A DNA stretch of 61,451 nt, filler included, from Dugesia japonica (lineage: Eukaryota): the NCBI GenBank assembly GCA_001938525.1. It is 5 parts of 5 records of this genome, joined end to end, with 100 filler letters (N's around TTAATTAATTAA, not from the genome) between each part and the next. Parts side by side here need not be neighbours in the genome. Positions count along the whole stretch, not along the records: positions 26,115 to 42,336 come from MQRL01594309.1; 4 more parts are not named here. One strand, 5' to 3'. The first letter of the stretch is position 1, and every line of letters starts with the position of its first letter. The notes below the pieces were generated by a model that was not told the DNA's origin, searched no databases, and saw only the letters and a list, made by a program, of their open reading frames with translations. Shown here in pieces: positions 1 through 61,451 of the stretch. The position numbers and the translations under genes are program-made.

Positions 1-217
1 AAGTTTGAAAGCTGATCTTTAATTTTTATTAATTTAAAATAGGTAGAAAATTAATCGTTTTTAACTTCGCTTACAATAAAAATATCGAAATGGAAAATTT
101 TGGCGAGATTTATAAATATAATATATCAAATTTAATATTTACAATGCTGTTTAACTAACTGTATTATTATGAAATTATAAATATAATTAATTGACATTAA
201 ATATTAACATTTATACT

Positions 218-570
218 ATATTATCCGGACAATAAGGAGCAGCTGTAAATTTTTTTTGATTGATAAAACTCTCTTGAAACAAACTGCGCACAAATAATTC
301 TTTTTATCAAAATCAATATAAATAAATTTGTATAAAGATATTTAATTTAATTCTTTAATAAGTGTGTATTTTAATGTGCTAGATATTAGACAATACAACC
401 CGATATTGAATAGTATTATTCTATTAACTGCTTAAACATCATATTACACAATAAGATAAATAAATTAAAAAAGAATAAATAATTTCACCTATGAAACGAA
501 CTTCCTATGATGCAGATTTCAAATTAGAAATGAATGTTTTGCGAAAATACCTGAAAATAGGAGCAGCAGA
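218..570 (+). mobile_element. pogo-family DNA transposon 5' remnant
   Basis: Pogo-like terminus TATTATCCGGACAATAAGGAGCA at ~219. ATG at 491 reads MKRTSYDADFKLE, resembling the RRSYxAxFKL start of the pogo/POGK Brinker-type DNA-binding domain. Confidence 0.5.
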
Positions 571-2064
571 CAATATTTCACTCAAATACAGATGATGTAA
601 ACTCGGATGGATTTTTATATGATGTAGATAAATTATTATTGAGTGTGTTTTTAAAAGTTAGTTGAAATTTTTGTGTAATTGGTGATTATTTTTATATTTA
701 TTAGATTTATTAATAAAGTAAAATTTTTAAATAAATTTTAAATAATTTGAAAAATGATCACCAATTAAAACATGAGATTTTAATTTGTTTGAATACACAA
801 ATAGTGTAAGATAATTTATTTTGTGATAAATTTTCAATGAAATTGAATTTTGCTATTCATGATCTGATGAGTACTTCAAGCTTATCTATCATTGCTTAAA
901 AATTGTTTTCGTATAGATTTTAGTATTTTTTATATTATTTTTAAAAAAACTTTATTTTATCCTTTAATTGGTTTCTTTTTTGGAATTTTCATACTTGTAA
1001 CATTTATTTTGAATTATCATTTATTAATTCAAAAGATAATTTCCTAACTCGTTTGGCACCAAATACTAACGGTTGTAAATTCTCTACCTTTAAATAGAAT
1101 GAATATATGAATTATCATTTTATATATAATGTAAAATCAATATAAATTATCATCTGTTGAATATATGCATTAATTGTATCATGAAACCATATCAAAATAT
1201 TCATTATCCTTTCGTTTTTAAAATAATTAATTAACAAACAACTGTTATTAATTATATCAAATTTTTAGAAATAAATATTGTATAAATTGTGTTTGATAAC
1301 GATTCGATATCAAAATTAATCATAAATTACATTTATTCAAGAGAATGTCAGCTGAAGAAAAAAAAATTTACTAAGCAATATAAATAATTTTTTCTCCCAA
1401 CACTAACCAATAAGATAAGCGAGCTGTTCAATTTATCACAACTGCTATTTATAAACACAAAATATTTCTCTCACTATTGATTTATATGGGAACGATTCTG
1501 AAATAATTCATTTTATATTTCTTTTTCCATTTTCATTTATATTAATTTTAATAAATTGATTTAGAACCGTATTCAGGTAATTGTTGACAATAATAATTTT
1601 TATATGATAATAAAAACTAATTATATATTTAAATTATTTGTAATAATAATAATAAAAATAATAATAATAAAAATAATAGTTGTAATATTTATAAAATAAA
1701 TAAAACCTCATTATTTACATCATATAACGGAGGAGAGCATATGGATCCATTGTGATCCACAATTATGTTAACAGATTTTCGTGATTCCCCCTCGTCACAA
1801 ACTTCAATATTTGTCATCTAAAAGCGTACAGTTTATAATATTATTTGATTATTTTTAAAATATTTGAGGTTGAAAAACTAATATTTTTATATATTGGAGA
1901 TGCATAAAAGTTTATTGATTCATTTAGTTGTATTTATTATAAATTTATTTTAAAATTAAATTTAAATAAAATAATTAATTATGATATTTTCAAAATAGAA
2001 AATTCTCAAACAATCCACAACTACAATTAGTGCTAGAAAAATCATAGGATTTACGAAACTGAAT

Positions 2065-2440
2065 CAAATGGAAATAGTAAGTAATTTAAAAAGTTTTTTA
2101 TAAAATATAAATTTTATTACATTTCTAGATATATTTTACAATTGACAAAAATCTGTGAGAAATAAATCTTTGAATTAATTTACAAGAAGAATTGAAATTT
2201 CCAAAAAAGATCATGTAATTTAATGGTTTATATTATCTTGATCATATTCAAAACGAAATATTTATTTTTTATTTATATTTTTCATAATAAAAACAAATTA
2301 TAATACAAATCGACATTAGAAAATAAAAATTATTTTCCAAATATTATTCATTTATTATTTGTTCATCAAAGTAAAATAAAGTAAAATTTTATTTTAATAA
2401 TTTTATTAAAGAGTAAGACTTCGAACAGAATATTTTATAT
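2065..2440 (+). repeat. dispersed ~380-bp repeat, copy 1 (copy 2 at ~6365-6790)
   Basis: Collinear matches: AATGGAAATAGTAAGTAATT...AGATATATTTTACAATTGACAAAA...TGATCATATTCAAAAC...ATACAAATCGAC...AAGACTTC. Confidence 0.8.
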
Positions 2441-3429
2441 TGTTAATCATTATATTTACAACTGTAACTGCAAATCATCCATAATAATAATTATTAGATT
2501 GATTATTACAACATTTATTGATTATTATGAATATATGTTAAATGATATAAAAACAAATATTGCAATCTATGAGCAAAATATTGATGAAAGGAATAATGAC
2601 ACACATACAGGTTATCATTCTTGAGTTGGCGGGACTTCAAATATTTTTAGAATGATGACACATTTATACACATCTATATTGGGTTTTGAGTGGCTTAATT
2701 TATTAGAATAAATATTAATTCAATCATGATATGCTCATTACAGTAGTATTTGGAATATAATTTTGAAATATTGAGTCATTAGTTACATTTGTTACTGAAC
2801 AATATTTTTCATTTGAATATACAAATGGACTTGTATATAAAACATCATTTATTTACAGAGAGTTCTTTTAGTTTTTTTTAATCAGAAATACTACGTTAAA
2901 TTATGAAACTATGAAAATCTGAGCTTGGAAACTGTTTTTTAGTTGTCTTAAATGGGATAGCTTTATGAATAATGAAATATCAATTTGTTAATTTCGTTAT
3001 TTATAGTCTTAATAAGTAGATTGATTAATTTACATTTATTCAGGTTTTTAATTTATATTTGGTTTGGGTTAGAGTTTATTTTTATACTATTTCTAGTTAA
3101 AGAATAGAACGCTTATCTATGCAATCAGCCTCAACGTTCAAATCAAATATAAGATTGACTTACAAATGTGAAATAAAGAAATCTCTACAAATTCGTTGAT
3201 AATCAATTTGATTTATTATAACTCATAATTAATCAGCTTACAAAATGAAAACAGGTATTATTTTACTGGTTATTTTATTAAATAAATGAATATTAGAATA
3301 TTATATAATAATTATAGCTTTTATATTATATTAATAAGAAATTAATATCCGTTTTGGACTCAATTTTAAAGTGAAATAACTCAACAGCTAAACTAAATTA
3401 ATAAATCCAGTTATTTAATAAAACCCATC

Positions 3430-3810
3430 TTCTATTGAACCTCAATATACAATCCATGAAAGGGTTGTAGATATTTCCCTTGAAGTAGCGACAAGCAGAC
3501 TGCGAAACGCAGATATTTTTCTTTTTCACTTAAGTCACGTGGCATTGATTTTTCAAACATATTATTTTTGCCCAATATGTGAGATGATTTAAATTTGATA
3601 TAATACGGATATTTAACTCTTGGGTAAGCTGTTAAAATGTTGTGGGTTTATTTGTTTTAACCAAGTCGTTTAATTTGTCTTTATCCAAAGAAGCTGAACG
3701 TTCACGACCTTCTACATCTTCCAAGCTATCATCTCCAAATATAAATTTTTGGAACCACATTCGTATTGAGCGCTCATTGACCAAATATACGACTGATATT
3801 TCAACATTAA
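3430..3810 (-). mobile_element. mariner transposase N-terminal (HTH) remnant, degraded
   Basis: Minus strand reads VNERSIRMWFQKFIFGDDSLEDVEGRERSASLDKDKLNDLVKTN...*QLTQELNI, then a degenerate WVPHEL-like MPRDLSEKEK. Stops and frameshifts present. Confidence 0.8.
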
Positions 3811-4189
3811 TAAAAACTGTTAAATAGTAATTAAATATTATTAAAAAATGAATTTGAGTTATTTCAGTTTAAAATTTTAAAAGTCAAAAGTGAACATTAA
3901 TTTCTTGCCAACCTACTCTAAATTCTCAAATAATTCCCCATTTCGAAAACAATTTGACGTTGATGATTCGAAAGTTGTAAAAGTATTTATTTTTTTTAAA
4001 TGTTTTTGATGAGAGATTCCAAGATTATTGTCGAATTTAGAACGATAAAAACCATAGGAAATATTAAATAATTAGCAAATTACTGTTAATGGTCGAAACT
4101 AAATTATTGAAGCATTAATATATATTCATCAATAATATTAAAAAACCAAGACTCCTCATTTTCATAGAATAGAATATTTTAAAATTTAA

Positions 4190-5240
4190 ATTCTGTAATT
4201 ATGTTTGCGTTGTATATTAGATCAAGAATGGGATCTTTTGAAATTATTAGTATATTTCTCTCCCATAAAATGTTGATCTAAAATCTTATTTTAATCTTCA
4301 TTTAGGATTTTCCAATTGTCCAGAAACCATTGAGAGATAATGTCATTCAAAGGTGGGTCTACTTTTCATCTAGTTGTTCTGGGTACATTAGATAATTTGG
4401 ACCAATCTTCAGCAACCCTGCAAAAATACTGCTTGATAGCATAAAACCAACAGGTATCAGTAGGTTGCTGAATTGAAGATAATCTACGTGGAATAACACA
4501 AAACGGAATCTTTCTTCTTTGGAAATAAGGAATCACATCTTTTGAATGATGAGGTCTTGTAAAAATCAATCTATTTTTTTTACAAATATTAGAATTAATC
4601 CAACAATTTGATGCTGTTAATTGGATGACGTATTTATCGAATTATTTTCCTTGGTTTTTACTTTCAAAATAATTGTTGGTTTCAATTTTCGTCCCGCAGC
4701 AGAAGCACATCACATATCATTTATTCTAAATATGCTTAGAATTGCAAATTTTACAGGAAATTTCTTAATTTCAATTCTTTCAATTGTTTTCTTAGAATTT
4801 TCTTCGATAAAGATAGCAGTTTCATCTAGGTTGTAGGTTTTTTCAATGCTTATCTTAAACTCAGAAATTACTTTTTGATATGAGAAAAAAGGGATAAGCA
4901 ACTATTTTTTCATCACTCAATATTGGAATTCTGTTTGCTCTTCTAAAAGTATATTCGTAAATTTCCATAAAATGTTGAAGCCACCAGCAAACACGTTGAA
5001 ACCATCTAAGTTTTGAGCCCAATTAACAATTTCTCTTCCAATAACCTTTTCTTTCTGAAGACCTTTTCCTTTACAGTTTCATCTAAGATTGACTCAATCT
5101 CATAAACATTTCCTATCGATATTTTAATCTTTGGCAGTTTTTCCGTAGTTCTTTAAAATTTTAAACTTTTCAATAGCATCTAGTTTAACTTTTTTTATAA
5201 AATTTCAAATGCTTCTTTTTTTGGACAAGAATTGAATGAA
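4190..5240 (-). mobile_element. pogo/Tigger-type (DDE_1) transposase pseudogene
   Basis: YNLDETAIF (first catalytic D) and IPRRLSSIQQPTDTCWF (LQPxD motif), broken across several frames. Confidence 0.8.
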
Positions 5241-6364
5241 TATACAGATCAATAATTTTTTAATTTATAATATAAATGGGGGGGTGATTATTTGAGAATT
5301 AAGAGTTGTAATTTTACCTTTTCGAATGTCCTCATGATTGATTTTTAGATTTTAACTATTATATTTATCATATTTTATAATTAATCATAATAATAATACT
5401 AATAAATGTCAAAGATTTTATTCATTAAAATAACTCCCAACTTTGTTGGTATTTTAGTTGAATATATAACTATTATAATTTGATTAAGGAAACATTATAT
5501 TCTGTTATAAATAATATAATTATTTATATTTATATTTTATATATATTTCTGAAAGAATTATAATTATTTGATAAATATGAAGNNNNNNNNNNNNNNNNNN
5601 NNNNNNNNNNNNNNNNNNNNNNNNNNNNNNNNNNNNNNNNNNNNNNNNNNNNNNNNNNNNNNNNNNNNNNNNNNNNNNNNNNNNNNNNNNNNNNNNNNNN
5701 NNNNNNNNNGTTTAAATAAAATTTAACCATTTAGCAAAATATATTTTCATAAAAGTAAATTAAAAAATTTAAATTAAAAAAAATTAAACAATTTTCCTAA
5801 AAGTATAAAATCGATGAAGTAATCATCAATTCGATATTCAATTCTGGGAAAATACACAACAACTTTTTATGCTTTACAAATACAATGGAATTGGAATCNN
5901 NNNNNNNNNNNNNNNNNNNNNNNNNNNNNNNNNNNNNNNNNNNNNNNNAAATAATATAATTATTTATATTTATATTTTATATATATTTCTGAAAGAATTA
6001 TAATTATTTGATAAATATGAAGCTAATAAAATAGAAATGTAAAATATTAATTACAGCTTCAAAATATCTATAAAGTACAATAAAAATAAAAAGTATTTTA
6101 AAAATTGGTATTATTAAAATAATATTCTTTTAAATAAATTAAAACTATCGTTTAAATAAAATTTAACCATTTAGCAAAATATATTTTCATAAAAGTAAAT
6201 TAAAAAATTNAAATTAAAAAAAATTAAACAATTTTCCTAAAAGTATAAAATCGATGAAGTAATNATCAATTCGATATTCAATTCTGGGAAAATACACAAC
6301 AACTTTTTATGCTTTACAAATACAATGGAATTGGAATCAACGAATTTGTCTAATAACTAATATT

Positions 6365-6790
6365 AAATGGAAATAGTAAGTAATTTTCTAGTTTAAAAAT
6401 TAATTATTTTAACTTTTTCTAGATATATTTTACAATTGACAAAATCTAGGAGAAATAAATATTTACTTTGAATTAATATACAAGAAGAATTGAATTTTCC
6501 ACAAATGAATGATACAAAATTTTCATTCAATATTTTGTAAAGCGTCATATAAATAATGTTACAATGTTTTATCAAAGAACACATACTGATCATATTCAAA
6601 ACCAAATATTTATTTTTTATTTATATTTTTCATAATAAAAATAAATTATAATACAAATCGACCAAATTATTTTACTAAGGTGATTTATTTATTAATTGTT
6701 CTTCAAAGAAAGTAACATCAAGTAAAATATTATTTTATTAATTTTATTAATAATTATTTTTAGAAAAAGACTTCAAACAAAAAATTTCTT
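6365..6790 (+). repeat. dispersed ~400-bp repeat, copy 2
   Basis: Diverged direct copy of 2065-2440. Confidence 0.8.
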
Positions 6791-7455
6791 ATTTTTTTGG
6801 GCTGAAATATATAAAATTTAAAATATAAAATATCTAATCAAATTATTCTTCGAACATTTTATTATGTTGAGTGAGTAACTGATTCTAATTTTATGTTGAT
6901 AGAACGGTGTTCACCATGCGCAATTACCAAATATAATATTCAATAAATTTATTTATATTCTTATATATATATTTTTATTTACATATAGTTCCTTGCCGTA
7001 TTATTTTATTGTATTTTTACAATTTATTTATAACATTATATTTTCAGATTTCAACACCTTCTTGGGGTAAAATTTTTAAAACGAAGAATTCAGATTCTCA
7101 CATATTCATAGAGAAATCAACTAGAAAATAGTTGAAAATTTCAATTTTTTTAGATGTGCATTTCATTATCGTTCGTAAATTAATGTTGAAATTTCAAAAT
7201 ATTAATTAATTATTAATAATTAATTAGTATTAAAATAAAAACTTACATACATTTTTGAATTATTTAAAAATAGCGAATATTTAAACAAAAAAAAATTTTA
7301 ACTACGCAAGAAATATTCTTAACAAACTACTAAAAATTTATAAAACACTTGGTCAGCCAATATTTCATAAGTTTTTAAATATTAAAACATTTTTTAATAT
7401 TTTATTTCACGGGCCTTTATCTACTGATAAATTATTATTGGATATTACATTAGAG

Positions 7456-8134
7456 CAGTGGTTCTTAACTGATGTTCCGCGGAACACTAATGTTTCATTG
7501 GACAAAAACTTAATAAAACTCTACAGAAATATATATATAATATATATAAATATAATATATAATTTCAATAATATTTCAAAAATATATTATCCTAGGAAAC
7601 CTTTAATTATACACTAAACTATTAATTAGTTGATCTTTTTAAGTTATGCAATTCTACCGCTTTTAAAATATTCAACGTTACTACCATAAAATTCTTCTAT
7701 AATTCCAATGGTTATGTTCTTAAATGTTCTTTATATACCTATATTGTTTTGGTCATAAATATACCTTTATCTATAAAAATAATTTTTTTAAATCTACAAT
7801 TTTAGAGATGCTATAGTTCTCCACGTTTTTCTTTCTAAGTTTTAAAAAATTTACCAAAAGTATCATTTATTTTCAATATTTTATTCTAAATGGCTCAGAA
7901 TACAAAAAACATAAAAAATGCAAGAACGACCAATAATAAATATAATGACGGATTTAAATTCTTTTTTCAAATGACGAGTTTTCCTTCAGCCTTCCCAGCA
8001 CCACTCAATCACAACGTTGGCACAAGTCTTGAACCTTCATTTTCAATCGATAGACAGTTGATAGGGCCTGTGTTCCGTCAAAGCATTTGAGATAACAAGG
8101 AGTTCCCTCTTTATAAATAGGTTAATAACCACTA
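7456..8134. mobile_element. non-autonomous hAT (Charlie/Buster-like) element
   Basis: TIRs CAGTGGTTCTTAAC...GTTAATAACCACTA. 8-bp TSD CATTAGAG (7448-7455) / CATTATAG (8135-8142). Confidence 0.85.
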
Positions 8135-8473
8135 CATTATAGACTAAAACTTATTATTACAATTTGTTAAAATTAAGCCTTGTTTTCTATACATCTGATT
8201 AAGTTGTCTGTATCTTTTGAGTTTAACTTCATAATAATAAAAATGATTTTTTTTCAATTTGCAAATAAAACCATTATTACCTCTAGATAAAGCTATTCAT
8301 TACGGTTTGAAATACTAAAATGCTCGTATGGGAGACTAATATTTTCATCTTTCCACACACGCTTATTTTTTGCGTTAGCCAAAGTTATTTAAGGATCATT
8401 AATGCTTAATAGTTGATGGTTTTACTGAAAATTCTAAAATGCTTAAATGAGACCTTTTGATTATTATTATAAC

Positions 8474-11400
8474 TGTTAGGAAAATCTTCAATTGGTAATT
8501 CATTTTGCAAATCACTACTAATATTTTGAGACATCATTTATTTTACTACTACAACACATGTTTCATAATATAAATAATATTAAAATACAATCATTTCAAT
8601 ATTAATATTTATATAACTCAATTTCTATTGGGTGAAATTATTAATTAATAGTTATTTCTTAATATTCCCATTCTTGAGAAACGTCTAAGTTTTTCCACAT
8701 TTCTTTCTAATTGCTGTCCATTTTCTTCTTGGATTGCATACCGCATTTGATGAATTTTCTCAATTATTCGATAAACTTCTTCAAATCTGTCTTGACTTTT
8801 ATTTCTAGTTTCCACTTTGATGAGTACTAAATCGCCACTTTGAATTCTCTTTTAGTAATCACATATGAAATGTTTTCTTTATTTCTATCTTAAATGTCTG
8901 ACTCGTACCACTTTTCTCTGCTAATTTTCTTTCTAAATAAGATTTCAGCTAGGCTCACTCCAGTCGTCCTCTGTTTTGTTGCGTTCCTTGTAATATCTAT
9001 TTCCGGTAAAAGATCTTCCCAATCTGGTAACTTTTTTTCCTGAAGTGTTGAATTAATTATATCTCAAATTGTCCTGAACTGTCTCTCATTTTATACGTTT
9101 GCATTATGATGATAGAAACTCGAAATCAAAGTTTAATATCTAGCTTCAGTACAAAATCTCTCATAACTCTGGATTCAAAAGCTTTTCCACAATCTAATAT
9201 TATCTCTATTGGACATTCAAATCTCAGTATCCATGTTTCAAAAATAGCTTTTCGTATTGATTCCTCGTCTTGTCTATGCAATGGTATAAGAATCAAATAT
9301 TTACTGTACTGGTCAATTTTTCCAAGAATATATTTTTTTTCGTCCACTTGTTTCTCGCATTGGTCCACATATATTTGTGAATATCACTTCAAATAAACTG
9401 GTAGCTTTTAATCTCTTTATCTACTCTTTAGTTGCTGTTGTCATTACTTTGATCTTCTGAAAAATTTCACAACTTCGAACTATCTTCTGTATTTGGCTGC
9501 ACAAATTCTTTGCAATAAATCTTTACTAAAATATTCGTACACCTTATCAATTCCTGCATGACATAATAATTTTTTGTATTTCTTCTATTGTTTCACGTAG
9601 TTTGCCTTCCGGAAATTTCATCATCTTGAACAAATTTGTTTACTCAGAAATGTTTAAATGATCTTCTTTTTCCTTTTTAATTGTGTTCAGTATTCTCGTT
9701 TTAATCTTCCTTTTCTTGGCTACTTAATGTGACGTTTGACACTGTACATATACCTCACACATTGGTCTAGATAACATATCTGCATTAGCATGTATAATTG
9801 AAAACCATGTCTAAACTGCTCAGATAATTAATCCATGTCTGGAATTGCAACGTAATTGGTTTTTTTGTCGTCATCATGAAAGTTAGAGCTTTGTGAGATA
9901 TTCTAAGAGTAAATCTTCTAGCGTCCAAGTAATATTTGACATGCATACAGAAACAATAAACAGCCAATAATTTCTTTCGTGTAATGCAGTATCCCTTTTC
10001 ATGACGTATCATTGAGTGTGATCCATATGTAACTACTATTTATATTTCTTCTTTATCTCTCTGTGACAATACTGCTCCAATTGTATCAAAACTGGCATCC
10101 GTGTCTAATATAAATTGTTTGTTTATGTCCGGAAAACACAATATTGTTGCATTCATTACAGATATTTTCAAATCCTCAAAGATATCTTTTATTTCATCTG
10201 TACATTATAATTTCTTGTTGCTTGGTCCGCTACACAAATGCTCTAATATTTTTGATTTTCTTGTGTAGTCTTCTATAAACTTCCTGTAATAATTACAAGT
10301 TCCCAAGAAACTTCGTAACTTCTTCACACAGTTAGGTTTGCCAAATGTTCTTATAGCTTCTAATTTAGATTGATCAGTTCTAACATTATCTCTGTTAATT
10401 ATGTGTCCAAGAAATATGATTTTGCATCGCAAAAACTGACACTTCCTGATTAATTCTTAGACCAGCCTTCATTATTTACGTCAATACGCTTTCAATTACT
10501 TGATAGTGTTGATCTTTCTTGTTCATAAATATCAGAATTTCATCAAGATAAACCATGGCTCCATTGATTCCGCCTACAACTTTTGTCATCATCACTTGAA
10601 ATGTCCCTGGTGCCGCTTCGATGCCAAATTGCTTTCTAATAAAACAATATTGTCCATGTTTAGTTGAAAACGCTGTTTTTTCTAGAGATTCTACTTCGAG
10701 CTCTACATGAAAGTATGCATTTCCAAAATCTATTGAACTGAAATATTTGGCTCCATCTAACTTGTCCAGCATTTCATAGGAAAGGCTTGTTTTTTTGTTA
10801 CTGCATTCAATTGTCTGAAATCCAAAAATATTCTTATGTCTTTCTTTTTCTTTGCCAAATACAGATCAGTGGAATATTTTAAGGAGTGTTACATTTCCGG
10901 ATAATATTATTCTCAAAAATGGTTTGGATAGCTTCTTCAATTTTAAATTCTAAGTTCATTGGTTGTCTATATGGTTTTACATTGATTGGTTCACCACTTG
11001 TGATTATTTTGGTATCCAAAAATCCTTTGCATATCTATTCTATCGATCAGATTAGCAACTGAGAAATTGATCTCTTTGCAAACCTCATCAATTATCACTC
11101 CGGTTCTAATTTTTCCAAATATCTCAAGTGTACTATTATTACTTCTCGTAATTTATTAAAACAATTCACACTCTCCACGTTAATTCAAGCCCATGTATTT
11201 AATATACATTCTACGTTATTTTCTTCAATTGATACCGTACCACTTGGTCTGCCTTGCAATTTATAGTACGAAATATTTGTTTTCTTTTCTGCTTCAATTG
11301 TTCCAACCTATTCTACTTTTTTATCATCCGCTAAATTTTCTCTCTTTAAGAACCTGTATACTTTTCCTGTAACTTTTTCTATATCATCCAACTTTTTGAT

Positions 11401-11885
11401 CCCTTGAAAATAATTAATAACTTCATTTAACAATGGATGGCTCCAACCAACTCCTCTACTGGTAGACCCCTGTCTTTTGGGTACTGACTTTTAGAATCAC
11501 TTTCATATGCTTCCACATATCCATCGTTTGTAATGATATCTTCATCTGCGATCGCATGTACCCGATTATATCGGTTTCTTGATCTTTCTGCAGTCAAAAA
11601 TTTCTCATTTGTTCTTTTCGCTTTCAAATTTGTGTAGCACTCTTCTGCTCTACGTCCAACATTACCACTTCTTGAAATAACCTTCTAATATGGCTAACCT
11701 TTCCACAAAGAATATTTTGTTTATAGGTCTTGTTGTATGACAACTCCAGCACTCTACTACTTTTATTGTCGGACAATTTGCTTTATAAGGAATGATCTTA
11801 TAACTTGACCAACATTCGATATTTTGTTTTTCCTTTCTTTGCTCCACATATCTATTCACTGTATGATTAACCAGTTTTTGATTAT
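8474..11885 (-). mobile_element. degenerate Ty3/Gypsy LTR retrotransposon (gag zinc knuckles, RT, RNase H, integrase, probable 3' LTR 8474-8664)
   Basis: RT: KTAFSTKHGQY, MVYLDEIL, LRSFLGTCNYYRKFI. RNase H: LDTDAS, YCITRKKLLA. Integrase: IILDCGKAFES. Gag has repeated ECWSC-type knuckles. Domain order RT-RH-INT. Many stops and frameshifts. Confidence 0.92.
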
Positions 11886-11888
11886 TTT

Positions 11889-12151
11889 GAGTAGATGGAT
11901 AGTGGCGGTAAACCTCTGCACACATGCAGTACCCATCCCCGACGATTAGTGATGTAATTAGGGCGATTATCTGAAATTTGATAGTTAATCTATGATGTAA
12001 TTACATCATCGGTAATTTAATCCACCAATTAAATTTATTATGCAATTTTTAATTGGTAATATTTTTTCCAATACGCTTTTGGCGGTAAAAATTTTTTCAA
12101 TGATTTTAGTTGGCGAAAATTTTTTCCTATGGTTTTAGTTGGCAATATTTT
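11889..12151 (+). mobile_element. putative Polinton/Maverick-type terminal fragment truncating the Gypsy element
   Basis: Begins AGTAGATGGATAGTGGCGG...CACACATGCAG...CCCCGACG, matching 25878ff and, inverted, 12939-12975. Followed by short GTTGGC tandem repeats. Confidence 0.45.
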
Positions 12152-12406
12152 NNNNNNNNNNNNNNNNNNNNNNNNNNNNNNNNNNNNNNNNNNNNNNNNN
12201 NNNNNNNNNNNNNNNNNNNNNNNNNNNNNNNNNNNNNNNNNNNNNNNNNTTTAAATAATATGAAAATTTAAAAAATTTTTAAATCCATTTTTCTGGGAAT
12301 CCGGAGCATGAAAAATTTAATAAATAATTTTTTAATTTTTACAACATATAGTTATTTTTAGATATATCGACTCAGAATTTTACGGCGATCATTTTTGGTT
12401 TTCCCA

Positions 12407-12506
12407 NNNNNNNNNNNNNNNNNNNNNNNNNNNNNNNNNNNNNNNNNNNNTTAATTAATTAANNNNNNNNNNNNNNNNNNNNNNNNNNNNNNNNNNNNNN
12501 NNNNNN
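12407..12506. other. artificial contig spacer (N44-TTAATTAATTAA-N44)
   Basis: The same 100-bp construct occurs at 26015-26114, 42337-42436 and 52107-52206. The 12-mer has stop codons in all six frames. Confidence 0.95.
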
Positions 12507-12525
12507 AAAAAAAAAAATAAAAAAA

Positions 12526-12655
12526 AAAATTCTCGTCAAAAAAAAATTCTCGTCAAAAAAAATTTCGTCAAAAAATTCTCGTCAAAAAAAAATGTCTCGT
12601 CAAAAAAAAATTTCGTCAAAAAATTCTCGTTAAATAAAATTCTCGTCAAAAAAAA
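12526..12655 (+). repeat. minisatellite of AAAAATTCTCGTC-like units
   Basis: About 8 tandem TT(C)TCGTCAAAAAA units. Confidence 0.9.
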
Positions 12656-12659
12656 TTTT

Positions 12660-12975
12660 TTTCTTACCCCACCCCCCCTTCCGGGGGGTTGAGTCATGCT
12701 GATCTAGAAAAACGATGAGTCACCCTGATCTAGAGATTTTTGGGTTTGTTTAAATGGACTTAGAAAATTTTTCGAAAAACGATGAGTCACCCTGATCTAG
12801 AAAAACGATGACTCATCGTTATGACTAATCGTCTTTGTTTCAGTGGCCGATGAGTCATACTTATGAGTCATCGTCTTTGTTCTAGTCATCGATGAGTCAT
12901 ACTTATGATTCATTGGGGGAGGGGGTCCGCCCAGCGCCATGCATGTGATCTAGTGTGCCACTATCTACCTACTCT
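12660..12975 (-). mobile_element. putative Polinton-type terminal region with AP-1-like (TGASTCA) repeat cluster
   Basis: Seven perfect TGAGTCA/TGACTCA motifs, repeated CTGATCTAGA, and G/C runs. The end reads AGTAGGTAGATAGTGGC on the minus strand. Confidence 0.45.
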
Positions 12976-13344
12976 CAGCCAAATATTATTGCCGAATTCT
13001 AGAATAAACAATAAAAATTATATTTAATATTCTATATTCACCCTTTATTATGAAAGAAACAATGATATTATGATTTAAAATCTTTCTAGCCAAGAAACTG
13101 AAGTTATATTGGATACTTGATTTTTTTATTTGATGTGTATTTACTATTATGATATTAATATTAATTTAAATGAATTTGGCTGTTTTATAAATTTTGAAGG
13201 ATTTTCTAGACCAGTACCAAATTTTTAATTAAAAAATTAGAACAATTACTACAATAATTTTAAAAATTCTTTTATTATGAAATAATAGTAAACATGTAAT
13301 AACTTTTCAGATTTGAAAATCAAAATTTTTACATAGTAGCTTAC

Positions 13345-13477
13345 CATTTCGACAATTGTCGCTATATTTATACGATAAAGATACGCATATTAAAACTGCA
13401 AAAGAATTTTGTACTGCTTGAGCCATAGATTCCATCACGTTTTCATGATCTGTTATATTGTATCTGTCAATCCAAAT
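13345..13477 (-). CDS. internal exon of a TIR-domain (TIR_2-type) protein
   Basis: tttcag|exon|gtaagc, 133 nt, open: IWIDRYNITDHENVMESMAQAVQNSFAVLICVSLSYKYSDNCRN. Matches the invertebrate TIR_2 pattern VWID...AMAxAVExS..VLIC.S..Y..S.NCR.E. Confidence 0.85.
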
Positions 13478-13805
13478 CTGAAACAATTAAGTATTAAATT
13501 GTTTTAATCAAATTAACTAGTAGTAAATAGTTTGTTCCAACAAATAATTTGCATACTACGCCTAATTTGATGTAAATAAAAAAATAAAATAATCGATTTT
13601 TTACATTAAACTGCAAAATTTACGCAATTAAAAATTAAAAAATAATCTTTAAGGTCAACTTAAGTGTGAAAATTCACACTTAAGGTGACAAAGTTCATTG
13701 TTTACATCAATGTGTCAAAATTGACAGTTATTGTTGTTTACATTATGAGGTGTGAACTGACATGTTAATCATCTGAGCCAGACAGGTCACTTCCACCTAC
13801 TATTG

Positions 13806-13880
13806 CAGTGGTGCACAACATACGGCCTATGAGCCGGATGCGACCGGCAACTATGTGACATGCAGACCGCGACCCAAGTT
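13806..13880 (+). mobile_element. hAT element terminus (single end)
   Basis: CAGTGGTGCACAACATACGGCCTATGAGCCGGATGCGACCGGC, a typical hAT-Charlie end. Confidence 0.6.
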
Positions 13881-14962
13881 CATGAAAAATACAAACTGTA
13901 TTTTCTTATAAAAATATAATTCTAAGCAACCAATATTTTACGAATTCATAACGATCTCCTCTAAAATACTAGCTACAAAATGAAAATTTAACAGTGCTAT
14001 ATATATTTTTAAAATTATATAGTATAGTATCTATGTCATCAAAAAAGATTAATAGTTGAATAACTTGAATAACAAATCTAATCTCTGTTTGAAGGCTTTG
14101 CTTTCTTTCTGTTTGAAATGTTACTTAGTTTTTGTTTAGATGGTAGTCTTGAAATAGGTAATATTTTGTCCCCTATTCTGGCGATAATTTTAATCATTAT
14201 CATTTTACTAGTAAATATATATAACTTGCTTTTTCAAATGTAATATAAATAAGTAAATAAGGTTTAAACTTCCAGTTGTCTTCTATAACTTGAGGGGATA
14301 CTATCTCTATTTAAATATGGAATTAGTAAAATTTTAGATTGGAATATTTCTTTTTTTCCAATTATTAGTGAAAAATTATTTAGTTTAACTGCACATATAA
14401 ATGATACAACTGTGAAGTTTATAGATAATTACCAATTCATTAATTCTTCCTTGGACAATGGTGTTAGAACAATTAATTCAACTCCATTAACATCAAATGA
14501 ATTTAAGGATTGTAGACTAAATAAGATTAAGGGGATTTATCCTTATAATTTTGTGCCTAGTTTAGGGTTTTATAGGAAACATAAATAATATCACCAATTT
14601 TGAATAGAGTTAGTGAAGAAAATTACTTGAAAGCTATTGAGATTTGGGAATTTTGTATTTGTAAGAATCTTTTGGACTATATGATGGTCTATTTGAAACT
14701 TGATCTTTTCCTTTTAGTGTTTAGAACATAATAGTTTAGAACCACTTAATTTCTTTGGTATTCCTGGAATAAATTGGTCTTCTTCCTTGAGAACTTTAAA
14801 TTAACCTAAAATTACTTTTAACTGACAATGATATGTACACTTTCTTTGAAGGTGGTATCATAGGAAGTATAACATTTGTAAATAGGCACCATAAAGTTTC
14901 TGATGAGAATACTGAACTTATATACATTGACATAGAAAATTTGTATGGTTGGGCTTTAAGTT

Positions 14963-15818
14963 GGAGATAAAACTGATACAACAAAAATTGAAGCGATAAA
15001 AAATTTTGGAAGACCTAAATGTGTGAAGAACTTGAGAAGCTTTTTGGAAATACTATAGACGGTTTTTCAATAATTACTCAAAGAAAGCTAGAAGCGTGAA
15101 AGATCTATGTGGAAGTAATAATTAAAAAATTGTATGGTCTAAAAATTTTGATAAAGCTTTTAATGAGATGAAAGATGAAAAGAAACAAAAGTATTAATAT
15201 TGAGATTTCCATATATCAAAAAGATGTTTGTACTAGATACAGATGTGAGCTTTGATGCAATTGGAGCGGTTTTATTGCAAATAGATAAAAAAAATGTGCC
15301 AAATGAACAAAGTAACAACAGTTAGAACATAGGAGGAAACTATAAAATTAATGGCTAATGAACCATTTAAGAATATTTATATTGATATCTGTAGGCCATT
15401 CCAAGAAACCTTAAGAAGAAAAAGATATATATGTGCCATAATACATAAATCTAGAAGATACCTATGCTTAACAGCCCTAGTTAAACAAGATGAGAAATCA
15501 AAAAAGAAAATGATTATGGATAAATGGATACTGAGATTTAGCGCTCGAAAGTTGATACATGTAGATTGTGGGAAGATCTTTGAATTGAAAGCCTTCAAAG
15601 AAATGATAGATTCAATATATATAACAATGTGCTTTTCAAATCCATATCATCATAATACAAACGGGATAGTAGAGCGGCAATTCAGAACGATTAGAGATTA
15701 TATCAGTACTACATTAAAAGATAAAAAGAATAAAAACTGGCATAGTTTATACCAGAAATTAAATATACACTAAATGCAACAAGCCAGAAAACTCTGGGAG
15801 TAAGTCTAGCAGAAGTGA
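14963..15818 (+). mobile_element. internally deleted Ty3/Gypsy pol fragment
   Basis: IKTDTTKIEAIKNFGRPKCVKNLRSF (RT end), FVLDTDVSFDAIGAVLLQ (RNase H start), then integrase IYIDICRPF...IHVDCG...PYHHNTNGIVERQFRTI. Confidence 0.9.
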
Positions 15819-15819
15819 T

Positions 15820-16300
15820 AGTAGTGAGATATGTCCGCACTGCCGCACCCCCTCCCCCCTCCCCCCCCAGCCAGAAAATTTTTTTCGTCAAATTCTTTTG
15901 CGACAAAAACTTTTTAAGAAAATTTTTTTTCTTCAAAATTTTAAAATATTTTTAAAAGTAACTCAAGATCAATGTATGTATGATATCGATGTTTTGAAAA
16001 GTGGAAAAGTTGCGCGCAAGTATGCGTCGCAATGTTCTGTAATTACCTTTTGAAAAATATGATCGGATCAATAAAATATTTGAATTTAAATTTTAAATTC
16101 TTTTTTTAAGATATGGACTTGAAACTATTACCAATCATCTTAAAATTAAAAGTTACCTATACATTGCCTAAGGTACTATGCTTGAAAAATGCTTTGTTTC
16201 GACTCCACATATGTGTTCATACTACTGCACCCCCCCTCCAACCCCTAGCCAGAAAAAATTTTTTCGTCAAATTTTTTTCCGAAAAAAACTTTTTCTCAAA
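15820..16300 (+). mobile_element. putative Polinton-like terminal fragment with two internal direct repeats
   Basis: Starts AGTAGTGAG exactly where the Gypsy integrase stops. Two copies of GCACCCCC...AGCCAGAAAATTTTTTTCGTCAAATT (~15845, ~16227) share the TTCGTCAAA motif with 12526-12655. Confidence 0.4.
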
Positions 16301-16525
16301 AAATTTTCAAAAAAATATTAAATCAGAAACTATAAAAACCGCAAGAACAAAAAATTTGAACCACAAAAAATTGAAGAACAAAATATTTGAACCGCAAAAA
16401 ATTAATGAACCTATTAAACCTATTAAACTTATTACCTTTTAATACTTAAAATACTTAAAATGTACTTTTTAAAAAATATTTATAAGTTTTTATATAGAGT
16501 TTTGTATGGATGTTTATTTTTTCTT

Positions 16526-16662
16526 AGTTAAAAGCCTTGAAATTTCCATAATTATTTATTAAAACAAAAACTATTTATTACTAATGAATTATTTAAACAA
16601 ATAATATCATTTAATATTAACAAATTTTAATTTTAATATCACTTTATAAATTATATATAACT
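16526..16662 (-). repeat. 3' LTR (AGTTA...TAACT)
   Basis: Direct repeat of 20933-21069. Preceded on the minus strand by polypurine tract AAAGAGAGAGAG (16664-16675). Confidence 0.9.
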
Positions 16663-19600
16663 GCTCTCTCTCTTTAATTTTGATTTTAAATTTTCTTTAG
16701 ACATTCAAGTCTTCTCGGTTTAAGCTGATCTACATAACCTATAAGCACCTGATGTTGGCTTATAAATTTACTAATTTTGTAAGGACCCTCATACCTGAAA
16801 CCTTCTTTCTTTAACTTGTGTAGTTCTACTTTCACTAATACTTTTTTCCCTTCTTCAAAATGTCTGGACGTTCGTTTTTCACATTCGTATTTACTTAAGC
16901 TTTGAGCTGCTTTCTGTAAATTTTCCTCTGCCAGTTATTTTATTTCTTCGTGTTTTGGATTTCCTTCTTGTGGTAATCCGTGTAAGACTATCCTTTTTCT
17001 AAAGATAATTTCAAAAGGAGATGGACCTGTCAATTTTTGTTGTTTTTTTGTTGCATTTATTACAAACTGAATTCGTGGAAGTAATTTATTCCAACCTTAT
17101 TCTGTGCAGCTTTTCTTTATCGTAGTTACATTTATATCTTGAAGTGTTCTAATATTTCTTTTTGCTAAACCATTTGATTGATGTTGATATGGGGACGAAA
17201 ATTCTTGTTGAATCTCAAACTTCTCTGCAAGTGACCGCATTAACTTTCCTTTAAATATTTTTGCTCTGTTGGCCAAAAACGTTTTGACTTACCAAAACGA
17301 TATATCCAATTTTCCTTTATTGCCTCAACTATCGAAGTTTTATTATGTTTACTTATTGCAACGAATTACACTAACTTACTATACCTGTCAACCATGACGA
17401 GAAAATATTTCTTTTTGGTTTTCACTTCTGGAAAGTAAGCGATATTCATGATAACCTGTTCTAATAGTCCAAATTCTGTTCTTAGAATAAGAAATTCCTT
17501 TGTTTGCCCAGTATATGTTTTACGCATGTTACATATCCTACATTTCTTTAGTTGATGTTCTACATTTCTTTGCATATTTGGCCAAAAATAACTTACACTC
17601 AAATACTCCGTCAGTCTTTGGCCTCATACAAGAGATAATTCATCTTGTTTAAAATCTATAAGGTCAGGTATCGGTTTTCCTGTCAGTACAATTTTTTTAT
17701 TGTCTACTTCATTGATAATCAGTATTTCATTATCCAACTCAAACATTTCCAGTTTGGAAAAATATTTACTTTTGGTCACCGTTAGAGCTGAGCTTATTAT
17801 TTATCATTCCACTTAAAATATATTCAACGATTTCTCTCTTTATTGGTTCATTTTTCTGTATTTCTTTAATATGGGTTCTATAAAAGTTTGTTTTATCTAA
17901 AGTGTTGATACTTTTAACTCGAGACAGTTTCCTTTTAGCTTCTTGATGTCTGACATTTTAAACAAAGACTCTCTCCTTTCCTTGAAATTCCATCAGCATT
18001 TTCATAAGATGCTTCTTTTTGGAATTCTAATTCAAAATTAAATTCTGTTAGATTTTTTATCCATGTTTGAAACTGAGAACTAATGGGCTTACTAGTCTTC
18101 GTCATAAAAGTCAATGCTTTTTGATTCGTTCTTGCTCTAAATTTGTTGCCATACAAATACTGTTTAAAATACATCATAAACTAATGCAGAGCTAACAATT
18201 CATTGCGAGTAACACAATATCCTTTTTCGTGATAATTTAAAGTTCGAGAACTATATGCTATGACATGTTCCAATACATTTCCCGTTATTTGACTCCAAAC
18301 CACTCAAATTACTCCAAAAATCGCATCAGTATCCAATATCATTTTGTCCCTATTATTTGGAAAGTCAAAATCGGAGCACTACGCAATTTTATCTTCAAAG
18401 ATTGAAAACTATCCACACATTCTTTTGTCCATTCAATGTTCTTTTCAAATCCTGTTGTCGCTGCATACAATGGTGCTGCAAGTAAAGCATAATCTTTTAT
18501 AAAACGTCTGTAATAATTTGTTAATTCTAAGAACGCTGGTATTTGCGTGACACATTTTGGCATTACGGCTTCCCCAACTTTTTTGATGAGTTCATCATTT
18601 GTCTGTACACCTTTAACGCTAATTGTATGTCTTAAAAAATTCAATTTCTGGAAATTGAACACACATTTACTTGGATTTACTTTTAAACCCGCATATTTTA
18701 GTAGCTGAAAAATCTTACCAACTTGTTTGTCGTGCTCCTCTTTAGTTTTACCATATACAAAATATCATCTAGATATACTAATACTCCTTTGTACAACGTT
18801 CCTTCAAATATTTCATGCATCAAGCTTTGAAATTGTGCTGATGCAGTACATAATCGAAAGGACATTCGATTAAAACAAAATTGAACTATCTTTGTACTAA
18901 AGGCCGTCTTTAGTTTTGATTCTTCGCTTAGTTTAATTTGATAATATGATTGCCTCAAATCTAAAGAAGAAAATAAGACTCATTCTTCAAGCGTATCTAA
19001 TAATAGTTGAATACCTGAAAGTGGAAACAAATACTTTTCTGTAATTGAATTTAATTTTTTAAAATCAAGACACATTCTTATCGTTCCATCTTTCTTTGGT
19101 ACAGTTACCAATGGGGAATTTTATGGACTTCTGCAACTTCTTATAAGATATGATTTTCTAAGATTTTCTAACAATTCATCTATTTTATTTTCCAAGTGCA
19201 TTGGCTGTCGTCTCGGGTTTCTCATTATTGGAGGTCCTGTTGTTTCGTTATGAGGTTGTATCAGTTTGGTATATCTAAGATCAAATATTGATGACATAAA
19301 TATATCTTTTTAAGTTTCTATCATTGCTTTTACTTCTTGACTGACATTATTTGAAGTATTTAAGTCATTTTTTACTTTTTCTGTATTATCGGTAAATAGA
19401 TTTCCATCATTTGAGTTAATAAAATCAACTTCAGTGATTTTCATCTTATCAATACTTCCAATAAAATTTGGACAAATATTTTTAACAATTACTACTTCTT
19501 TCTCTTTTAGCTTCCCATTTCATTGTAATTTTAGTTTAGTTTTCCCGATACATTTTTCTCTTTTTTTAGAAAACACTCTTGCTAGAACAATTTGTGACGA

Positions 19601-20932
19601 CAATATATCATTGGATCTAATTCTTCTCTACACATCCACACTCATGACTCATATTGCTGCTCCTGAATCCCACAACATCTCAATATCATATCCATCGCAA
19701 CGCATTAAACTTCATTCTCTTCCATGTCTCTTCTGAAACATCTTATCATCGATCATCAATTTTTCATCTCGAAGTATTTTCTCTGTGATTGCAACCTCAC
19801 TGAGGAGATGGATGCAGTGGGTTGCTGATTGTTTTTTTTATCATCATCGTCTAAAGAAACATCGTGTATATACTCAATTTATTCAACACAGTAAGATACC
19901 ATATCATCTTCTTCTGCAATGCATAATATCTTCGGAAATGTAGAATTTCTTAATCGAATTAATGGACAATCTGAAAAATCATGACCTTCTTTTCACATAT
20001 TAAACATTTGTCTTTTAATGGACAATTCATTCAGCTATTTTTTGTATCTCTACAGCAGAAACATGCTTCTGGTGCTAAAACGTTTTCGCGCGGAGGATTC
20101 TTTTCTTTGGCTTTACAATAAAGCTTATTGACTATACACTTCATCAAGAATGCAGGAAAACTATTGTTTCGAGCCCATCTTTGAGGCTAAATTTTATTTG
20201 CACAATACTGATTCTCTTTGAAAACAATTGGTCGACTTCTTGTACTTTGATCGTTTTGAGTATTCATTCGTGGATAATTTTTTGAAAATTTTGACTGATA
20301 CTCATCTTTCTTTACTGTATCTGCATAGTTGTATTTTTTACCATTATTAACAGAATATGCCGGTATCAATTTATCCAAATTTTTAGCTAATTCTCGTCTT
20401 TGAATATCAGTAAGTTCTGGTTGAAGAACAAAAGATTCTTTCAATTTTTCGCTTCTTACACCAATAATTACAAATATTGTTGCAATTTCATCTGGAGTTT
20501 TTTGACTAGCAAAAACTTCATTTACTATTTTTCTTACTCTTAACTCAAAATTGCTATATTTTTCAGTTGGGTTTTGTCTTCGACAAAATTGTTATTTTAT
20601 CTACTAGTGTCTCTGAAATTACAAATGATTCACGAAATCATTTTTTGCAGACCTCGTTCGTCAAAATTACATCTTTTTTGCATTTTTTCACACATAATTC
20701 TTTTGCATCTCTTCTCATTAACATATCAAACGCGAATGATAGCTCCATTTGATTAAACGCAGGAAATTTTTTGGTCGTTTGAATACATTCATCAGCCACT
20801 TCAGATGAACCCACGATAAAACTTGGTTTTGGGATAAGTAATTCTTGTGTTGAAGATGGCAGCTTTGCAAAAAATTCTTGCACGATCATCTTTTTCATTT
20901 TTCGTCAGTACGTTTATTTTGGCATGGTCGTC

Positions 20933-21069
20933 AGTTATAAGACTTGAACTTTCCATAATTATTTATTAAAACATAAATTATTTATTAATAATTAATTATT
21001 TAAACGAATAAAATAATTTAATATTAACAAATTTAAGTCTTAATATCATTTTATAAATGATATTTAACT
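20933..21069 (-). repeat. 5' LTR (AGTTA...TAACT)
   Basis: Direct repeat of 16526-16662, followed on the minus strand by a PBS-like sequence. Confidence 0.9.
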
Positions 21070-22429
21070 TTCTTAAAAATTTTTAAATAGTCTTGTAAGG
21101 AATATAAGAGATTTTATTGGTTTCATACAGTTTCTATGAAGATTTATTTATTTTTATAAAGTATTTATACCTTAATCTTAAGTTAAATAGAGTTTTTATG
21201 CGTTTATATAATCTAATAAACCTGATAAACTTCAAACACGAGAAACTTATGTACATAATAAATCAATACAAAGATTTGCTATAAATATTTTATCATGTAA
21301 ATATCATGAAAATATTCATGGAATCCCCTCTATGGTTATTTTATTTATTATATTTTATAATAACCACATACAGAGACTCCATTCTTTGAATATTTTATCA
21401 TGTCATTACTTATTTATTATCCATGTAATTATTTGGTCATTTTAAATATATTTATTTATATATTTTATAAAAATATACTTTGAATACTTTTGTTTAAAGA
21501 AATGTTTCAAGTTTTATGAATTAGTTTTGTAAAAAGTTCCATACTTTATGAATTATTTTTAAAGTTTTCCACACTATATGAACTCAAATTTAAATGTAGA
21601 AACTTTAAATTTCGTTCTATTTTTAAAATATGTTTAAAAGTAATAAATAAAAAATTTAAATTACTAATAGTCTTGTGCGATCTTCCTTTTATTTAATATT
21701 TACTTTTATAGCTTTTATTAAAACATCCCGTTTCAGATACAACTATCATTTGCATTATTGATTAATCACTAACTGATACAAATCATTATAATCAGTTTTG
21801 ACGTTCGCATTAGGCGATACTTCAATAAAAAAAGCAATAAAATTATTAAATCATTTTTTAAAAATTTTATTACTATAATATTTATTTTTAATAATCTTTT
21901 TTAAAGTTATAGTAAGTATTTCGAATATTCGAATAATCGAATATTTTTAAAATTTTTGTATTCGTTATTCGAATAGTTGAAAACCTTGAATATTTGGAAT
22001 GTCTAATGCGACTTCATGTGCCTAAAAAAGTCATTCACTGAAATAATAAAGAAACAAAACAATTGTTATATTGTTGAATAAAAATTGTTTTTCCAACTTT
22101 ATTCCCTTTTTATTATTATTATTATAATTATTATTTTATTAATTTATTTACAGTAATACTTTGACACATGCTTGTACTCTGTACTCTTAGTACACTATAA
22201 TTATTTATTTTTTTCTGATGTCCCATACGTTGTCTCCTTATTTTAAAGAATCAGCTAATGACGTCATTATTTAATACTTGAATTTTTTGTTGTTTTATAT
22301 TACTAAACAAAAACAAAAATTTTGACCAAAATTTAAACCCCCTTTCATATTTTCCTGGCAACGCTACGGACTAGTGATTTCTTTTAATAGTTTTTATATT
22401 AGTTTAATTAATAAAATATCGATTTTAAT

Positions 22430-22760
22430 AAATCACTTGATGGAAATTTCATTGAAATATTTACAAGAAAACTCTTACCCTAAAACCTTTATCAATTAGT
22501 GTATCACAGATCTTCATAACGATTTCAGAATTCGACCAATTATAACTAATCATGATATGCTTTTCTTCTGCTGATTCTTGATTTTTTGTTTTCTTCATAT
22601 CTTCTAATACTTTTTTCTCGTCGCATTCTGAAAATATAAATTAACAAATGAATTGATAAGAACTGACAAATATTCTCAGAAACACCAGAAAATAGAAATT
22701 CAAAAATCATAATTGAAAAACAAAACATTAAAAATCAAAGTTAAATAAAGATATTACCTA
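22430..22760 (+). mobile_element. Penelope-like element fragment (post-RT region), highly degraded
   Basis: YLQENSYPKTFIN resembles the PLE LxxNGYPxxFI motif. Confidence 0.4.
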
Positions 22761-22981
22761 AAAGTTAAATTTGCTATACGTAGATGAATCTACATATTTT
22801 TATAAATATTTACTGTATAAATCAAAGATCTCAAACTCAAACGATCTATTGGGCTGCTTTTGCTAAAATGTGCTAGTCAATGAGACGCATTAATGCTGTA
22901 ATTGTGTAGTTGTAAAATGTAAACTTAAATACTTTATAACATCATATATTATACTAATATTAATTCAACATAAAGTAATTT

Positions 22982-23231
22982 TATTTAAAAAACAAGCTTC
23001 GATCAAAATGTTTTGTTTTTATTGATATTTGATAACAATTTGATATTTCGACCTTGTCTTCTTCAGTCAAAAGTCAATTCCTAACAAAGACTAGGTCGAA
23101 ATATTGAATTTTTATCAAATATCAATAAAAAAAACAAAAAATTTTGATCGAAACTTGTATTTTAAATGAATTCTATAAAACTATCAATGGTTATGCCCAA
23201 CAATTATTCTCGCAATAATAACAATTGTAAA
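22982..23231. mobile_element. short fold-back element with hammerhead motifs in both arms (PLE-derived, non-autonomous)
   Basis: Inverted arms 22982-23066 / 23072-23170, a ~60-bp asymmetric tail, and a 12-bp TSD ATAAAGTAATTT (22970-22981 / 23232-23243). Confidence 0.8.
23036..23068 (-). ncRNA. minimal type I hammerhead ribozyme core
   Basis: Minus strand: CUGAAGA-A-GAC(AAG)GUC-GAAA-UA-UC. The 5' strand of stem I is disrupted at the palindrome centre. Confidence 0.6.
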
Positions 23232-23839
23232 ATAAAGTAATTTGCTCTTAAATTATCTATCTTTAGTATATTTAGTAATTAATGAAAATAATTGAAATAA
23301 TATTCTTTAATCAACAACTAACGCATTTTTTCTGCTAAAGCTGCCAATGTTTGTTCATTAAATTGCTACTAATTCAAACGTTCGTCACTCTACTTACTCA
23401 GCTGACAGCATTGTACCGAACTTTTTTATTTGGGATTTATCTTACGTGATGCAACTAGTCATGAGGTGACACTCATATGTTCTTTGGTGAGTTGCGATCG
23501 CAGAATAGATTTCTTAATCTGCATTGATGAGAATAATTATTAGCCGATATATATACTGCTGAATTTGAGTGGATATCTTTCATAGTGCCCATCTAAATAA
23601 CTTATCCATATTTACTCGTCCATTCATGATTAATCAACCCAATATTCTATTTAGTTTTTGTCATGATACAGACGAAATTATGTCTCAAAGGTGTAAATTT
23701 AATTAAAGTTTAGCAAATTAAAGACTTAATTTATATTTAAACAAGATAGTCAATTACCTAAAATCATCAGACTTAATAATTAAAATTGATAAGATCTGTT
23801 TATTTGTAAACGATTCTAAAGAAAGTATTGACTTGAGAA

Positions 23840-25000
23840 TTACCAACGATGAAAAAAATAATTTGCTTGATCGATATCAAATATTCATTAGATTTAGAAA
23901 AGAACTTTCCATTGACTAATGAAATAAACTTGGTTAAATATGAGAATTATAAAAGTAAATTTCAAGAAGCAAAACCAGATGATTTTGTTCAATTATTCAC
24001 ATGTATATTTGTTTATCTTGGATCAATTTCAGATGAAACAAATAGAATACTAATATCTTCCCTCGTAAAAAACGCATTTGCGCTGTATTCGAGGATTACG
24101 CCTACTGAGCGTTAAATTCGAAGAAAATGCTCAGGACGTTATATTCGAAAAAAGTAAACAAAAAAACTAAATTTAAAACTAATTTGCTAAAAATGGTTTT
24201 CTAAAGAAATTATCAATTAAGTGATTTTAAAAATTATTGGTTTATATTTTAAATTCAAATATTATAATATTTATATAATCAAAGAAAAATGACAATTCTT
24301 TAATAAAAACTTTCAAATGGTTTATTGGAGACATTGCATAATTGATTAAATTATCAGAAATTTTAATATATAATAATAATATATAATAATAATGATAATA
24401 AAAAAAAGAAGAATAGAAAAGAAACAAATACATTAATTAAACTACCATATATCAATGAAAAATGTAGTCAATTGATGCAGAATATTATTTATAAATCAAA
24501 GATTATATATTCACCTAGGATAATATTAAAAACACAAGCACCCTTAGGAATTCAACTAAAAAAAACAAGGAAAAACTCATGTGGGCCAAAATTCATATGT
24601 AATAAAAAAATGTAACTTATGAAATTACTTGTATCACATGCAACAAATCATACATAGGCAAAACCTTTAGAACAATCAGAACCAGAATCAGAGAACATAT
24701 AAAAAAGAATGAGAGTGAAGTATATAAACATTTCATACACGATCATAATATTCATGCTGACTACAATATTATAAAATGGAAAATAATAGATTCCTACTAT
24801 ATATCAACACTCCCTAGAAAAAAACACGAAGAAATTTTAATCAAAATATTTAAACCAGATATTAATATAATTTTTAATAATATTATCCAAAAAAAATGAG
24901 GATAAAAAGATTTAATTTAAAAAAATTTATATTAAACTTCAAATTGAATAAATCAATCACAATTCCTGAAAAAGATAAATTCGAAAATTTGGAAAAAATA
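23840..25000 (+). mobile_element. Penelope-like element remnant (GIY-YIG endonuclease and 3' pLTR)
   Basis: IKLPYINE and VTYEITCITCNKSYIGKTFRTIRTRIREHIKKNESEVYKHF (GIY-YIG). Degenerate hammerhead CAATTCCTGAAAAAGATAAATTCGAAA at ~24960. Confidence 0.8.
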
Positions 25001-25329
25001 AAAAACGTTTTTTGAAAAAGTTTTTGTTATTTTAATGAAATTTTTAAAAAGAAACATTTTCTTGAAACTTTTTTGATATACGCCTAAGTTTATTTTCGTA
25101 ATTTTGAAAATATTTAATTTTTTTATATAATAATTTCTTTTTAAAAAAGGATGAAGTATTCTTTAAATATTAATTGTTTAAATTTTAATATTAATTATTA
25201 TTGTTAAATTCCCAAATTAAAATATGAATGTTAAAAGAAGGTCATATATTTTTAAATTTTAAAATACAATTAATATTGCCTCCAAATAATAAAAAAGTTG
25301 ATTTGTTATTTTACAGTAAATAAAAAAGA

Positions 25330-25870
25330 AAAGTTATATTTTCAATATATGTACAATAATATTGCAACAATAATTGATGTCATTTATGATTAATATTGAC
25401 AGCAACTCCTCTTGAAGCAGTAATCTGGTTAATGGTCCGATACATCGTGATGAAGAGAGAACTAAGTATTCTTTCTTCAGTTGACCAAAATGTTGTTTGC
25501 AGTACGGTCCACAATGAATGCAGATGGTGATTGGCTTCATTTATTCGAAAAATGAAACAAGCCGAGAATTTTTAATTCTGGAGATTAAGCTGACTGGTTC
25601 GTAAAAGTGACGTTTTTATATAAACTGTCCCCAAAATCATTAAACTTTTGTACGATGTTTTTTTCAACATATGGACAAGCATTATCCATTTGAAAAAGAA
25701 GGTTTTTGCACTAGTGAATCTTGTTTGAGATTGCAGGTATCGTTTCATTATACATCAGCTTCTAAAAGATTAAGTAAATCATTGTGCAATCAACTTTGTA
25801 AACATCAACTTTTGTGTAGTTTTTTGAAGATCACTGGGCTACGTGGTCTTCTTGAATCATCCAAATACCG
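25330..25870 (-). mobile_element. Tc1/mariner transposase C-terminal remnant, DD39D-like
   Basis: FFQMDNACPY...VTFTNQSA*SPELKILGLF resembles QQDNAxPH...QPPNSPDLNxLDLGFF. Confidence 0.6.
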
Positions 25871-25877
25871 ATTAGAC

Positions 25878-26014
25878 AGTAGATATATAGTGGCGGACGT
25901 AGCCAGCACACATTCAGCGAACCTCCCCCCGACGTAATCAGATTATTACATAACTGTTTTTAAATTTTTCTAATGTAAATAGGTGGCGGCACACATTTGT
26001 GTGCGTTACATAAT
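25878..26014 (+). mobile_element. putative Polinton-type terminus
   Basis: AGTAGATATATAGTGGCGG...CACACATTCAGC...CCCCCCGACG, homologous to 11889ff. Confidence 0.45.
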
Positions 26015-27041
26015 NNNNNNNNNNNNNNNNNNNNNNNNNNNNNNNNNNNNNNNNNNNNTTAATTAATTAANNNNNNNNNNNNNNNNNNNNNNNNNNNNNN
26101 NNNNNNNNNNNNNNTTTAAATTATCAATTTCATTTTATTGAATTGAAGTTTTATTTACAGCTCTGACAATATTTTAAATATTTATGTTACAGACTTCTCT
26201 TTTCATCATCAAATTTCTATATAAAAAATGTTACAAAGAAAATTTGAATATCCAACTAATCTATTTTATATATTTACAATAAAGAACAAGAAATTTTTGG
26301 AAATCTAATATATAACACTACATTAATAGAATTGTTATTAATTAAATATTTAACATTAAATGATTATAAATAATTGACGTTTTTAGTATTTAACACTTTT
26401 AAAACTTTTAATATTTAAAATTCATGAAAATATTAAATCGAGTTAAATAAATAAAATTTCCTTTGCAGTATTATGTTGAAAAATCTTAAGTACTAATCAT
26501 CGTGAGAGATCCGACCTACTAAAATATTAAAACANAAAAATATACTAGCAAAAATCGACGATAATAAAAGTAATTATTAAAATTTTAAAAAAATAATGAA
26601 AATGAAACAATCACGAAAATAATCTAGTTTTAAAAGTTTCATTTTTCCACAGGATTGTACAAAGAAATTTTTTAAAATTTAAAAAAAATACAGATATTAT
26701 ACAGTGTCTATCGATTATATATTTTTGTCATTACTGCATATTATTTAATTTTTCCATTTTATAGAGGAACATAATTATTGCAATAAAATGCCATGTCTTA
26801 GAAGAAACATTCAGAAATGTTTTCAATGAATAATTCAGATATAGGTAATATGAAATTTAAAAAGAACACTTTAGTTGGTGGTTAAAAATAACTAGTAGAG
26901 AATATGAAATCGCAAATCTGTATGGATAGAATAGATAGATGGATAGATAGCTATAATTTCCTAAAATAGATTATGTACTATANNNNNNNNNNNNNNNNNN
27001 NNNNNNNNNNNNNNNNNNNNNNNNNNNNNNNNNNNNNNNNN

Positions 27042-27774
27042 GATGAGTTTGGATTGAAGCCTCTACGATTCATTTCATTACCAGAATTGAGTTGATCAAA
27101 TGCTCTCAAGTTAATGGATAAGCCAAAAGAATTACTACAGGATGCAGAAATGCATTATCTATTTGAATTAATAATTCATGGAGAAATGGCGTTTGTGTAC
27201 AAGCAATACTTTCGGGCAGATGAAAATACCTCACTATTTTACATTCATGTTACTAACTTATGTGTTTAGGCTTTAACACAGCCTTTATCATATAAAGAAT
27301 TTGATTTTATATTGGAAAGATCAAATTGACGAAACATACCGAAAGATGATAGTCAACAATAACAATAAAGAAATTAGATACCTTCTTAAAATTGATCTTG
27401 AAATACTTATCCAACATCGTGATAGATTAGATCAATTACTTCTGGCATCAGAACACGAATGTTTTTCTGGATTAAAATTAAAGAAGTTGCTTCTGACACA
27501 CGAACCATAAGACATTATGTTGTACATTAGCGATTATTAGAATTGTATATAAAGCTCATATGACTGCAGTGCATAGAATAGTACAGTTCAAATAAACGAA
27601 AAGATTTTCCAATTATTTTAATGCAAATTCTGTGACAGAAGCGGAATCAGAAACCAAATTTGAATAAGACTTTGACAAACTATAAAACAGGGGAGAATTT
27701 GAAGAAGTGCATTAATTTCCGGCTATGTAATAACGAGAAGAAATTTATAACTTGCATCAATCAATCTTACTTCA
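27042..27774 (+). pseudogene. protein-primed family B DNA polymerase (Polinton/adintovirus type), 5' part
   Basis: FGLKPLRFISLPELS*SNALK, SLFYIHVTNLCV*ALTQPL (degenerate YxDxNxLY..AM.QPLP), YLLKIDLE, KKLLLTH, FE*DFDKL, NNEKKFITCINQSYF. Confidence 0.85.
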
Positions 27775-27889
27775 GTCCTTCTTCGATGTCCATTATTTTC
27801 TTGAATATAAATTTATTGATGTAAAAACTCAAACTATAATGGTAATTCTTTAAATAAATAATAGAACACCATATTTTAAAATATTTATT

Positions 27890-27934
27890 AAATGCGATCA
27901 ATTTCGATGGAATAACCGTCATCATCAGGCAATT
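27890..27934 (-). ncRNA. hammerhead ribozyme (PLE pLTR), one stem II mismatch
   Basis: Minus strand: AAUUGC-CUGAUGA-U-GACGG(UUAUU)CCAUC-GAAA-UUGA-UC-GCAUU. Confidence 0.75.
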
Positions 27935-29208
27935 AAAGAATGTTAAAACAAACTATTTGCAAAGTTTAAATGATTATATAATGTCAATTATGCAATATCA
28001 ATAAATTTTCAATAAAATAATTTTGAGAGAGATGTTGAATCCGTCAACTGAACATTAATTTTAGAATTTAATGCACTTATCAACAAAACTTCACACATCA
28101 CTCTCTCCCAATAATTATTAAATCCACTGCACAANATTTTAAAATCATAAAACCCTATTGATTTTATACATTTTCTTCGATGCTCAACAATATTACTATT
28201 TCCACTATTTCAACTATAATCCTGTAATCTTGCGCAGAGATGACGGGAAGTCTCTCCAATATATGTAACGTTACACCCATTGCATTTAAATTGACAGACC
28301 AGATCAGAGCACAAGCCTAAAGAGGTTATAGATTTATTTTTGAACATATTTATAACCTTATGAGGTTGAGATACAACCTTTATATTTAAAATATTCTTAA
28401 GAGCATTTTCAATCGCAAGTTTGATTTTTTTAAAGCCTTCAGAATAAGGTAAAGATAAAATAATTCTAAGATCTGTTTCTACAAAATCACATACATCAAC
28501 ACGCAACAAGTCACTACTTATTTCATTCAAAGTTTCATAAACTAATTTGTCCGTAAATAATTTAGAATACCCATTATTATGAAGTAAGTCAATTAACTTA
28601 TTTAGACTCTTGTCTAATTTGATAAAAGTACAAGAGAGAGACTATGAACGACGAATTAGTGCTTTAATCATATTACTTTTATATTTTATGTCACAAAAAC
28701 TTGCAGGATTTGTAAACAAATCGGTATCAGTTTTNTTTCTATGTATTTCTGTTTCAAAGGAGGTATTCTTTCTTTCAATAAGCAAATCAAGAAATGGAAT
28801 AATTGAATTGATCTCTTCTTCAACTGTAAAGCCTATATTTGGATTCATGTTATTCATATACTCTAAAAACGAATGTTATTGAGAACGACTTTCAAAAACT
28901 AGAAAAATGTCATTGACATAGCATTTATAATTTAAAGGTTTAACAGAAGAATAATAATAATTAACTTCTGTTAAATCTTTAATGTATAAACGTTTTGTAC
29001 TAGTAGATGACATGTTTCTTGTTTTTGAAAGTCATTCTCAAGTACATCCGTTTTTGGAGTATATGAATAATTTGCATTCAAATATAGGCTTTCAGTTGAC
29101 GGATTCAAAATCTCTCTTAAAATGATTTTATTGATTATTGATTGAGATTACATAATTGAAATTATACAATCATTTAGACTTTGTAAATAGTTTGTTTTAA
29201 TATTCTTT

Positions 29209-29252
29209 AATTGCCTGATGATGACGGTAATTCCGTCGAAATTGATCGCATC
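29209..29252 (+). ncRNA. hammerhead ribozyme (PLE pLTR), intact core
   Basis: UGC-CUGAUGA-U-GACGG(UAAUU)CCGUC-GAAA-U(UG)A-UC-GCA: complete catalytic core, 5-bp stem II, minimal stem III, AUC cleavage triplet. Confidence 0.85.
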
Positions 29253-29337
29253 TAATAAATATTTTAAAATATGGTGTTCTATTATTTATTTAAAGAATTA
29301 CCATTATAGTTTGAGTTTTTACATCAATAAATTTATA

Positions 29338-30010
29338 TTCAAGAAAACAATGAACATAGCAGAAGAACTGAAGTCTGTATTGCTGGATAAATACAGTATA
29401 TGCTTGAATAAATCGAAGTATGTTGGCCAGGTTGTACTAGATTTTAGTAAACTGCAAATGTAACAACTCTAATATGAAGAACTTTTAAGATATCGATATC
29501 AGTTTCATTGCAAAAATTTATATAATTGTGAGGATACTGACAGTTGGTTTTTTTGTGTACCAGAGTAGATAAAACCCAACTCTTGTCTCAGATGAAATTC
29601 GACGGTCTGCTAGACACAAGCAATTATTGAAAAGATCATTCACTCTCTATTTCATCAATTTGGCCAATAGAATTGGATTATTTAAAGATGAAGGACAACA
29701 TAAAGATTTTACTGAATGGGTATTCCTATGGCCAAAATGTTTAGTTTGAAGAAAGAAGATGCTAGTACAATAATGAAGGCAAACAAAATCATTTTAAAAC
29801 AAAACAATCATCAAAACTATTTGAATGCGTTCAATAAAAATGGATAACAAGAAGAAAAAGAATCAAACAATGTAATGCAGACTAGCTTCCGATCAATAAA
29901 TCATCAAGTTTAGAGAATAGAGAGTAAGAAATGTATTTTGTCATGTCTTGATGATAAGAACTTTTGGAGTGGAAAAAATACTACCATATCCTATGGCCAA
30001 TATAAAATTA
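29338..30010 (+). pseudogene. protein-primed family B DNA polymerase, 3' part
   Basis: FKKTMNIAEELKSVLLDKYSICLNKSKYVGQVVLDFSKLQM, DTDS, LDTSNY, IGLFKDE, FRSINHQV, LSCLDDK...SYGQYKI. Confidence 0.88.
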
Positions 30011-30379
30011 ATAATTCAATAATAAGTATAAAATCGCTGTTTTAATGAGTTGAATTGAATACCGATTAGATACAATGGCTCGAATTAACGTTATGAGTTG
30101 TTTTAATAAATTACGAGAACTACATTTAGAAAGTAATGATGAAAGATTGCGTTATGGAAATGATAGTACACTTGAAATTGTTGGGGAAGTTAGATAATTG
30201 ATGGCAAGATAATTTCTTAGTTTGCCGAAAGAGTGACACCAGATCTGATAGGAGAAATAGATATGCAGAAGATTTTTTGAGTTATACAAAAAGTCAATAG
30301 CAAAATGGATGAAAAGGTTGAAAATTACGTTTGTAATATTAAACCATAATTTGGAAGACATGTTTAAAAGGGGGAGCGA

Positions 30380-30541
30380 TTGACAAGAACCCTAAATACT
30401 TTAAAGATTAAAGACGATCAACGGTTATTGAAAGTAAAGATGTAGGATGCACACATCTGACAAATCATAAAATAATCAAAAGTGGTGAACCAATCAATCT
30501 AAAACCGTACAGTCAACCAATGACCTTAGAAACTAAAATAT
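30380..30541 (+). mobile_element. Ty3/Gypsy pre-RT fragment
   Basis: DVGCTHLTNHKIIKSGEPINLKPYSQPMTLETKI, homologous to the equivalent region of the elements at ~11000 and ~19230. Confidence 0.7.
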
Positions 30542-30845
30542 AACGCATTTATCGGAAGTACAGAAGCAAACATTTATCAAGATATTATATAATTTGGGAA
30601 AATACTGCTATTTATAATAAAACTTATAACTCCGGATAAAACCGGAAAATTTAGAATCTGATAAATCTAATCAAATCTAATCTAATTAAGAATTAGTTAT
30701 ACTTTAAAAAATATTCTAGAGGTTGAATCTAGTGTTGTAGGTCTAAAGATACACATATCATTTTCAACCATATTTTACAGAATGTTCGAATCAGTAGTGT
30801 TTTGGTTTGCCTTATTAATTGATTGATTTTATTTTTTTATTTTAG

Positions 30846-30945
30846 AGTTATTGGCACTTTATCTAATTTCAAGGAATTCGCTGAGGCATTCAACTGCCCA
30901 AAAGGCTCCAACATGAATCCTACAGACAAATGTATGGTGTGGTAA
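30846..30945 (+). CDS. terminal coding exon of an M13-family metallopeptidase (neprilysin/endothelin-converting enzyme-like)
   Basis: T-rich tract and tttag acceptor, then (R)[32 protein letters not shown], with the diagnostic M13 C-terminus C..GS.MNP..KC.VW. AATAAA at 31141. Confidence 0.93.
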
Positions 30946-31359
30946 AATTATCACATGATTTCTATCCACGAGCATTGTATATACTCTTACAAATGAATGT
31001 TTTTGTTGTAACAATTTAAAATAATTCATTTATTGTCATCATCTGCTATTGTGCGGAATCAGGAAGTATCACTGATGTTATAATCTTATATCATTTGTTA
31101 ATTTATTAATATTGAAACTTATATACATTATTATTTGTTTAATAAACATATTTAAGTTGGATATTATTACGTTTTGTTCTCATTGTAAATGGAATATTTT
31201 TCTCACCAGTTGATTATTTCAAACTTTGCTCGAGAATTTGATTTGAATATATATATTTTATATACTTTAATTTTTAATAGATAGTTTTGATTATAATTTT
31301 ATTCAGAAATACGTATCTATAAAAAGATCTGTTTAAACAAATAAAACACAAGTGCGTAT

Positions 31360-31600
31360 GTGAATGACGATTGAAAATTTGGCAAATCCAAATGTTAATT
31401 AACATATATGATTATTGTATTGAGTATGAGTAATAATCGATTAATTGAAAAATCCGAAAATAATTGCATGTGTTATGTTATATATTATTACGAATTCTAT
31501 GAGTTTGTTTGTTGAAAAATGAGTATAAATACCAAATAAAATTTGTAAAAAATCAAAAATATAATTTGTGTTTAGAAAGCAAACTAATTTTGCAAGTTTT
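31360..31600 (+). repeat. dispersed repeat shared with ~59160-59400
   Basis: Shared GAAAA(A)TCC.AA..AA.TTGCATGTGTT.TATGTTATATATT...GAGTTTGT..TT.AAAAAT.AGTA.AAAT. Confidence 0.65.
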
Positions 31601-32029
31601 TACCGAAGAAAAATTATTTAATTCATGTTATAAGTATAAAAATTTGTACTATATTATTGATCATTTTCACTACAAATTTAACCAAATTATTTGTCATGCA
31701 ATAAATTGCTTCTTATCTCATTAACTGCTCTAATGAAAAAAATGTAGTGAAGTACGCAAGCGTTCATTCGGGTTTTTTGCAACCAAATGCTAACGATGAA
31801 CAATATAATGTATTGCGCGTAAATTTGGTACTACTACTTGTAAAAAAATTTTTATAATTTGTTTCTGTTATTTATATTTTACAAATTTTTATAAACTTTA
31901 GTAACTTTGCATTTCAATATATACAAGAACTCCAAGTGTTCCTAAAACTGAAGGCCTGTAAATTTCTATGTCACAAAATTAATTAATTAGAATAACATTA
32001 GTAAATAATAATATTAGTAAACATTAACA

Positions 32030-32408
32030 TTAATAATATAATACATGGACAAAAAGTGTTACAATGGTGCAAAGAAAATTTCATAATGAATTTGGACGAG
32101 ACAGCACTTATAAATGGCACGCCGCTTTAATGGAATTGAATAGTTGAGGCTTTCAGTGAGATTACCGCAGAAATTACAAAGAAAAGTATTCTGGAATATC
32201 GTCACCACTTGTTTCAAGTTTCAAAAAATGGTGGAGATCATGAGGAGATTTATAAGTTCTAAAATATTTATGTTGTTGATATGGAAAATAAACAATTTAA
32301 ACATACTTGTTCCTTCTTGCTACTGCAAAGATTTGGTGATACTTTAGCAAAATATTATGATTTCTAAGACCACGCAAACTTTTCGATAGATGATTGGGAC
32401 ACCCTGTA
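32030..32408 (+). mobile_element. Tc1/mariner-type deleted element
   Basis: YTWTKSVTMVQRKFHNEF (HTH start typical of this group) and right terminus TTGGGACACCCTG-TA. Confidence 0.55.
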
Positions 32409-32517
32409 TTTTAATGTTATATTAAATAAATGTATAAAGATTGTTACTCAGTATTTATATAGAAAATAAACCACGTATCTTCTACTTCGAACTCTCGCTA
32501 TAGATTAGTCTTATCTT

Positions 32518-32620
32518 ATTGCAATAATTGCGAGAATAATTGTTAGACATAACCATTGATCGTTTTACAGAATTCATTAAAATAAAAGGTTCGATCAAAA
32601 AAATTCGATCTTTTTTTCAT
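32518..32620. mobile_element. truncated copy of the hammerhead fold-back family
   Basis: TTGCGAGAATAATTGTTAGACATAACCATTGATCGTTTT...TTCGATCAAAA. Confidence 0.75.
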
Positions 32621-33477
32621 TTATTTTAATCGGAACAAATTTTTTTACACTTGAATCCTAGGCGCAACAAAAATTTGGTAGATTTTCAGTTTTACATAAA
32701 ATGTTTGCATTACAAATTGTGAGCTTAGTGAAATAATTCTTCTTTTTTGTTATCTTAAAGTATCCAAAATTTAATAGACAAGAATATACAAAATAAATGA
32801 ATCGACAAATGTAAGTAGATAATTATTGTCATTTAACTAAGCTAATTACTTGATAAAATATAAATTTCAATTGATAGCATATTGATCATTTATATAATAC
32901 TTTATTGATCGTATTTTGATTATTGTATTAATAATAAACTTTTAATCATTTAAATTTTATTTGAACTGATAGATGTCTATTGAATTTCAATTGACAAATA
33001 TTAAATGACATTCACCTAGTTCTCTGTATATAGAATAAGTTTTACCTGATATTTCACTGGAAATTATTGAATAATGTGTCTTCCTTTTCCGTTTTCATTG
33101 AGAAATATTTTAGATAATTTACTTAGTTGTTTTGTATTTTTAGCTGTTTTCTTTCAGACATCAACAGAAACATTTAATATGATTTATGTAAGTATTTAGT
33201 CCTAATGATTAATTTTACCGAATTATTTTGTATTCTTTTCAAACAAAAAAAACAATTCAATTACATGTATTTATGCACATGCGTAGAATTGAATTAAACT
33301 AATACATCAATTTAATTTTAACAAATTAATTTATCTAAATATCTAATATTTAAAATATATATTTAAAATTTATCAAATTTAATTATTGAATGGAAAATAT
33401 ATAGTTTTCCGGAAACTAATGCACGTTTTGTAGTTATATCAACCAGTTTAAATCGTAGTATACAATTATGTTAAAAT

Positions 33478-34135
33478 GGTTACATGACATTTGATCCCTG
33501 TCAATGAATTCCTTGGACAGTTTATCCCTTGGATTCTATTTTATTAGAGCACGATGAACAGTTGAACATTTTTTAATAAATTAATAAAAATATGTATTGA
33601 TTTTTACTTTTAATAATAACTTATGATAAGAACTACGAAATTTAACATAAATATATTTTTTATTCATATGATCGTAGATATATTTATAAAAACTTTTGAT
33701 CTCGAGAACATTTTAAAATACCATCTGAAAATATCCAGAGTTGGATGATGACTATAGAATAAATATTGCAATCCGTTATGCCAACCATCTGCAATATTAA
33801 TGGTTCTAGCCATTCCATTTTCAGCTGCATCACATTTATTCTACATTTTCATGGGAAATTGTGCTGGTTTTTTAAAATTTTGAAATTCTGTATTTGGCAT
33901 AAAAATTTTTTTATACGAGTTCTCTCAATATTCTACGAATGCTTTGTGTAAGATGCAAATAACAGCTAGTAACAGATGCATTTTCCAATCTAGTTTTAAA
34001 CTCTCGTAGTGCATCATTTTCAAAGTCAGCAAAAATTTGCTAAGGACTTGCATTTTCTATTAAGCTATTAGAATAGAATCCAAAGTATCAACTGTTCGAG
34101 GGACCAAATTGACAGTGATCAAATGTCGGAAGACC
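33478..34135 (-). mobile_element. non-autonomous MULE (Mutator-like) element with ~70-bp TIRs
   Basis: TIRs GACATTTGATC.CTGTCAAT...TTGGATTCTATT at both ends. Internal QIFADFENDALREFKTRLENASVTSCYLHLTQSIRR (MULE DFE...CxxH). No clear TSD. Confidence 0.8.
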
Positions 34136-34379
34136 AAAAATTGCGTCACCATTTGATTGATTCATTGTGCGCTCCATTAAAAAATCATTGAAGATTTTCA
34201 CAATATAAAAGAGAAAAATTATGTAATAAATATAATTTTCTACTAGCAATATTTTGTTGTACAACTTTTAATTTGACAAATTAACAAGTTTATCTTTTTG
34301 GATAGTTTAATATCCATACGTATAAATAAAAAACGTTAAAAGTTTTACATAAAATATATAACATGGGAATTTTTGTTAC

Positions 34380-34717
34380 GGCAGCATTGAAATGACCAAC
34401 CTTTTCACAGATTTCAATTAATCTTGTTTAGTAGTGAACAACGCAATTATTGTTAAAACATCACCAATATCTAGTCTCAATTCTGAAAAAGGCGTAAAAT
34501 TTCTCACAGCAAAGCGCTGTTCAAAGGTTTTACACCAATATCTGACATCAATTGTCTTTGTTGATTCACTACGGCTGGTAAAGTGAGTTCTACATTTTGG
34601 ACATTCAACATGATCATTAATTATTCCCAAAGCTTTCATAATAGACACTTTTGATTTGCAATCACGTTTCATTCTGCTAATAACTTCATTAAATTGGAAT
34701 TGATGTAACATAATCAT
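34380..34717 (-). mobile_element. Merlin/IS1595(ISXO2)-like transposase N-terminal remnant
   Basis: LGII...ECPKC...RYWC....FAVRNFTPFSELRLDIGDVLTII fits the Merlin N-terminal Zn-ribbon pattern. Confidence 0.55.
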
Positions 34718-35109
34718 TTATTTTTAAATATTAAAAAAATTTTAATGCTAATGTCTATTCTTAATTTTTATACATTAAATACTTTAAAATATTTTGTTAT
34801 TTTTGTTCATTTGTTGTTGTTTTTTTTAGTTAAATGTAATTAAATTAAATTTTTTAGTTGGACTAATAGACAAATGATAGTTAATTTAAATAAACTCCAT
34901 TAATAAAATTAAACCAGAATTTTTACTATTGCTAATGAATCAATACCAGTAATAGAATACAGAGATAAATAAACAAAATAAAATGAGCATTTTTATATGT
35001 CGTTGATATAAATAATATTAAATGGAATAGTAGTATCTGAAAAAATGTGGCCGGCAAAGCAAGATTAACTTCTAAGATTTTACTTAAGTAACTTTACGTG
35101 AATATTTGT

Positions 35110-35940
35110 TTTCTTTAGTAAAGAAATCATAAAGTATGTCACGATAATTTTTAAAATTTGTTACCCCATTCCCTCATTGTTGTTACAATTTCTAGCAAAT
35201 CGCTGATCCCCTTTGAAAGTACATCACACTCTGGAACTAAAAAATTATTTTAAAAATAAGCCACGCATTAAAATTAAATCTAAAGCAATATACGCTAATG
35301 ATATAGTGAATGTGTTTTGAAAAGCGAGTTGAAATTTTTGTGTGATTGGTGATCATATTTTTAAAAAATCTTTTTTTTCAAAAAGTACTTAAATTATAGA
35401 TAAAAAATTTCAATAACGAATATTTTCTTTTAAATTTTGAATGACAATTAAGAAATAAATTAAAATTTTCACTGAACAAAAATTTGTTTTAATAATAAAT
35501 TAAAATTTTCGAATAAATGAATANNNNNNNNNNNNNNNNNNNNNNNNNNNNNNNNNNNNNNNNNNNNNNNNNNNNNNNNNNNNNNNNNNNNNNNNNNNNN
35601 NNNNNAATAGATGATCACCAATTAAAACATGGGATTTTAATTTGTTTGAATAAACAAATAATAATGTTAAAGTTTGTTTTTGAATAAATTTTCCTATACA
35701 GTTGAATCTTGGTATTAATGATCCGACGACTACCCCCCAACACACATCTAACAGACATATTCTGCCAGAATACGTGCATCACAAAATAAAGTTAAACATC
35801 AATTTCAGGTTTTATATATATGATAAAAAAATTAAAATATCTGATGTCACATTTGATCGTTACCCGCCCTCCCTCATTTCACAAACTGTCACACTTTCTT
35901 AGACCCTTTCGTGAGCTTGCTGTAATTTATGGACGACCCC
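35110..35940. mobile_element. MITE, probably PIF/Harbinger-type
   Basis: Right end GTAATTTATGGACGACCCC, with a degenerate left counterpart CATAAAGTATGTCACG. Internal part (GTG.TTGGTGAT / ATGATCACCAATTAAAACATG) is shared with 640-880. Confidence 0.5.
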
Positions 35941-37253
35941 AAATGAGAAACATAGCTAGATTATTTCTAAGGTGTTTGGATTTAATCATGAATATGGTTT
36001 TTTTAAAAAAAATCTAATTAAGAAAATGTGGATATCTGACTAATTTCAAAAATTGAGATAATTTACATATGTTTAAAGAAGAAATCGACGCTTTTTACTG
36101 TTTTTAAAAATTTTATAATTTCTTTTCGAATTCAAATCAAATGATTTATCGTAGTAACAACAAATTCAAACAATGCTAAGGAAATTTGAGTAGAATCGAG
36201 GAAAAAATCATCAAAGAACAATGGAGAAATTGATTGAATTGAAATTTTTCCAGTCTATTTAACAATATTACAGAACAAGCTCGTCATGCAGTATAAGGAA
36301 AGTTGTTAAGCTTTAAGAATTACTGATGAGGCTGAGGAATAGATAAAAATATAATCTAATAGTCAGTTCAGTTATAAAGGTTTAGTTTCTATCGATATAG
36401 TAGTGGGGAAAAAGTAATCAAAAATGATACTAGGAAATAAAATGGCATTGAAAACCAAATCCGGAGAACAATGAGATTAATGATAAAATGTAAGAAATAA
36501 ATAAACAAAAAGCTATAAATAATGGAAATGGCAAAATAATCAATTATAGACTCCAAGATGAGTAATATAAACATCAGAGTGGTAAAAATGCTACAACTAT
36601 TAAACAATAAATTGAGAAAATAATTCTTCCTTTAGTGTCCATATAATAGATAATTAAATATTTCGGTGGATTTTAATATGACCCATCCAAAAGATTGAGG
36701 AAATATGAATAGGTTGTAAAACCTTTTTATATATTAATTTCCCCATTCCAAAACAAAAAAATTCANAAAATTTTATTAGCAATATTATTGTGTACTATCG
36801 ATTTTTATCATGCTATCAAAATAAATGAAGAAATTAGCGTTCAATAAAAACGTGTTTGCACTTATTTTTCGGAAATGCAACATCATATTCAGTTTATCGT
36901 GATTTATAGATTATAATATTGACTATCAATAAAACTGATACAGATAAATCGTGTTTCAACGAATTGAGAAAATAACATCAGAATGCATTAGATAGATGCA
37001 AATAAATCATCCAATAAATATTACTATTTCTAAACACGCCATTATTACTTGTCGGATTGATTGTTTGAACATACATACATATTTTGCACACAGTTTTTAA
37101 CGATCCATGTTTACGTTGTGTATTGGGTTTTAAAATGGAATTTTCGATTTATATTAATCGTCAGTTCATTGGCTACGCTTCAAGGTCATTCAAATGAAAA
37201 TTTATTTAGTTAATTGTTAATAACTTCACTTTTGTTATCATTTGTTTTGTAAT

Positions 37254-37335
37254 ATGGGGCAACGTGTTTCTAGGAGTGATTTTGAATGGGTTTATACTGA
37301 AGAACCTCATGCTACAAGAAGAAAACAAATACTTG
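37254..37335 (+). CDS. DEGS1: exon 1 of sphingolipid delta(4)-desaturase (DEGS1/DEGS2/ifc ortholog)
   Basis: [27 protein letters not shown] followed by a G|GTATGT donor. Matches the conserved DES N-terminus MGxxVSRxDFEWVYTxxPHAxRRxEIL. Confidence 0.95.
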
Positions 37336-38229
37336 GTATGTTCTTGTTTTTATTAAATTTTTCTACTAAATTATTTATTAATTTAAACCTAAAAATTTAT
37401 AATGATAGCATTTTTATTTATATTTCATTTAAAAAATGGACATTTTTAGTGTATTGTTTTACAATTAAAATAAATATAAACAAAATTTTATGTAATTCAG
37501 TTAGAGTGGATATTTGGAGAATATATGTATCAATTATAATTTCCATAAAAATTTCAAAATAAAATTAAGTTTTTTTGTAAAATAATGATTCGAATAAATT
37601 GAAAATTATACATTATTCTCAACGTTACTTAAGATATGCAATTGTAATTTTTACTGTGAGCTTCGGGTAGCATTTCATTATTGGCACAATGAGATTTTTT
37701 ATATGAAATTTATAACATAACTCGATTATATTTATATGTATTATAAGAAGAGCTGTTGAAGTTTTTTTTACAAAGAACAGAAAATAATATATTTAAAAGT
37801 TTACTAAACTATTTTAATTTGAAAAATTTATAATAAAATATCTTAAATTTGATTAAATAATACCAAGTAAAATTTAATTACTTTTTATTTGAAAAAAATT
37901 TAAATTAAAAATTATTTATATTTTATATCGCAATTCGCAGAAACTACCAGGTGCTGTATATAAACCAATATCAGTTGGTTTGCGATAGATTTAACAGATT
38001 AATAAATAGATCTTGGACTCTCTTTTCTTAAATAAAAATCGATATTATAAATCAATTGTAAAAAAATACCTTATGAAACAATTGAAAACATTGTACTTAT
38101 CATGAATAACAATCTAAATGTCTAAAAGGTTATTAAAGACTCAGAAAATTTTAATAAAATCAGTTGTTTTAAATATTCCTAAAAAATTAAATATTTAAAT
38201 ATTTTAAAAATGGTTTCAAAAATATTCAG

Positions 38230-38465
38230 TAAATTTTGAGAATTTTAAGATTGTCTCAGTCTTCAAAAATTATTAATACGTTCGGTAATAAGTCTAAGAC
38301 TCGTTATGGATTGGATTTTAATATTTATTTATAAATATACCACTTGCGTTGGAGAGACTTCCCGTAATCTCTGTAAAAGAATTCAGGAACACAGTCGGTT
38401 AGGTAGTCACAGCAATATTGCAGAACATAATATTCAGTGTAAATCAGTTGTTAATATTAACAAAT
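38230..38465 (+). mobile_element. Penelope-like GIY-YIG fragment
   Basis: TCVGETSRNLCKRIQEHSRLGSHSNIAEH, similar to 28210-28300. Confidence 0.8.
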
Positions 38466-38884
38466 ATTGGTTTAAAAGGCGTATTTCTGTGTTTGTCAAT
38501 ATTTTTAAAAATTTTTGTAAAATGATATCCTGAGGTTTTCCATTTTTCAAGAAATACATAAAAGTATTTCATACTTTAAGAAAAAAAGAAGCATATACTT
38601 GCTTTCTTGAAATGTGTATTGATAAAAATATGATTACAAAGTTTATATTTACAAAATCAATAAACAATTGCTTTTCAAAAGAAGACACCAGAAAGATTCA
38701 CATGAAAATTTTAAGAAGGATGTTGGAATGTGAAAATGAAATTTATTTTTTAAAAATAAAAATTTCGAATTAAAGATATTATGTAAGCCGTTCCTAGGTT
38801 TGAAACAACTATTTTGTATTTTTAATTAAAATAATTTTTTTGATCTGCAATACATTGAAAATATCCTATTAAAATTTTCAAATT

Positions 38885-39026
38885 GGAGGTTGTTTTGAAA
38901 TTTTATCTACTTAAGGGGGTTTATTCAGTAAAGCAGTGTTAATTATCGCTTTTATTACGAGGGGAAACGGGACTGTTATTTTTATATCAACTTAATTGAC
39001 ATCCACTTAAGCGGGTTGAATTGTAT
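38885..39026. mobile_element. Tigger/pogo-like MITE end
   Basis: ATCCACTTAAGCGGGTTGAATTG-TA terminus, with an internal repeat CTACTTAAGGGGG. Confidence 0.4.
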
Positions 39027-39424
39027 TTCACTTTTATATTGTTAAAACGGTGCTCATAATAAGGTGATATATAAATATATATTTACACTAATTATTTACT
39101 TTATTTTACTCTGTATATTCTTTAGTTAACATTTTAATGTAGTGAAATATGAAATTGGAACTAAATTCTATATGAAATTGTATGATATATTCAATTTATT
39201 GATTTTTCACACATACGATGATCATAATTTATTAAAATTTATTATGAAAATAAATTTGGGATAAACATTAATATTGCTACATATGTTTCATTTTACTATC
39301 TCGTTATCGACTTATTATCTAATTTTTCTAATTAATTTTCGGATGTAAAACACAATCAAATGTCCGATCAACTAATTGATAAATTATAGGATCATTTTAA
39401 GTAAATATTTGTTGTGTTCTATGA

Positions 39425-40340
39425 CAGTGTTTCTCAACCTTTTGCTGCATGCTAACATTATATCCTTTTCAAGACTCAATCTATTTTTTTTGTTTCGTAA
39501 TTCAATTAACACAGAAAAACTAACTACACACAAATAGGTACTGNNNNNNNNNNNNNNNNNNNNNNNNNNNNNNNNNNNNNNNNNNNNNNNNNNNNNNNNN
39601 NNTTTTTTTTACCAAAACGCTGAAACATTTCCTTCCATTTTCCCTCTGGTATCGACAGAAATCTCAATTATTTTTTCTTGCATAACATCTAAAATTCCGG
39701 CTTGTTCAATAAAATTATCATTGAATGCATCTAAAATCCAAATCTTCTGCTTGTATTCATTTTCATACATAAAATGAAAAGATTCTTCAAATTTTAATTC
39801 CAAATTTTTCAAATGTATAGATATTGTGGTTTTAAAACTTTAATTTAAAGTTATTTTGTTTTCTTGAACAAAATTAATAAACTGTGGAAATGATGCAAAA
39901 TTTCCGCTTAACACATTTTTCATCCAAAAATGGTATTTTCTTCTTAAATGCAATTACTTTCTGGGTGTTTTGTATGCAAATGCCTTTTTAATAACGACGG
40001 CTTCATACAGTGGTTTGAGAGTTTTTCATAACAAATCAAACAAACTGGCAATGGTGGTTCTTTTTCGTTTGTAGTAAATATAAAATTGAGGAAATTTGTA
40101 TTATAACTACGAATTTTTTTATTTGTTAAAAGTTCAGTATTATCACGTTTTTCTTTCGAAACTAGTTCTTCTAAACATTCTTCGTGTTCATCTGAACAAG
40201 TNTGACAGTTAAAATATTTCCTTGAATTGCATTTTTCATTTTCGTAATATTATAGAATAGTTTGATTTCACAGAATGAACATTTTTTACCTTGAGTATCG
40301 AATCGGATTTGTAATGTTTAAATTTATTTATTTTATTTCA
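39425..40340 (-). mobile_element. hAT (Buster/Charlie) transposase remnant with one TIR
   Basis: TIR CAGTGTTTCTCAACCTTT at 39425. SGNFASFPQF...IHLKNLELKFEESF...WILDAF...EKIIEISVD...FW is typical of the Buster/ZBED5-type C-terminus. Confidence 0.75.
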
Positions 40341-40460
40341 TATATTCTATTTGTAAAATTANNNNNNNNNNNNNNNNNNNNNNNNNNNNNNNNNNNNNNN
40401 NNNNNNNNNNNACATTTTACAAAATGTTGTTAAATGAATTTTATTAATTAAAATATGTTT

Positions 40461-40606
40461 TACAATTACAATTATTGCGAGAATAATTGTTGAAAGTAAC
40501 CATTGATCGTTTTTCAGAAACAAAAGCTTCGATCAAAATTTTTTTTTTATGATTTTGATAATTATTATCAAAAACGAAAAAAAAGTTTGATAGAAGCTTT
40601 TGTTTT
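40461..40606. mobile_element. short fold-back copy of the hammerhead family (centre lost)
   Basis: ACAATTATTGCGAGAATAATTGT terminal hairpin plus inverted arms AAACAAAAGCTTCGATCAAA...TTTGATAGAAGCTTTTGTTT. Confidence 0.75.
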
Positions 40607-41469
40607 AATTTTAATCAGAATATGGTCTAATAATGTTACTACACTTTTACCAACGATATAGTAATTAACATATTCCATTTTTTAATAGTAAAATGAGAAA
40701 TAAAATTTTCCATGTTTTCAGATATTTTAAAAAGTCAATTGAAAACTCGGCAACAAATTTTTAATATAGATTTGAAATAGAATATTATTGTAATTCATCA
40801 ATTTAATATTAAATTTTTTATCAGTTTAATGAAGAGTTATTTAATTTCACATATTTTTTCTTATGGTATTCTGATCTCATACTAGCAATCTTCACTTTCA
40901 ACCGTATTGACATTTAAATAACTAGAGAATTAATTCTCTTAAACAAATATTATAGAAATAAATTAAAATTGCTTTTATTTCTTCTTTAGATACTATTGAT
41001 ATTCAAATTAAAGAAAAATAACTTGAATGGAGTAGAAATTTTATTGATTTTTAAAAAAAATTTTCTATTAAAAAAGTTTCAAGAAACATCTGACGTAGTA
41101 TTATTTTTTACATGTTTCACCTTAAACTATCAATTAAAAAATCGATATTTTATCTATTCATCTGTGTCACTATTATGTTATCTAAATTCATATGAATAAC
41201 CATAATTATTATAAATTATTAATTGACTTATTGTTATCATTATGTCAATCGCTCCTGTTATTTTTGTATAGAGTTGTTAATTTTTTTTTCTAAATTGAAT
41301 ATTAACTGTCTTTATTATTTTATTTGAATTAAATTTCTATTCAAAAAATTAATCACCTTTTTAAAGCTATACATGTCATTTAATTTAAACAAAATAATTA
41401 AAATCCTTATTCCAATGGAAATTTTATTGAAAGATTTTCACTGTTCAGATTAATTTAATTACAAATAAG

Positions 41470-41990
41470 TAGCTTCACTATTTGCAAAATTTAATCAGTT
41501 TCCGATTCCATGGCTAAAGAAATCCTTTATTTTGGAATTAAATAAGTTATCAAGTCAATGTTGAAGCGCGACGTCATCATCAAAGGAGATTCATTGAATA
41601 TTGTTAGCTAGATATTGAAACAAATAAGAATCTGATGGAGCGAGATGTGGAGAGTAAGGTCGATGTGAAATGACCTCTTAATCAAGATCCTGAATAGCTG
41701 TTTTTGTGATGTATCCAGTATGAGCACGAGCGTTATCGTGCTACAAAATTACTTTAGGATTTCTGTCCGGTCTTTTTATTTAATTTCAGTTTCATGATAA
41801 CACAGTTATTGACAGTAAATGTTGATAACGATGTTTATATTTCTTGGAAGCAATTTATAGTAGATTATAGCTTTTTTTGTCCAACCAAATGCTCATCACT
41901 TTACACGGATCAGTACTAGGTTTCACTCGAGACGTTATCTTTTCGTTAGGCCTATGCAATCTCTATTTCTTCTTGGTGTTCTCGTAAATT
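41470..41990 (-). mobile_element. mariner (DD34D) transposase remnant
   Basis: VIL*HDNARAHT and HRPYSPHLAPSDSYLF (YSPDLAPxD motif). Confidence 0.88.
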
Positions 41991-42436
41991 CAGACAACAG
42001 ACGAAGCAAATCGAATTAGTTTTGGCTATATATTCCCATAATTTTTTTAAAATTCGTTTCATCTGAAAACAATACATTGAAATAATAAATACAAAAATGA
42101 AGTGAAAGAAAATGATATTTTAAAATTTTTAATTTTCAAATTAAAAATTTTCAATAGAGAAATGTGAAGTTAATTGATTTGGTGCTGATTAACCAGATTT
42201 TATTAAATAACTGTTTAAATGTTATTGAATTTCCACGGCCCTTTTCTGGTTAAATTTCTATAAAAATTGATGGTCTCAGCAATAGATCTTGGAACTTTTG
42301 AACTTCAAAATTCGTTAGGTTCGTTTTCACCAGAAANNNNNNNNNNNNNNNNNNNNNNNNNNNNNNNNNNNNNNNNNNNNTTAATTAATTAANNNNNNNN
42401 NNNNNNNNNNNNNNNNNNNNNNNNNNNNNNNNNNNN

Positions 42437-42489
<53 letters not shown>
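42437..42489 (+). repeat. (TAA)n microsatellite
   Basis: About 17 perfect TAA units. Confidence 0.95.
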
Positions 42490-42979
42490 TGTAAGTTATA
42501 ATTTATTTTAAGCAAAATTACTTACTTATTTTAAATTGACCGAAATAATAGATTTCGAAAAAGATTACGATAATCAGTAGTGTATATAAGATAGTAAAAA
42601 TCCACCAGAAAATAATTCTGTTATATAACTAAAAATAAATATCACATCAATAGTTTTATTAATTTAAATCGGTTATATCTCTAAAATATTCCTTTTCATT
42701 TTAAATTTGAAAACATTTTGAAATGGTATTGTATTCAACTACAAGTAAATCTTTTAAATTAAAAAATGTATAAAACGTTTTGATTAATTTTTTTAATAAA
42801 ATGTTAGTTTTGTAAATTTAACTTAAATCATATTTTTTTTTAAAAATAATATTTGTATTTGATTAATTATATTTACTAGAAGTAGTGCATGTTATATGAA
42901 TTTTTCTACGGTTTCGACTAATATGTAATTCTCTTTTACAAGTCCAAACTCTCACTAGTCTTCTCATCGGACATTATCT

Positions 42980-43640
42980 GTGACTATGACCTTATTATTA
43001 TTATTCGACCAACATCTAAATATATCATTAAACCTCACCAAACTAAATTGTTTTTTTCCATTCAAATTCCAAGCTTTCTGCTTAAAACTTACCGTTTCTT
43101 TCGAACTGCTTCAAACTACATTAATTTGCTCTATTTCATTCTCCAGTTTATCTTAAGATCGCAAACTTTCTTAAATGTCATCGACGTCATGTAATTTTCT
43201 CAGAAGTAATTTTTCTTCAGCAAAGTAAATTAAAATCTTTGCTACCATGTTTTCCCGNNNNNNNNNNNNNNNNNNNNATAAGTTATTTACCAGTTTTTCT
43301 ACTTTAGGCAAATCTCGTATCATGCTTCTTTCCTTTTGAAACGCTAAACGAAGTCTATCCTGGAATCCTTCTGGCATTTTAAATGTTTCTATATTTATTG
43401 TGTTTCTATTTTCTACATACTTCACAACTAGTTTCTCTTCTATCAGAAACGTTACTAAACGCTCCTGATCTTTTTTTGTGTATTCACATGACTCCAAAAT
43501 ACATTTCGCACTTGAATATAAATTTTGCATGATCTTGTCTTCTGTAGATATTTGACATAAGGCGGTCTGTATTCTCTGTACCAACCGCTACCACCATATT
43601 AGAAGCGGAGCATTTATACTCATTCAAAATAGCTTCAGAC
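42980..43640 (-). mobile_element. possible LTR-retrotransposon gag-like ORF fragment
   Basis: 137-aa intronless, charged, helical ORF. No diagnostic motif recognised. Confidence 0.3.
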
Positions 43641-44273
43641 ATAATTTTCAAATATTAATTCCCAATACAAATAAACAAATTTTTATTCCAATAAAATCAG
43701 CTAATTGAAAAAATCTGGAATCTTTCGCAAAATAGTTAATGTCAATTAATGCGCTTCTTAATTTAATTTCACTTCTTCAAATTCTGATTATTTAAACAAC
43801 TACTTGTTATTTTTTAATAAATTAATTTTTTATTAATTTCTAAAATTGAACACTTAAAAATATTCAATTAGTTATCCTGACAATATTGATTTTTGATATT
43901 TTACAATGGTATCTTTTTAATTATTTTTCATTTCATCAATATCATATATAATACTGAATAAATGAAATCAAATGATTTCATTGGGTAAATAGATTGATTT
44001 TCAAATTNNNNNNNNNNNNNNNNNNNNNNNNNNNNNNNNNNNNNNNNNNNNNNNNNNNNNNNNNNNNNNNNNNNNNNNNNNNNNNNNNNNNNNNNNNNNN
44101 NNNNNNNNNNNNNNNNNNNNNNNNNNNNNNNNNNNNNNNNNNNNNNNNNNNNNNNNNNNNNNNNNNNNNNNNNNNNNNNNNNNNNNNNNNNNNNNNNNNN
44201 NNNNNNNNNNNNNNNNNNNNNNNNNNNNNNNNNNNNNNNNNNNNNNNNNNNNNNNNNNNNNNNNNNNNNNNNN

Positions 44274-46390
44274 TAAAGATAAATTACTAAAATAATATTT
44301 ATTCAAAATAAAACAGGTTCAAATTTTCCTCTTCTAAAATCGGAATATTTAAACACTTCATTTTATATTATATCACATCCCTCTTTTTATCATTCGAATC
44401 CCCGGAATCTTGTTTGTTTAAGTCTTTCTTTCTTCTTCCTTGTCTCTTGCTTGTTAATTGTTCCGGTTTCACTATTAAACTCTTTTTTGATTGGCTTATT
44501 ATTGTTGTGTTCTTAAGACTCTCTTTTCCTTTCTCCTCAAGTTTTTCTATTGTAAATCTTTTCATTTGATTAACATTACGATTTAGCGATTTCCCTTTGT
44601 AATCCATTCTTATATTATCGTATGGTAATATTTCCGTAACTTGACATGGTCCTTTAAATTGCTTCTTTAACATTCCGTTATTTTCTGATTTGAACATTAC
44701 CATATCGCCAATTTATATATAATAATATATTATTATTAATAATTACATTCTCTTTTGCTTTTTATATTTTGATTTATTCTTTCAAAATTTACTTTAATAG
44801 TCTCTAAATATTGATATAGACTTTTCGAATTGACTTGTTTGTTATTTAGATAAGCTTGGAATTGTTTGCCAAAAGCTTCTTCAAGAGCAAAATAATTTGT
44901 TGTTTAATTTTTTGTTATTCTCATACCTATTTCGACGAATGGAATGACATCTATCCAATTTGTGAGAAATTTTAAGCTGATTGCACAAATTATATATTTT
45001 GCAGTTCTAAAATTTCTTTCTACCAGGTCGTTTCCTTGATGATAGTATGAGCTTGCAAAGGCTTGATTTATTTTAAGAACTTTACAAAGTTCTTCCATGA
45101 AATTGTTTTTGAACTGACCTCCATTATCGGAGTGAATAGTTTTTGGCATTCCAAAGATTGCAATTCATATTTTAAACAATTTATTTATTACTTGTCTTGA
45201 TTTGATGCCTTTAAGAAGGATTAACATGGTACATCTTGTGAAGACATCTATCACACCTAAAGTATATCTATAGCCTTTACATTCTGGTAATGGTCCAGTG
45301 ATATCTATGCATATCTTTTCAAATGCCTCATAAGCCACAAAATGTTTCTCAGGAATGTAGTTTGAAATTATTCCATTCTTTCGATTTATACATGGATTGC
45401 ACTTATCAATAAAGGATTTTATCTCTTTACTCATATTCTTCTAATCATAATATTTCTGAACTAATATCTTTGTCTTTATTAATCCTGGATGGTTCATGTT
45501 GTTATGATAATATTCCATTATTTCCTTTTTCCTTTAAGACGTGAAATCATTTTTTAGAACTCGAATAATTGGCTTCTCATCATTTTCTTTTTAGATCAGT
45601 TTCACATTTCTTCGTTTTTTGGTTCATTATGTCTGAGTTCACATTGCTTACATTCTGGTCGGCTCATATAGTCTGCGTTTATGTGTAATCTGCCAGGTCG
45701 GTGTTCAATATCAAAATTATATTCTTCTAATTCTGTGATCCAAGTAAAATACTGTGATGTATTTGGATTTTTCCAACTTTTTAGCCACAATAATGCTTTA
45801 TGATCAGTTTTTATTTTAAAACTTCTCCCGAAAAAATAATGCCTAAATTGTTTCACAAAAACGTAGATAGCTAATAATTCCTTACGAGTAACACAATATT
45901 TCAATTCTGAATTTGTCAGCTTCTTCGACATATATGCGATAACGTTTTCATCTCCATTTTGAACTTGACTTAAGATTTGCCCAATATGACTGTGACTTGC
46001 ATCTGTGTCAAATATAAACACACCTTCTTTCAGAGGATAAGCTAGAACTGGATCTAATGTTAGAAGTTTCTGTATCTTTTTAAATGCTTCTTTTCCTTCA
46101 GCATTCCAAATTATTGGATTTTTGCTATATTTTCCATTTATTTTTTGTTTGTCTTGTTTCAGTATCTTTTATAAATCTTTTATAAATTTTCTATAATAGT
46201 TACAGAAAGCTATAAAAGAATGTAGATCTGAGTAACACCCTGGTTCTGACCAATTTCGGACTTTTTCTATCTTTATTGGATCTGTTTTTAAACCTTCTGC
46301 CGTAATTTTATGACCCAGATATGAAACTTCCTTTAGCAAAGAATTACATTTTTCAGGTTTTAATTTAACTCCCGATTCTTCTATTCTAGT
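44274..46390 (-). mobile_element. Ty3/Gypsy element 3' half (RT end, RNase H, integrase, PPT, LTR start)
   Basis: FIFDTDASHSHIGQILSQ, YCVTRKELLAI, KTDHKAL, IDITGPLP, IHSDNGGQF, YHQGNDLVER. PPT AAAAAGAGGGA followed by TGTGATA at 44377. Confidence 0.95.
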
Positions 46391-46577
46391 CCTTGTTTTA
46401 TGAAATTCGAATTATTTTTTCATTATAATACCATACAAGTTCAAGCATTACTTAAATAATTTCTATCATTGTTCATCATATTATTATTTTTCANNNNNNN
46501 NNNNNNNNNNNNNNNNNNNNNNNNNNNNNNNNNNNNNNNNNNNNNNNNNNNNNNNNNNNNNNNNNNNNNNNNNNNNA

Positions 46578-47075
46578 ACTTAGTGTATATTTATTGAAGA
46601 TTTTTATAAATATATTAAAAAAAGCCTTAGTGACTTAAAGAAAATTTAGATATATTTTAAAACTTAGTCTATATTTTGTATGTTTTAGTTAAAATTAATT
46701 AAAAATTTATTAAGGAAATCTTAGGAAATTTAAGAAACCTATTGCATGTTTATTGAAATGAATGGTCAAATGTAATAAGCGAATGGATTATTTTGAATGA
46801 ATAGTCAAATAGTTCGATTAATTACTTGTTTTAAAGTTATTTTTATTTTCAAAGGATTTAATAGGTGAATAAATTACATATCATAAATTTCATAAAATCA
46901 GGAGGATAATTCAAGCTATTTATTGATACAGTTAAATCTTATGAAATCCAAGAAAGGTTATGAAACTTAGTATATTCATTGAATCTTTATATAAATTTAT
47001 TAAAATTCAAAGTAACTTAAAGAAAATTTACACATATTTTAAAACTTAGTCTATATTTTGTATTTTTAATTTCTA
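46578..47075 (+). repeat. direct repeats (~110 bp; 46578-46690 and 46963-47070)
   Basis: AACTTAGT.TAT.T.ATTGAA...ACTTAAAGAAAATTTA.A.ATATTTTAAAACTTAGTCTATATTTTGTAT occurs twice. Confidence 0.8.
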
Positions 47076-47384
47076 AACCAAGTCCAATTCAATTTTGAAA
47101 TTTGAAACTTTTACATTTATTTCACTTAAATTTGATAATACTATCTTACCTTTCTTATCATTATTGATATTAGCTTCTCACACTCTTGTTTCTAACTTAG
47201 AGTAATAAATCGTACTAAAGAATGAAGTAAAATCTAACTTTGATAAGAAATAATTCAATAAGTATTACTTGCTTGTCATTATGTTGGTCTAAGTAATACA
47301 CGTCAATAAATTCTAATGTAGCGAGGCATATTTACAACAATTAGTTTAATGAATACATCTGGTTTAATGGTCTTATATTAAATG

Positions 47385-48960
47385 ATAAAACTATGATTTT
47401 CTTGTTAAAACCCATATTTTCATGATTATATCCATATTTGCCTTTAAACAAGTATTTTCCATTAAACCTATATATTTAATGTTGAAATCAATATTTTTAA
47501 TGACAAATCAAGTATTTTCTATGTTGAACTCATATTTTCTAACAATATAACTGATAATTATGTATTTAAAACCAACCCAATAAAACTAAAGAGGAAGAAG
47601 GGTTCCCAAGAAGCAGAAGGAATATCAGTCGTTTAAAATATACTGAAATGATTATATTATTTTATATAAAAAGCAGATCATATGAGGTCTTACTAACCAT
47701 TCAGTTATAGGGTATCCTTTTATTTTTAAATGTTACTCTTTAAAATAGAAATCTAATAGAAATTAGACAAACAATATAGATAAATATATCTAAATAACAG
47801 AAAATGATGGGGGAAATAGACAAAATATAGCTAAAGAGGGTAAATATAACTAAATATGATTAGATAAGGGTAAATACTGAAAATATGGTTAAATTATTGA
47901 AAATAACTAAGATTTGGCAAAATGATATAAAATAGACAAAAATGGACACTAATGTGTATAGATTAAAAATATTAAATGACTGTATGTATAAACTAATTGT
48001 AGTATAGTTAGTGAGTATATTAAATATTTTCTAAGACCAAACCAGTACTTTCTATGTTAAACTTTTATTTTCAATAATTTCATAACATTTCTATGATAAA
48101 GCTAGTACTTTCACCGATGAACCATTATTTTCTAATGTTGAAATTCATATTGTCAATAACGAAACCATATAATAATGTATAATTTAAAGTCAAACGATTA
48201 ATTTTAAGGACTGATAAGTAGATATTTAAAAGAAAATAAACCCATGAAAACTAAAGTGCACGCAAGGATATCATTGAACAAGCAAGGAACCAAGAAGAAA
48301 GCAAAAAAGCAGAAGAATAATCAGATGATTAAAATGTATTGAAATAGTTATATTATTTTAAATAAGAAGCATGCGATATCAAATCTTACTCAACATCACT
48401 CAGTCATATTGTCTTTTCTTAATCTCTAATGTCACTTTTTAAACATTAATGAAGTGAGATCTTTGGAAATATGAAGTGAAATATACATTAAAACCCAATA
48501 GAAAATAGAGAAAATATTGCTAAAATAGGAAAATAAGATAAAAAATATAACTGACGAAGGGTAAATTATGGAAAATTATCAAAAATAGTGGAAATGGTGG
48601 AAAAATCCACGAAAATGTACAAAAATTATACAAATTAAGCATATTAAATGGCTATGTATAGAGTAAATGCAGTATAATCAGTGACTAAATTTACTCTATT
48701 AAATATTTTCCATGTCCAAACTCATATTTTTTACTGGTAAAACTAGTTTTTTTTATCATAAGTCTATTATCTTTCAGTGATAAACCAATTTTTTTAGCAT
48801 TCTCAAAAACAAAATCATAAAATAATATTTAAGTTATAAGATTGATTTTATTAACAATTTAACTACTAATAAGGTATCTTAAAGAAAATAGAAACCTATA
48901 AAACCAAGGTGAGCGCAAAGAAACCAATGAGCAATCAAAGATGAAAACAAATAGTGAATT
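47385..48960 (+). repeat. degenerate tandem repeat, ~660-bp period, ~2.4 copies
   Basis: Anchors AAAAC(T/C)AA(A/G)G at ~47582, ~48247 and ~48900. GCAGAAG...AAAAT.TA.TGAAAT..TTATATTATTTTA occurs twice, as does AAATGxCT.TGTATA. Confidence 0.65.
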
Positions 48961-49299
48961 ATTTAATTGAAAGGAATACTTTTTTCTCACAAGATAAAAC
49001 TATAACTTATTAATAGATGTTTGTCATATTACCTAATCATCCAATAAAATAAACCAAATGACATTATAGACATTCAAGCCCAATACACAAATAAGAAGAA
49101 ATACAGCAAAATACAGGACAATGTTAAACACAGCACAGAGAATCCCGTAAAAACTAATCTTCAAGACCGCAAAAATCGTACCAAAAGAATATTACTTGAA
49201 ACAAAGTTGGAAATTCGAGACTCGATTATTGATATTATCCAGAGTAATATCCCAAAATGATCCACTAAAATCATTACTTATAAGCCTTACCTAGGGAAT

Positions 49300-50525
49300 A
49301 AATTTAATTCTTCAAAGCTAAGTCAGAACTCAAAGCAAAATTCATGAGTAATATGAAGAAAACTGTCATGATTATACTAAATGAAGATAACATCACTGCT
49401 TATCCGAGAATTAATAATATTATCAATTACTTCAGTCACTTGAAACGTGATTCCAAAGATTGGAGTCCAGTTATGAAATATTGTAAAGCTTCAGACTTAG
49501 AAATGATTGCAGCGCATAAAGCTATTTATGAAATTAAGAAGGCGAACAACACATCTCCAGACAATGATGGTATTCATTACAGAGATCTCGCACTGGTTGA
49601 TTTAGAGGGAATACTGATATAGTTTCTCTACAATAAATCATTAAATCCGGTAATGTTCCAAATTCAAAACAAATTTAATACCCAAATCTGACTAGGAAAA
49701 TCAATATGACAATGTTGCTTCATGGAGACCAGTGATTTACAAAGTTTCTGCTTCAATTATAGCTTGTAGACTTACACAATGGATAAACATCAATGGATTT
49801 CTGTATATTAGCCAGAAAAGTGGTTCTAAACATGAGGGTTGTGTTGAACACANTTCAATATTGCGAGCGGCTTTAAGACATTGTAAATATAGTAAACACA
49901 CGCCACTTACTGTTGCTTGGTTAGACATTAAGGATGCATTTTGTAGTGTGTCACACGACTATTTGTGTAATATTCTTAGATATATTGCAGTTTCAAATGA
50001 TTTTATCAAATTATTAGAATCTCTCTGTTCACACACAAAATTGAATTACTGTCGTGGATCTCTAGTTACTCCGAACATTCCTATTTTTAAAAGTGTAAAA
50101 TAAGGGTCTCTTATTTCCATGATTTTATTTTCCATTGCAATAAATACCATTTAAAAATCCATAAGCTGTAGTGAACTTCCTGTTTTTTCGATAGGCCCTT
50201 CATAAATACAATCTGTAGATTATACAGACGATATTGCTCTCATCGCAAATAACGCTTTCGATTTACAAATTTTTATTAATAAAGAAGTCGTAACGGCCGA
50301 AATTATTTGTTTTTAATATGGTCCTTGAAAATGTACGTTTATTGTACGGATGTTGTAAATGAAAAACAAGAAACACAAAAAATCGAAACAAGAAACACAA
50401 GAAACACACAATCGATTTTGATAACAACAAAATTACAGTCTCTAATGAAAATATCAGAGATCTTATAACTGCTGAATTCCTTCAATATCTTGGCGTTCTT
50501 GTAGGTGAAAACAATGATTAAAGCC
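49300..50525 (+). mobile_element. non-LTR retrotransposon RT pseudogene (R2/NeSL/Utopia-like)
   Basis: TSPDNDGIHY, SWRP, IYKVSASIIACRLTQW, SQKSG..EGCVEH, AWLDIKDAFCSVSHD, SVK*G, YTDDIAL, FLQYLGV. Confidence 0.9.
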
Positions 50526-50816
50526 CATATTTAAAATTATAATAATTATAATCATAGTGGAATTTCGCACCGGTGCTTGAAAACCTCAGCAGTTTCTAGC
50601 ACCTTAGTACTTAGGGTACATATTAGTGGAATATATGAATTTGAATTTGCGTGCTTATATTTTGTTTGCTAAGTTGATGTATTTATTGATTGATTGTGTT
50701 CTCAATTACTAAGTAAGAGCGAGCTTTCTCAATATAATAGTTTAAAATGATATTATATATATGTTTTTAATCATACAACTTTTATTTTCTTGCCCAATTC
50801 AAATTTTAATTATTTT

Positions 50817-51073
50817 CATTTAATATAAAAGCTTTGATCACAATTTTGGTTTTTTATTGATATTAGATAACAATTAGATAACAATATTTTGACCTTGTCT
50901 TCGTCAAGAATTGACTCAGGAAAAAAATCATTTCCTGACGAAGACAAGGTCAAAATATCGAATTGTTATCTAATATCAATAAAAAACAAAAACTTTGATC
51001 AAAGCGTTTATATTAAATGAATTCTATAAAACGATCAATGGTTATGTCCAACAATTATTCTCGCAATAATTGC
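50817..51073. mobile_element. short fold-back element with hammerhead motifs in both arms
   Basis: Arms ~50815-50916 / 50926-51021, a tail ending in the CAATTATTCTCGCAATAATTG hairpin, and a 15-bp TSD AATTTTAATTATTTT (50802-50816 / 51074-51088). Confidence 0.85.
50929..50965 (+). ncRNA. minimal hammerhead motif (G12>A, probably inactive)
   Basis: CAUUUC-CUGACGA-A-GAC(AAG)GUC-AAAA-UA-UC-GAAUUG. Confidence 0.55.
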
Positions 51074-51167
51074 AATTTTAATTATTTTACTTATAAATAA
51101 AATTTTAATTTAATTCACTTATATTAATTAAAATAAATTAAAAAATCTAAAATTAAAAGTGACTTAC

Positions 51168-51304
51168 AACTCCAATCACCTCGATGAAAATAATAATGGC
51201 CATTATTATAAAAAATGATTGAGCTGATGCGGTAATCTCAGGATGTCGGAATTGGTAGATTTGTATCATTATTATACAAGCAATTATGTACATGTAAGAT
51301 GTAT
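51168..51304 (-). CDS. SIDT1: SID-1/SIDT transmembrane family protein, exon
   Basis: ttag|...|gtaagt, reading (D)TSYMYIIACIIMIQIYQFRHPEITASAQSFFIIMAIIIFIEVIGV. Matches SIDT DTSFMY.IA.L.M..LYQ.RHPDI.ASA. Confidence 0.93.
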
Positions 51305-51348
51305 CTAATTTTGTGAATTAAAAACTAATCAAAAATAATTTCTAATAC

Positions 51349-51466
51349 CAAATTGAAAGTTTTTGTGATTTGGACAGATATGATAACATGCACTCATTAC
51401 TCCTTCCATTGTCAAGGAAATTCCCATGGCATAATACAATCCAAAATATTTTGGAAGGCGGTTTGT
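51349..51466 (-). CDS. SIDT1: SID-1/SIDT transmembrane family protein, exon
   Basis: acag|[39 protein letters not shown](D)|gtatta, containing the hallmark EG..SACYH.CP...NFQFD. Phase 1 joins the next exon across a 44-nt intron. Confidence 0.95.
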
Positions 51467-51510
51467 CTGTTTTTAAAAAGTTATATTTTATTAAAACTAC
51501 GAAATGATAC

Positions 51511-51559
51511 ATCGACTGAACTCAACAAATCTGATTGTTCTAATTTATATCGCCAATGT
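51511..51559 (-). CDS. SIDT1: SID-1/SIDT family protein, small upstream exon
   Basis: ctaacag|(R)HWRYKLEQSDLLSSVD|gtatca. Phase-compatible with the next exon across a second 44-nt intron. Confidence 0.65.
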
Positions 51560-52206
51560 CTGTTAGTAAAAAACATCAATATGAAGTGTCAATTTTAAAT
51601 ATCAATATCAAATATTAATATCAAATTTAAATTTTATTTTTCTTAAGTTAATTAAATTAATCATTTACATCGAAAATTTTCAATTATATATTTGAATAGA
51701 ATCCACCAATAATATTATATCAAAAATGCATACTGTCATAAAATTCTATCGAAGACTTTTTTTAGAGATTCAGAAATCCCTCCTTCAGATAGCTTATCGT
51801 TTCCAATGAACCTTTATAAAATATATCAAGCTCGTGTACAAAATCTCCAATGGTCGTTGAATACGTTTTAGTAATGTAACGTTTTCTTTCCCTTGAAAAC
51901 AGCGAGACAGCAAATGAATTTTTAGGGTAAGAAACACTATCGACTTTATGAGAGTAAGCCAAAAATGTCATAAAGTCACTACTGCGATTTAGAGAAATGA
52001 CAAGAACATATAGATACACCAGAAAAAGTTTATTACAATTGTGAAGGATAAATTGAGTCGGACTATTGTTTGATTGTGTTTTCGTATACAATTTATTTTA
52101 TTTACTNNNNNNNNNNNNNNNNNNNNNNNNNNNNNNNNNNNNNNNNNNNNTTAATTAATTAANNNNNNNNNNNNNNNNNNNNNNNNNNNNNNNNNNNNNN
52201 NNNNNN

Positions 52207-52375
52207 CAGTTTGGTATTGTGTGTTAATAACAGCTTCTTTACTTTACTTCCTTAGGAATACATCTAATTTTAGATAAACCGTCATGTAATCCAATAAATT
52301 CTTGCATTCAGTACTAGTCCACATTTTCAGAGCCTTCTGATACGATTCTGCATTCACATCTTTCCATATTGGTGG
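52207..52375 (-). pseudogene. second Polinton-type PolB fragment (internally deleted)
   Basis: DVNAESYQKALKMWTSTECKNLLDYMTVYLKLDVFL (Exo III Y...DV motif) fused to KVKKLLLTH, which is also seen at ~27480. Confidence 0.75.
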
Positions 52376-52869
52376 CATACATTGTGTATTTTAAGAATTA
52401 AATCTAAAAATCGAATCTCTTTCTACAAATTAAATAAAACCAAATTCTTTTACTAAACTTAGACATGAAATAATACAAAGATATAATTTGACAAAACAAA
52501 AATATTAAATACCGAATTAAATTTAAATTTGCTCAAAATATTATAAAAAAAATCAATTAAATACTTTACACAATTCAATATAAACCTACACGCAATTTCC
52601 AATTCGAAAAAATTCTGTAAAGTATAATACAAAAATCCACAAATTTTCAATAATTACAAGGTTATTATAAAAACGTTTTCAGAAACTATGTCAACTTGCA
52701 CGTTTTTAAAANAATCAGGATAATCAACCAACATTTTTTAAATTTAGATGTATCATTTTTAATATTTTAAATTTTTATGATAAAAATCCATTTTTTTTGA
52801 AAACATCTATAAATATTTGAACTGATGCACACTGATATTCTTTTAATAGAAAACATCCGAAATAAATTT

Positions 52870-53078
52870 TAATTTCAGTGGAAAATAAAAAAAGATGTTA
52901 ACATTTCCAAAAATGAACATTACGTGATGAGAGGCATAACTATTTTAACATTTGGTTTGAACGCATGCAAAAATGTATTAATCTTAGTGGAGAATATTTT
53001 GAAAAGCAATAAAACAGTTTGAGTCTTTTTAGTCTTATTTTTATGGCTATATGCAGAACTTAAAAGACAACCTGCGTA
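52870..53078 (+). mobile_element. mariner 3' end with TIR
   Basis: NIWFERMQKCINLSGEYFEKQ* followed by terminus CAGAACTTAAAAGACAACCTGCG-TA. Confidence 0.8.
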
Positions 53079-54069
53079 TTAAATTTATTTGCTAATTATT
53101 TTTATTTAAAGTAAATATCAAAATCTACCTTTAATGGAGACATAATTAAAATAACATTTGGCAAGGACTTCCTGAAAAATTGAATCCAGCGTTCTTCGAG
53201 AACTAAAAATAATATAATATTTGGGAATTCAACAATTTTTCTTTTTATACCTGCGGCATTAGTAATTTGTCTTTGTAATTTCTGTAGAGTATTTTTAAGA
53301 ATATGTGTCTGCATAATAAAATAAGTTGTGGTTGTTTTAAAATTTTTTTAAAATTAAAAAAAATAATGGTGATATATAAATAAATCAATTCTATCGCAAT
53401 TAAATAATAAAAAATAATAAAGGATAAAATAAACTTATTGAAATAATTTCATATTTAAAAATTTTAATAATTTAAAAGTCAAATAATTATGAATTTTTTT
53501 TATTCTTTTATTTTAAATTATTTGTTTTAATTGACTTAAAAATATAAATTTGAATTCAAAAAACTTGAATAAATACTTTTTACCAATTATATTGCAATTA
53601 TTTAAGTAATCGGTCTACAATCTTAACATATGCTTGTAAGAAAGGTCAGAAATCTTCAACGTAGAATTCAAAAAGATTTAATTTAAATCCATAATTTATT
53701 CAAAATAAAAATGATGTTTTTAATTAATTGACTTATTCAAACAATATAATTATTTTAATAAAAATCAGAAACAATTCGAAAAAATCAATTTCAATTTCAA
53801 CAATAATTTTTTTTAAAAAAAATTTATTTATAAAAAATTATTTTGAAAAAACATAAATTTAGATATTCACAATTTCCAAAATTAATATAAAAATTTCATA
53901 ATTTATTTACATTATAATTTTTTAAAAAAATAGTATAATAAAATTACACAAATATCAAAAGTAAAAATTCACTCTAAATTTAAAAAATTTAAATTAATCT
54001 TTTTTTAAAATATTTAAAATTTTCTTGAAAAATTCAAATCGATTTACTAAAATAATTTAAAACTGTAAT

Positions 54070-54570
54070 TAATGTTTCTTCACATCCTTCTTTCTAAGAA
54101 ATTATTTGATATTTTCTGTTTCGTTAGAAACTTTTTATTTGTGTTTTCTAAGAAGTCTGTTATGAATTATCCTTTTATTTTTTACGGTTCGACGAATCGG
54201 TCCTGTTTTATGTTTCCTTTCTNAACTCTTATTAAGACCTCATGTTCATTCCTTAATTGTCTGTTGGTTGGTATCCAATTCTCGGTGTATCTATTTCGTA
54301 CCACTTCTCTCTGTTGATTTTCTTTTCTAATACAATTTTGACTGTGCTTTCTTTGATAATTTTTTGTCTTATGAAGTTCATAATGGATTCTATCTTATCT
54401 GCCTAATTTGAGATTTGCCTTTCTTTAAATTTAGAGTCAATCATATTTCGCAATGTTCTTAGTTGCCTCTTGATTTGTCCGTTTCTATTATGATAATTCG
54501 AATTCGATAAACTGAGGGAAATTTCTTACTAGTTTGCGAATTCTTTAATTACTTTGGAGTCAAATGATTT
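54070..54570 (-). mobile_element. Ty3/Gypsy integrase C-terminal fragment
   Basis: FDSKVIKEFA...YHNRNGQIKRQLRTLRNMI. Confidence 0.75.
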
Positions 54571-54619
54571 GAAATCAATATTACAAAAATATTACAATAT
54601 AATTAATTTTTATATTGTT

Positions 54620-54760
54620 TGACAATTACAATTATTGCGAGAATAATTGTTGGACGTTACCCTTGCCCGCTTTTCAGAATTAGTTATATAAAAGATTCGA
54701 TCAAAATTTATTTTGTTTTTGATAATAAGTATTTTTATCGAAGCTTTTATTTCTTGAATT
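54620..54760. mobile_element. short fold-back copy of the hammerhead family
   Basis: ACAATTATTGCGAGAATAATTGT hairpin plus arms ATAAAAGATTCGATCAAAAT...ATTTTTATCGAAGCTTTTAT. A further arm fragment lies at ~54918-54990. Confidence 0.75.
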
Positions 54761-54999
54761 CTTAAGATTTTATTTTAATGAATTGTTATAGTATGTTAAA
54801 AACTGAAATCGATCTTCCAAAAAATTTAAAACTTCAAATAATTTATTCTTATAATATTTTTTGAATGCTTACTTATCGAGTAAAAATAGATAAATTTGCA
54901 AATTATATTAAAGTGATAATTCATTAATATAAAAGCTTCGATCAAAATTTTTTTATATTTTGTTCTTGATAATAATATTAATTTTCGACTTTTTAGGTC

Positions 55000-55220
55000 G
55001 ACACCCTAAAAACTGGTATTATATGATTGTTGGGACATCGTTGGAATCGGTATAAGATGAAAATAGTATCATTATTGCCAAACTCTATGCTCAACAATAA
55101 GAGAGACTGTCAAACTATCAGGCCTATTTTAATTAATAGAAAGAATGTGGTTGTGTAACACAATAATGCGAGACCACATACTGCTCGATTGACTCAGAAG
55201 AAGATACAAAAGCTTGAATT
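55000..55220 (+). mobile_element. mariner transposase central fragment
   Basis: KLVLYDCWDIVGI...AKLYAQQ*ERL...HNNARPHTARLTQKKIQKLE. Confidence 0.8.
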
Positions 55221-55386
55221 TTATTTTATAATATAAGCTGAAGGGATTATAAGTAAAATGAATTTGGTCGAGGAATCGAAAAGTTAAATATAACATCAAT
55301 AATTGAGGTTAGTTACTTATGAGTTTACTTAAAACGAAAATATCATGAAAGAATAATAAGGATATCCTGTAGACGATCGATTAGAT

Positions 55387-55460
55387 CAGGGCTGTCAAAA
55401 CATTTTGGGGTTGCGAGCCGCATTTGAATAAGAAATTACTGTGCAATCTGCAGTTCACAT
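55387..55460 (+). mobile_element. hAT element terminus (single end)
   Basis: CAGGGCTGTCAAAACATTTT...GCGAGCCGCAT. Confidence 0.5.
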
Positions 55461-55879
55461 TATCCAGCTTTGCATTATCAGGCATGATGTAAAACACACA
55501 CACACATATATAATTTTTTTTATTGGATTGATTTCGTAACAGGTTTTGTTGGCCAGCATATAAAAAATTTCCTTCTTATTTTACAATAGTAACTGATGGT
55601 GGACATAGTTTTGTAAGAAACATGTATTAAATATAAAACTTTTAAAAAATTGCATTCATTTCTTATATATATGTATATATTTTCCTATATACTTATTATA
55701 AAAGCTTATTGATGTGAAATCTTAAATCATAAAAACAATAACAAATGTGACTAGAGGTTTTGATTTTACATTTAACTGGATATTTATTTTAACGCTAGTT
55801 GTACATACATAACAAAATGGAATGAGGGATTAAGTAAAACTGAAATTACATGTATAAGAATATTTGATATTCTACTTCA

Positions 55880-57520
55880 TAAATAATATTTAACATGATT
55901 GTTAGAAAATTTTATATTAAAATATAAAGCTGGTGTTGTCTCTAACAAATCTGGTAAGCAACTGGCGATCATTGTGGTGCGTTGTGAAGAAAGCTGGTGA
56001 TGGTGCACAGAAATGGAGAACATGTGCTTGAGTTTCCAAGTAGTAAGAAATCTACCTGTTGGATTTGATAAACATTCCATGATTGCTATGAAGTGCTCCA
56101 GTTTTAACAAGACATACCACTTCCTTGTGTGTACTCAACTCAAATCATGAAATAGTTTAGTCATAGCTTTACGGTCTTTGAAAGAAATTATATATTTTTC
56201 ATCGTCGATAAAATCGACCACTTCTAAACAAACTACATTTTCTTTACACTTGAATCTAACTTACATATAATGTACATGGTATAGATATGCAATGGCACCA
56301 TGGACTTTAGAGTACTATCATTTGAGATGTAAGTTGGTAGTATAGATGAAGAATCAGTCTAATGCTATGTCTACCAANNNNNNNNNAAACCACTTCATGT
56401 ATTTTTTCATGTTTTTTCTTATGAAAATGTCTGAACGAAATTTTGAAATTCTGAAATGGGAATGTGAACCTAAAGATTTGGTACGCGTTGATCTTCTACC
56501 ATGAATAAAAAACCAAGTTGGTTATCTTTTCGAGGTCCTTAACATAGTTTTTAAACATTTCCGTGGAGTTTGGAAATGATGCCGATTAAAATCGACTCTT
56601 ATGTAATGATGAGTAATCACTGTAAAATCTTAGGAATAACCTCCCATTAACTACAATTTAAGCAAGTTTACCATTTAAGTGACAAAATCAATGGAAAATC
56701 AGTCATCAAAGTTTACGGCAACATCCACCATATCCTGCAAGCCAACCTTAGAAAAGGCTATTAGTGTCCAGTCATTAGCATAAGCCAAACAAGATATGCG
56801 ATCTCCTGCACATTTAAGACCATGATCTTTGGAAATCTTATTAAAACTGGATTGATTCTAATGAAAAAAGCAATGTAGACAGAGTGCAGACCTGTATAAC
56901 CAACCTCTTATTAGCAATTCAACCAGGATAAATTTTATTGCAGGTGTAATAGCTAAAGAAGTTAGAATACATCGCTTTGATTAATCCAGTAGTTTTTTTC
57001 ATTTACCAAAATTCTCAAAAGAAGACCAAAAATGTGTTCATTGGAAATACTTCCGAGGGTGGCAGCTATTTCCAAGAATGCAATATGCAAGTTGAACTTG
57101 TTACATCATTTTTCTTCGTCAAAGCGGCAGCAAAGCAAATAGTTGTGGTTGGAACAAAAAGTTGAAATTAGTGATGCACGAAAAGCTTTTAAATACAATA
57201 AAGTAAGGTTATTGGTCTCCAAGACAAAACAAGGTGATAAGAAGCAGCTTTGTCATTAAGTCGAGTTAATTTTCCAGCTTTTAAGAGTCACCACAGATAA
57301 GAGTATTTTCTTAAATATTTTGTGAATCAGAACATAATTTGAGTCTACTGCTTTAAGGTCGTGGTATGTTATGTTATTAATACCAAGCTCTGAGACAGAA
57401 AGCTGATGAAGAATGTGCTTGATATTTACAGATTCGAGAGAATTAAAATCAATAGGTTGACAAATATCCAAATTTGTATCAAGTTCCTCAAAAGACTTGG
57501 ATTAAAAACAAACTTTTAAG
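55880..57520 (-). mobile_element. non-LTR retrotransposon RT pseudogene (R2/NeSL-like)
   Basis: GINNITYHDLKAVD (parallels DNDGIHYRDLALVD at ~49560) and GDRISCLAYANDWTLIA (degenerate YADD). Heavily decayed, so the boundaries are approximate. Confidence 0.7.
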
Positions 57521-57979
57521 ATCGTACTGGGTCGCCTAAAATTTGGCCTCATAAATAATTATCTCAAAAATCAATATTAGCGGCTTTAATATTTATCAGT
57601 ACTTATTCCTAATTTAAAAAGTCCGGTAAATAGAGGCTCATTATATTAAGATTAGTATATATTTTGAAAAGGTAAAAATAGATCTTTCTGATTATTGGTG
57701 ATTTTAAAAATTTTTTATTTTTATTTCAAGAAATATGTTATATTTCTAAAATCTCATTTAAATTAATCTCAATTTCTAGGTTTTAAAATTTCCAATTTTC
57801 GTTATAAATGAATTATTGAAATAAAAACAAAAAATCAAANCAAACCTGATAATATTCAACGATAGTATTATTAGAAAATTGTTCGTCCACTTGTCTGAAT
57901 AATTATAATATTTACAAAAGTGTTTGTTTATCAACAATGCTCAAATTAAATTAATGAAACAAAAACAACAAAACGTTTT

Positions 57980-58800
57980 GAACTTGCAATTGCGATAGAA
58001 TTGCGTATGTATACATTACTGAACTCAGAACTACGAAATTGGTTTATGAAAAACCGGCATCATTTTTTCACTTATTAAATAAAACTATTAGATTTTATCA
58101 AACTAAAAAGTTTACCACTGTTGTACGAACATAATTGTAAAAGTTATATGACATAGGAAATGTCTTTGGGCTGGCTTAACAAAATTAACAGCATAATGGC
58201 TAAACAAAATCGAAAAATTTTAATGCTGCTGGAAGATGCTCCAGTAACCCTACGGATATATTTTTATTATTTTATTATCCACCGAAAACGACTTTTTGAG
58301 TCCAACCACTAGACCAAGGAGTAATCAAAATCTTTAAAGATGGTTACCAAAGATTTCTTCGCACGTGCATTATTTCCAGAATGGAAACCTATGAAAAAAT
58401 AACATTTGCGGAACAATTAAAAAAATTTAGATTCTTGATGCAATTTTATGTTGTCAAAGGGATGGAGCTATCTGCCAACAGACACCATAAAAAAGTGTTT
58501 TGAAAAGGGAATCAATAATTGCATTGGTGAGATAACAGAAAAAGATGTTTCACTGGACGTTGTAGATGACTAATTAACTACATTTAAAACTAATCTGATG
58601 ATAAACAAAGACGATGATTTAATTGATTTATTGATACAANACCATTTTACCAACGAAGAAAGTGAAATTGAAGATGTTCATGATCAACATTATAAAGTCA
58701 TCATAACAAAGTCAGAGGCCTTAAATGCAATTGAAAGACTTTAAAAATATTTTATGGTGGAAATTACAGATCAAATGAGCTACATCTGTAAAGTAAGGTT
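57980..58800 (+). mobile_element. Tigger/CENP-B-like (DDE_1) transposase pseudogene
   Basis: WLNKINSIMAKQNRKILMLLEDAP and PKTTF*VQPLDQGVIKIFK. Confidence 0.88.
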
Positions 58801-59808
58801 AGAATTGTTAGGTTAGAATACAACATTAATCTAGCACAAATATTTATTAAATATCAATAAAAAGCTGACCCACATCTGATTCATATATCAAATCTTAACC
58901 TATGATTACATATATCATAGATCAAATTATGATATAATAATTTCTCATTATTATTATTACATAAGATGGAACATTAATTATTTATGAAAGAGTTCACAAT
59001 AAGAGTTCACAGCACTTATTTGCAATCGACATTTTTAAAGAAATATAAATACATATATATATATATATATAACAACTCTTTATTAATATCAAAACATTTG
59101 ATTGTTTAAATGCATCAATTTAAATAAAGTCGATATGTAAATAAAGTATAAGTATGCTTGTGATTGAATATTTCCAAAATCTAAAAGTAAAAATTTCTTT
59201 ATCGTGTTTGTATGTTAGTAAATATCTGAAAAAAGCAGTTAATTCTTGGAAAATCCAAATAAAAATTGCATGTGTTGTATGTTATATATTCTGATTATAA
59301 AAGTATGTACGAGTTTGTATATTAAAAAATCAGTACAAATTCTGAGTGAAATTTAGTTGTCACTCAGAAACAAATGAATTGATAAATTTTTTTATGTAAA
59401 ATTTGGATTGGAATTTTGTAGTATTTCCATATATAGAAAAATAGTTTTTTTAATTACAATAATTTTAATAACTATTTTTAGTATTATTTATTTAATTATT
59501 ATTTATTTAAAATGAGGCAGATATACTATAAAGATAACCCTAACATATTATCTTATTACATTGATATTCTTGAGTAATTTTAATGTAAGTTTAACTAAAA
59601 AAAAGTCATTACTTAACTGTCATTATGCAAACAAAAAATTGATTTTAAAGATTATTCAAGCTTATTGAGTACAAAATCATACCTAATACAACAAAGTACT
59701 TCATTTAAATTCTTAACATTTTTCCCCAAAAGTGCATTTGTTAATGCTTCTTGAACTCTAAATATTAATTAACAAATAATGAAATAAATTATCGAATAAT
59801 TGAAATTA

Positions 59809-60079
59809 CATTTGCCAGTTTTCATTTTTAGATGAAAAAAGATCCAACTTATTTAAAGAATTATTTGATTGACTAATTACTTTGTCTGAGAATGTTCGAG
59901 AATATTTACCCAATTTTTTCTTTTTCATTTTCAACAGAAATCCATCATTGTTTTTGTCTACAAATCCACTTAGACTATTAGAATAATAAAACCGTTCACT
60001 AATTTTTTTATTTATTATTGCAGTTTTTCCTGTTTCATCAGTTTGATTGAGTATTTCATTGCGATTACAATCCATCAAG
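59809..60079 (-). CDS. possible host exon of unknown function
   Basis: 90 open codons in AT-rich DNA, bounded by catag| and |gtaatt. No recognisable domain. Confidence 0.3.
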
Positions 60080-60501
60080 CTATGTTACGCAGTTATTCAT
60101 CTAAATATTTAATCAAAGTTCAAAATACAATTGAAAATTCTATTAAAAAAACTTTAATTAATTATCAAAAAAACTCAGTGAAATCGATTTTTTCGTTGTT
60201 GGAATTGTGAAATAAATAGAACCAATTCACAAAAATACAAATTTTTCAAATCATAATTCTTGTAACAATTGACATAATTTATTATGTATCGTTAGAAAAA
60301 TATTGTTGAAGAATATCAAATTAATTTTTTATTTTTTACTAATTTAACGAGAATTTGTTTGTTCTATTGTTTCAATATTATTTTTCAAATAAATATTTTA
60401 ATTATAAAAATAATTATAATAATAAGTAAATTTGGAAAATGTATATGAGATCAATAATTAATTAAGAAATAATTGTAGTAGTCAAATGTTGTTAATTAAT
60501 G

Positions 60502-60583
60502 TATAGGGTGTTCCAAAAAAAAATTTCGTTTTTTATAAGTTAGGAACTTATAAAAAACGAAATTTTTTTGGGAACACCCAATA
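60502..60583. mobile_element. 82-bp near-perfect palindromic MITE (Tc1/mariner-type ends)
   Basis: TA-TAGGGTGTTCCAAAAAAAAATTTCGTTTTTTATAAGTT...AACTTATAAAAAACGAAATTTTTTTGGGAACACCCAA-TA. Confidence 0.8.
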
Positions 60584-61451
60584 GTTTGAATCAATTGAAC
60601 ATATTTTGATTTAATTGTTTTACATATGAAGATCTGCTTAACAATTTGTTTGATTAAAACCCATTAAACTAGATTTTTTTCATATATCAATTCGTTGATA
60701 ATTTCAGATAATAAATAATTGCTATAATAAAAATTTTTAATATTAAAAATTAAATAAAAGTTTTATTTTTTAAAACGTTAAAAATATTCTTATTTGTTAT
60801 ATTCTATTTTTAATGTGTAAATTTCGTATATGTAAATTATTGAAAATCAATACGTAATATAAATTAACTTATTTAACCCTCAACTGTTACTATGCTAATA
60901 TAGGTACGCTCCCACTATAATCAGGTCGAATTGACTGAGTACGAAAATAATTCATTTTCAACGTTTTAACAAATAATTATTAATGATTACATATATCTAA
61001 AACTTTTTCTTTAGATATTTATGGCTTATAACACACAAAACTGCACCTTTAAAGTAAGAAAATAAAAAATATTAAGTCTTCAAAGATCATTTATTAACAA
61101 ATCTACATAAATATATCAGATACAAAATTAGAAAAGCTTAAATACATTCCTTGCAAACATGTCTTGAACATTGTAAACAAACCGGTATATGGCAGATTAT
61201 GATTTTCTATCCTTAATAAAGTATAACGTACTTACTAATTACGGTAAAATTGACCGGGATGAAACGAAAAATTATAACATTTTAATAACTTGCACTAATT
61301 AAAATTTATGTTGTGCAATAATACAGTGACGGATGAAAGCGCAACTATAAAGTTCAACGCGAAATTAAAAAAAAAAGGCCAAATTCAAAAGTCGACATTA
61401 ACAAAGTTTATTAAAACTAAATAAATCAATAATATTTAAACAAATATGTTT

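What the first reader, a model, noticed from the sequence alone, without database searches (positions are those of the whole stretch)
27769..29374. Palindromic Penelope insertion that also carries an inverted copy of ~36 bp of its target DNA
Seen: removing the insert restores the PolB frame ...CAA TCT TAC TTC AAG AAA ACA ATG AAC ATA GCA GAA GAA CTG AAG TCT (QSYFKKTMNIAEELKS). The right-flank target segment 29338-29374 reappears inverted at 27769-27805, outside the left pLTR. That target segment is itself bounded by a 6-bp inverted microhomology (ACTTCA...TGAAGT). The insert is one large palindrome centred at ~28958, and its right arm has lost ~770 bp at a CAGTTGA microhomology. Inference: the left-flank 3' end annealed to TGAAGT and primed copy-back synthesis through target and element. 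This would be a fossil of the PLE second-strand/hairpin mechanism and a possible origin of the 30-40-nt PLE 'tails'.
Basis: partly seen in the sequence, partly recalled or inferred. Interest (0 to 1): 0.7.

Follow-up and report, generated by a model that had tools for sequence, protein, structure and literature searches.

The report
Palindromic Penelope insertion with mirrored flank
Two truncated copies of a Penelope-like retrotransposon sit head-to-head in a decayed repeat, and the mirror symmetry runs 37 bp past the likely element end, probably into copied target DNA; this would be a rare fossil of how such elements finish integrating, but the "element tail" alternative is not excluded.

Summary
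Arms 27769-28050 and 29093-29374 are 92.6% complementary. The symmetry continues to a centre near 28957. The right arm lacks 777 bp between two TCAACTG repeats. The outer 37 bp (32/37 matching) end in ACTTCA / TGAAGT.

The insert is two 5'-truncated copies of a canonical Penelope-like element (PLE), joined head-to-head with their 3' ends outward. This layout is known for PLEs.

New here: both arms carry a minimal hammerhead core whose A9 is the A of an ATG, as in Poseidon_Ac of Anolis. Anchored on the predicted cut site (29247|29248), the published Poseidon tail (+85 to +119) maps to about 29301-29337. Multicopy read depth vanishes by 29301, and base composition switches at 29337|29338. So 29301-29337 looks like the element's own tail, and the extra 37 bp lie beyond it. 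This favours copied target DNA (about 0.57 in total).

It is not proven:
Removing all of 27769-29374 is also in frame.
- No flank homologue and no other copy of this PLE could be fetched.
- No profile scan supports the "PolB" label.
- The idea that PLE tails come from target DNA conflicts with published data.

The parts
27096..27768 (+). Left flank: decayed multicopy repeat, read as a protein-primed family-B DNA polymerase remnant (putative)
   Evidence: Broken frames with polymerase-like motifs read by eye. Summed read depth is 300-1300 against about 10 for single copy, and the repeat is also present in organism B. No profile hit.
27769..27774 (+). ACTTCA: outer 6 bp of the inverted repeat. 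It is either the last 6 nt of the left flank used as microhomology, or the end of an element tail.
   Evidence: Perfect complement of TGAAGT at 29369-29374.
27775..27805 (-). Inverted copy of 29338-29368 (candidate copied target DNA)
   Evidence: 26/31 identical to the reverse complement of 29338-29368. The five differences are at 27777, 27783, 27785, 27790 and 27795.
27806..27895 (-). Left arm, PLE 3' terminal part downstream of the hammerhead cut; 27806-27842 is the tail-like extension
   Evidence: Mirror of 29248-29337. 27796-27890 is 100% identical to the right arm.
27896..27928 (-). Minimal hammerhead core, left-arm copy
   Evidence: The pattern CTGATGA-hairpin-CGAAA was found only at 27902-27928(-) and 29215-29241(+); 0.04 matches expected by chance.
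28012..28957 (-). Left arm, PLE coding remnant: RT from just upstream of YVND (28909-28920), a thumb-like stretch (28645-28857), and GIY-YIG with YIGETSR (28213-28296). The ORF stop is at 28009-28011.
   Evidence: Minus-strand translation. Motif-by-motif resemblance to the Poseidon_Ac protein printed. Summed depth up to about 225,000.
28044..28050 (+). TCAACTG, first copy of the 7-bp direct repeat bounding the 777 bp missing from the right arm (second copy at 28821-28827)
28950..28965 (.). Centre of the palindrome (spacer or loop of about 15 nt)
28958..29214 (+). Right arm, PLE body: RT fragment (VLVDD), the deletion joint at 29092|29093, then the ORF end and 3' UTR
29215..29247 (+). Minimal hammerhead core: CUGAUGA, a bulged U, a 5-bp helix II (GACGG/CCGUC), GAAA, and a short helix III containing the palindrome GAUC. 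Cut predicted after 29247. The ATG at 29221 is core position A9.
   Evidence: Same layout as Poseidon_Ac and as the PLE min-hammerheads described in PMC4209133. Not called by Rfam.
29248..29300 (+). PLE sequence from the hammerhead cut to the usual family end (about +80 from the ATG)
   Evidence: Still multicopy: depth is about 27,000 at 29251, and the bin 29214-29300 averages 43,000-54,000.
29301..29337 (+). Tail-like 37-nt extension of the element (+81 to +117)
   Evidence: Depth falls to 100-170 in the bin 29301-29387, and to 0 in organism B. Matches the Poseidon_Ac tail (+85 to +119) once anchored on the cut site. AT- and T-rich like the preceding PLE sequence.
29338..29374 (+). The 37-bp segment in question: candidate original target DNA, starting with the 4-bp TTCA that also ends the left flank
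   Evidence: GC 0.32, purine 0.70, T 0.16, against T 0.45 in 29248-29337 (p=0.002). In frame and stop-free with the right flank. Contiguous with the flank in independent contigs.
29375..30200 (+). Right flank: the same decayed repeat, with EDTDS at 29530-29544 and GLFKDEG...PK at 29675-29746
   Evidence: An organism-B contig end reads GETDSYF at the same place (table 7). No profile hit.

Best explanation
A canonical, endonuclease-bearing Penelope-like element integrated into a decayed repeat.

Proposed sequence of events (inferred):
1. First-strand cDNA was primed on the bottom strand at the right junction (29337|29338). It started at the element's outer internal start site, about 117 nt into the ORF.
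2. Synthesis ran back to just upstream of the RT YxDD motif.
3. The cDNA 3' end then snapped back on itself and copied the cDNA. This created the head-to-head second arm.
4. The copy ran on past the element for 31-37 nt into the right-hand target.
5. Its 3' end (TGAAGT) annealed to the ACTTCA end of the upstream target. The joint was sealed by fill-in synthesis.

The result is an inverted copy of target DNA outside the left arm and a 4-bp TTCA target duplication. Later, 777 bp were lost from the right arm between two TCAACTG repeats, and a 95-bp stretch of the arms was probably homogenised by gene conversion.

Shown: the geometry, the microhomologies, the hammerhead/ATG anchor, the depth boundary and the composition boundary. 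Inferred: that the 37 bp are target DNA, and the order of events.
For: - Exact palindrome geometry with a common centre. This implies that one arm was templated on the other.
- A hammerhead core in both arms, with the ATG at A9 and a cut predicted at +27. Poseidon_Ac has the same layout, with its cut at about +30.
- The Poseidon_Ac tail spans +85 to +119, between two RT start sites. Anchored on the cut site, that maps to about 29301-29337.
- Multicopy depth is gone by 29301 in three runs of organism A and in organism B. So the canonical outer start site is about 29337, and the 37 bp lie beyond it.
- T content drops from 0.45 to 0.16 at 29337|29338 (p=0.002), and GC becomes flank-like at 0.32.
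- The 37 bp are stop-free and in frame with the right flank. TTCA occurs at both junctions. A 6-bp perfect microhomology sits at the outer joint.
- Divergence of the 37-bp pair (5/37) equals that of the PLE arms outside the perfect tract (33/280, p=0.79). The two are therefore the same age.
- Snap-back 5' junctions that carry reverse-complemented cDNA or nearby target sequence have been seen experimentally for R2 (PMC11331408). Self-priming was proposed for PLE palindromes (PMC3846280).
Against: - No uninterrupted copy of the flank repeat was obtained, so the empty-site sequence is unknown.
- Removing the whole inverted repeat (27769-29374) also leaves the flank frame open, so the frame gives no support.
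- 37 nt is exactly tail-sized. The segment is A/C-rich with inverted ends (TTCA...TGAA), which recalls the AC-rich stem-loop in which Poseidon_Ac RT starts.
- An ATG-initiated frame from the hammerhead runs open through the 37 bp in both arms, as a real element ORF would.
- The coordinate transfer from a lizard element to this one is an analogy. The depth boundary is known only at 87-bp bin resolution.
- Inverted target copies have not been reported for PLEs.
Confidence: 0.42

Rival explanations
1. The 37 bp are element sequence, that is, a PLE tail or a further read-through of the ORF 5' region. On this view both arms began reverse transcription about 154 nt into the ORF. This could happen by priming on both cleaved strands, or by insertion of a free palindromic cDNA. 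The true empty site would be 27768|29375, a blunt site with no target duplication.
For: - Tails of 30-40 bp at either end of PLE insertion units are well documented and are element-derived.
- Poseidon_Ac protein cleaves and extends both strands.
- The empty site 27768|29375 is also in frame.
- The ATG frame from the hammerhead stays open through the segment in both arms; P is about 0.009 for 52 codons by chance.
- The segment is A/C-rich with inverted ends, like the Poseidon_Ac start-site stem-loop.
- It is the simplest reading of an inverted repeat that merely extends further.
Against: - By the hammerhead-anchored Poseidon_Ac coordinates, the tail is 29301-29337 and the outermost start site is about 29337.
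- Almost no other copy of the family reaches beyond 29300. Two independent starts at the same rare site would be unlikely.
- There is a sharp composition switch at 29337|29338.
- The common centre of the arms points to copying of one arm from the other, not to two independent cDNAs.
Confidence: 0.3
2. The 37 bp are target DNA, but the palindrome arose after integration. On this view a simple 5'-truncated PLE (the present right arm, with a TTCA duplication) was later duplicated in inverted orientation, together with 31 nt of its right flank. The cause would be a DNA-level template switch or fold-back repair event primed at the ACTTCA/TGAAGT microhomology.
For: - A 6-bp microhomology at the outer joint, and a duplicated segment that ignores the element boundary, are typical of replication or repair template switching.
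- The right arm alone, with TTCA on both sides, looks like an ordinary target-primed insertion.
Against: - The second switch would have to fall exactly at the 5' end of the truncated element, since the centre is near 28957.
- Head-to-head inverted copies are a recurrent property of PLE insertions and need no separate accident.
- Arm divergence equals the divergence of the 37-bp pair, so nothing indicates a later date.
Confidence: 0.15
3. The target already contained an imperfect 74-bp palindrome (27769-27805 plus 29338-29374), for example a small fold-back element. The PLE then entered at its centre by symmetric cleavage of both strands.
For: - The 37-bp pair shows 5 differences, while the adjacent 85 bp of element sequence (29253-29337) show none (p=0.002).
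- Poseidon_Ac cleaves both strands.
Against: - The 37-bp divergence equals that of the rest of the arms. The anomaly is the 95-bp perfect tract, which one gene-conversion tract explains.
- A 74-bp palindrome would break the flank reading frame.
- It requires the element to have landed exactly at the palindrome centre.
Confidence: 0.06
4. Assembly artefact: the palindrome or its outer part was created by a short-read assembler working in a 10,000-copy repeat.
For: - Single N calls inside the left arm at 28136 and 28735.
- The interior is extremely multicopy.
- No listed contig spans the left junction.
Against: - The right junction (29318-29771) is reproduced as a single-copy contig in three runs from three studies.
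- That contig starts exactly where the arms stop being identical, as expected if both arms exist in the reads.
Confidence: 0.03

Closest known systems
Head-to-head (inverted 5'-truncated) insertion units of canonical EN+ Penelope-like elements (PMC8557442, PMC3846280)
   Same: Two 5'-truncated copies are joined at their 5' ends with the 3' ends outward. There is a small palindromic junction, a microhomology-bounded internal deletion, a hammerhead-bearing terminal region, and a 30-40-nt optional tail.
   Different: Here the symmetry continues 37 bp beyond the position expected for the tail end. By composition and frame, that stretch looks like flank rather than element. Such a feature has not been described for PLEs.
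Poseidon_Ac (PAc) of Anolis carolinensis: internal initiation of reverse transcription (PMC11167929)
   Same: The ORF ATG lies at hammerhead position A9. The predicted cut is about 27-30 nt into the ORF. The tail lies about +81/85 to +117/119, between two start sites.
   Different: Most copies of the family studied here appear to end earlier, at or soon after the hammerhead cut and by about +80. The genome is very AT-rich. No biochemical data exist for this element.
Snap-back 5' junctions of R2 target-primed insertions (PMC11331408)
   Same: Reverse-complemented sequence from the cDNA or nearby target is fused at the upstream junction. It is explained by the cDNA 3' end priming on a nearby DNA strand.
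   Different: R2 is a non-LTR element with a different endonuclease. The R2 events are rare products in engineered human cells. Here the snap-back would have copied the whole cDNA plus target and become fixed in a genome.
L1 twin priming / 5' inversion
   Same: An inverted arrangement is produced during target-primed reverse transcription, using the second target strand and microhomology. This comparison rests on my own knowledge and was not checked here.
   Different: Twin priming gives an inversion of part of one copy. It does not give a true palindrome with a common centre, and it does not duplicate target DNA in inverted orientation.

Membership tests
Canonical EN+ Penelope-like element (Penelope/Poseidon type) | RT with a YxDD motif and the PLE-type thumb region | tested here: inconclusive
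   The minus-strand translation shows YVND, and VLVDD in the right arm. It also shows NPNIGFTVEEE..PFLDLLIERK..R.KTDTD, which lines up by eye with HPNIQFTMEKE..PFLDVLVIRK..RKPTHTD of Poseidon_Ac. Pfam gave no hit on the short stop-free pieces.
Canonical EN+ Penelope-like element (Penelope/Poseidon type) | C-terminal GIY-YIG endonuclease downstream of the RT | tested here: inconclusive
   CQFKCNGCNVTYIGETSRHLCARL at 28213-28296(-) lies downstream of the RT remnant. It resembles CSCGQVYIGTTKRSAQTRVKEH of Poseidon_Ac. No Pfam GIY-YIG hit and no database relatives.
Canonical EN+ Penelope-like element (Penelope/Poseidon type) | Terminal repeat region carrying a minimal hammerhead motif | tested here: met
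   CUGAUGA, a bulged U, a 5-bp helix II and GAAA occur once in each arm and nowhere else in the window; 0.04 matches expected. Layout as in PMC4209133 and PMC11167929.
Canonical EN+ Penelope-like element (Penelope/Poseidon type) | High copy number with 5' truncation, and inverted or tandem insertion units | tested here: met
   Summed depth is 35,000-225,000 against about 10 for single copy, and it declines toward the 5' side. The unit is head-to-head inverted.
Hammerhead ribozyme (Rfam models) | Score above threshold for a curated hammerhead covariance model | tested here: not met
   No hammerhead family was reported at E<=1 on the whole piece or at E<=10 on 29160-29320. PLE min-hammerheads have a minimal helix III and are thought to act as dimers, which may explain the miss.
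PLE tail (as the identity of 29338-29374) | Element-derived sequence, the continuation of the element beyond its usual end, found at the ends of a fraction of other copies | not testable with these tools
   Depth over 29301-29387 is only 100-170 summed, so few other loci carry anything similar. Their sequences were not retrievable. DNA and protein searches of public collections gave nothing.
PLE tail (as the identity of 29338-29374) | 30-40 nt lying between the two reverse-transcription start sites | tested here: inconclusive
   The length fits at 37 nt. However, by hammerhead-anchored Poseidon_Ac coordinates the two sites map to about 29301 and about 29337, which places the tail at 29301-29337 instead.
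Protein-primed family-B DNA polymerase of a Maverick/Polinton (as the identity of the flanks) | Profile-level match to the polymerase family, with motifs A, B and C in order | tested here: not met
   - No Pfam, PHROGs or PDB match for any stop-free piece.
- No hit for a 77-aa piece among 1.84 billion representatives.
- Only motif-like strings seen by eye: YIHVTNLCV, LCNNEKKF, EDTDS, GLFKDEG..PK.
- The pieces are short and decayed, so this does not exclude the family.
Snap-back 5' junction of target-primed reverse transcription | Reverse-complemented cDNA and/or nearby target sequence fused to the upstream target, often at microhomology | tested here: inconclusive
   Reverse-complemented element sequence and the 6-bp microhomology are present. 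Whether the outer 31 nt are target DNA is unproven.

The most novel reading that the evidence does not exclude
The locus is a fixed fossil of a Penelope-like element integration. In it, the first-strand cDNA folded back, copied itself and then 31-37 nt of the downstream target, and was joined to the upstream target through a 6-bp microhomology. This would be the first genomic evidence that PLE head-to-head palindromes arise by snap-back second-strand synthesis on a target-attached cDNA, rather than by priming on both strands.
Probability: 0.42. Interest if true: 0.6.

Novelty: new variant of a known kind. Interest (0 to 1): 0.45.

Why it matters
How Penelope-like elements complete integration, and why they form inverted or tandem units with tails, is still open. 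Only the first steps have been reconstituted in vitro. A palindromic insertion that demonstrably carries an inverted copy of its own target would show that the second arm was templated on a cDNA already joined to the chromosome. That would separate the snap-back model from the two-strand priming model.

The locus also extends the Poseidon_Ac layout (ATG at hammerhead A9, tail about +85 to +119) to a distant, very AT-rich genome. There the element has thousands of copies.

If the 37 bp prove to be element sequence, the locus is an ordinary PLE unit with tails at both ends.

Tried and rejected
- Pfam, PHROGs and PDB sequence scans of all stop-free flank pieces and of the PLE ORF pieces gave nothing usable.
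- The exhaustive HMMER search with the longest flank piece (77 aa, 27277-27507) gave 0 hits.
- Word-indexed protein searches with the 81-aa ORF spanning the PLE end plus flank, and with the GIY-YIG ORF, gave 0 hits. This organism's ORFs seem absent from that collection.
- Exact-pattern scans for conserved PLE 23-27-mers in metagenome, prokaryote-genome and viral contigs gave 0 hits.
- The search for related loci on viral contigs with flank pieces gave nothing.
- The ESM Atlas look-alike search for a flank piece was uninformative.
- Rfam reported no hammerhead.
- The search of earlier findings was not open.
- Read laying listed only the best-supported joints. A joint that skips the insert, from paralogous empty sites, was neither shown nor excluded.

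Readings I considered and dropped:
- That the whole 29248-29374 is target DNA. This is rejected because 29248-29300 is still multicopy at about 10,000-27,000 summed depth and has PLE-like composition.
- That the left 37 bp are the original and the right the copy. This is rejected because that join is out of frame and the left copy is pyrimidine-rich on the flank's coding strand.

The comparison with it is therefore by inspection only.
Full report
**Observation**

- Positions 27769-28050 are complementary to 29374-29093 at 261 of 282 positions.
- The right arm then lacks the equivalent of 28051-28827 (777 bp). In the left arm this segment lies between two copies of TCAACTG, at 28044-28050 and 28821-28827.
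- The symmetry resumes at 28828-28913 with 29092-29007 (87%) and at 28916-28949 with 28998-28965 (82%). The centre is near 28957.
- The outermost 37 bp of each arm (27769-27805 and 29338-29374) match at 32 of 37 positions. They end in ACTTCA and TGAAGT.

**What the insert is**

On the minus strand the left arm encodes a decayed ORF.
- It has YVND at 28909-28920 (VLVDD in the right arm).
- Next comes NPNIGFTVEEE..PFLDLLIERK..R.KTDTD.
- Then comes CQFKCNGCNVTYIGETSRHLCARL.
- The stop is at 28009-28011.

By inspection these line up with the RT motif 5, thumb and GIY-YIG regions of the Poseidon_Ac protein printed. Profile scans of the short stop-free pieces found nothing.

The insert is therefore two 5'-truncated copies of a canonical, C-terminal-endonuclease Penelope-like element (PLE). 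They are joined head-to-head with their 3' ends pointing outward. This arrangement is documented for PLEs, as are microhomology-bounded internal deletions. Palindromes at the inverted junction have been interpreted as self-priming (PMC8557442; PMC3846280).

Contigs of public runs laid on the locus show that the element is extremely abundant. Summed depth is 35,000-225,000, against about 10 for the single-copy flank contigs. The family is also present in a related organism B.

**A coordinate system for the element end**

Both arms contain CUGAUGA, a bulged U, a 5-bp hairpin (GACGG/CCGUC) and GAAA, at 29215-29241(+) and 27902-27928(-). The pattern occurs nowhere else in the window, with 0.04 matches expected. 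It is followed by UUGAUC, a minimal helix III that contains the palindrome GAUC.

This is the min-hammerhead layout described for PLE terminal repeats (PMC4209133). Rfam's hammerhead models do not call it.

The A of the ATG at 29221 is core position A9, and the predicted cut is after 29247, which is +27. Poseidon_Ac has the same layout:
- C3 and G8 precede the ATG;
- its cut is at about +30.

In Poseidon_Ac the 34-nt tail spans about +85 to +119. It is the element sequence between two internal reverse-transcription start sites. Anchored on the cut site, those positions map here to about 29301-29303 and 29335-29337.

Two independent features of this locus fall at those places.
- Depth: the bin 29214-29300 averages 43,000-54,000. 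It falls to 100-170 in 29301-29387 for three runs of organism A, and from 1,241 to 0 in organism B. The mirror bins of the left arm agree.
- Composition: at 29337|29338, T drops from 0.45 to 0.16 (p=0.002). GC rises from 0.15-0.19 to 0.32, the value of the flank.

I therefore read 29301-29337 as this element's own tail-like extension. The mirrored 37 bp lie beyond it.

**Target copy or element sequence?**

That argument does not discriminate. The join 27774|29342 gives QSYF-KKTMNIAEELKS. The join 27768|29375, which removes the whole inverted repeat, gives QS-S-VLLDKYS. Both are open, because they differ by 39 nt.

Three things favour element sequence:
- the segment is tail-sized;
- it is A/C-rich with inverted ends (TTCA...TGAA), reminiscent of the AC-rich stem-loop where Poseidon_Ac RT starts;
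- the frame opened by the hammerhead ATG stays open through it in both arms (P about 0.009 for 52 codons).

Four things favour target DNA:
- the coordinate argument above;
- the composition switch;
- the TTCA found both at the end of the left flank and at the start of the segment, which would be a 4-bp target duplication;
- the common centre of the two arms, which implies that one arm was templated on the other.

A copying process has no reason to stop at the element boundary. Two independent cDNAs would have had to start at the same very rare site and also stop at the same place.

I could not obtain the decisive data. No uninterrupted copy of the flank repeat and no other copy of this PLE's outer end could be fetched from any collection.

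My odds are:
- about 0.57 that the 37 bp are target DNA (0.42 during integration, 0.15 by a later DNA-level inverted duplication);
- 0.30 that they are element sequence;
- about 0.09 for a pre-existing palindromic target (0.06) or an assembly artefact (0.03); the rest is left unassigned.

**Mechanism under the preferred reading (inferred)**

1. The bottom strand is nicked to the left of TTCA.
2. cDNA is primed at 29337|29338 and extends to just upstream of YxDD.
3. The cDNA 3' end folds back (the loop is the 15-nt centre) and copies the cDNA.
4. Synthesis continues 31-37 nt into the target.
5. The new 3' end, TGAAGT, pairs with the ACTTCA 3' end of the upstream target strand.
6. Both ends are extended, which unfolds the hairpin into a palindrome.

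It has an experimental analogue in R2 snap-back junctions. Those carry reverse-complemented cDNA or nearby target sequence (PMC11331408).

The 777-bp gap lies in the arm that would have served as the template. It is therefore best read as a later microhomology-mediated deletion.

**Age, and an oddity**

The arms differ at 16 of 160 positions in 29093-29252. They differ at none in 29253-29347, which is 95 bp. They differ at 5 positions in 29348-29366.

A perfect run of 95 bp is unlikely under uniform decay (P about 0.001-0.002). Outside that run the density is uniform. The 37-bp pair (5/37) does not differ from the rest (33/280, p=0.79). The simplest account is an old palindrome with about 12% arm divergence, plus one arm-to-arm gene-conversion tract. 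It also means that the 37-bp pair is the same age as the arms.

**Tails**

This conflicts with the literature. Tails are family-specific continuations of the element (PMC3846280). In Poseidon_Ac they correspond to the sequence between two RT start sites.

**Flanks**

The flanks are a decayed repeat of roughly 30-200 copies, shared with organism B. They contain strings that read like polymerase motifs: EDTDS at 29530-29544 and GLFKDEG...PK at 29675-29746. An organism-B contig reads GETDSYF at the same place.

No profile or sequence search supports the polymerase assignment, so it remains a reading by eye.

The right junction is reproduced in independent data. It appears as a single-copy 454-bp contig (29318-29771) in three runs from three studies. 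No listed contig covers the left junction.

**Verdict**

This is a genuine, typical PLE palindrome with one unusual feature that is probably, but not demonstrably, an inverted copy of target DNA. It is worth a follow-up that needs only the genome assembly. It would be of moderate interest to people working on retrotransposition mechanisms.

Noticed in passing
window 29253-29347 and 27796-27890: A 95-bp stretch of the two arms is 100% identical, although the arms differ by 10-18% on either side (P about 0.001-0.002 by permutation). It is probably an arm-to-arm gene-conversion tract. Its inner edge lies 5 bp from the predicted hammerhead cut site.
   Followed up: partly
window 29214-29300 (and mirror 27843-27929): Most of the roughly 10,000 copies of this PLE family seem to lose homology at or shortly after the predicted hammerhead cut (about 29247). 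A minority extends to about 29300. This suggests that in this genome many insertions end at or near the ribozyme cut site, unlike Poseidon_Ac. The resolution is limited to 87-bp bins plus a few spot depths.
   Followed up: partly
window 37254-37340 (+): First coding exon of a sphingolipid delta4-desaturase-like host gene ([28 protein letters not shown]). Pfam Lipid_DES, E=1.9e-11. It is followed by GT, which is consistent with a splice donor.
   Followed up: partly
window 38306-38533 (+): A second GIY-YIG remnant from a different PLE family (TCVGETSRNLCKRIQEH). It shares only 40 nt at 85% with the palindromic element.
   Followed up: no
window 28866-28952: Read depth over the element drops about 20-fold between 28779-28865 and 28866-28952. 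This suggests a very common 5' end of copies, or an abundant short derivative, just downstream of the RT YxDD motif.
   Followed up: no
window 34418-34717 (-): A 99-aa ORF with CPKC...C zinc-ribbon-like spacing. It has only weak sub-threshold Pfam zinc-ribbon matches.
   Followed up: no
window 27744/27745: The single-copy left-flank contig ends at 27744-27745 in all three runs of organism A. So the 30-mer 27715-27744 occurs in a second context, either a paralogue or a heterozygous site. Its cause was not resolved.
   Followed up: no
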